DNA of 64,000 bases from NCBI GenBank assembly GCA_051362555.1, contig CM120640.1:11160001-11224000 (forward strand), given 5' to 3'. Numbering within the stretch: position 1 is the first letter of the stretch; each line of letters starts with the position of its first letter. Positions 1 through 64,000 of the stretch are shown one piece after another. A program made the translations under genes and the position numbers. This stretch comes from Lingula anatina. Lineage: Eukaryota; Animalia; Brachiopoda. The notes under the pieces were generated by a model that was not told the DNA's origin, did no database searches, and worked only from the letters and a program-made list of their open reading frames with translations.

Positions 1-59
1 AAGACTGAAATGAAAGACTATTGGTTAGCATACTTCAAAAACATCAACCAAAAATCTTA

Positions 60-8521
<8,462 letters not shown>

Positions 8522-10541
8522 CGTGGATACATATACCCTGAATCAGATTTTGATCAATAGGAGTCGCTAAACACGCAAGATGAGCTTTCGGCTTTTATGT
8601 CAAATGTCCGTAACGATTCATATGAAGTCCCATTTTAGCCACAAAAACCAACCAAATGCCTGGCCAGCAGATAGTTTCAAATAGCATAACTAAGAGAATT
8701 ACCAAAAGATATTGCACTTTACCCGAAAATGATATTTGAATGGAATTTTTCTACTAGCTTTTTATGCTGTATATACAGCTTTTCCCTTGGCATGTCGACT
8801 TTACATGTACAGGTATTTGAGTTTTATAAGAAACTAGTAGAAGTGGTTTTTATGTGTTACTGGGAATTACGCTCCACCGATGCTCGGTTCATATGTACAT
8901 GTACCTTTAACACATTATCCCTCTGACATTGGGGTTCATTTGAGCTGGCCAGTATTGGAGCTTATGCAGGTGAAGAATGGTCTGTTTTTACAAAATCATA
9001 CAGGGTCAAAACACCTGCCAGCTCCGCTTCATATTTAATCCTCACACTAATGCATGCTCTTTTCCTGGACAGTGGCCTTCCAATAAACATCAAGCACCAA
9101 TCCTCAATCCACAGAAACTTAAAGCTCACTAAATGCAAGTGTTTTTTCTCTTGCACCCTCAGGCATGGGCTTGGCTAGAAATCACTCTTTCCAAGTCCTT
9201 CACATATTTACCAAAGCATCTTTTAACAGGTTATTTAAATATGCACATAGCACATCTTCGAAGCACTGTAATAATTTTTTAAAACCTACAGCCATCATTA
9301 TATTCCTCATGGAGAGATATTGCATGCTTATAAATAGATGGTTTGATTGATTGATAGACTGATAGATTGACATCAATAACTTTCAAATAACATGGTGATC
9401 TTAAGATAATTGTCTACTAAAGATATGGACTATCAGTTTGCCAAAGCCTACAGATGGCAATCGGAGTAACCAACAAACTGAATGAACATTTTAAATTCCT
9501 TGTCTCTCCTTTGAGAAATTTTAAGGCATGTGTCGGCCATGGAAATCAAGTGAAATAGTGACCATAATAATTTCAATACTTGTTGTACATCAAAGTGCAC
9601 TTTTGTTTTCCTTTTTCTTTTGCATTCCTGTGAATCTTGATTTGTATGTATACAAAGCTCTTGCCAGCTAAACAAGACTGTAAGCCAAGGCCTGCATGTC
9701 AACTGATGCCACAAGCATCTATATGAATGATGCTGCTAATAACACTGATTACATTCTTTGCCTGGAAGGTTTTATTCTCTACATTATTTTGTTACTTTCT
9801 GTTGCAGAAAATCGCACTGGCAAAATCACAATACTTCAAATTCCCATATTAACATGGTATGGCAAATGTAGACTTATTTTTTCCATTTGTAACTTGGTTA
9901 CTTCTATAACAGAACAAAGACAAGTTTATACTGGCAGAGGAAATGTATTATACAACTGATCAATGTATATCCGCCACAATGAATTGGATTTGCTCCCATC
10001 ATATTTGCAAGCTAATGTCTAAAAATCTAAAAGAATGAACATATTTCTTTTTCAGATGATGATAATATTAGTTATATATTAAACAGAGACAAAATCCCCT
10101 TTTCAATATACCTTAGGGCAGTGGGAAGATAATGGCTGTAGTTTGAATGTGATTATAACAGTTAAACTCCTTCGGCAATTTCTGTAAAACTTCAACGTGT
10201 GACAGGAATTTTATATTGTCAATAACACTAAATTAGATAGCAGATATGCTGGCTGAGTGCTAACATCCTTGGCTGTCAAACATGTCAGAGTGGGATTCGA
10301 TTCTCACTCAGTCCATTTTTTTTCTTTTATTTTTTTCAAAATTATTATTATATACTAATCTCTTACCACGATTCAATGATTGATGTGACAGGTATCAGCT
10401 TGTTACATGTATTTACATTAAGGCCTCCTTCTATGAAGGTTGTACATATCAACTTTTACCACCAAATGCACTGATTTAGATGTAAAGTCATGTTCCTTTG
10501 CCTATTAAAATGTACAAATATGTTTCTCATCAGTTTTTCAA

Positions 10542-13500
10542 TTAATAGCCGCGTTCCAAAGCTTCCTTTTCTTTCTGTTTCCTTATTTTTTTTCTTTCTT
10601 CATCTAATTTCTCGATATCAACATGAGCCAATGGCTTCCCAAAGACACCATAACCCACAGTGAATGTTCCATCTCGAATTGTGAAACGCTGTCCTTGTTC
10701 CAAGACCTAAAAATCAACCAGATATTCTTTTATTATTTAATGGAAAGTAATATTTCACCTTTTATTGCACTGTAACATAACACGGGATGCAATTGTAACA
10801 ACAAAACAACCTTTCTTTTTTGCAAACTTATTAAACAGTTAAAATATAGTTGAAACTTAAAAAAAGTATTGTGTGACAGTATCCAGAAGATTCATTTATA
10901 AAAAAAGATGTCGTGAGATGTTCAACAGCATAAAATATTTACCATTTTCTTCCTTAGTATCACCTGAACTGGCCCATCTTCCCCTGGCATCATCATGTCT
11001 TTACCAACCATGTTAATTTGTCCAGGGCAATCCCAAGTTTTAGAGTACAAGTGCATACCTATGCCAGTGAGTAAAGGTTTAGGCCTGCCACCTTCTTCTT
11101 TGCTCATCAAATATATCTGCAAATTGTAAAACATAATAACTGTGCTGTTCACAGAGTAGAAAGATATCTTTTATGTATATGCCAGAACGTCAGAGAGAGA
11201 GAAAGAAGTATTTGACAGTGCCTTTTCTTCTTTTTTTAGAGCAAGAAAAACAAATACTTACTGATGCTTCAGCATGATTATGTATGCTCATGCTCTTAGG
11301 TTTGGCCACAACCATGCCACGTCTCACATCACCTCTTTTCATTCCTCGAAGCAGAATTCCCATCTGGTCACCAGCCTGACCCTGATCCAAGGTCTGTCGG
11401 AACATCTCGATACCTAGATAACAAGAAATGTACAGAAATCTACTGCAAAATTCTTCACAATATTCCATTAGCTGAATTTGCTCTTGTCTAAAAGCATAAC
11501 TGTTGACACAACATGCAATGCATTCCTATACAAAACCACATGAAACATATCTTACCTGCAATGAAAGTTTTAGTTTGTTTGTCATGCCCCAAAAGCTCAC
11601 ATTCTTCACCTTTCTTCACCTTCCCTCTTTCCAATTTTCCTGTTACAACTGTCCCTCGACCTTGAAGAAAAAAATAATACAAATGTTAAATCCCCATAAC
11701 TGCATTTATCGTTGTTACCTTGATGTACTCAAAGCGGTTCATCTGTTCTTTGCAATTAGTTTATGGGAATATTTCCAGAAATGCAGAAATGCTCAGAAAT
11801 AAATCAATCCACCTGAAGCTGACAAACAGTCACTGCTTTGACAAATATATGATAATAATATTAGCTTAATCTAGTCACATCCAATACAATAAATAAACAA
11901 ACAAGACCATAAGCTGGCCTGACCAAAATGATTAATAATAAAACAATTTAAGTCCATCTACCTTCAATTTGGTATGTGTACTCTACTGGCAAGTAGAATG
12001 GTTTATCCAGGTCTCTTACTGGAGTTGGTATGTGAGAATCAATAGCATCCAGCAATTCCAAAATCTTCTTTTCACCCAACTCTGGGTTACTTCCCTAAGT
12101 ACAGAAAATCAAAATGGCGCAACACTACTTGTATTTCAATCACTTCCCTTAAAATGTGTATAAAATTTAAATAACTTTAATTTTCTTTCAAGAATATTCT
12201 GATCACAGAGGGGAATTGAGAATGACAACAAAAGAAGAAATTCATCCATCCCACTTTTACCTTAACAATCACTAATTTTTAACACGCAACTGTTCTTCTA
12301 TGGAAAACAAAGAAATGCCTCCAAAAGATGCCAAATCAATGTAAATATCACACATGTCATATGTTAATAATCTCTGATAGTTCCAAAATATACAGGATGG
12401 TCCCATTTTTCTTACCTCTAGTGCATTAAGTGCAGAACCTACAATGATTGGAGTTTTTGAAGAGTCAAATCCATACTCATCTAGCAGTTCTTTCATCTCC
12501 ATATCAACCTATTTTCATAACAAATTCAGAATACACAAAAATTAAAAATAGGTCTGCAGAGAAATGCTTGTGCTTATATATGTGGCATTTATTTAATGCT
12601 AATTTTGGAAAAAAAATTCTGACTTTTATTCCTATGAAGTTCTCTTATTTAATCAATGCAAATTTCAAATTTATGACCCTGCAATTTGCTATCAACTTAC
12701 CAATTCCAACATTTCTGCATCAGCTGCATCAGCTTTGTTCACAAACACTACAACATTTGATATACCAATCTGAAAATGAATTAATGACTTAAATAAGAAA
12801 AACACCAAAGTCAAATAACAACTACTGCCATATTTACTTTGGCAAAATGTTAACATTTATATAAATGAAAAAAGCCAGCTAAAGCTGAACAGCCAAACTT
12901 CAGTGTAAACTAAGAAGAGTGTCAAAATAATACAGCAATATACAAATTTTGAGCTTTGACACCCAGTCAAAAACTTTAACTGTAAATGCAGGACCCAAAA
13001 TTATGGAAAAAATATACTGAAACAAGAAAATAATCCAAGCTGGCTGGCTTTTGACCTGGAGCTTTATCTTAGTAAATTGTGCAAAAGCCATGGCTGACTT
13101 CAAAAAACATAAATGTTTCTTGAACTAGAGGATCAGAGAGGCGATACCGCCTCCGAATATTGTACCACCAGCTGGAGCAAGCGCATTCGTATAGACCCCC
13201 ACATACACAAAATAAGGGGTGCAGCCACCAGTCTTGTGCTTGACAAGCTGTAAAAATGCAATCAACAAGAATTTTCAAAATATGCAAAAAATATATATAA
13301 CTAAAAATGGTGCAATCAAAGTTAAGTTCATTGTAAGGTAGGTCAAAGGTCAATTTCAAGGTCACAGTAAATTGCCAGTATATGACTTCCTATCCAACTT
13401 CAATAGTAACTATGGACCTATCTCTGCCAGTTTTGGAGATAAAAGGGAAGCAAAATTTGCAAAGTTCAGTTCATGGTGAAAAGTAGGTCAAAGGTCAATT

Positions 13501-16500
13501 TCAAGGTCACAGTAAGATTGCCAGTATATGACTTCCTATTTAACTTCAATAGTAACTATGGACCTATCTCTGCCAGTTTTGGAGATAAAAGGGAAGCAAA
13601 ATTTGCAAAGTTCAGTTCATGGTGAAAAGTAGGTCAAAGGTCAATTTCAAGGTCACATTTAGATTGCCAGTATATGACTTCCTATTCAACTTCAATAGTA
13701 ACTATGGACCTATCTCTGCCAGTTTTGGAGATAAAAGGGAAGCAAAATTTGCAAAGTTCAGTTCATGGTGAAAAGTAGGTCAAAGGTCAATTTCAAGGTC
13801 ACATTTAGATTGCCAGTATATGACTTCCTATTCAACTTCAATAGTAACTATGGACCTATCTCTGCCAGTTTTGGAGATAAAAGGGAAGCAAAATTTGCAA
13901 AGTTCAGTTCATGGTGAAAAGAAGGTCAAAGGTCAATTTCAAGGACACAGTAAAATTGCCAGTATATGACTTCCTATGCAAGTTCAATAGTAACTATGGA
14001 CCTATCTCTGCCAGTTTTGGAGATAAAAGGGAAGCAAATTTTGCAAAGTTCAGTTCAAGGTGAAAAGTAGGTCAAAGGTCAATTTCAAGGTCACAGTAAA
14101 ATTGCCAGTATATGACTTCCTATTCAAGTTCAATAGTAACTATGGACCTATCTCTGCCAGTTTTGGAGATAAAAGGGAAGCAAAATTTGCAAAGTTCAGT
14201 TCATGGTGAAAAGTAGGTCAAAGGTCAATTTCAAGGTCACATTTAGATTGCCAGTATATGACTTCCTATTCAACTTCAATAGTAACTATGGACCTATCTC
14301 TGCCAGTTTTGGAGATAAAAGGGAAGCAAAATTTGCAAAGTTCAGTTCATGGTGAAAAGAAGGTCAAAGGTCAATTTCAAGGTCACAGTAAAATTGCCAG
14401 TATATGACTTCCTATGCAAGTTCAATAGTAACTATGGACCTATCTCTGCCAGTTTTGGAGATAAAAGGGAAGCAAATTTTGCAAAGTTCAGTTCAAGGTG
14501 AAAAGTAGGTCAAAGGTCAATTTCAAGGTCACAGTAAAATTGCCAGTATATGACTTCCTATTCAAGTTCAATAGTAACTATGGACCTATCTCTGCCAGTT
14601 TTGGAGATAAAAGGGAAGCAAAATTTGCAAAGTTCAGTTCATGGTGATAAGTAGGTCAAAGGTCAATTTCAAGGTCACAGTAAGATTGCCAGTATATGAC
14701 TTCCTATTCAACTTCAATAGTAACTATGGACCTATCTCTGCCAGTTTTGGAGATAAAAGGGAAGCAAAATTTGCAAAGTTCAGTTCATGGTGAAAAGTAG
14801 GTCAAAGGTCAATGTCAAGGTCACAGTAAGATTGCCAGTATATGACTTCCTATTCAACTTCAATAGTAACTATGGACCTATCTCTGCCAGTTTTGGAGAT
14901 ATAAGGGACTAAATGTTATAATTTTGGAGTTACCATAATGTGCCATAAATTTCCTACAGAAAAAATTAATTAAAATAAAGAAAAGGTCATTTTGGTCAAA
15001 GTTCTTGAAATGGGAGGTTCTCTGAAGTTGCAGAAGTTTAAATTTGATAAAATAATGTCATTTTTGACCACAAGTTGTCTGCTTTGCCAAGCATTATGTT
15101 TTATTTTTCCGGAGTTCAAAATTTATTATCCATTACCGTACTGCACATTTTTACGGAAGCCGACTGGTGCCATATGTTGAAAAAAAAAATTATCTCGAAA
15201 TTTCGAGATAGCATTTTTTTTGTTCAAATTTCAAAATACTATCTCGAAATTTCGAGATAAATTTTTTTGCTCAAATATCAAAATGCTATCTCGAAATTTC
15301 GAGATAATTTTTTTTTTTGTTCAAATTTCAAAATGCTATCTCGAAATTTCGAGATAAAAATTTTTTTTGTTCAAATTTCAAAATAGTATCTCGAAATTTC
15401 GAGATAATTTTTTTTTCTACATATGGCACCAGTCGGCTTCCGTACATTTTCCTTTCACCACCAATATGTACTTTCTGATACAGCGTAACTCGAAAACCGT
15501 ATGGAATACAAAAAAACCGAGACCACCTCCAGTGTTGGGCTTTACATGCTCTACAAAATGCAAAAAAGAATGGGTCTCTAGCATTAACGGTTCCCGAATT
15601 AGAGACAGTTTTCAGTTTCGGTATCTTATGGCCACTACTCCTGTGAAAATGCACCGATTGACCCCAAATTCAGGGAGATGAAAGATGACCTGAAGGGTAA
15701 CACTTTCCAATAATATTATTGGTTAAGTCTGTGTGGCGTCTGAATAACAGGGCAAAAAAATTTTTTTTCGTAAAAAATTTCATTTTTTTGAAAATTTTGA
15801 CCCATTTGACCTTGAAGTAAAGGTCAAAGGTCAAATCCGAGGGTATATTTGAAATCTACACATATGACTTTTGGAAAGCCGTCTATAGAAATTTTTCCCG
15901 TAACTCCTTCTGTAGGGTAGATAATTAGCATTTAATTTTGCCATTTTTAGACAAGGGTGCATTGCAATGAGTGCCACACCCAGACCCCAATACCGACAAA
16001 GCCCAAATTTTACGTGGAACGAGTTGAGATTATAGGTGACCTAAATCCATGAGATGGGTACGGGGGCCCTTACCGTCTAGGAGGAGAAGCGGTAACGGTA
16101 ACATGGCGGCGGAGCCGGCGGAACGGACCGGACGGGACCGAAACCATGTGTACCGCCAGCGCTAACGCTGGTGGTAAATTTTTTTGTTCAAATTTCAAAA
16201 TAGTATCTCGAAATTTCGAGATAATTTTTTTTTCTACATATGGCACCAGTGGGCTTCCGTACATTTTCCTTTCACCACCAATATGTACTTTTTGATACAG
16301 CGTAACTCGAAAACCGTATGGAATACAAAAAAACCGAGACCACCTCCAGTGTTGGGCTTTACATGCTCTACAAAATGCAAAAAAGAATGGGTCTCTAGCA
16401 TTAACGGTTCCCGAATAAGAGACAGTTTTCAGTTTCGGTATCTTATGGCCGCTACTCCTGTGAAAATGCACCGATTGACCCCAAATTCACGGAGATGAAA

Positions 16501-19500
16501 GATGACCTGAAGGGTAACACTTTCCAATAATATTATTGGTTAAGTCTGTGTGGTGTCTGAATAACAGGGCAAAAAATTTTTTTTTCGTAAAAAATTTCAT
16601 TTTTTTGAAAATTTTGGCCCATTTGACCTTGAAGTAAAGGTCAAAGGTCAAATCCGAGGGTATATTTGAAATCTACACATATGACTTTTGGAAAGCCGTC
16701 TGTAGAAATTTTTCCCGTAACTCCTTCCGTAGGGTAGATAATTAGCATTTAATTTTGCCATTTTTGGACAAGGGTGCATTGCAATGAGTGCCACACCCAG
16801 ACCCCAATACCGACAAAGCCCAAATTTTACGTGGAACGAGTTGAGATTATAGGTGACCTAAATCCATGAGATGGGTATGGGGGGCCTTACCGTCTAAGAG
16901 GAGAAGCGGTAACGGTAGCCGTCCGGCGGAGCCGGCGGAGCCGGCGGAACGATCCGGACGAGACCGAAACCATGTGTACCGCCAGCGCTAACGCTGGTGG
17001 TACAATAATGATCATCTTGGCAAATCAAAATTCTTTCCACAATTTTTTTGTATGTCAACCAGTTCTGACAATTTAAGCCTTCACATCCAAGAAATTTTTT
17101 AAGCTGTCCAGTCATCAAAAGTCTCTCAAGAAAATGGTCTTTTTAATGACAGATGAATGGCCCTCTGGAAGAAGCCTTAGCTACCAATAGTCCATAATAA
17201 TCACCAAAACTCACCTGTTTAGCAAGAATCAAGTGTTCCTTAGTTTGAGGCATTACACCATCTGTAGCAGCTATGACTAAGATTGCTGCCTCCATCTGTG
17301 CTGATCCTGTTATCATATTCTACAACAGAGAATAAATGCCATCTGTACCTATAGATTGTAGAGGACATACACACATCACCATAAAATTGTAAATGTATAT
17401 GGAAATCCCACAACCACCACATATCTCTGAAAAATGTATTTTTTGGGTTTCATATAACAATGTTCACCTTCTTCAACTTCTGAGATTACTGAACAAGGCT
17501 CTATTCTCATAGATTTTAGATCGATCTATCCCCGCGGGGAGTCTCACTAGATTACTTTCAGATAATCTGACTTAAATGTCCGTCCCGCCTACTACAAGCT
17601 GTAACGGAGGTAATTAACTTTCGTGTCCGCCCGGCTGACAGCTATTTAGCGTGAACCCCCAGGGAGTTAGGTCGATCTAAAGTAGGTCGATCTAATCTAT
17701 GGAAATGGGGTGCAAGAGTCACAACACAAACTGTTGTCAAATTCAATATAGATTTATAATTCACAATTTCAAAAGATGAACCCTAGGAAGTATAAGAATA
17801 AACAAGGCAGCCTACTTTGATGTAATCTTTATGCCCTGGGCAGTCCACATGTCCATAATGCCGGTTATCTGTTGAATACTCAATACATGCAGCATTAATG
17901 GTGATGCCCCTTGTCTTTTCCTCTGGTGCATTGTCAATGTCATCATATTTTTTGTATTCAGTTTTGTTCTTTGAAGCAAGGACTGAAATGGATAATCAAT
18001 ATGAAAAGGTGAACCATTATTCAAATATTGAAACTATGTAAATATTTTGTCACTCAACATAGTTGCACTGTCTTCAAAGTTATATATACTTTTCAAAATA
18101 TTTTCACTTAAAATTACGTAAAAAAAAAACTGTTTAAGCACATATCTAACACATACGCACACTTAAATCAATATTTTCTTTGCCTAACTAGTAAAAGATC
18201 TTCTTTGTATTTACCTTTTGTAATGGCAGCTGTAAGAGTAGTCTTCCCATGGTCTACATGGCCTATGGTTCCTATATTCATATGAGGTTTATCGCGAACA
18301 AAAGCCTTTTTCTGTCCTACAGGTGCAGCATATCTGTTTGCAGACAACGACAAGCAACGTTGGTTCTGTAATTTTGAATTATGTATTGTTTATATTTTGC
18401 TACATACTCTATGTGGTAATTAACACATAAGTTCAATACAACAATTCTTAAAAAGTCCTATTAAAAAAAAAACAGGTTATTTAAATTGTACTCTTAGGTG
18501 TCTGTAGATAGTTTGAATATGGCATCAGTTCTATGAGATGAGAAGGATGTCCCAGTTTAAGTCAGAGTTATCTGATGCTAACTTAGTAAGTCTAATGACC
18601 CTAAGGAGTCCAAAGAGTCTATTATAGAACTTCTCTACATGTAATATGAGGTTGCGAAAATATTATGCACAAGCTATAAAAGTTTTTTTAAGATCAACAT
18701 TCTGTCACAACAATATAATAGTAGGCTAAACACCCTCTTTATTTTCTGTGAGGATTATTGGAATCAATACAAAAAGATCTACATGAATAAGCCTGGAAAC
18801 AATACTTACCAACAGCAGACATTCTGTGAACCTTTGGGTTGTGAAGTGTTTTGAAACTGCAAATGGAATATGTTATAAAATTCATCATTTTTAACTACTA
18901 TTTTTTTAGTATATTTGATTCTGAGTGATTGCTTTTTATCTACATTGTATCTAAATTTCATCAGCTAAAGCCATAAATGAAAGGGCTGGAAGTATAAAAA
19001 TACCAAAATAATTTTAATAACTTGAATATCAATAAAATGCCATTTAAATATCACCAAAGAAAAAAATGATAAGCTAACACGAAGTTATATGATTTAGTGC
19101 AAATAGTACACGTCAAAAACCATAAATAGGAGTACTAGTAAAAGCATTCGTGAAACTTCTTCCTATTGCAGTCAATTGCAGTGCTAGACATTAGACTGTG
19201 TACACAAGTAAAATTATAACAAGTACGCGTTACACAATTCACAATGATAAATAACAGAACACTTTATTTTAGAAAATACACACTTCTTCCTCTGAAGTTC
19301 CAGTTATAAAAATTTGCAATAAACACTGTAACGTAAGGCTTTGATTTAGATTATAACCAAACCTTGCCTAAAGTCTTACAATACCGTAACGTGATCGTGG
19401 TTGTCATTTTAATAAAAAAAACACACTTCTTCCACACATAAAACTTTCAATAAAACACGGTAAGACTTTGGTTATAATCAAACCTTACCTAATTTCTTAC

Positions 19501-19528
19501 AATGCCGTAACGTGATCATGGTTGCCAT
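10542..19528 (-). CDS. TUFM: Mitochondrial elongation factor Tu, 12 coding exons
   Basis: Exons approx 19489-19528 ([13 protein letters not shown]), 18810-18856, 18216-18365 ([20 protein letters not shown]), 17816-17982 (RGITI...DCPGH), 17216-17319, 12702-12769 (NKAD), 12417-12507 (GSAL), 11962-12095, 11556-11660 (GRGTVVTG), 11261-11413, 10943-11116, 10542-10706 (GQRFTIRDG...stop TAA). Phases of exons 1-3 checked and compatible. Confidence 0.95.
13340..14908. repeat. Tandem array of a 146-bp monomer, ~11 units
   Basis: aggtcaaaggtca recurs at 13340, 13485, 13631, 13777, 13923, 14069, 14215, 14361, 14507, 14653, 14799. Confidence 0.95.
15152..15444. mobile_element. Nested MITE, TIR TACGGAAGCCGACTGGTGCCATATG, 6-bp TSD CATTTT, internal ~47-50-bp repeats built on palindrome TATCTCGAAATTTCGAGATA (IS3EU-like termini)
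   Basis: TIRs at 15152 and 15444; CATTTT at 15146-15151 and 15445-15450; empty site visible in H1 copy 2 near 58740-58760. IS3EU assignment rests on recalled TAYGG..CCRTA termini with 6-bp TSD. Confidence 0.8.
15361..17003. repeat. ~817-bp direct tandem duplication (15361-16175 / 16178-17003) of the H1 5' portion
   Basis: Near-identical sequence, also reflected in paired ORFs 15367/16184; a few substitutions and a different (ggcggagcc)n length. Confidence 0.9.
17497..17712. mobile_element. MITE family A, copy 2 (TUFM intron)
   Basis: ctattctcatagat...ggggagtctcactag...cttaaatgtc...atctatggaaatgggg; homologous to 552-792. Confidence 0.7.
19330..19410 (-). repeat. Diverged tandem duplicate of TUFM exon 1 (ATG plus GC-type donor)
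   Basis: Reads ATG ACA ACC ACG ATC ACG TTA CGG TAT TGT AAG ACT TTA G|GCAAG versus true exon ATG GCA ACC ATG ATC ACG TTA CGG CAT TGT AAG AAA TTA G|GTAAG. Confidence 0.8.
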
Positions 19529-19809
19529 TTTGCACATGTGCCGGCCCCAGCATGATGGCGCGCTAAACCAAGACATACCTAGCATTATATAAGAAAATTA
19601 TATAAATGAACGGAATATATTTTGTTTCAATGTTTATTCATAGGAAATCCTCAAAATTAACTTGGTGTTTATGAAAAATAGTTAACTTTTTGTGTTTAAC
19701 AGTTAACTTGTTATGTTTTTAAAAACCACTCAGTTTAGCTTCTCTTGATAACATACACATTGAACGTGGTTCTTCTGATTCCTGTCCAGGGGCAAGTGTA
19801 CGGGAAATA
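19529..19809. promoter_or_regulatory. Putative bidirectional promoter TUFM/POP5
   Basis: Divergent start codons with 281 bp between them; YY1-like AAAATGGC overlaps the TUFM ATG and GATGGCG lies at ~19554. Confidence 0.6.
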
Positions 19810-21537
19810 ATGGTTCGCTTAAAAAATAGGTAATATAAAACACTTTGTAACTAGCTGTAACATAAAGCACTGTAATTCACAGACTGTGCCTGCTTTAGGT
19901 TTGAGCTTAAGTTGTATATAAGTTCATAACGATTGGACCTCTGTGGTACAGCCTCTCATATACTGTACATGTAGTTTATACATGTGCTACAGCGGTATTT
20001 ATGCATCACTGTGCGAGAATAAATATTGCTCGTTGACAACATATTAGACGAATAATTTAACACACATAAAAAGACTGTGAGTTCAAAAATGTAACAAAAG
20101 AATTGAAGTAATTATACATTTTAATGTATGTCATTGTAACAGTATCCCTACCCACCCCCCACACACACACACACATACACACACACACACAAACTGCCAC
20201 ACTTCATCCCCATTTGTGACGTGGAAGCCATGGTCAGTGCATGAGACACATTCATAATTGTTATTTGGCATTCATACATGTTTTTTGCATTAGTCACACA
20301 TTTTAATAAATTAAATTTCTAAAAGGATGTTGCTCATATCTCATTTTCTTTAAATGATTTCACTTTTTTATATTGTATTTAAATGTGGTTGTATCCGAAA
20401 TGAAAAGAAAAAAATGAAAATAACTTTTGTACATTGCAGATATTATCTTTGTGAAATCATTCCCACTGGTGAAAAAAAGCAAGGAACCCACTTGGTAGGG
20501 GGATTTACTGAGAGACTGGTGTTCAAAGCTGTTCAGAAAGAAGTACAGGATCTGCATGGAGACTATGGGCAGGGGGTTCTAATGGGATCATTCAGTGGTA
20601 TTTCCTATTATAGACATTAAATGATATTAATATAACCATGTAATAGAAAAAGGTAGAACATCAATCCTTCACAAAATGACCTTTTTTATATAGTTAAATG
20701 TAATTTTCATTTGCTGTCTTTTTAATCAGAATGGCAGTAGATGAAGACATGGCATTTCATGCAAAGCTTTACATTTTTAGGATCTGTGATTTTGTCCCAT
20801 GTCTCAGTAATTGGTGTCTTGAGACAAAGTTTTGATCCCTCTTCCAGTTTCATTGAAACCTCTGGTCAAACACCTATTAACAATGTTTTATTTTGCATCC
20901 AGATTTCATCTAAAATATCATTTTGTAAATTCATATTTAATATCAATTTCATTTATTTCAGTTAGTTATCTTAATCCAGACACAAACATGGTGATGATTC
21001 GAGCTGGTAGAGATTACCATATGCTAGTGGGGTCAGCCCTGCCACTGGTAAAGAAAATAGGACACCAGGAGGCATTTCTGAGAACAATACATTTAGGAGG
21101 TAAAGATTGTACAATGAAAAGAGAAGTTCACTCCAGATCTATTATTGCAGAATTTGAAAAGAATTGAAAAATAATTTTATCACTCCAGTTATGAAAATTA
21201 TCTTAGATGGTCCAACTCAGTGTGTGATTAGTTGTCAAACTGTCAAATATATAAACTTGAAATGTTTAAACATGTTGCATTAATAATTATCCAAAGAACT
21301 AAATTTTTGTTCTATCCAGTGCCATTTCAAATAACATATATGCATATTCACTTGTTCAGTGAGTATATGTTATTTCCTTTATTGAAACATCGTTTTTGAA
21401 TTAGATTATTAAATACTTCAGGTACCATCAGGTCTTGTCAGAAATTCCTAATCAAACATAACAAACAGTTTGTGAAGTCTGCTACTGAAGGTGTGGATGT
21501 GGCTGACCCAGAAGTCAAAGAGCAAGGAAATGGCTGA
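19810..21537 (+). CDS. POP5: Ribonuclease P/MRP protein subunit POP5, 4 exons
   Basis: Exons 19810-19829 (MVRLKNR), 20440-20597 (YYLCEI...LHGDYG), 20962-21099 (VSYLNPDT...TIHLGG), 21422-21537 (TIRSCQKFL...TGA); matches POP5 signatures MVRxKxRY and GGTIRxCQKFL. Confidence 0.9.
20151..20191. repeat. C-run plus (CA)n microsatellite
   Basis: Seen directly. Confidence 0.85.
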
Positions 21538-22328
21538 AGTGAAGCATTTGTGCATAGGGAAGAAGAAACGGGTGACTGGTCTCACCAGAAGTTCAACAGG
21601 AGCAGAGGCCTTGTCAACCAGACACACTATGTGTCAGGTTCTTGGTCATGCAGTAATCTCAACATTCCTTCTGCCTTATAATGAAGACATTTCATAACAA
21701 GCTTCATTAATATTCCACAGAAGATGGCAACATTTTTTTTTTTGATGTGAATGGTGGTAAATGATATGATTATGTGGTGAAATTGTGTAATCTTTTCATG
21801 ACATACTTAGAGGAGGAAGATCTAATTAAAGGTCACCTTTCTGAGATTTTCCAACCAAATCCAATATCATTGGAAAATGAACCATTTTTTCCTTTTCACA
21901 AACCATTGCTTGATCATATCCTGCACTTGGATTCCGTTTCATATCATCTTTAATTAAGTGATTCACCAAATACCCAGTCAGTCTTTTAGACTGCTGTCTT
22001 TCTGTATATTTCAGAAGGAATATTGACATATTTTTATTTGTCATACTTTTATTTGTCAGTGAGTGGTTTAATCATTTTTAGGTCTAAATTTAAAAGAAAA
22101 GTAGCTTTGCAGGATATGCATACAAAGAAAATGTGACTTTGGACAATTTATCTTTCAAATATTTAATGAAATACTTTTAAAATAAACTCATTAGATATTC
22201 AACAGGAAGATACTTGAGTTCTGATTCTAGCTGCTTGATGCTGCAGGTTTTCATAATTTTTGCTAAGTATGTTGTACTATGATTACATGCATTCTCCAGA
22301 TGGTGGTCCCATATGGTATTTTTTGTTT

Positions 22329-22480
22329 TATAACCTCCATCAAGGAGGTTATATTTTGCTTCCCATTAGTTTGTTGTTTGTGCACACCATTACGCAAAAA
22401 GTAATGGACGGATTTTGATGAAATATTTAGGATAGGTCCCAAATGGCCCTAGGAAGAAATGATTAGATTTTGGTGATGAA
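22329..22480 (+). mobile_element. Truncated HINE-type element related to family H2
   Basis: 5' hairpin ataacctccatcaaggaggttat followed by gattttgatgaaat...gattag..tttggtg, similar to 30861-31097. Confidence 0.55.
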
Positions 22481-22749
22481 CACTTATTAATTAATGAATA
22501 ATTAAAATTTTAAGATAGGTTAGAAATATGTCAAAAATGAATGCTTGTCTAGTATAAATATTGATATGACAAAATCTCTAGTGGTTAATGCTATTGTATA
22601 AAAGTTGAGTACAGGTAATAAAACCATACTGTAAATCAAACTGGCCTGTTCTTTCTTTAGCTATTGGACAAAGTTATTTTAAGAAAAACATTTTTAATGC
22701 ATTTTGGCACTAATTGACGTATTATTTTATTTATTTTTTATTATTCATT

Positions 22750-22752
<3 letters not shown>

Positions 22753-22817
<65 letters not shown>
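22753..22817. repeat. (TA)n followed by poly-T
   Basis: Seen directly. Confidence 0.9.
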
Positions 22818-22818
<1 letters not shown>

Positions 22819-23458
22819 GTAAAATGCAGGTTCAGATCCAAAAATTGTGTGAAAGTTATGGCACATTTTTGATGGAATACAATCCTGTTATCCAGTGATT
22901 ATTTTTTTCAATCTAATATATTGTGCCTCATAAAGTTTTGACATTAGAATTTTATCAAAACTTTCTCATTTTAAGGATAGAATAGTGCAAAAGACGCATT
23001 CATGTTTTTGAAGGTAGGCATACACTCTTCGGACTACTCGTGAAGTGTGTCACTGTAAACAATGAAAAGTTAGCTTTTCCCGATGTTTACTGGAATGTGC
23101 TTATTTGTGAAAAAAAATGATAAATGAGAAAGACTTTTCTGATAAGTGTCTGCATATTTGCTGCCTAGTTAAAACCAATATTTGTGACAGCTCAGATTGT
23201 TTCCTTACGTCACACTTTTCTAAGAATATTGCTTGTCAGTAAAGCCGGGATTGTGTTACTACAAGTAATTTTTTACTGTACTGGCATTGAGCACTGCTAA
23301 CCGGAATAGTTTTGCCATACGCCTGGCGGCAATGCCGTTAGTATGATGCCAATGCAGGTGATTAGAACCTTGGGGCAAAGCAGAAAACCGCGTATTCAGA
23401 ACATACTGTGATATAAAGACCAGAATACCATTGTCTGTTTCACTACATATTCTACAGG

Positions 23459-26400
23459 ATGTTATTGCCAACTTTGATATTTGTTGTTTTAAAATTGTCA
23501 AAAGGTAAGTTGTTCTTCTAAGAAAGTATTAATTAATATGTTGACAGAAATTTTCTGATTTTAAACATATGTAGGTCTCCGTTCAATGCGTATTATATTT
23601 ATTAGTATACAGTGATAAAATTAAATGTCAAATCTGTCCGAAGTTATTCTTAGACGGTTGTCGGAGCAGAGGAGAGGGGCAGCCTTCATCCAAAAGTTGG
23701 ACGAATTTTATATTTCACATCGACATTCTACGTGTACTATCAAATATATAATTCTTAATACGAGGTCGACATTTTCTGTTTGCGAAGATCAGACTATTTA
23801 ACCAGATTTCTCAAATTACGAGCATCCTTCATGCACTATATCTGATTGGTATACTTGGTAGGACTGGACCCTCACACCGTTAGCGCCTGTCACGGAGAAC
23901 CAATTCTTCTCCAATGCCCAGTTGGACAACAGATACATATCTTGAAGGAGGTCCTTGGTTTTAGCGTAGCTAGGCGCTGTCACCGCTCTCCTCAAGACGA
24001 GTGTGTTATGTACGGACCAACCAGTGCAAGGCATCTTTGTAACGGGAAGAATAGATGCGATCTCGTGCAATTTGAACAGAAGATCTGTCCAAGGCAGTCT
24101 GCTGAGCACACCACATATCAAGAGATAGAATTCATTTGTGCGCAAGGTAAAAATGTGTGTCCATATGTGTAGACCAAAAGAGGACGTAAATCTTTTTCAC
24201 CTTAACCTACGTATTACTTTTACTAGGACAAAATTGATTATTATAACATAAAGATAAACCATCTGGCTTCAAACAGTCGAGCTACAGCTGCAGTACAATT
24301 ACAATAATGAAATCGGGACTTGAATGCCTTCAATCAAAGTTAATAGTATAATATCAATCGAGAACATTCTTTCGCACATTTCTAGGACGTCGTTTAAATA
24401 TGTAAAATATAAATAGTACAGCAAATTACTCGTGGAAATCTTGTATTAGTAACTGGTTTGATTAGCATCTATGCTAGGTCGGAGATTATTCATAAATGTA
24501 GTAATTTTCTCACGCAGGGTACATAATGCCTCAAGGCATCGTTCGCGTAGCATGTTAATGTGAACCAAAACGGTTGTAAAACCGCATCTGGAAACCAAAT
24601 GTATTTTTCAACCGGTTGCATCATGCGGTTGGTTGCAAAATGCAACGTTACTAGTAGAGTTGCATTTTGCAACCGCAATGCTTATTGCAGCCGCAAAGCA
24701 ATTTGCAACCAGAGAAAAACATGAATATAAATTTTGGAACCACAATGCATTTTGTAACCATCTTTTTTCTTCTGAATTTTTTAAAGATCTATAGAGAAAC
24801 AGAAGTGTGGCCGAGATGAGGTTATAAATACACTGACCGTGCACGCCGAATCTGTTGGGACTGTCTTTGGGGGATTTAATTTCTTTATACATTTTAATTT
24901 CTGCTTTTTGCTCCTAGACGAGTGTGTTATGTACGGACCTTTAAAGTTGGAACTTAAAACTATATAATTCTATTATCAGGGACGTGCACGGACCCTCTTG
25001 AATTTCAGTGCAAATAAGGGTTGAGCAGTCTCTTTTTTTTCTTTTGCGCGGTGTAATTTCTGGTATCCTTTCGAAACCATTGATGTGACGAACTTGTACT
25101 TGCACATCCCTGATTCAAGTTCTACCAATCCCAAAATTAAAAATTTAGGAAGATAAAGCGGAAAGCACTTTGTAGAAAATAGGATCATCCAACCTCGGGG
25201 ACAGCTAGTCGCCTGCGTTTGCGAAGTGCCCTTGCACCTCTCTGATGATAGGTATATCAATTCCCTTATTCTGTTCCATCAGTATTTAATATTAGAACTA
25301 GAAAAGCAATCAGAGAGCGCAGACTTCCGCCAAGGCAGCAAAGTCTCCATCCAATCCGGTTTTACCCCTAAATTTTCGATATTTTTGATTATTGATTACT
25401 GATTGATTATTGATCCGGATCACCACCAAAAACTAATCATCTGTTCCTTGGACCACTTCTGACAGTTCCTGAAAATTTCAACAAAATCGGTCCATAACTT
25501 TTTGAGTTATGTTGATGACAGACAAACAGACAAACAAACAAACAGGGATGAAAACATGACCTCCTTGGCGGAGGTAATAATCCCATCATTACCCCACCTG
25601 TGTCTCTCTGTAGCTGTTCCTCCAACCGTTTCAGTGACTTAGAAAAAAAACTGCTAGTGGCGGTGCATTTTGCAACCGGTTTCAAAATGCGTTTTGTTGC
25701 AAAATACGGCCCTACACTGTACTTGGTCTCTGTTAGAGCCGAAGGAGCCACCTCTTTCAATATAACATTAGACTTTTGTTTCATAATAATCCCATGAGCG
25801 AGGTATGCCATAGTTACTACCCTAGGTTCTAGATTCCGGTATTGCCAGCTCGATCTTAATTTCATATATAACCCATATCAACAATAGCGACTCCATTACA
25901 AGGTATATATTTAACAAGCTAGCTTTTACGTTGCTCTGACACTCAGGGTAATAGTTACAGGCGTAGCGGTGAATCTTGAATGATCGCTGTTGCGAACTCG
26001 TGATTCAGTCCCCGTTTTTGTAGCATTTATTCCCACATCAAAATGACACATGGTGAAAATAAAATGCCATTAGTCTTACAAATATCAGTATTGGAGTTAT
26101 GCTCGAAAGTGGGATTACATATTGTACCAAGCGCCGCAAGGATCACTGAGAGATGTATTGAGACAAAATGTTCCACAGGCAATACCATGAGGTATTTTAA
26201 TATTAAAACATCAAAGTTTTCATTTCATTCAAGTGGATTAATTTTTTTTTCAAGGGGCGGGGGTGTAATCATATTTTATATGTACCACAGTATATCTGTT
26301 TCTTTTAATCCTTCTGTTGGTTATATTGATATTCTTTGATAATTTGCCAAAGAAACATAAAACTGAAGACTGATAAGTCGTCTCGGTTTTTTCCTTGTTT

Positions 26401-29112
26401 GTTTGTTGTGTGCGCGTGTGTGTGTGTTATATGTGGCTATCCTTTGCGTTTCAGGATCTTCAATCATAAACATTTGCAGTAATGTGTCTCTATCAGTAAA
26501 CAGCGCATATCTGGCTTCTCCGGGCTATCCTGGCACCTACCCAGCAACAGAGAAGTGCCAATGCTTCATCAGTGGAACTGGTGGAACAAAAGTCTACATG
26601 GACATTCTAAAGCTCGATATCAAGCACGGCAGACCTTGTCACGATTGGCTCGGTCTCACGCCCTCTGACGGCCAAACGGAGAGGATCTGCGGCGCGGCGC
26701 CAGTAGAAAGGGTGACTCGTAATGTCACTGTGAAATTCCACAGTGAAGACGCGTCAAGATACAGAGGGTTTTGGCTCTATTTTCAAAGTATGCAAGATCC
26801 TCTTCACGTTTTCAAATCTTATGCTGTCTTATGCTCATTAATCAATGTACTATATATTAATATATAATAAATAGTATCTACCAACTTCTTTTTTGTGGTA
26901 CCAATCAATTCTAATATCATACAGATGGAGCTTCAGTACATATCTCTCCAATATATAACTTTTATAAATTGCAAAACGGATTGATATATTCAAAATCACA
27001 TTTTTATTCACTTTTTTCACAGTTCTGCCTGAAGATTCGGAGAAAGAATTAACGGTTTTGTGTAACGATTACATTCCAAATGCAACGCTCAATGTTCCCG
27101 ACCGTGACCGATCCAAACGTCCAGATAACACTTCCCTTATTAAGCTAACTTCAGAAGTACCGTCAGAAACGCGTGCACGAAATAGACCTACAACGACTGC
27201 TTTGCCTACTACAACGCAGGATCTCAGCTGGGCTCGACATGTCCTGAGTGTCAGCGGTTGCTTTGGTCAACTGCTTACTTTCCGTTGCGAATTCAATGAG
27301 AGAATTAGAATACTTACCGATGTTTACGGCAGAGGCACAGACGGCGCGTGTGCATACCACGAGGGCGACTGTATTATAGAGAATGAGATTGAGCACAGCC
27401 ACGTGGTGAGGTTGTGCGGTGGAAGGCGACAGTGCAGTAATCTTATCGTCAACCATGTGTTCTGCCAAGAACAAGTGACAGAGTACCAATACGTGGAGTA
27501 CCAGTGCGTGCCAGGTAGGTCATATGCGTACCGACAAGAACTCATGGTATAATTGTTTAAATATCGTCATTTGTTTTGTCTTTGTCGCATATCGGTAACT
27601 TCATCATACATTTCCAATTAATTTTCTTTTGAATTTTTAAAACATTTGCATACATTTACATACTGCAATGGTTTAGGCTTTTCATCAAAATACTTGTTCT
27701 TTTTTGGAGGCCTACTGTTCTTCAAACAGTAGTAATATAGTGCACTTTCAACTTCATTGACACAAAGTTGTATTGACAAAACTGTACGCTGTTCTCATTA
27801 TTCTTTTTAGAATCTACAATTCACAACATATGTCAAGAGGGAGAGTTTTTCATCACCAGTGGTTTTCTAGAGAGTCCAAATTATCCTAACGTGTATAGTC
27901 CTGGCAAGAAGTGTTCTTGTGAAATATATGCACTGAAAAATCAAGAAGTGAAAGTGGAAATTCTGGACATGATGCTTCAGAGCGCCCACTGTATAGATTG
28001 GGTTGAGATAGGACCGGTTGGAGGCAATACTTCTAAAAAAATCTGTAGCTCAGCATATGGTATTTTTTCCGCTGTTGGCAAAATGAACATATTTTTCTTC
28101 AGTCAAGAACGTCCCGAGGGTTCCAAAAACTTGGAAACGCGGAAAGGTTTTTGGTTACATTTTATGGGTAAGTCAGTGTTTTACAATAGGAATGGTGAAG
28201 GTTACCGCCCACCTCAAATGAATGATGTATCATGCGCATGGTACCAAGTTCTGTCAAGAAAACACGTAGGCCCTATATATACGTGGGGGATGATTATTAG
28301 AAATGTAAAAGAAAAAGAATAAACCGAAGTTTGTTTCAATAATCCAATATATGTTTTATACTTGATTATTTTGCAAAGGTTCCGAAGAATTTCCTCTCCA
28401 AGTGCGGTGCAACATGGCAGCATCTGCTTCGGCACCCAAGACTACCAGTAGTACTGCGAGTGCGACCACAGCAACCACCACTGCGACAATCACCACCACC
28501 ACTTCTAGCACCACCAGTCTGATCAGCAGCACCATTGTCAAAAATTCCAGTATGCCTACAGTCAACCCCACAACCACAACGACCGAAGTGAATACAACTG
28601 CGTTATCAACTACTACCATTACCAATGGCAGCACCGCCGTTGCCTCAACTATACTGCCAACGATTGCAGAAACTGCAACCGCCATACAAATGGATAATAA
28701 TATAACAATTCCTATAAAATCAAATACGATACAGCATCACGCCACGTCAGCATTTTCACTCAGCTCAAACTCAACAGGTCAAAAAGTTATAAGCACATTT
28801 GTAAAAACCACGACAATCATCAACGCTGGGTTTTTATCAAACATGGAGAACGATGAAAGACCCATTTTTGTAGATGGCAGAACCACAACGCACAACTGGT
28901 TTAGTCGGTTAAGATTCAATTCCCATGACGATGATGAAGACGAAAGTCGTGGGCATTCAGCCGACCTTACTCCTCTAGTTCCAACTTCTGTTCCAACCAG
29001 GAGGGTCAGCATTGAACACAGTACTTCAAAAACTCGCTCCTTAGGGTTAAGAGTAGTTACACAAACGTTTATTTTTGTGATAGCTACCATACTAGCTTTT
29101 TCTGTAAATTAG
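23459..29112 (+). CDS. Secreted or surface-anchored protein: signal peptide, SUEL/Gal_Lectin-like, CUB, SUEL-like, CUB, Thr/Ser mucin stalk, hydrophobic C-terminus
   Basis: Exons 23459-23504 (MLLPTLIFVVLKLSK), 23862-24146 (ACHGE..LQC..CNGKNRC..YQEIEFIC), 26455-26787 (LASPGYPGTY..CHDWL..RICG..RGFWLYF), 27023-27514 (GCFGQ..YGR..CGGRRQC..YVEYQC), 27811-28167 (LESPNYPNVY..KGFWLHF), 28379-29112 (Thr-rich, ends FIFVIATILAFSVN); all five introns are phase 1. Confidence 0.85.
24560..24765. repeat. Decayed repeat with TGCATTTTGCAACC / GGTTGCAAAATGCA motifs in both orientations; related fragment at ~25655-25705
   Basis: Motif recurs several times; termini not resolved. Confidence 0.4.
25296..25580 (-). 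mobile_element. Short HINE-type element, family H2 copy 1
   Basis: ctagaaaagcaatcagagagcgcagacttccgccaagg ... (acag/acaa)n ... acctccttggcggaggtaataa; subTIR, terminal hairpin and microsatellite; inverted homolog at 30861-31097. Confidence 0.8.
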
Positions 29113-30860
29113 TCGAAATATGATTACTCGTCAGCTTCAGCTTTGTTTTAATGTTTATTGCATTGTCACATATTACATGTAGGCCTTGCTGCTGTAGTTA
29201 GTAGCTGTGCATTTTGATCTAAAACCAAATGTATTGGATACTAAAAGAATAAGAATGAAATACTAAAAATGAAAATAAAATAAAACATTTACTCTAAACC
29301 GTATCCAGAAATATTTCAAGATTTTAAAATGTGCCTTTTTTATCGAGTCGTGCATTAGGGATCAGACATAGGGCTACAGATGTACCCCTGAAATGCGGAG
29401 TAGAGGTAATGCTGAACGCATGGAGAACACTTCCATATTATCTGTTACGGCAATGATTGTGATAGTGAAGACAGTCCAAGGCAAACCGTTCAGCCCAATA
29501 ACATTTTATCAATCTTTTCAACATTGATTCGAGAGGGACACGGCCTGTGTCATTGAAATGGCGTCATTATAATTATATTTTACTGAATTTGCCCAAGAGC
29601 ACTGGCGAATATTTGTATCATTACTATCATCATCATTATTACCTTATTCTCTTCTTAACATAATCTGAAGACCGCAATAAAGGTATCCCGGTGTATCCTA
29701 GCGACAGGCCCTAAACCGGCCTGCAGCGTTTTCTGATCAGACGACGAAATATACACAGGAATTGTTGACATCATTATTGAAGTCTGAGACAGTGATTTGT
29801 TTTATTTTTGTAACGCATATTTCTTTCTTCTCATCAACCGACGACAACTTGGTACATGTATAGATCACATAATGATTATCAATCAGTACGTTTAATCATA
29901 TTCTGCAGCAATCTCATTCCCAACTGGACATATCTGAAGAGACCTGAACAAAACATGCCACGGGTTAATCGAGCGACTCTAGGGAAACGATGGTAAATAT
30001 TGACAAAACCAAACGCCGCGTAAAGAAAATGAAGCACGATGAAGCTATTCAGGGTTGCCATTAAAGGGTTAAGTGAAACGCACTTCAGCCGCCTGGTCTG
30101 TGGCAGCCTTGCCCTTCTTCCAAAAAAAATTGGATTTTTTTTGATATTCATAAATCAGTACTTCGCATTATATTTTATTATTGGCAGATGCAAAAAGGAG
30201 AAAAAAAAATGGGCTATTCACTGTCGCGAAAGCAAGCTACAAGTCAACTGATGAGTTTGTCAGACGTGTCTCATAATAGGTTCTTGTGGTAACGAGCTTT
30301 TCTGTACTGTCGCCTTTGGGACATTTTGAGATTAATTGCTACTTGGCTAAATGAATCTATAGCATTTTTTGTTCGGGTTTCTTTAGCTGTCTACAGTTGA
30401 ACGCTTTGCGTTTCATATCACTGCTTTAAAACCCTGAATATCTAAAATGCGACGGCTCTTGGGGACGCCGACTGGGTATGTTTATCAATTTACTCACTGG
30501 GTGATCTGTGGACAGGAAAATGAATGAAACATTTTACCTAACGCCTTAATATCTATACTGTATTGATAAATCAGAGCACACCGGTTATCTTCTCGGGAAT
30601 TACAAAAATCAAAATCGTGTTTGCGAGTGTATTTTTTTTCTGGTGAATGGTTTAATTTGCCATTGTGTGTCGGTATGGTACGTGACGTTCTTCGGGTCTG
30701 TACTAGCCTAGATGCGAATAATCTTACGATTTTTAATTTTTTATTATACAAATTAATTTTAGAATGTACACAGAGGAAAATCTGCCATCGGGATGCATAC
30801 CAGTATTAATGAAAATCTGATGGATGGTTTCCTTTGCACATTATCGGTTCCGGTACACCA

Positions 30861-31097
30861 TTTTTACCTCCGCCAATGAGGTTATGTTTTCACCCCTGTT
30901 TGTCTGTTTGCCTGTCATCAACATAACTCAAAAGTTATTGACCGATTTTGATGAAATTTTCAGGAACTGTCAGAAGTGGGCCAAGGAAGGGATGATTAGT
31001 TTTTGGTGGTGATCCGGATCAATAATCAATCAATAATCAATAATAATCAAAAATCGCTGTCTTGGCGGAGGTCTGCGCTCTCGGAGTGCTTTTCTAG
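30861..31097 (+). mobile_element. Short HINE-type element, family H2 copy 2
   Basis: tttttacctccgccaatgaggt ... cttggcggaggtctgcgctctcggagtgcttttctag followed by a T-run. Confidence 0.8.
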
Positions 31098-31253
31098 TTT
31101 TTTTGTTATAATTTACGTAGCTGTTATTTCTGTTTATTCCTAAAACAGCATCTAGATTTTTTCACATCGATTAACTTGTTGATTGCATAAACATATCTTA
31201 GCAACATATCAAATACAAATTCATTGACAAAAGAACACTCTATATGGCAATCA

Positions 31254-33679
31254 CTAAAAAGTCATTTCGCACAGCTGCAGCCCGCGCCCAGGGCTCTTTG
31301 GATTGATTCTCTGTAACGTGACATATTTCCCTTCTAACTCTCGGAGACAATGGACTGTTATCAGCCCTATGTTGCCGGAATGTTGGAATGAGGTACACAA
31401 AGTATTCTGATCAATGTCACTCGAGCCGTCGCCGAGGTTATTATTATAGTCTCCAACTCGGATTCGATAGTCGCCCGCCTGGAGACCTGGAAATCCATAA
31501 ATAAAAGTTGAAATATAAAAGTTAACGTTATGGTTTAAGGTGGCAAAACAAGTAGGCCCTATTTTATTTTTACCTGCAGTTAAACGATTTCGTGACCATC
31601 ATTCATGTTAATAGTACAGTTGCACCAGATCCAACGTCAAATGACCCCTACCCTTCTCCGAGAAATTCACAATTGAAAAAATGCATGTAGATGAATATGT
31701 CGTTTTCAAAGTAAGAAAGATTTTGAAGTGAAAAGGGAAAGTGACCGGCCTTGCAGATACCTCCAACAGGTCTTTCATAATGTGACGAAAGATATCCACA
31801 AAACACTAGGACAAACATCACAAAAGTTCTTATTCAGGAGAGGAAAGAAAACCCGACAGGGTTGCAACACCTGTTTGATATGATGTTTGTATATAAGAGA
31901 TATTTTAGGCCTATTTTTTTCATACTCAGAAATAGAACTTTTAAGTAAAAATAATGTCAATTTTATTAGAATTGAGTATTGTTATAGTAACTTATTGCAG
32001 TTTTATGAAAAAATCCCTTTAATTATTATTATTTCAGCCAGTCCTGTTTGGAGTAGGTTTTGAAGAAAGTTGGGGTTAATACTAACAATAATGATCAATG
32101 TGTTCTGCTTAATGGCAGCATGTAAGTGTTTTAAACAACCACCCTTTATAAAAATGTATGTTGTCAAAAGAAAAGAGATAGCAAGGATATTAAATAATTC
32201 AAGTATTTGTTACATTGAACAACACTTGCACTTTAGAGAAAAGAAATGTCTTTTAATGTGATTTCTTTATAGTGCCTTTCTATTATATGCGTAAGCCTGA
32301 AGGGTGTACGTCGTAAAGAAAACGACAGAGTAACCCCCCCCCCCCCCCCCCCCCCCACACACACACACAAACGGGACAGCAGTACCGCTTTGATGTTCCG
32401 TGTATCCTTTGTGGTCATTTCTAGAACCAGAACACACGGGTAGTGTGAACGTTTCTCTTCTCTTGAGGTTTGTTTGCAAATGTTGCATGCTTTTCTAAAA
32501 TATTGCAATCTAAAATACAACCTGCCATGCACAGATAGTTCGTTTGATTGATTGGGTAATTGCAAGACCAACGGTTCTATTGTAAATGATAGAAAATTCA
32601 GCATCCTTCGTTACTGACAACATCTCATAGAAATGCAGCTGCGCCGTTTTGATCAATATTTTTAATGCAGCTATTGTTTATGGTTTAAAAAATAGATCAT
32701 GGTCGAAAAAAAGGTTACCTATCATGTACTGCAATCAAGATGCGTGATGAAGCAACCTGAAATGGCCCAGTTTACGAATTATCCACAAGAAATTCAAGCT
32801 ATCAAACTGTTATTCATTCGTCTGTTCATTCTTTTCGTTTAAATTCGTCATCGCTTTCCCTGACTATTTACAGAACATGTACATGTAGAAGGTTATCGTT
32901 CATTTTTTCCCCTTTCATTTCCACGGATATAATAAAAACGCACTTATTTTTTTTCTTTGCGATCATTTTGATCTTTGACATACTATTTTAATTACTCCAT
33001 TTCATTAGTGGAAAATCAGTATATGGATGTTACAAATGTAATTTGATAAATAGAAAAGAAAAAAAAAAGACATTTGACGAAGCTGTTTCTGAGAAATTAG
33101 CAGATTAACAAGTTCAGTAATTTTTTAAAAGCGAAGTATGAAAAAATCCAATGGCAATCACATGCTTTGCATGATATACACATATCCAATAAGTTTTTAA
33201 GACCAATGCACTCATATGCATTTTTACAAAAATTCAAATATTTACATATACAATATATTTAATTTAATGGCAGCATGTGTGGGATTCTCACCTTGAAAAG
33301 TCAGCGAAGAGATTAGTTTCTTGTTGTCCAACTCGACTTTTAACCATGGTGTTGGTTCAATTCCCGACGTAAAGCAAGTTTCTGTATCGTTATCAAATGC
33401 CAGGGCTCCGTTGTCTGAATTCCAGTACGAACTTTGGTACACCTCCCAGCAGAAAACTGTTGAAACATTAATTCTCCGTTAATCAGTCCCTAATGTTATT
33501 GTCTAAAGCTTTGTGTGATTTATTTGATAAAAAAGCTTGAAAAAATCAATCATTAACTAGACCCCCTTCACAGAGAAACCTATAAATATTCACAGTTTAA
33601 ATTATTTCCAAGACGCTTCATGATACAAACCTTGGTAAAAGACAGGAAAAACGGCGAAGCACGCGCTGAAGAACTTCAT
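31254..33679 (-). CDS. Small secreted F-type lectin (fucolectin / F5/8 type C-like) single-domain protein, 3 exons, ~148 aa
   Basis: Exons 33631-33679 (MKFFSACFAVFPVFYQ), 33292-33456 (VFCWEVYQSS..LAFDNDTETCFTS..PWLKVEL), 31254-31486 (YRIRVG..NTLC..VHC..LEGKYVTLQ..LQLCEMTF*); phase-1 GT-AG introns join in frame. Exons 1 and 3 are absent from the ORF track. Confidence 0.85.
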
Positions 33680-34532
33680 GTTTTCAAAAGACATCACAGT
33701 CCAAAACTAAAATACGTCAAATAACGTGTCCAGATAAGTTCAGTGAATTTCTGAGATTCCGTCCAGCTATTTGTCTAGTCTTTTCATTGAGAGTCAATGA
33801 CTTAGTATCGATCGACTCTATCTTTAAATATAGTTTACTCGTTTTTTTTCCTTGAAAGTCAACTTCGCGATATGGTTCTTCGAAACATTCCATTTGACTA
33901 AGTGGTATTGTACCATAAGATTCTCACGTCAATCAATAGTATTTCGTCATGAAGCGAATATGCAATACCTTAATTCCATGATTACTGCACCTGATCATAT
34001 CTAGAATTGTGTCTTCATTAGTTCGTAGTAACCAATAAAAGCAATTTGTTACTAAGGTTCCTGGACAGCATTTTGTTAAGGACCCATTAATCTACAATAT
34101 TTTGCAAAAATTTGTACTGTGTAGATGGTATATTAATTGCGGCAATTAGTCATAAAGGAATAGTTTGGATTAAAGGGATTTCCTCTTTGCAGCTGCTTCA
34201 ATCTGGTGGATAATTGTGCGTGGAATGGCAAGGGTTTGATGTTGTGAGATGCGCCGTGCGTTTGAATCGACATTTCCCTAAATAACAATTCACAATATAA
34301 TTCACAATATGAATGCAACAGTCTTAGTTGGCAGTAATGTGCACCATATAGGATCGAGTTATTTTCTGTACTGCTATGTTCTTATTCTCCTCGCCGACAA
34401 TTCCAAGGTGTCAGTGCAATTTGAGTGCGATGTGGTAAGTAATTGTATTGATAGAATTTATAAACGGATATTTTCTTGGCATTTTTTCTGGTTATCTTTT
34501 TAAAATTCCTGTGCAGTTACACGTCAGGAGGC

Positions 34533-34690
34533 AGGCCCGTAGCCAGCAATTTCAAAATGGGGGTTATTTTTCTGAAAATGTGGACTTTTTACATCGAAAC
34601 CTTCGTGTACCTAGATAAAATTTTGCCCAGAGGGGACCTTTTCCTGGCAAAAGGGGGTTCTTTACCCCCCCCCCCCCGAGGGGGACGAGT
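34533..34690. mobile_element. Possible MITE fragment beginning aggcccgtagccag with a G/C-run end
   Basis: Only one plausible TIR seen. Confidence 0.3.
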
Positions 34691-35039
34691 CTGGGACGTA
34701 TTCCCTGTGTTTTGCGCATTAATCTTGTATTATTGTCTAAATAGACATCCTCGTCTTATAGAGTTTTATCCTTATGGCTAAATGATTGACCCCACCTAAC
34801 ACATAATCTCGCACCTTCCCTACAGTCGTGTGGCTATCTTGGATGATTTATAGCACTGCTGACACAAAAATGTCGTCGATGCAAAAAAAAAAAAAAAAAA
34901 AAAAAACAAGGCAGCAAAGCTGTCAAATGTACAGACAAAAAGCAGGAAATAACAAAATAGGCTACTGTCAATTCTGATGCAAAAGTACATTATGTTAAAC
35001 TGCATATTCAACAACAAATTCTAATTATGCTCAACAGGT

Positions 35040-37228
35040 AATACCAATGTAAGTAAAATGTGTAACAAACATAAGGCTTCAGGCCCATGGGAGTTCAAGT
35101 TCACCCTTTGAAAATGTAAAACTTCCAGGAAAAGAAGTCAATTAGACTGCTTTTCCAACTCAGGCTGCATTTTAGTCCTGTATTTCTTTTTTGAAAGTTT
35201 GGCAATCATAAGTAACATGGTTTTCCCATAATGGTCATCATGGCAGCAGCACCCAAAATTGTGTTTTCTTCTATTCTGATGCAAAATTACATAATGGTTA
35301 CCAGCATAATGACCATCAATTTTTAATAATAAAATATTAGTATCATGGATATTCAGAAAATGTGCCTAGCAAAGGTCTTCATGCCCATGGAACTTCAAAG
35401 TCACAACTTGAGAATGCCAAAATGTAAACAAGACAGCACTGTTCTGAAATGTTTTTTTTTCCATTTTTAACATTTTTTAACATAAAACAAAATCAACAGT
35501 TTACTGCCATTTTTATATGATCAACTAAAAAAATTGATGAGATGGGAAAAATATTAATAGAGCAGTGTTAAATGTCCAATTTCTTCCATTCTGAGATTCT
35601 GAACATAGTGAATGATTGAATCTGACAAACTGCAATGATATGAGTTTATTTCCATTTTTGCAACTTTATTACACAATACACGATAACAAATTAACCATCA
35701 TTTTTACAAAATCAACTAACAATGTTGTAAAGATGCAGGAAATGTCAAACAAACACTTTTAATATCTTATTAATTAAATAATGAAACTGTTAACATGCCT
35801 AAGAATTGAATCTGAGAAAATGTGAAAAAAACAACATAACTTCTAAAATAATGGCCTGATTATGCTGATCTTTTAACTCAACCTGCGTTTTAGAAGGATT
35901 GACCACTCCTGTGAGTTTAATGACAATTGGCCCATCTGTTTTTCTTATATTGTGTTTACAGTGTTGCATATATGCTGAAAAGTGAAAAAAAAGCATAACT
36001 ACTAAAATAGTGGCCTGATCATGCCGATTTTCTAACTTGACCTGCGTTTTAGTAAGATAGATTACTCCTGTGAGTTTCATGACAACAGGCCTATCGGTTT
36101 TCCTTGGAATGTGTTTACAGTGTTGCATATATGCTGAAAAGTGAAAAATAAAGCTTAACTTCTACAATAATGACCCGATCATGCTGATTTTCGAACTTGA
36201 CCTGCGTTTTATGAATATTCATCAGCTCTGTAAATATAAAGCCAAAAAGTAAAGCTGCCCTCCACTTATCGTGTTTACAATGAAAGTGCACGGCGCCGGC
36301 GACGGCGATGACGGGGACAACAGACGCAGGTGATGGCAATATGTACAGACACATCTATATATATTTACTGTACTAAGTTTGAGAACTGTAAGTGACATGG
36401 TTTTTCTTAAATGGTCATCATGGGAACAGTGCCCAAAATAGTTTTTTTTCAAATTTTGATGCAATATTACATAATGTTTAACAGCATAATGACCATCAAT
36501 TTTTAATAATAAAATATTAGTATCATGGATATTCAGAAAATGTGACTAGCAAAGGTCTTCAGGCCCATGGAACTTCAAAGTCACAACTTGAGAATGCCAA
36601 AATGTAAACAAGACAGCACTGTTCTGAAATGTTTTTTTTTTTTCCATTTTTAACATTTTTTAACATAAAACAAAATTAACAGTTTACTGCCATTTTTATA
36701 TGATCAACTAAAAAAATTGATTAGATGGGAAAAATATCAATAGAGCAGTGTTAAATGTCCAATTTCTTCCATTCTGAGATTCTGAACATAGTGAATGATT
36801 GAATCTGACAAACTGCAATGATATGAGTTTATTTCCATTTTTGAAACTTTATTGCACAATACACGATAACAAGTTTACCATCATTTTTACAAAATCAACT
36901 AACAATGTTGTAAAGATGCAGGAAATGTCAAACAAAAACTTTTACGTATCTTATTAGTGGCGATGGCGATGCTGATGCCTATGGCGATGCCGGCGCCGTG
37001 CACTTTCCTTGTAAACACGATAAGTGGAGGGCAGTTTTACTTTTTGGCTTTACATTTACAGAGCTGATGAATATTCATAAAACGCAGGTCAAGTTCGAAA
37101 ATCAGCATGATCGGGCCATTATTGTAGAAGTTATGCTGTTTTTTCACTTTTCAGCATATTTTTCACATTTCCTCAGACGCAGGTGATGGCAATATGTACA
37201 GACACATCTGTGTCTGTACATAAAAAAG
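35040..37228 (-). mobile_element. Rearranged HINE-like composite repeat (family H3) with direct and inverted internal duplications
   Basis: Direct repeat 35209-35772 / 36389-36957; three ~158-bp subrepeats 35815-36215; 36960-37172 is an inverted copy of ~36130-36310; terminal hairpin tatgtacagacac-atct-gtgtctgtacata next to an A-run at ~37193-37228. Confidence 0.6.
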
Positions 37229-37925
37229 GGGGAGAGAAAAAGTAAAGCATAATAAACAGTATCACATTAAAAGAAATGTGAAACGTGACAATGTACTTGT
37301 CTTTTCTACTGAAATTTCAAGCAGATGTTAAACAGTTCACTTTAAGGGCCTATAATTAGCCGTTTATTTAACTTTTTTTTGCCTTTGGTGACATATGCAC
37401 TGGTTCAGTATAATCCTTTTTCGAACATCTTCAATACACCATAATATCACATGTATGAATATATGTTTATAATAATGTTTTGAAATCATTCTACGCTTTC
37501 CTATGTTTCAGATGAAAATTGAGTTCAATGAAGATAAATATTCAATTGCATGTTTAAACAATCTTACAGGTCCCAACAATATATCATTATGCCTGCTTTA
37601 AACCAAAACTACAATTATCAATGGATGCAGTTAAGATATCCACACCAATCTCAATATATGTTGAAATATGACCAAATAAAGAACCGTTTTTCTTATAAAA
37701 AATTGCTCGATAAAAATCAGTTTACGGATGTGATCCGTAAAGACCCCTTTTGGCATAACTCATGACTGAAGTGTCATTCGCTTAAATCATGAAAAAAGAC
37801 TAAATGTCACCATTTTTTCTTTCTTTCTGATGTAAAACATAAGTCAATATGGATTTATAAATAAATAAATTGTGCAAACAACCCAAGTGCCACTTTAACA
37901 CCTGAGTGATCACAGGCAGTCAGGC

Positions 37926-40277
37926 TTATGTCGTCACGTCCTCATCCTCCTCTATGTCCAGGTCATCCAAATCTTCAAATAAACTTTCGTCCACCTCAAC
38001 AGCATCTCCCTCTGTAAAGAATAAGGTATAAGATAAACAAATAATTTAATCATTGCAAAAAGTGAAAATAAACAAATGAATATACTATTATTATCATAAT
38101 AATAATAATAATTACAATAATAAAAATAATAATAAGCAGTTAATTATTCAGTTACATGCATGTCTTACATAAGCCTAAGACCCCATTCCCATAGATATTT
38201 AGATCTATCTATCCCCCTGGGGAGTCTCACTAGATTGGTGTCAGCTTAACAGGCTTAAATGTCTGTCCCGCCTACTAAAAGCTGTAAGGGGGTAATAAAC
38301 TATGCTTGGCTGACTGCAATTTAGCGTGACCCCCAGGGAGTTAGGTCGATCTAAATCTAAATCTCTGGATCAATCTAAATCTCTTGAAATGCACTCTAAG
38401 ACATGACATGAACCAGCATCATCATTTTCACTTTTTCATATAAGCATACACTAATGGAGATCTATAAATGAATAACCTTGTATGTATTAGGTAGCTGTAT
38501 GAATTATGGCCATAGACTGTTATAGATGCCAAAAGCTTTTGGTATTTAATAAGTAACAAACCTTCTCCTTCTAAGAACTTTATATCTGAATCATCCATTG
38601 TGGAATCTCTCATAAATAGCTCCCTTCCTAGAATTCAAGATATCTTTTAAAAATAAATTAAATATTTATTGAAGCAATACATTGACATTTCTTTACATTA
38701 CTACATGTATTTAGGAATAAATTAAAATTGTACAATTTGTCTCTCTTTTTTCCTTTTTCATTTATTCATCCATTTACTTTTATTATATTATTTTGTAAAA
38801 TGTTATATACAGCTGTGCAATGGATAATAACACTGACTCATACCTGTTAACTTTTTAGAAACTTCACGCTGCAAACCTGCTTTACGTTTAGCTTCTGCCA
38901 ACTCTGCATCAAATGCAGTCTTCCATGCTAAAAATGTTTCTATCGTAACTTTTGTGCCTTCAAATTTTTTCTGGAAAAAAATTCGGATTAAAGTCAACAT
39001 GTAGCTGTAATGCCAAACATAAAACCAGGCTTCTTTCAGTCATCCTGAAGTAAATTTCACTATCACTGCCTTATTACAACACATATCAGGGAGCTGATCT
39101 CAGTACTATGACAGCGAAAAATTTAACCAAATGTCATAGTTATTAAGTCAATTTTTTATCTGAATCAAATCTTTCAGCTATTTGGCTAAAAGCTGAAAGT
39201 AAATCCAAGGGTAATATTTTTAAATCTACCTGTTCTAATTCTTCTAATTCTCGAGCTTTTCTTTCTCTTTCTTCTTCTTTTCTCTTCTTCCTCTCTTCTC
39301 TCATTTCAGTAAGTTTTTCCTGAGTTGCTGATACTATTGAGAAAACCATAACCATTCCTAAATTTTCTTCTACCTAAAAAAATATTTACAAAAGACATTT
39401 GCTTAAAGTCATTTACTTAAAAGAGAAAAAAGGTGCCAGTCTAGAAAAAAACAAAACAAAAGATATTACATAAGCATATCATAGATCAATTTCTTCAAAC
39501 ATATCTGATGCAATTTTGGCAAAAATCATTCCACTTGAATATAATATTACAGGGTGGCAACTATACCTGACTCTGCATGAACTGCAGTAATGAGTCTGTT
39601 TCCTGATCATCTAAGTTATTTGCATTCACAATTTCCATCAGTGGACCCTCATCTGGATATGAAGGCGTGTATGTAAATTGGACTGTAATTGAAACTGAAA
39701 TGAAAATTCATAATTGTAAATAATGTATTTTATAAAAGAACAATAATTTGAGCCACACACCTGTATAAGTACACGACAGTGCCCTACCTTTACTATTTTT
39801 GTGAAAAACATAATACCATTTATAAAATTAAAGTCAAGGTTACACATACATATGATATAATAAAATAATCATAACACTCACCACTTTCATCTTCATGATT
39901 TTCATTTGGCGAGTCTGTGATGTTTATATCAACAGTAAAAGTGTAAGGTTCTGTGCTTAGCACTAAAAATAAAAAAATAATAAAACAGTAGGACAAGAAC
40001 TATTGATATTCGTGTGTAAAGTTCACAATACTTCAACAAAATTGCAAAATAAATGAGACTGTGCATTGCAGCCACCCCGATTCATGGTCAAACTGCCGAA
40101 GTTAGTTTGTGAATCAGCTGAGCAAGTCATTCCACTAGTAAAACTCATAGTACTTAGGCCTAAACTTATACTAGCAAAGTCAAGGCGTTTCAGATCATCG
40201 TCACCTTTAATTTCATCTGGATAAATAGATTCTAGAGCTTCAATCTCGTTATCTTGTTCTTCTTTGTAGTCAGTCAT
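37926..40277 (-). CDS. RWDD1: RWD domain-containing protein 1, 7 exons
   Basis: Exons approx 40205-40277 (MTDYKEEQDNEIEALESIYP), 39882-39963, 39567-39693 (YPDE), 39230-39372 (ENLGMVMVFSIVSA), 38844-38970 (FEGTKVTIETFLAWK..KLTG), 38562-38627, 37926-38011 (VEVDESLFEDLDDL). Confidence 0.93.
38178..38397. mobile_element. MITE family A, copy 3 (RWDD1 intron)
   Basis: gaccccattcccatagat...ccctggggagtctcactag...ccccagggag; TAA near both flanks. Confidence 0.75.
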
Positions 40278-40446
40278 TTTAGGTAATGCAACCTGGAAAC
40301 AACTGCAATTTCCATCAGCAACACACGTTGTTGTCGGAAGTTGAATGGACTCTGTAGGAAGTTAAAATTTGGCATGCGCGAAAATTCACTTCCGACGACA
40401 ACAGCGTGAAAGTTGATATCAAAAGAAGTACAAGTGACTGGAAGAA
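40278..40446. promoter_or_regulatory. Compact bidirectional promoter RWDD1/TRAPPC3 with inverted ETS-like CGGAAGT sites
   Basis: 169 bp between the two ATGs; gtcggaagt at ~40333-40341 and acttccgac at ~40388-40396. Confidence 0.7.
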
Positions 40447-42323
<1,877 letters not shown>

Positions 42324-45300
42324 GAAAAAAGGAAAAAAAAAATGATGAAATCAATGGGGTGTTTTTTTTTAATCCAGCAGTGACTCATTATCATGTTAAC
42401 TATTTTCTTTGGTGAAGTTTTCTAAAATACACAAATGCATGTTAAATGAGTGTTAGATGGCTTTTACATTTAAGTATAGCAGAAAATTAATTTTGCCAGA
42501 AATTTCAACAGTTTTCCCCTAATCACCAAGGTTTTCCATATCCAAAGCAGCAAAAGAAATGCAATTCACAAACCCATCTTTCAGTTCCAAGTTTTTTCAT
42601 CAAGCTTGTAACATATTATGGGGACTGCTGAAATTGATCAATATAGAACACAACAAATAGGTTCATTGATTTTCAGAAAAATTAATTTTATGCCTACAAA
42701 GGTCTATGGTGCATTGTCTGCCATCATTGTTATATATATATATATATATATAAGTTGGTTGTAAAGATGTGCAGAACAACGTTTATACTTTGAGCAGAAC
42801 ACGGTGTGAAATTGCAAGTGAACAATGAAAACTTTGAAATTAGACTTAACATTCCATCTCAGACTAACCAACAAAGTAACACATGTCATCCATATTAAAT
42901 TGTGATCCTGGAAGTGGTTGGAAGCAAAGCTGTAATGATTCCTTTTTGTGAGGACAAATTGTTGATACATCTCCATTGCACTGTATTGGTCAAGTTGTCT
43001 GGTTTTAAAATAAGTGTATTTTATAATTTGTTTATCTGTTTTGAATATGTAAAATGTGTAATGGAAAATTTGATAAATAATTTCTGTATTCAGATGTTAT
43101 TTATTTCTTTTTTATAAGGATTATGATATATACAAAAATCAAAGACACATTAAAATGGGAACATTTAAACTGGAATGATATAAAACCATATTTCTTTCAA
43201 GGGGTAAAACATCTGCAAACTTGCAGCAACAGCGGCATTTCTGTGACTCATTGAAAGGTGAAAAATTATACAAAATACATGAATTATGATTACAGAAGCA
43301 AGGGCCAAGTGTAGCATATTATAAATTACTTGATCTGTTATATGCCGTCATATATTTAGAAGAGCTAAACACAACTTATTTTAAAGAAATGTGACACAGT
43401 GATGAAATGCTCTAGCTTTGCTTAGTAAATTCATTAACGACATAACATATAACAAAACAAAGGTTTGATCAACATGTCGAGTAGGCATGGCCATTGTTTC
43501 ATTGAATTAGAATGTAACTAGATCCTTACTACTAAAGCTACAATTTAACTAAGGTAGAATAGATTCAATTTCTGAAAATCATTATTGTACATTATAGCAC
43601 AGATCAAGAAGAACTGTAAAAAGCAAATTGCATGATTTAATGCAATTTCAGGTCATGTATGAATGCATTCCAATTGTTGCTGCTCATTATCCATGGACTT
43701 CTTTAGAAGCTTGAGTTATTTACATTACCAAAAAAGTAAGCATACCTGCATTAGGTCACAGTGAATTTATTTGCATTTTCATACTACACAGATTAGCCAT
43801 CTAACTTGCAGATTTTTATAATATTCTCAGAGGAAAACCATCTGAGTTAATTTTATGGTCAAAATAGGGTATTTTCAAGTCATGCCATCTACACCAATGT
43901 GACCTTGAAAACAAACAAGAGTGAAGAAGGATATTATCGGAGGAACTCCTCTGAAAATTTCTCTCATTTAACATTCACTTACGGTTTTGAATCTGTCCTG
44001 GAACATTTGGTGTATATTTTTTTACAGTTCTAATGTTCTGTACTGAATGTAACAGTTCAAGAACCGTTTTGGGGAAGTCCTTCAGAATATCTTAGAAAAG
44101 ATTAAGAACATTTTTCAATAAAAGAGAAAAATATATGTTCTAGAACAGATTGAAAACCATAAGTGAGTATTGAGAATTTTCGCAGAGCAATGAACTTTCA
44201 CTTTCATAAAACATTATTGTAAAGAGAAACTTTCTATTAGGGATAAAATTAGATACAATTAATTTTATGGGATGTTCAGATACAAGAACCCTTTTTCAGT
44301 GGAAAAGTACTATCTGACTTTATACAAGTGAGTGTGAAAGATTTTTTTTATTTTCATATTTTTGTTTTCATTTTCTCTTTATTTTCCTTCAGCATATCAG
44401 ACTGCTTATTTGAGTCATGCAATTTTCAAATTGATGAGACATTAATTTTTTTTCCATTTTTTTTTTCTGGGGTACCAGTTTCTTCCTTTGTTCAATATCT
44501 GAAAAGAGGAAGGGGATTGGAAGTTGGGAGGAGTTCTCTCACCTGTTTGAACTTTATGGTAGTGACTCGATCTTTGCAATGGGGGAAAATTGTGAATTTT
44601 ACGGATACTGTATTTTTTTTTTAAAAGTCATAATTTCTTACAATAAGTGGTTGCACCAAAGTTGAAAACCAGACCACCTTATAGTTCTGTTTATAGTTCT
44701 GCATTAAAAGCACCGCCAATGTTATACGAAAGACTTCTCATCCAACATTATTATTGTCCAAACTATACCTTTTTTACTCCGAAGCACGAATTTTTTGCTC
44801 CACGTTTTTCCGTGTTTTAAAAATGAAACTGAGAGCCCACTGTGACCCACTCCTAGAAAAAAAAAGCATGAAATAAATACATTGCTAACGCTTCTTAATG
44901 CCAAGTGCACAAATGTAAATAAATGAAAATAAAATGTAGAAGCAGATGAGTAAATTCCTTTCTATTAATTCTCAACTGATGAAGAAATTTTGGTATAAAG
45001 TAGACTGCGGGATGTCTTGCTTGTAGCGCTACCTATAAATTTTGACCAATGCAGAAGACTTCCGGGTTAGCAGCTGACTCGTACTACTCGAACTGCAGTG
45101 TAAGACTTGCGGTTGAGTGGGAAATTTTGATTACTGTGTAAAAGTAAGATGAAGCACTTCAACACAGCACTACCCAAGTGGAAGTGATCGTCAATCATTT
45201 TAGGTTAAAACCAGTGAGATATGATGTTGTAAAGTTTTGGCATGTGATTGTAAACTTGAAAGTTGGAGGTGAGTCGATTGGCTTTTTCATTTTCATTGAT

Positions 45301-45813
45301 TTTATTTTTGCGTGAAGGAGGAAAGTGAAAGTTGCAGATTAGAAGTCACTAAAATTTTGTTAATTCATGCCATGAGATATCAGTTTCTTAGATGATAAAG
45401 TTACCAGAGTTGATACTAGTACAATGTGCATTGTAACTTGGAAGTTGTCTTTTGTTTGTAAAAAAGAAAATAAAAAGAAAGATTTTGGCTGCCTACCATG
45501 TGCGATTTTTTTAGGATGTAAGAATGCTGCAATAAAAAGAACAGAGGAAAGATTAAAGAGTGGCTATTTTAACCTGGCTGAAATTGCTCACATATGTCCG
45601 AAAATATTTTATTGTCCAGTGTTTGCACCTGGACATAGTTGTATGTATTTTCAAGTTATTCCATGTTTTTTATACAAATAGGCATTGAAATGCATTTCAT
45701 ATATAGATATACCTGTGAACTAGTATTTTTGAAGGTGAAATTTTAAGTGAGAGTAGATTAGACATAATTTGATAAACCTTATTTCTAATTTAGTTTCCAG
45801 CAAAGTGGTCAAA

Positions 45814-47560
45814 ATGATGGCAAATAACCAAGGGGATGGTACCCCAGATTTTGATAGTCCTGGCCGCATGTTGAGCCAAGCTGCCATATATGATAACTCA
45901 GACCTTATGAACTGCCTGCTTCAAGGTGAAGAAGCCCAGCATATTAACATCCAGGACAACTTTGGTAGAACTGCTCTTCATACAGCTGTAACCAATAACA
46001 GTTTCAATTGTTTCAAAATTCTGATAGAAAGAGGAGGTTGGTTTGTGCTTTTTTCTTCTCTTTTAAAAATATTTAGATATATTTTTTATTTCTTACTATT
46101 CTCAACAACCAAAGTTATTGAAAGATTAATTATTTACAACAGCATGTACCAGTAGATGTTTTTAATCTATTTGACTGATGCTACAAAGAGATTTGATGCC
46201 TTGATCTAAAATGATAAAATCCACATAAATTAAACTGATTACATTAAAGACTACAAAGAAACATTGAAAAATGTGCCTTTAGCTTGCACATAAATGTAGT
46301 CCTACAACAAATGAAATTTCCCTTTTTAAGATGCTAGTAGTTGCACATGTTTGGTCAAATCTCTGGTTAATCATTCACTATGTCATCATCCACTGATCAT
46401 GTAGATATTACAAATGAGATAAGCCATATTTAGCAGATAATTATTTTGAAATTAGCAACTTATTCTAGAAACTATGTGCAGTATTATGAACATTTTTATC
46501 AGTTACAGTAGCTGAAAAACAAGTGTTAGGCGAATTTCATAGTGCCATTCCTTTTTTTTTTAGCTGATCCAAACATAGCATGCAGTGAAAAATTTGGCTG
46601 TATGGTAAGTTATGTAAATCACAAAATTGAAAAGATTCATTGACTGTTGACACAATATTTGAATTTTTAAACTGGTGAATATTTTAAGAAATATATTTCA
46701 AAATGTGGAACCAAAATGTTTTTATTAGACTCCTCTCCACCAAGCGGCCCTTGATGGAAAAACAGATTTCCTGAGGATCCTGCTAGAACATGGAGCGGAC
46801 ATTGAGAAGGAAGATGCCAGTGGTGACACGCCTCTTTCTTTGGCTCATGTCAATAACAATACAGAATGTATCCAGCTGCTGAATCTGGAAGCAGGTATTG
46901 TAAAGCACTGACATGTTTTTTTATGTCAATTTGTATATGAGCAAATTCCTCTTTAAAATGGGTTATTTATTTAAATCTGATATGCTGAATATATTTTTTC
47001 CTGTCAAAAGGTAATGATGTAATCTAGTTTGTAGCTATTATTTCTTGCACCAGAAGTACACAGTAAATACATGCCCCAACATTTATTTTTTCATGGTAGA
47101 AAGAAGAAGAGAGAGAAAACAGGAGGAATTTCAGAGTATGTTGAATTTAAAGGTCCATCACTTCAGTGATTAAAATAACACATTTGTCTGTCAAGGCTTA
47201 TATAAATTATTTGATGTCTTAACACCAAATGAACATAAGAAATATTTAAGTCGTTTTGCTGATATCTTGGGTTCATTATCATTATCATACAGATGAACAG
47301 AAGAGGGTTAAAGATATTTTCTGAAATTGAATTTTAAATTGACATATTATTTTTTCATAGCTTTGCTGAAGTATTGCCAAGATGGAGATGTGAATAAAAC
47401 AAATGAGATTTTGAATGAGCTGGGTGAAAATCTTAAATCATTTCAAAGGTTCAGCACACCTGATTCTCATACTCTATTATACAGGTAATTTTAAAGAATT
47501 CACCATCAGGCTCTGTCAGAATGAACTTGATGCCAACTCCCACTTAAAAGACTACAAAAA

Positions 47561-47639
<79 letters not shown>

Positions 47640-50600
47640 TTATTATTATTATTGTGATCTTCAAGTCACTGCCTTCCTTTGCTCTTGATTAATGACATAT
47701 TTTACCTTTTTAATATTTATTACTATTTTATAAATATAAAGAATTTATTCCTATTTTGAAAATTAATTTTATCCACTTGACCATTTGAAAAAATGGGTTC
47801 AGTGATTCTCCAATTCTTTAACACTGTTTACTGTAGATAAAAAAGAAATCATATTTACAGATAATTTTATATACTGACAATACCAAGTCCAAGTTAATAA
47901 AAAATGACAATGTGATCCCTCTTTTTTGAAATTAATTTTGTGTTTTGATTTGTATTGTAATTTATGTTTTAGTGTGTGTTGTATTTTTGCTAATTTTACT
48001 ATGTATTTTAGTGCATGCATGAGTGGCAATCCTCAGATGGTAGAACTAATGCTATCCCATGGTGCTGAAGCTGAACTTGACCCCGTTGCAAGAGCCACTC
48101 CTCTCCATGCTGCATGTCAAATTGGGAGCAGGGATATTGCTAAACTTTTGTTAGAGGTATAAACTTACATATAAAATATAAGTATATGATACAGTCAAAT
48201 TATATTATGAATGATATGCCATTAATTCCATTTTTGAGCATAAAAATAACAGCATTGAGAGTTTTTTGGGAGTCAGTTGTAAATTTCTCCTACATGCCAC
48301 ACCAATGCCCAGTGTTTTTTTCCTGTGAAAAAAAGAACAGGCATGATAAAAAAATTTTTATCATAGTTAGGGTCAGTCACTCTCATTAATCAGTCCATCA
48401 GTTTTTGTCTGTCATAGAGTGACCATTCTTTGTATGACCTAACAGATAATTAAGTTGCGCTATATTAACTAAAATGTAATTTTTTTTCAGCACTTCCCCA
48501 GTCTAGCAGGTGTACCTTCAAGTGATGGTTCATTGCCCATTCACAAGGCTTCAGAAGTAGGTAGTGCCACTTTGGTGTCACTCCTTTTACATTTTAATTA
48601 TCCTGAGGACTGTTTGGTAGAAATGGAAGCTGGTGACAAGGTCTACAAAGCAGCCTTTAATATCAATGCCAATGATCTGCAGCAGCAAACTCCTCTTTAT
48701 GTGGCCACAAATAACAAGCATTTTAAAACTGTGCAGAAGCTGCTGAAGTATAGAGTTAAGTACTACACTAGGACAAGAAGTGACAGCAGTGGAATCTTCG
48801 GAAGTGATGGCACTATGAGAGAAGAAGATTTGACTGGATCACAAGAAGGTGCAGGCGATGATGAGACAGTGGAAGAAGAATTCTGTCCAGTGATACTTGA
48901 TATCTTCAATAAAAATGGTGAATGTGCATTGCATTGTGCAGTCAGGAATGGTTCATATGATATCATCAGCTTATTGCTAGCAGCAGGTGCAGATATCAAT
49001 ATTCAAACCAAAAATGATGAAAAACTCACAGCTTTAATTCTTGCTTCTGAGAATGTTAATATTCGTGTGCTGGACCTTCTTCTTAAACATGGTGCCCAAG
49101 ACTTTGACAACAAAGCTCTCTTTTCCAACATCATTTCAAATCAAGACAAAATGGTGTCTGCATTGCTGAAACATCGAAGTCATCCAGACACGGAATACCA
49201 TGTTAACAAACTGGCAGCAATGCAGTTTGTTTGCAAAGAAGACAGTGATTTGTTGTATTATCGCAGCATGGACTCTCAGTCCAGTGTCAGCATTCCCAAT
49301 GTGTCTGTGGCAATAGATTGGCATGATTTGGAGATCATTAGAGAAATCAAAGAAACCTGGTTGCTCAGCACATCATATTTCCACAATCCACGCCTGACCT
49401 TCACCCAGAAACAAGTGGCATTATTTGCTATCAGCAGAATTGATGTTTCTAAGAACGATCTTGACTCCCTGCCACCTGTGATATTCCAACTCCAGTCTCT
49501 AAGAATCCTCAATGTCTCACACAACAGATTGAGTAAACTTGTGTCCACCATAGTCTCCAAGCCACTTCAAGAACCTTGGCAGTGTCCTCATCTGTGTGAA
49601 ATCCATTTGCATAACAATAATTTAGTTGAGTTACCTGTACAACTATTTTCATTGCCAGAATTAACCAAATTGGATGTGGCTTACAACAACCTAGAAAACC
49701 TTCCAGTGGAGATGTGGAGTGCCCCCAAGCTAAGTGAACTGAATCTGGCCCACAACAAATTGAAAAGTTTACCCAGGAAGGTGCCTGAGGACATGAGTAG
49801 CTCCACATATGTAGAAAGTATTGCAATAGACACTGGACACCAGATGGATGTTGATATTTCAGAAACCACTGCTCCTGAAGAGGAAAATGGAGAGAAGAAG
49901 TGGTACAAAGAGATTCATGTCAACCATTCCAACCTCTGGTCTACAACTGTGCACTTTGATGATATTGAGGACATCACTGACTCCAGGTCCAGAAAGAATT
50001 CTCAGTTAAGGGATTTGAACCTTTCAGGTAACCTTTTTGCAAAGTGCCCTGAAGTTTTACCTTGTCTAGCACCAGCTCTTCAAAAGTTGAATTTATCTCG
50101 GAACCAAATCAGAGAAATGGCCCCACCAGGACAGTTTCCTGCAACTTTACGATGGCTGGATATGTCTAACAATCATATAGCAAAGATTCAGGAGAAAGAA
50201 GAAACCACCCCAATGTCAGACATGTCTGAATGTTACAGCAGACCAGGACAGTCTTCGTAAGTAAAGCAATTTGGCAGAAAATTGTAATATATGCTTGGAT
50301 GGTATTTATTTTTATGGAAGTAATTGATATTGATGTATATTCTACTTATTTTTTCAGGCTAATTTGTAAAGTGGCATATTTTGATCTTAATACTAATATG
50401 TGTTGTGTATACTTTAATTTTTTCAGGGGAATATCAAAGAACCGGGCCCGTGCAGCTTCTACAGTGAGCACTATAAGCAATTCCAACTACTGTATTCACC
50501 AGAGACATGACAAGCTGGATTCTCTTAAGACACTTATTCTTGCTGGAAACTTCATATCCAAGGTTACTTTGGTGGCTGAAAAAGAGGAAAATCAAGAAGC

Positions 50601-53600
50601 TGACAGTGAAGGACAGGTTTGTGTTGTTGACAGTATTATCATTTTAATGATAATTTAATAATACATACAGTGTTTATATTAAAACATTGCAGTTATTTTT
50701 TGTCCACCTAATAGGTATAATTGATGGTATTTCTTTTGGTTCAGTTATCGTCACATCTCTGCTCACATCTTATTTTTGTGATTGCATAGATACTGAGAAT
50801 ATAAGATGCATAGCTATAATTTTAAGTTTGTGTACAGTAAACTATACAGAACTCATCACTCTACTGTTGAAATTAACTATTTCAAAATGTTAAAACATTT
50901 TTTGGGTGTTAGAAAAAAATTCTACTGTAAGCCGACAACTTTTTAATGTGTTAATATAAAGAAAAGAAAAATTAAAGCTCTGGGGAAGAGGGTTTCTTGG
51001 TTATTGTTTAAGCCGAAAACCATCTATTGCCTTTGTACATATTGGATACATGTGTCATTTGATTAACTCTACTTTTCATTTGTATTCTTATCAATTGCAG
51101 CCAACCTCTCATGAAGCCCCTAAAGTGCGGTATATTCCCAAATTTCCCAACCTAAGTCAACTTGACCTGAGTTCCAACAAAATCATAGATGTGCCCAAGT
51201 CCTTGTCCTCTATGATGCAGCTGACAGCTCTCAACCTGAGGCACAACAGTATCAGAGAGGTAGGCTTTTTTAATGAAAATGTTAGTGTTATGAAATATTT
51301 CAAGTGCTATCACTTAACCATTAATCTTTTGGAAGATAAAAAAAAAAAGAAGAATTGTTAAATCTGCCTGTTGACTGTTAGTATATATGTAATCAGAATA
51401 ATTTAGTCTGAGGGTATTGGACATACTTATCTTTTTATTAATTCAAACGATTTTGCAAAGCTTACTTCAATAACTTTTCTCACAGGTATAGAAATATTTT
51501 TTGAAAACATTTATTGTCCACTTATTAATTTACCAGTTACCACCACAACTTGGGCGTCTCAAGAAACTTTGGAACTTAGATTTAAAGGAAAATGTACTAG
51601 TTGGTCCCCTGCAAGTTATGGTGGAACAAAAAATCAGAACTGCAGACATCATCGGGTTCCTTGGCTCCATCTTGGATGAGTATGTTTATTAAAACTTTAA
51701 GTCACTTATTGGTCAAGATGAAAATTCTGCATTGTGTTTGGCATGTCAGAGGAATGGATTTTTATATTAAGTCCATTATTATATTCAATTTTCAGGACAA
51801 ATTACCTAATTTTGTAATTTCATGATGTTTAATCTCAATGACATTGCAAGTAATATTAATAAAATGCTCGTCCTTCAGTGCCAAACCATATGCACGCATG
51901 AAACTAATGTTTGTTGGCACTGAGAAGATTGGAAAGACAACTTTGCTCAATTGCTTGAGAAATGAGGTTAGGCCAGTGTTTGCTGCAAAAGAGCCACCAC
52001 CAAAGGTATGTGATGATATAGCTACCATATGAATGGGGTTAAATATTTTTGCAAATATAACCAATAATTTTATATTTTAGATCTTTGTTGGATAAAGAAA
52101 AGACAAGCTTCAACAAATTTCACCAATCTAACAAATTTAGATCTTTTAAAGATATGACAATCTTTTAATTTTATTATCTCTCTTTTCAGCACTGGAGCAC
52201 AAGGGTGAGTAGGACAGGAGTGACATCTATGTACAAAGATGCCAAGGGGGAATTCGTGGCAACTGTGGGAGTTGATATAGGGGACCTCACCATTGACAGA
52301 AATGGAAAGAAAGTGTCATTCAAAACATGGGATTTTGGTGGACAGGTACCGTACACTGTAGTTTTGGAAGTGTGTTCATTTAAAGGAGGATTCTTTATTT
52401 TGCCAGTTAAAGTAATGTGAATAACATCAATGATTTTACTAATTCTACATCAAGTTTAGCTTTTACTTGTACGTTTTACTTTGCATTTGCATTTTAGAAA
52501 GAATACTATGCCACCCACCAGTACTTTCTCACCAGACGCTCTCTGTACTTGGTCTTGTGGAAAATTACAGATGGAGAGAAAGGTGTCAGTGAAATTAAGA
52601 GATGGCTTATCAACATACAGGTAAGAGTGTTCCAGTTTTTAAACTGCCAAAGAAATATGTTACAGATCATAGATTTTTTGAAGTCTTGGGTAAATGTTAA
52701 TTCATCAAACATATTTCTTTTGTTCTAAGGTGTACTTTGTATGTTACTGTGTTAACTTTTTTATTGATCATAATAGTGAAGGCATTATATGTGATAATTG
52801 GGTTTGGGTTAATTAGGTTTGAACAAATGAGTAAATCCCTTATCAACATACAGGTAAGAGTGTTCCAGTTTTTAAACAAAGAAATATGTTACAGATCATA
52901 GATTTTTTGAAGTCTTGGGTAACCCCCCCCCCCCCCCCCCCCACCACCATTTTTGCTTATAGAGTTTTTATATGTTGGTTCAAAGTGAAAAGTTGGTTTC
53001 ATATCAGCAAAAATATTATTGGAAAAATCTGAAAAAAAAATGAACCATTTGAAAAGTTAAGAATATTAACTTTTTTTCTTAAGGCCCGTGCTCCAGGAGC
53101 ACCTGTGATCATAATTGGGACTCACCTGGATGAGCTGAAGAGCAGAAGATTTCCTCATAATTTCCTGCCAGACTTGACCAGGCTCATTGACAACCAGTTT
53201 GTGAACATATGTGAGCCTGAAAAGTCTGGATTGCCCCAAGTGAAAGCGAGGATAGAAGTCAGCTGTAAGAAAAGAGATTCTATCAAGAAATTGGTTGATT
53301 TGATACATGAGAAAGTGTTTGAATTGGCTGATGCAGGTAAGCAAAGAGGTTAAATCCATGCAAAGTATTGTTTTTAAAGCCAGTAAACATTTATGAGATT
53401 TATAAGATAATTAAAATCTGCATAATTTTGTAACATTGGCTGTGCTGCTTCTAATCTGATTTTTAATTTAGATTATTTTTTATTTTGGTCCTACGTGATA
53501 TCCAATATAATAATTGTAAAAAATTACATTTAAACATATTAGGCTTCATTCCCATAGACACCATTGGTCTACATAGATCGATCTAACTGGGAGGGACTCT

Positions 53601-56600
53601 GGTTGAGTGCGTTCAGACAACAAATTAACCAGACTCGTCCTGGCATTAAGTAGAATACAGAAAAGTTGGTGATAATATGAATATGTTGGAAACAAGAAGA
53701 GGTGTGTCATTCAGTTCAGTTTAGTTAAGCAAAGTTGGATTGATCTATGCAGACCAGAATGGGGTCTTTGATACCACATAACTGGTACATGCAAAATCAT
53801 TTCCTATAATATCTTACTTAATGTCTAGGTAGTAGATCTAACAAACTTCTGGAGCAGAAGATCCCTGCCAAATATTTGGAGCTTGAGGATGTGGTGAGAG
53901 CTCTTGCAGAGGAGAGGGAGAGACAAGATAAAGACCCAGTGCTGCATGCAGATCAGTACAAGTATGTTGAGTAACTTAAGAATGAGGGGTTTTAATGTCC
54001 TACAGATCAACTAATACTTGAAAAATATGTATACGGCCTTAGATATGTACTTAGACAAAAGAGATTCATTGTTGGCTTTAAAAAAACTAAAAAGTAGAAC
54101 AGTTGATTAAGAAATTAGTTGAATGATATGTAAATAATACTTTAAAATATATTATGGATCATTTTGTAGAACACTTGTAATGCTGAAAATGGAAGAGATG
54201 TTCAAGCATTCCTTCCGTGATCTTCAGGAGCTGAATCAAGCCACTCATTTCCTACATGACAATGGTAAGCAGTCGGCTCTTACTGGGGAATTTTCAGAAA
54301 GTAGTATAATAAATAAGCTTATATAAAAGATATTTACAGAACATGTTTTAGTTAAATTCTTCACATTATTCATGAACCAATAATGATCGTAGAAATTTGT
54401 GAAAGTGTACATATAAGCCACCAAAATTAAAAAAAAAAAAAAAATTGCCATTCCAGTTTGTATTTGTATTTTCAGGTGTATTGCTTCACTACAATGATGT
54501 TTCTCTTCGGGATATGTACTTTCTTGATCCCCAGTGGCTGTGTGATATGTTGGCCCATGTGGTCACTGTCAGGGAGATAAACAGTCTGGCTAAGTTTGGT
54601 GAGTGCTTGACACTTATTTATTGCATTGTGAAGAAGTCATTGATTTAAAATAAAGTGATTATATACTTATAGTAGTTGCCTTGTTTTTACCTTTTTAATG
54701 ATAACAAAGATAGCAAAAAGAAACATGCCTTATATTGGAGATAACTTGTTTTGTCTGCTATGAAGTATTGAAATTCAGTATGTATTTGGTCATGTATTAA
54801 AATAATTGTTGCATTTATTATATCATAAATTTTATAATTGTTTTATGTTTATGGAAAAAGCAGATATGACACCCAGTGTTTTTGGAATATGTTTAGGGCA
54901 CTCTTTGGGACAAATCATTATCTGTTAGGTATCTGATACATGATGAAAATATTCTTTCATTAATAGGTGTTATGCAAACCGATGATCTTCAGATTTTGTT
55001 CAGAAACTCTGCATTCAGACCTGAAGACATTAAGGAATACATCATTGGTCTACTAAACAAATTTGAGGTGGCTCTGCTTTGGGATGATAAACATCTTCTG
55101 ATCCCTTCTTTACTACCAACAGAAGAAGAATTGAAAAATGACATATGTGATGTTAAGGTAACTTTTTATCTATCGATGGCTAATATTGTATTTCAAGTCC
55201 CATTAGTATTGTACATGGCAGTGCAAATTTGGCAAGGTTAAGTATTGGTGTCCTATTAACAACTTGAGCCACACTAAAATTCGTGTTGGATCGTGTTTTT
55301 AGTTGTTTTCCTTTTTTTTTTTTTTTTAGCTATTTAGGATTATCTGTTCACATTTTCATTAACTTTTCAAAGTTATCTTTGTGTATGTTGCAACTGAATT
55401 TAAGCACAGATGAAACTTTCGTGATATTCATGTACATATACCCCTTCCATGTTTTTAGATACCTATGAGGCTTCCAATAACAGAGAACAGAAAGTCAACT
55501 CTCATACCTGCCAAGAAGCCTACAGACAGACGCTCATCCTTAGTTCCCCCAGTGCTGCCACGTGAAATCTATGCAGGGAAATCTACCTTCTATGCACCCT
55601 CTGGTGATGAAAACAGGGCAGAAATGAATTCAAAGTTTGAGCAGAAGACTGATCAACAGGAGACTGAGCCAGCAATGGAAAGGAAAAGCTCCACAGGGAT
55701 GCTTACACCATCCAGCATTCTCACTTACACTTCCAGCCCTACAAGTTCACTGCGGCGGCTGTATCTTATGACCTACTTTCCCAGTGGATTTTGGCCACGC
55801 CTTATCACCAGGTTGCTAGGAGACAGATCTTTGTACAACATTGTATGTGACATGTACAAGATTCCAGATGTGTTGAGGTCTGATCCAGCAGTGAATAATT
55901 TGAAGGGGCATGCTGAATGGAGTTGTTGGCAAACGGGTCTGGAGCTCCACCTTGTCACCACTCTCCTGCGAGTTAAAGAAGTTGACGCAGAAAAGCCATT
56001 CACACTTTGTGACTTCAGAAAGTGTTTTCTAAAATGGGAGAGTGAAAACAACATGTGGAAGGATCTGAATGTGACCAGCATGTCCATTCTTGAAATTTTC
56101 CTTCCCAATGATGTCATAGTTGTGAAAACTGAAAGTGACAGCTATGATCTGCCATGCAACCCTAAGGCTGCTGCCAAAATGCTGTCAAAGATTGTTGATC
56201 ATATTGATATGCTGCTAGAAGACTGGTATCCTGACCTAGGTAAGCATTGGTGAATATGGTGTCACTGGACATTTTTTAATTTTTTTGGATGTAGTACACG
56301 AACATGTAGCAGAAGAAATGATAAGTAAACATGTTTTTTAAAGCCTTATTCTCACCTGAGTGGAGCAACTGGGTAGTCTTAACTCATTACATATGATGTA
56401 TTTGTAGTAATGCATATGCCAATAGTTTTCTGAATTTGTAATTGTTTATTAATTTCCCAATTAAAACGTCTTTTTTAGGTGTGAGATTTGTGCATACATC
56501 TGAGGGCACCTACCTTGTTACGAGGATAGTCCCTTGCCCATTATGTGTGATGGACCAGGCTCAGCAGCAGGCCTCCACTACAGAGCATGGACAGTTTTTA

Positions 56601-59600
56601 TGGTCAATGGTTGGACTAACCCGGCCAATGGGAACTAAACCACTAGAACCAGAGGCTGTGGTCACAGATGAAGTGAATGTGCCCCTTGGACAGCAGTCAG
56701 TATCATTTTTTTTTAATAAGCAAAAAAAAAATGTCTGATATGGATCAATATTTCCTTTCGTTTATCTGTACTCATTTGCTTGGCTATTTTTAAATTTTGT
56801 ATGCCTATATGTCACATAAATCTCCTTTTACGAAGAAGGTGTGTGTGTGTGTCTGTGTGTCTGTCTGTCTGTCTGTCTGTCTCCTCAGGTATTGAGCATT
56901 TCTTGCATTTTATTATTATTTTTTTTTTGTAGGAAACAGAGTCAAGAGGGTGTTATCTATTGCTACATGGCTGAGCACCTTACACAGCTGATTCAGCACA
57001 GCAAACCAATCAAGTGTCCATCTCATGATGTGCTGGTCAGTATGGATGCAGCTGTCCAAGACAAAGTGGCCCATATTGCTCCTGACTTGGTGAGTGACAT
57101 GCTGTATGTATCTGTAGTAACAGTTTGGGTTTTAAGAAATGGTAATGTAATATGTATATGCCTGTCATCAGGTAAGACATCCTGCTGCACTATATTGATA
57201 GTGTATAATTCACAGGATATATAAAAAATTGGGTAGGTGTATTGTAGATGTGTTCTCAGTGGCAATGTACCTCATTGTTCTTAAAGAACATTATAGAATG
57301 CTGCCAATTATGCTGTCATGTGTAAAGAACAGACCATATATTGCAACTGGCAAGACATTTCTATGCCCTTTTTTAACTTAGATGTTTGACGATCTTGGAG
57401 AAGACTATCAGATCAAGGCCATTCAGCACACTGATTTCCTGGGCAGAGGAAGTTTTGGAAATGTTTTTGCAGGAACAGCTGAAAACAAGGTGCTTAAATT
57501 TATATAGCAACAGTAATATAAGTATAGCATAAGCGTTTATTTGAAGTGTGAATAGTTTTTCTAAGAATGAATTATAGGCAGGTTTGTTAGAATTTTAGTT
57601 ATATTATAAATATAAGATAATATTTTGAAATCTGATACATTTTATTGGGTGCTTTTTCTAGAGCAAAAATATTGATGACTGTTGTATTCTGTAAGTGACA
57701 GTTTCATTGATTGTGTGTATTTTTTCAGCTTGGGAAGGTGTGTAATGCTGCATTGAAGATGTTAGAGCCTGTGAACCCTGGGGATGACGCATCAAATACA
57801 GAGAAGGAGCATTACAAGGTAAGAGCAGGCTGCAATCCATGATTTGATAGATTTATGATACCAAGAGTTAAATATTTGAATTATTAGTATTACATGTATA
57901 CTGTTCTCCTAATACATGTAATGTCCTTGTGCCATATTTCATCATCATGACATTCAATGGCCTGTGCAATGTATTTCATCCTCTTAATTGTACCACCAGC
58001 GTTAGCGCTGGCGGTACACATGGTTTCGGTCCCGTCCGGATCGTTCCGCCGGCTCCGCCGGCTCCGCCGGTTCCGCCGGCTCCGCCGGCTCCGCCGGACG
58101 GCTACCGTTACCGCTTCTCCTCCTAGACGGTAAGGCCCCCCGTACCCATCTCATGGATTTAGGTCACCTATAATCTCAACTCGTTCCACGTAAAATTTGG
58201 GCTTTGTCGGTATTGGGGTCTGGGTGTGGCACTCATTGCAATGCACCCTTGTCTAAAAATGGCAAAATTAAATGCTAATTATCTACCCTACGGAAGGAGT
58301 TATGGGAAAAATTTCTATAGACGGCTTTCCAAAAGTCATATGTGTAGATTTCAAATATACCCTTGGATTTGACCTTTGACCTTTACTTCAAGGTCAAATG
58401 GGCCAAAATTTTCAAAAAAAAATCGAAAAAAAATTTTTTTGCTCTGTTATTCAGACACCACACAGACTTAACCAATAATATTATTGGAAAGTGTTACCCT
58501 TCAGGTCATCTTTCATCTCCATGAATTTGGGGTCAATCGGTGCATTTTCACGGGAGTAGCGGCCATAAGATACGGAAACTGAAAACTGTCTCTAATTCGG
58601 GAACCGTTAATGCTAGAGACCCATTCTTTTTTGCATTTTGTAGAGCATGTAAAGCCCAACACTGGAGGTGGTCTCGGTTTTTTTGTATTCCATACTGTTT
58701 TCGAGTTACGCTGTATCAAAAAGTACATATTGGTGGTAAAAGCAAAATGTGCAGTACGGTAATGGATAATAAATTTTGAACTCTGGAAAAATAAAACATT
58801 AGGCTTGGCAAAGCAGACAACTTGTGTTCAAAAATGACATTATTTCATCAAATTTGAACTTCTGAAACTTCAGAGCACCTCCTATTTCAAGAATTTTGAC
58901 CAAAATGACATTTTCTTTATTTTAATTAATTTTTTCTGTACAAAATTTAAGGCACATTATGGTAACTCCAAAATTATAACATTTAGTCCCTTATATCTCC
59001 AAAACTGGCAGAGATAGGTCTATAGTTACTATTGAAGTTGAATAGGAAGTCATATACTGGCAATCTATATGTGACCTTGAAATTGACCTTTGACCTACTT
59101 TTCACCATGAACTGAACTTTGCAAATTTTTCTTCCCTTTTATCTCCAAAACTGGCAGAGATAGGTCCATAGTTACTATTGAACTTGAATAGGAAGTCATA
59201 TACTGGCAATCTATATGTGACCTTAAAATTGACCTTTGACCTACTTTTCACCATGAACTGAACTTTGCAAATTTTGCTTTCCTTTTATCTCCAAAACTGG
59301 CTGAGATAGGTCCGTAGTTACTATTGAACTTGAATAGGAAGTCATATACTGGCAATCTAAATGTGACCTTAAAATTGACCTTTGACCTACTTTTCATCAT
59401 AAACTGAACTTTGCAAAATTTGCTTCCCTTTTATCTCCAAAACTGGCAGAGATAGGTCCATAGTTACTATTGAACTTGAATAGGAAGTCATATACTGGCA
59501 ATCTAAATGTGACCTTGAAATTGACCTTTGACCTACTTTTCACCATGAACTGAACTTTGCAAACTTTTCTTCCCTTTTATCTCCAAAACTGGCAGAGATA

Positions 59601-62600
59601 GGTCCATAGTTACTATTGAACTTGAAAAGGAAGTCATATACTGGCAATCTAAATGTGACCTTAAAATTGACCTTTGACCTACTTTACACCATGAACTGAA
59701 TTTTGCAAATTTTGCTTTCCTTTTATCTCCAAAACTGGCTGAGATAGGTCCGTAGTTACTATTGAACTTGAATAGGAAGTCATATATCTCCAAAACTGGC
59801 AGAGATAGGTCCATAGTTACTATTGAACTTGAATAGGAAGTCATATACTGGCAATCTAAATGTGACCTTGAAATTGACCTTTGACCTACTTTTCACCATG
59901 AACTGAACTTTGCAAATGTTTCTTCCCTTTTATCTCCAAAACTGGCAGAGATAGGTCCATAGTTACTATTGAACTTGAATAGGAAGTCATATACTGGCAA
60001 TCTAAATGTGACCTTAAAATTGACCTTTGACCTACTTTACACCATGAACTGAATTTTGCAAATTTTGCTTTCCTTTTATCTCCAAAACTGGCAGAGATAG
60101 GTCAGTAGTTACTATTGAACTTGAATAGGAAGTCATATACTGGCAATCTAAATGTGACCTTAAAATTGACCTTTGACCTACTTTTCACCATGAACTGAAC
60201 TTTGCAAATTTTTCTTCCCTTTTATCTCTAAAACTGGCAGAGATAGGTCCATAGTTACTATTGAAGTTGAATAGGAAGTCATATACTGGCAATCTAAATG
60301 TGACCTTAAAATTGACCTTTGACCTACTTTTCACCATAAACTGAACTTTGCAAATTTTGCTTCCCTTTTATCTCCAAAACTGGCAGAGAAATTGACCCTT
60401 GACCTACCTTACGAAGAACTTAAATTTGATTGTACCATATATATTTTTTGCAATAGTTTAAAAATTCTTGTTGATTGCATTTTTACAGCTTGTCAAGCAC
60501 AAAACTGGTGGCTGTGTCCCTTATTTTGTGTATGTGGGGGTCTACATGAATGAGCTTGCTCCAGCTGGTGGTACAATATTTGGAGGCGGTATCGCCTCTC
60601 TGATCCTCTAGTTTTAGTTATGTGTTATATTTCTCTTCGTCTGTAGAGACAAATAGGGATGTGGGAACATGATCCCACTCGTTGCTCCTGCACAGCTTAT
60701 AGCACTGCTCGGCAGGAACTGAGTATTCTCCAAATACTGCATCACCCAAATATTGTTCCCCTGCTGGGTGTCTGCATGAAACCAATGTGTCTAGCCTTGG
60801 GTCTGGCACCACAGGGAAATCTGAAACACTGTCTTAAGAGCTATACTGTTCTCCTAATACATGTAATGTCCTTGTGCCATATTTCATCATCATGACATTC
60901 AATGGCCTGTGCAATGTATTTCATCCTCTTAATTTTAGTTATGTGTTATATTTCTCTTCGTCTGTAGAGACAAATAGGGATGTGGGAACATGATCCCACT
61001 CGTTGCTCCTGCACAGCTTATAGCACTGCTCGGCAGGAACTGAGTATTCTCCAAATACTGCATCACCCAAATATTGTTCCCCTGCTGGGTGTCTGCATGA
61101 AACCAATGTGTCTAGCCTTGGGTCTGGCACCACAGGGAAATCTGAAACACTGTCTTAAGAGCTATAAGAGGCTAGGTGCACGGTTGCCATTATTTGTGCT
61201 GAAGAAATTGATTATGCAGGTAAGAAGTTCAATTAATAAATATTTTAAAATTAAAAAAAAGAGAACTTCAGAGAAGAGATTTAGACATATATTTTCATCA
61301 TCCTGCAATGACTATTATGAGACCTTGATTGTATTTTATACAAATACCTTTGTCTTCACAGATTTCCTCTGCAGTGGAGTACTTGCATTCCATTGATATC
61401 ATACACAGAGATTTGAAAGCAGAGAATGTCTTGGTTTGGTCCATGCCTCCTCCATATATCCACAACCCCCAATCAGTGGTAGATGTCAAGCTAACAGACT
61501 ATGGAGTAAGCCGTGCTGCATTGCCAAATGCTGCCAAAGGACATGCTGGGACCCCTGCATTTATTGCACCAGAAATATTAATGCATGCTGGAGAAGAAGT
61601 TTATACCTCTAAGGTAATATTTCAGTTTCCTGTCTAATAAGTCTGTAGTTGCAGATTACCATGTAGTACCCTTACATATGTTGCTGAAAGGACATGTACA
61701 TATGAATATTTACTAATGTTTCAGTGATTATATAGCAATTAATAACTTTGGAACCATGACCAACCATATAGATAATTCATGAATACTTATTTCCAACAAA
61801 TTTGCATGGTGACATGTTTGTCCAATTCTACAAGATTGACAACATTTTCTTTGTATCATTACTTCATATTTTATGAAAATGTTTTTATTATAGGTGGATT
61901 GTTATTCCTTTGGAGTTGTGATGTATGAAATAATTGCCCTGAAGAAACCATATCAAAATATTGAGCAGTCTGATCTGCAGGAATATGTCCTAGCAGGAAA
62001 CCGACCCCTGCTTACTGAGAAGGTAGGCAAATATTTGAATAAAAAGTAAGAGAGGAAGCTGTAAGAAATAACTTGGGATAGTTTGGCAAATGATGTTTCT
62101 TCTTCTTAATGTGTATATTTGCAAACATGTTTAATGATTTATCTTATTTATTTTGCAATTTCCACTCAGAAAAAAGATACTACATATTTCTAAAAATACA
62201 TAAATTGTAATTTCAGGATTCAACTCACTATCCAACCCATGTGTTGGACCTGATGGGACAGTGTTGGTCACATGATCCACACCAGCGTCCCACGGCTCAA
62301 CAAATCAACTGTATAGCATCCTGTCCAGAGTTCTGTCACCTTCAGGACTGCGTGAGTGCAGAAAGTGAGATGGAGGTGACAGCTGCTTGTGGAGTTTGCT
62401 CAGAGTTTTCAGATCAAGAGAAACAAGGGCTGGAAGCCAGTGGTGGGTAGTTTAAAGTCACACCATAAGCATTAGACCTTTATGTACATAAACATGACAT
62501 TTTCCTGGTGATTTCAACACTTTTCTCTCAATCTTTAAGGTATACCTCACCAGAACTGCTGTCAAAATTACCATATATAAACTTTTTTTAGTTTTAAGTT

Positions 62601-63225
62601 CCAAATTTATATATACATGTATATACCATAATTTTTTTAAAGATCAGATGCTGTATTTTTGTCTCAAAACATCTGATGATGTGTATCAGCATACCAAAAC
62701 TGAATATCAGTAATCTATAAAATCATAGGTAGCCTCTGTTTGGTAGCAAAAGTTATCACACAGAAAATAAAATTCTTTCAGCCCTACTGTCAACAAATTC
62801 AGTGCCTGAGAGACATGATGTCTGGTTAGCAATGTCCAGTTTGGCCAATACCACTAGTACCACAAACATCCAGGTGTGGACATATGAAAACAATACTTGT
62901 GTCCAAGGAAAGGTAAATAGCCATCACTCATTTGATAAAAACTCATCACACTTTTTAAAAATTTTTGTGGTATAGATTTTATTGAGAAATATATGTTTCT
63001 TTTTAATTTATAACTCAGCATCATTTGTTGTTTCTGTGTTTAAAATACCTAACATAACTGATTTATTGTGATTTGGACATAGTTCATGATTATTTTTACC
63101 ATATTGGATTTATTTCTTCTTGTTTTTCAGAATATTATCTCTAAGTGCCTCCCAATATCATGTATGTATGCTGCCAAGGACCAGATATGGTGTGCAGATG
63201 AAAAGGGAACCATAATAATTTTTAG
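45814..63225 (+). CDS. LRRK1: LRRK1-like leucine-rich repeat ROCO kinase (ANK-LRR-ROC-COR-kinase-WD40); 3' end beyond window
   Basis: Ankyrin exons ~45814-49150; LRRs ~49400-51678; ROC GTPase (GTEKIGKTTL 51879-52005, WDFGGQ 52190-52345, IIGTHLD 53084-53336); COR 53828-57089; kinase (LGRGSFG 57382-57489, IIHRDLKAENVL and DYG 61362-61613); WD40-like exons 62782-63225. Probable 5' UTR exon ends at ~45268. LRRK1 rather than LRRK2 is inferred from the N-terminal ankyrins without an ARM region. Confidence 0.9.
47569..47652. repeat. (AT)n followed by (ATT)n microsatellite
   Basis: Seen directly. Confidence 0.9.
52606..52922 (+). repeat. ~87-bp direct duplication of a LRRK exon end plus splice donor (52606-52693 / 52839-52922)
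   Basis: cttatcaacatacag|gtaagagtgttccag...aagtcttgggtaa occurs twice, with one 4-nt indel. Confidence 0.9.
53541..53768. mobile_element. Diverged MITE sharing family A termini (LRRK intron)
   Basis: ggcttcattcccataga ... gaatggggtct termini and a tagatcgatcta motif; interior differs from other copies. Confidence 0.5.
57988..60611 (+). mobile_element. Helentron/HINE-type family H1 copy 2 (LRRK kinase-domain intron), complete, no nested MITE
   Basis: Starts ttgtaccaccagcg-ttag-cgctggcggtaca, then (ccggctccg)n and the 146-bp array; ends gctggtggtacaat..gaggcggtatcgcctc..ctctag|tttt; reverse complement of copy 1. Confidence 0.88.
58987..60390. repeat. 146-bp monomer tandem array, ~9 units plus one internally deleted unit
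   Basis: tgacctttgacct at 59084, 59230, 59376, 59522, 59668, 59875, 60021, 60167, 60313. Confidence 0.93.
60612..61166 (+). repeat. 321-bp tandem duplication of LRRK intron end, acceptor and partial kinase exon (copy A = 57901-57989 + 60612-60845; copy B = 60846-61166)
   Basis: Apparently identical copies by eye; paired ORFs 60659/60980 are offset by 321; TATA microhomology at the junction. Confidence 0.92.
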
Positions 63226-63289
63226 GTAAGGGATTTTGATTTAGTTAAAAATTTGAAAAGACAGAAAGATTGAGGACTACAAGCAATAA

Positions 63290-64000
63290 TTAGTACCACC
63301 AGCGTCTACGCTGGCGGTACTCATGGTTTTAGTCCCGACCCGTCTCGTACGGCTCCGCCGGCTCCGCCGGCTCCGTAAGCTCCGTTGGCTCCGCAGGGTG
63401 TCGTGGGATACAAGTCACCGTTACCGCTTCTTCTCCTAGACTGCATGGGCCTGTGTGCCCATCTCTTGGATTTAGGTCACATATAATCTCAACTTGAACC
63501 CCTGGGTATTTTTGTCTCAGTCGGTGCATTGCCCTTGGCATGACACTCGTCGAAAGGCACCCTTGTCAAAATCTTTGGAAATTCAATGCTAAATATCTCC
63601 CATACCGAAGGAATTATGGGAAAAATTTCTACAGATGGCTGACCGAAAGTTATATGTGGAGATTTCAAATATGCCCTTGGATTTGACCTTTGACCTTTAT
63701 TTCAAGGTCAAACGGGCCAAAATTTTCTAAAAATGGGAATTTTTTGCAAAAAATTTAATATTTTATGCCGATTTTCAGAAATTTCACAGATCTAACTTAT
63801 AATATTATGGACAGGTGTTACCCTGAGGGTCTTCTGTCATCTTCGTGAGTTTGGGGTCAATTGGTGCATTTTTACGGGAGTAGCGGCCATTAGATGCCGA
63901 CACTGAAAACTCTCTCCAATTCTGGAACTGTTAATGATAGAGACCTCTTGTTTTTTGCATTTTGTAGAGCTTGTCAAGCGCAACACTTGAGGTGTTGTCC
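63290..64000 (+). mobile_element. Diverged H1-subfamily HINE copy 3, truncated by window end
   Basis: agtaccaccagcg-tcta-cgctggcggtact hairpin, ggctccgcc repeats, collinear with 57988-58670 but visibly more diverged. Confidence 0.8.

What the first reader, a model, noticed from the sequence alone, without database searches (positions are those of the whole stretch)
57897..61219. Duplicated LRRK kinase splice acceptor: one copy split by a Helentron, the twin keeps the empty site
Seen: a 321-bp unit (intron end, AG acceptor and the first ~199 nt of a kinase exon) is duplicated through a TATA microhomology (57897, 60842, 61163). Copy A has the 2.6-kb H1 element inserted at cctcttaat|ttttagtt, ~35 nt upstream of its exon start (60647). 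Copy B has the uninterrupted site cctcttaattttagtt and the complete exon (60968-61219). Inference: CTTAAT looks like the branch point, so the insertion moves it 2.6 kb away from acceptor A while B stays intact. Each lesion could be harmful alone (decoy acceptor leading to a stop at 60893, or loss of the branch point), but together they would restore normal splicing. This would be a mutually compensating duplication/TE pair, or a duplication made during insertion.
Basis: partly seen in the sequence, partly recalled or inferred. Interest (0 to 1): 0.8.

Follow-up and report, generated by a model that had tools for sequence, protein, structure and literature searches.

The report
Spare splice acceptor carrying a transposon
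One version of an invertebrate LRRK kinase gene carries a 321-base repeat of an intron end and exon start with a 2.6-kb rolling-circle-type transposon inside the first copy; its junctions are real DNA, the allele is likely heterozygous, and it is likely a tolerated spare splice site of a kind already known from lancelets rather than two lesions that rescue each other.

Summary
The structure is confirmed. Two copies of a 321-bp intron-end/exon-start unit are 100% identical and joined at a TATA microhomology. A 2.6-kb non-autonomous Helentron (HINE) sits at a TT in copy A, 35 nt before its acceptor. Short-read contigs hold the duplication junction and the element junction, at about half the flank depth. 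So the allele is real and likely heterozygous; an intact single-copy allele exists in another sample. Contigs cannot phase element and duplication; only the assembly puts them in cis.

Mutual compensation is untested and its branch-point leg is weak. The element's tail supplies its own CTGAT at -44, and such motifs occur at chance level here (13 of 27 introns; shuffles 14.1). Exon-edge duplications ('mirages') are known from amphioxus as tolerated. This gene has a second one, and the scan noted the class before on other DNA of this genome.

RNA shows only normal splicing, but depth is low (27 reads) and genotypes are unknown. A one-way rescue by intron lengthening (204 to 2,828 nt) remains open.

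Verdict: real, young, ordinary allele; interest low to moderate.

The parts
57729..57818 (+). Upstream kinase exon (90 nt, phase 0) with donor AAG|GTAAGA at 57818
   Evidence: Open frame; its end is the loose end joined to the next exon in RNA contig X9 and 4 reads of X15
57897..57989 (+). Copy A, intron part before the element (starts with TATA, ends in TT)
   Evidence: 93/93 identical to 60842-60934
57988..60611 (+). Non-autonomous Helentron (HINE-type), 2,624 bp counting the leading TT
   Evidence: Anatomy; 89-94% like the copy at 13123-17006; very high copy number
57988..58017 (+). 5' subTIR (13 nt) with nested inverted repeat
58045..58097 (+). 9-nt microsatellite, 5.9 copies
58987..60389 (+). 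Central array of 146-bp repeats (5.5 + 4.1 copies, one 61-bp partial unit)
60564..60576 (+). 3' subTIR (reverse complement of the first 13 nt)
60583..60598 (+). 3' hairpin (6-bp stem, 4-nt loop), 13 nt from the CTAG end
   Evidence: Sequence; paired in the fold
60600..60604 (+). CTGAT, branch-point-like motif supplied by the element, A at -44 from acceptor A
   Evidence: function untested
60612..60845 (+). Copy A, last 35 nt of intron, acceptor A (exon start 60647) and 199 nt of exon without its donor
   Evidence: 234/234 identical to 60933-61166
60842..60845 (+). TATA microhomology, A/B junction
   Evidence: 56-nt junction contig in X3
60863..60868 (+). Weak cryptic donor GTAATG; would give an in-frame 216-nt extra exon and a 105-nt intron
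   Evidence: Score 2.7 against 2.3-12.3 for modelled donors; use untested
60893..60895 (+). TGA met on read-through from acceptor A
60929..60933 (+). TTAAT, candidate branch point of copy B (A at -36), at the empty insertion site
   Evidence: kept in the short allele of X7; not mapped
60842..61162 (+). Copy B, uninterrupted 321-bp unit with acceptor B (exon start 60968)
60968..61219 (+). Complete kinase exon (84 aa), spliced on to 61362
   Evidence: Pfam PF07714 E 6.5e-7; joint 61219-61362 in X9 and one read each of X12 and X15
45814..63226 (+). LRRK1-like gene (ANK, LRR, ROC, COR, kinase); rough model of 28 exons, 2,184 aa open, runs on past the modelled part
   Evidence: some boundaries approximate

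Best explanation
A 321-bp intron-end/exon-start unit of an LRRK1-like gene is tandemly duplicated across a TATA microhomology, with a non-autonomous Helentron at a TT in the first copy; the allele is likely young and heterozygous, and its RNA is likely spliced to the intact second acceptor whether or not the element is there. Shown: the anatomy, the junctions in read contigs, a single empty allele in another sample, and normal splicing in RNA of unknown genotype. Inferred: (1) origin by microhomology-mediated repair or template switching, as a two-copy 'mirage'; (2) a separate, later insertion into copy A; (3) B wins because only B is followed by a real donor at exon distance (252 nt against 573 nt), and any A-spliced read-through would be removed by nonsense-mediated decay; (4) the allele persists because it is near neutral or masked by the intact homologue, not because two harmful lesions cancel.
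For: Junction contigs and depths: X3 junction 15.8, element junction 27.1, flanks 46.8 and 54.4, repeated part 65.6. X1 junction about 61, element junction about 77, flanks about 113 and 106, repeated part 175.9. Repeated part/flank is 1.60 and 1.30, against 1.5 expected if heterozygous and 2.0 if homozygous. X7 has a 270-nt contig running upstream flank, empty site, exon with no break. 0 differences in 321 bp bounds divergence below 0.93%. Acceptor-side mirages of 150-160 bp in amphioxus BflGb6 are reported not to disturb splicing (PMC3087553 section 16; PMC3902484 passage). A donor-side copy (88 nt, 95%) sits in the same gene with no element. Copy A keeps a branch-like motif. No RNA depth at 60842-60953 among 21 (X12) and 6 (X15) reads, and the 3,321-nt spliced contig of X9 crosses the TATA unbroken.
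Against: RNA genotypes are unknown: 4 of 4 X15 reads and 2 of 7 X12 reads at 61054 carry the non-window base, depth is low, and decay would hide A use, so the RNA does not test the allele. Without the element the intron to A would be 204 nt; in human data short introns favour the upstream acceptor (PMC9225289 sections 3 and 9), so a duplication-only allele could be harmful. With 3 family copies in 64 kb, a hit in one given 321-bp copy is only about 1.5% by hand estimate, and less for young copies; this favours a coupled origin or selection. X1, X3 and X6 may stem from one animal or strain, and X1 and the sample of X3 (through its run X2) are flagged as possible sources. Run X2, from the same sample as X3, shows no junction contig at about 10x.
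Confidence: 0.45

Rival explanations
1. Rescue by the element. The duplication alone would send splicing to decoy A across a 204-nt intron; the element lengthens that intron to 2,828 nt and moves TTAAT away, switching recognition to exon definition and acceptor B. One-way rescue about 0.2; full mutual compensation, with the insertion alone also harmful, about 0.08.
For: Intron and exon sizes. Transition near 250 nt, and long-upstream/short-downstream exons behaving as exon-defined (PMC9225289; human data). 13 of 27 modelled introns here are under 250 nt. The element falls exactly at the TTAAT, which a short natural allele keeps. The element's CTGAT is less unpaired (0.55 against 0.78) and has two AG at -37 and -31 behind it.
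Against: No single-lesion allele was seen. The allele looks heterozygous, so no rescue is needed. A keeps its whole pyrimidine tract and gains CTGAT. Branch motifs are at chance level (13 of 27; shuffles 14.1, P 0.73). The two upstream AG score -2.8, against 4.9-15.5 for modelled acceptors. Mirages are reported as tolerated without elements.
Confidence: 0.2
2. Damaged allele hidden by heterozygosity: A is used often even with the element, giving a decay substrate (stop at 60893) or, through the weak donor at 60862, a kinase with 72 extra residues repeating part of the N-lobe.
For: A and B have identical last 35 nt and score. The element supplies CTGAT. The human data show only a reduced upstream preference under exon definition. 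The in-frame product is open. No homozygous-looking sample among the 5 DNA runs laid.
Against: No junction-bearing RNA among 27 reads and 1 contig (genotype unknown, so weak). The in-frame donor is at the bottom of the real range.
Confidence: 0.2
3. One-step origin (about origin only; compatible with any splicing outcome). The single-strand insertion left a filled and an empty template side by side, and repair synthesis copied the filled one, then switched back 321 bp at TATA onto the empty sister or homologue.
For: Both events look equally young and occur together at similar depth in X1 and X3, and both are absent from X7. Chance overlap is small. Helitrons move one strand and are tied to DNA synthesis (PMC5876387 passages). 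HINE-like elements are reported near duplication breakpoints in Drosophila (PMC4067079 section 17).
Against: HINEs are reported to leave targets unmodified. The element lies 91 nt and 234 nt from the breakpoints, not at one. 0 of 2 other family copies in the window have duplicated flanks. The passages read describe no such product.
Confidence: 0.25
4. Assembly haplotype switch: the animal has an insertion-only chromosome and a duplication-only chromosome, and the assembly crossed between them inside the 234-nt shared block.
For: This genotype gives exactly the same word depths as intact plus element/duplication; no laid record spans both copies.
Against: It needs two separate rare alleles in the same animal and a switch within 234 nt. 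The window lies on a piece of at least 30 Mb, which suggests, by inference, a long-read assembly. A purely artefactual junction is excluded by the 56-nt contig.
Confidence: 0.1

Closest known systems
Amphioxus 'mirages' (BflGb6, BflGb9, Adh3, troponin C, PGBD5); PMC3087553 abstract and section 16, PMC3902484 one passage
   Same: Head-to-tail copy of an intron 3' end plus exon 5' part (as in BflGb6), copy number differing between haplotypes, spare AG present.
   Different: Unit is 321 bp against 10-160 bp; only two copies; one copy carries a 2.6-kb element; harmlessness not shown here for carriers.
Non-autonomous Helentrons: Drosophila DINE-1, mite HINE-Mo, oyster Cg_HINE; PMC4067079 passages and section 17, PMC7492417 passages
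   Same: 13-nt subTIRs, 5' nested inverted repeat, microsatellite, central tandem array, 3' hairpin, TT target with extra T, no target duplication, no coding frame.
   Different: 9-nt microsatellite (3-8 nt in Cg_HINE); ends in CTAG like a canonical Helitron (end motif recalled); autonomous partner not seen; no sequence comparison with those families was made.
Human F7 IVS7 37-bp minisatellite; PMC1557585 abstract
   Same: Identical duplicated splice sites of which only the exon-adjacent one is used.
   Different: Donor side, many short units, no transposon.
Repair-mediated duplications; PMC2671141 abstract and section 10
   Same: Local copies of up to 619 bp that include partial exon/intron pieces, ascribed to synthesis-dependent repair.
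   Different: Those are copies inserted near their donor; this one is strictly tandem with a 4-nt microhomology.
Invertebrate LRRK1-like (Lrrk/lrk-1 type) kinases
   Same: ANK, LRR, ROC, COR, kinase order; best hits 29-33% identical and named LRRK1 or LRRK1-like by their sources.
   Different: No tree built; C-terminal WD40 part lies beyond the modelled region.

Membership tests
HINE (non-autonomous Helentron) | Subterminal inverted repeats of about 11-15 nt | tested here: met
   First 13 nt recur reversed at 60564-60576, 35 nt from the 3' end
HINE (non-autonomous Helentron) | Short inverted repeat beside the 5' subTIR | tested here: met
   58007-58017, one mismatch
HINE (non-autonomous Helentron) | 3' palindrome/hairpin near the end | tested here: met
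   60583-60598
HINE (non-autonomous Helentron) | Microsatellite and central tandem repeats | tested here: met
   9-nt x 5.9 and 146-bp array
HINE (non-autonomous Helentron) | TT target, flanking T, no target-site duplication | tested here: met
   Filled against empty twin differ by the element plus TT; the copy at 13123-17006 also has TT on both sides
HINE (non-autonomous Helentron) | No coding capacity | tested here: met
   Longest ATG frames 50 and 103 aa
HINE (non-autonomous Helentron) | Autonomous Rep/Helicase partner sharing the ends | not testable with these tools
   No whole genome held; metagenome scan for the 3' end gave 0
Mirage (exon-edge tandem repeat) | Head-to-tail repeat spanning an exon-intron boundary with its splice signal | tested here: met
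   tandem once the element is set aside
Mirage (exon-edge tandem repeat) | Copy number differs between haplotypes | tested here: met
   One copy in X7, junction at half depth in X1 and X3
Mirage (exon-edge tandem repeat) | Minisatellite-like array of short units (10-160 bp, often 3 or more) | tested here: not met
   321 bp, two copies; filed as mirage-like, not as a mirage minisatellite
Mirage (exon-edge tandem repeat) | Regular splicing undisturbed | tested here: inconclusive
   Only normal product in 27 reads and 1 contig, carriers not identified
LRRK1-like kinase | ANK-LRR-ROC-COR-kinase order | tested here: met
   Pfam ANK, LRR, COR-B, kinase (the 68-aa ROC piece gave no Pfam hit); ROC exons by tblastn
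LRRK1-like kinase | Orthology by tree; C-terminal WD40 | not tested
   No tree built; gene runs past the modelled exons
Compensatory (sign-epistatic) mutation pair | Each lesion alone impairs splicing and the pair restores it | not testable with these tools
   No single-lesion allele seen and no carrier RNA identified

The most novel reading that the evidence does not exclude
A transposon insertion rescues a splice-site duplication by length: it stretches a 204-nt intron to 2.8 kb (and displaces the branch point), flipping recognition from intron definition, which would pick the decoy, to exon definition, which picks the true acceptor. If duplication and insertion arose in one repair event, Helentron insertion would sometimes leave a self-repairing 'filled plus empty' tandem pair.
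Probability: 0.17. Interest if true: 0.65.

Novelty: new member of a known kind. Interest (0 to 1): 0.3.

Why it matters
As it stands: a clean natural example of two common mutation types meeting at one splice site, with the empty target kept beside the filled one, which fixes the element's ends exactly. It is a ready-made four-allele test (plain, duplication, insertion, both) of how an invertebrate with introns of about 280 nt chooses between identical acceptors. If rescue held, it would show epistasis between two structural mutations acting through intron length. If the one-step origin held, it would add a target-side product to Helentron transposition. Neither is shown.

Tried and rejected
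No whole genome was held, so no genome-wide count of element-in-duplication cases was possible. A metagenome scan for the element's 3' end found 0. The run search listed no RNA holder on record; X9 turned out to hold a spliced contig when laid.

Pure assembly artefact: rejected by the junction contig. Homozygous allele: rejected by depth ratios.

Duplication-only allele in X6: considered, because X6 has the junction (about 72) but no element-junction depth. Dropped: its contigs break at GATC and a GATC lies 6 nt inside the element end, so it looks like a GATC-cut library (inference).

Insertion-only allele in sample S2: suggested by X2 (no junction, about 3x extra depth at the element junction). 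Dropped: X3 of the same sample holds both junctions.

Branch point by motif: uninformative. Flank duplication at other family copies: none in 2 of 2. RNA could not separate A from B use.

Paper searches for a described compensating duplication/transposon pair or a Helitron-made flanking duplication listed none by title or abstract start; this covers the open library only. Scan look-ups near the place, by sequence and by words gave nothing. No supplements were opened; Supplementary Table S2 and Fig. S2 of PMC7492417 could bear on the family comparison.
Full report
1. Observation. The window reads: upstream exon (donor 57818), 78 nt of intron, copy A part 1 (57897-57989), element (57988/57990-60611), copy A part 2 (60612-60845), copy B (60842-61162), and the rest of the exon to donor 61219. 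The two blocks match with 0 differences over 93 and 234 nt, and TATA stands at all three breakpoints. A microhomology of 4 nt or more occurs at 2.5% of random offsets of 250-400 nt in this gene, which fits repair by microhomology (inference). Read-through from acceptor A stops at 60893; splicing to B keeps the frame.

2. Host gene. Pfam finds ANK, LRR, COR-B and kinase in 4 of 5 pieces given. The best of 36 database hits are named LRRK1 or LRRK1-like at 29-33% identity, and three of them map colinear exons. A rough 28-exon model using B is open for 2,184 aa; 26 of its 27 introns are 124-527 nt (median of all 277) and this one is 3,149 (a few boundaries are approximate). Earlier scan notes call the genome Lingula, a brachiopod; I did not test that.

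3. Element. It has a 13-nt subTIR pair, a nested 5' inverted repeat, a 9-nt microsatellite, a 146-bp array, a 3' hairpin, TT on both sides, and no long reading frame. These are the HINE features in PMC4067079 (passages) and PMC7492417 (passages), including the extra T at the ends. Two more copies lie in the window, at 13123-17006 (minus strand, 89-94% alike) and from about 63291 (78%). Summed contig depth at the element end is about a million against about 110 for unique flank in X1, so the family has thousands of copies (rough, as depths are summed).

4. Is it real? Of 21 listed runs, 8 were laid. X3 holds a 56-nt contig made of 61137-61162 plus 60842-60871, which is the A/B junction (depth 15.8). 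It also holds a 51-nt contig of element end plus flank (27.1), the empty site, and both unique flanks (46.8, 54.4). In X1 contigs end exactly at 60612, 60845 and 60842; solving three depth bins gives junction 61, flanks 106 and 113, element junction 77 (this assumes 30-letter overlaps are counted). X6 solves to junction 72 and looks GATC-cut. X2 shows no junction at about 10x although it shares a sample with X3, so absence from contigs is weak. X7 shows no junction, a 270-nt contig through the plain single allele, and a second haplotype lacking 60886-60946 with TTAATGA in its place. Repeat/flank depth is 1.60 (X1) and 1.30 (X3), against 1.5 for a heterozygote and 2.0 for a homozygote. A pool at about half frequency would look the same. 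X1, X3 and X6 may not be independent animals. Word graphs cannot tell 'plain + both' from 'insertion-only + duplication-only'; cis rests on the assembly.

5. RNA. X9 gives one 3,321-nt spliced contig: upstream exon, this exon through the TATA, then 61219 to 61362. X12 (21 reads) and X15 (6 reads) have no depth at 60842-60953. But 4 of 4 X15 reads and 2 of 7 X12 reads at 61054 carry the other base, carriers are not identified, and decay would hide read-through. This confirms the exon boundaries and expression, not the choice between A and B.

6. The branch-point argument. The last 35 nt before A and B are identical and score the same (9.4; modelled acceptors 4.9-15.5). B has TTAAT at -36; A has CTGAT from the element at -44. 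Such motifs (consensus recalled) lie at -50 to -12 in 13 of 27 introns, against 14.1 in shuffles, so the motif alone locates nothing.

7. The decoy argument. In amphioxus, acceptor-side repeats of 150-160 bp are reported not to disturb splicing (PMC3087553 section 16; PMC3902484 passage), and identical spare donors in human F7 stay silent (PMC1557585 abstract). This gene has a second spare site, an 88-nt donor copy at 52839-52922. Unchecked scan notes report the class as common in this genome, one case with 51 spare acceptors and RNA using only the last. A weak in-frame donor at 60862 offers a route round the stop. Against my reading: in human data short introns favour the upstream acceptor, and long-upstream/short-downstream exons behave as exon-defined (PMC9225289 abstract, sections 3 and 9). 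The intron to A would be 204 nt without the element and is 2,828 nt with it. That gives rescue a better mechanism than branch-point loss, but it is untested in this animal.

8. Origin. Two steps (duplication, then insertion in A) is simplest. Three family copies in 64 kb give about 1.5% per 321-bp copy by hand estimate: low for one locus, but expected often if exon-edge duplications are common. A one-step template switch is mechanistically conceivable because Helitrons move one strand with DNA synthesis (PMC5876387 passages), and HINEs are reported near duplication breakpoints (PMC4067079 section 17). But the element is not at a breakpoint, and neither other copy has a duplicated flank (one tested on one side only). 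Maize Ac duplication papers (PMC4270019, PMC3744419) were seen as search listings only.

9. Verdict. Observation confirmed; real, young, likely heterozygous allele. Best reading: tolerated or masked spare acceptor (0.45). Rivals: rescue by the element (0.2; mutual about 0.08), damaged but masked (0.2), haplotype switch in the assembly (0.1); one-step origin 0.25 on a separate axis. Both parts belong to known kinds. Searches listed no description of a compensating pair, within the open library. Interest 0.3.

Noticed in passing
window 52606-52693 and 52839-52922: 88-nt, 95% copy of a ROC exon end plus its donor, 233 nt downstream in the intron, followed by a C run; a second spare splice site in the same gene
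   Followed up: partly
window 23988-24018 and 24911-24939: A short piece from inside an exon recurs 923 nt downstream behind a pyrimidine tract and AG, like a vestigial acceptor/exon copy
   Followed up: no
window 13123-17006 (-): Second copy of the same HINE with a doubled 5' part (15359-16176 about 96% like 16176-17002) and a 50-bp array at 15184-15416; it seems to lie in an intron of an EF-Tu-like gene on the minus strand (name recalled from the translations)
   Followed up: partly
window 63291-64000: Third, more diverged (78%) copy of the family in a later intron of the same LRRK gene, cut by the window end
   Followed up: partly
window 35195-35772 and 36375-36956: 582-nt, 93% direct repeat with a 159-bp-array element between the copies, an inverted piece of that element at 36989-37159, and a 36-nt exact repeat (36321, 37174); possibly another, older duplication around a mobile element
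   Followed up: no
run X7, window 60885 to 60947 (copy B coordinates): Natural short intron allele: 61 nt replaced by TTAATGA, keeping a TTAAT about 25 nt before the acceptor, on a haplotype with exon variants
   Followed up: partly
window 59724-59847: 61-bp partial unit interrupting the 146-bp array of the element
   Followed up: no
window 2948-3547, 23800-29109, 38806-40361: Exon-like frames resembling a thiolase, lectin-domain proteins with a Thr-rich tract, and an RWD-domain protein (names recalled from translations; not searched)
   Followed up: no
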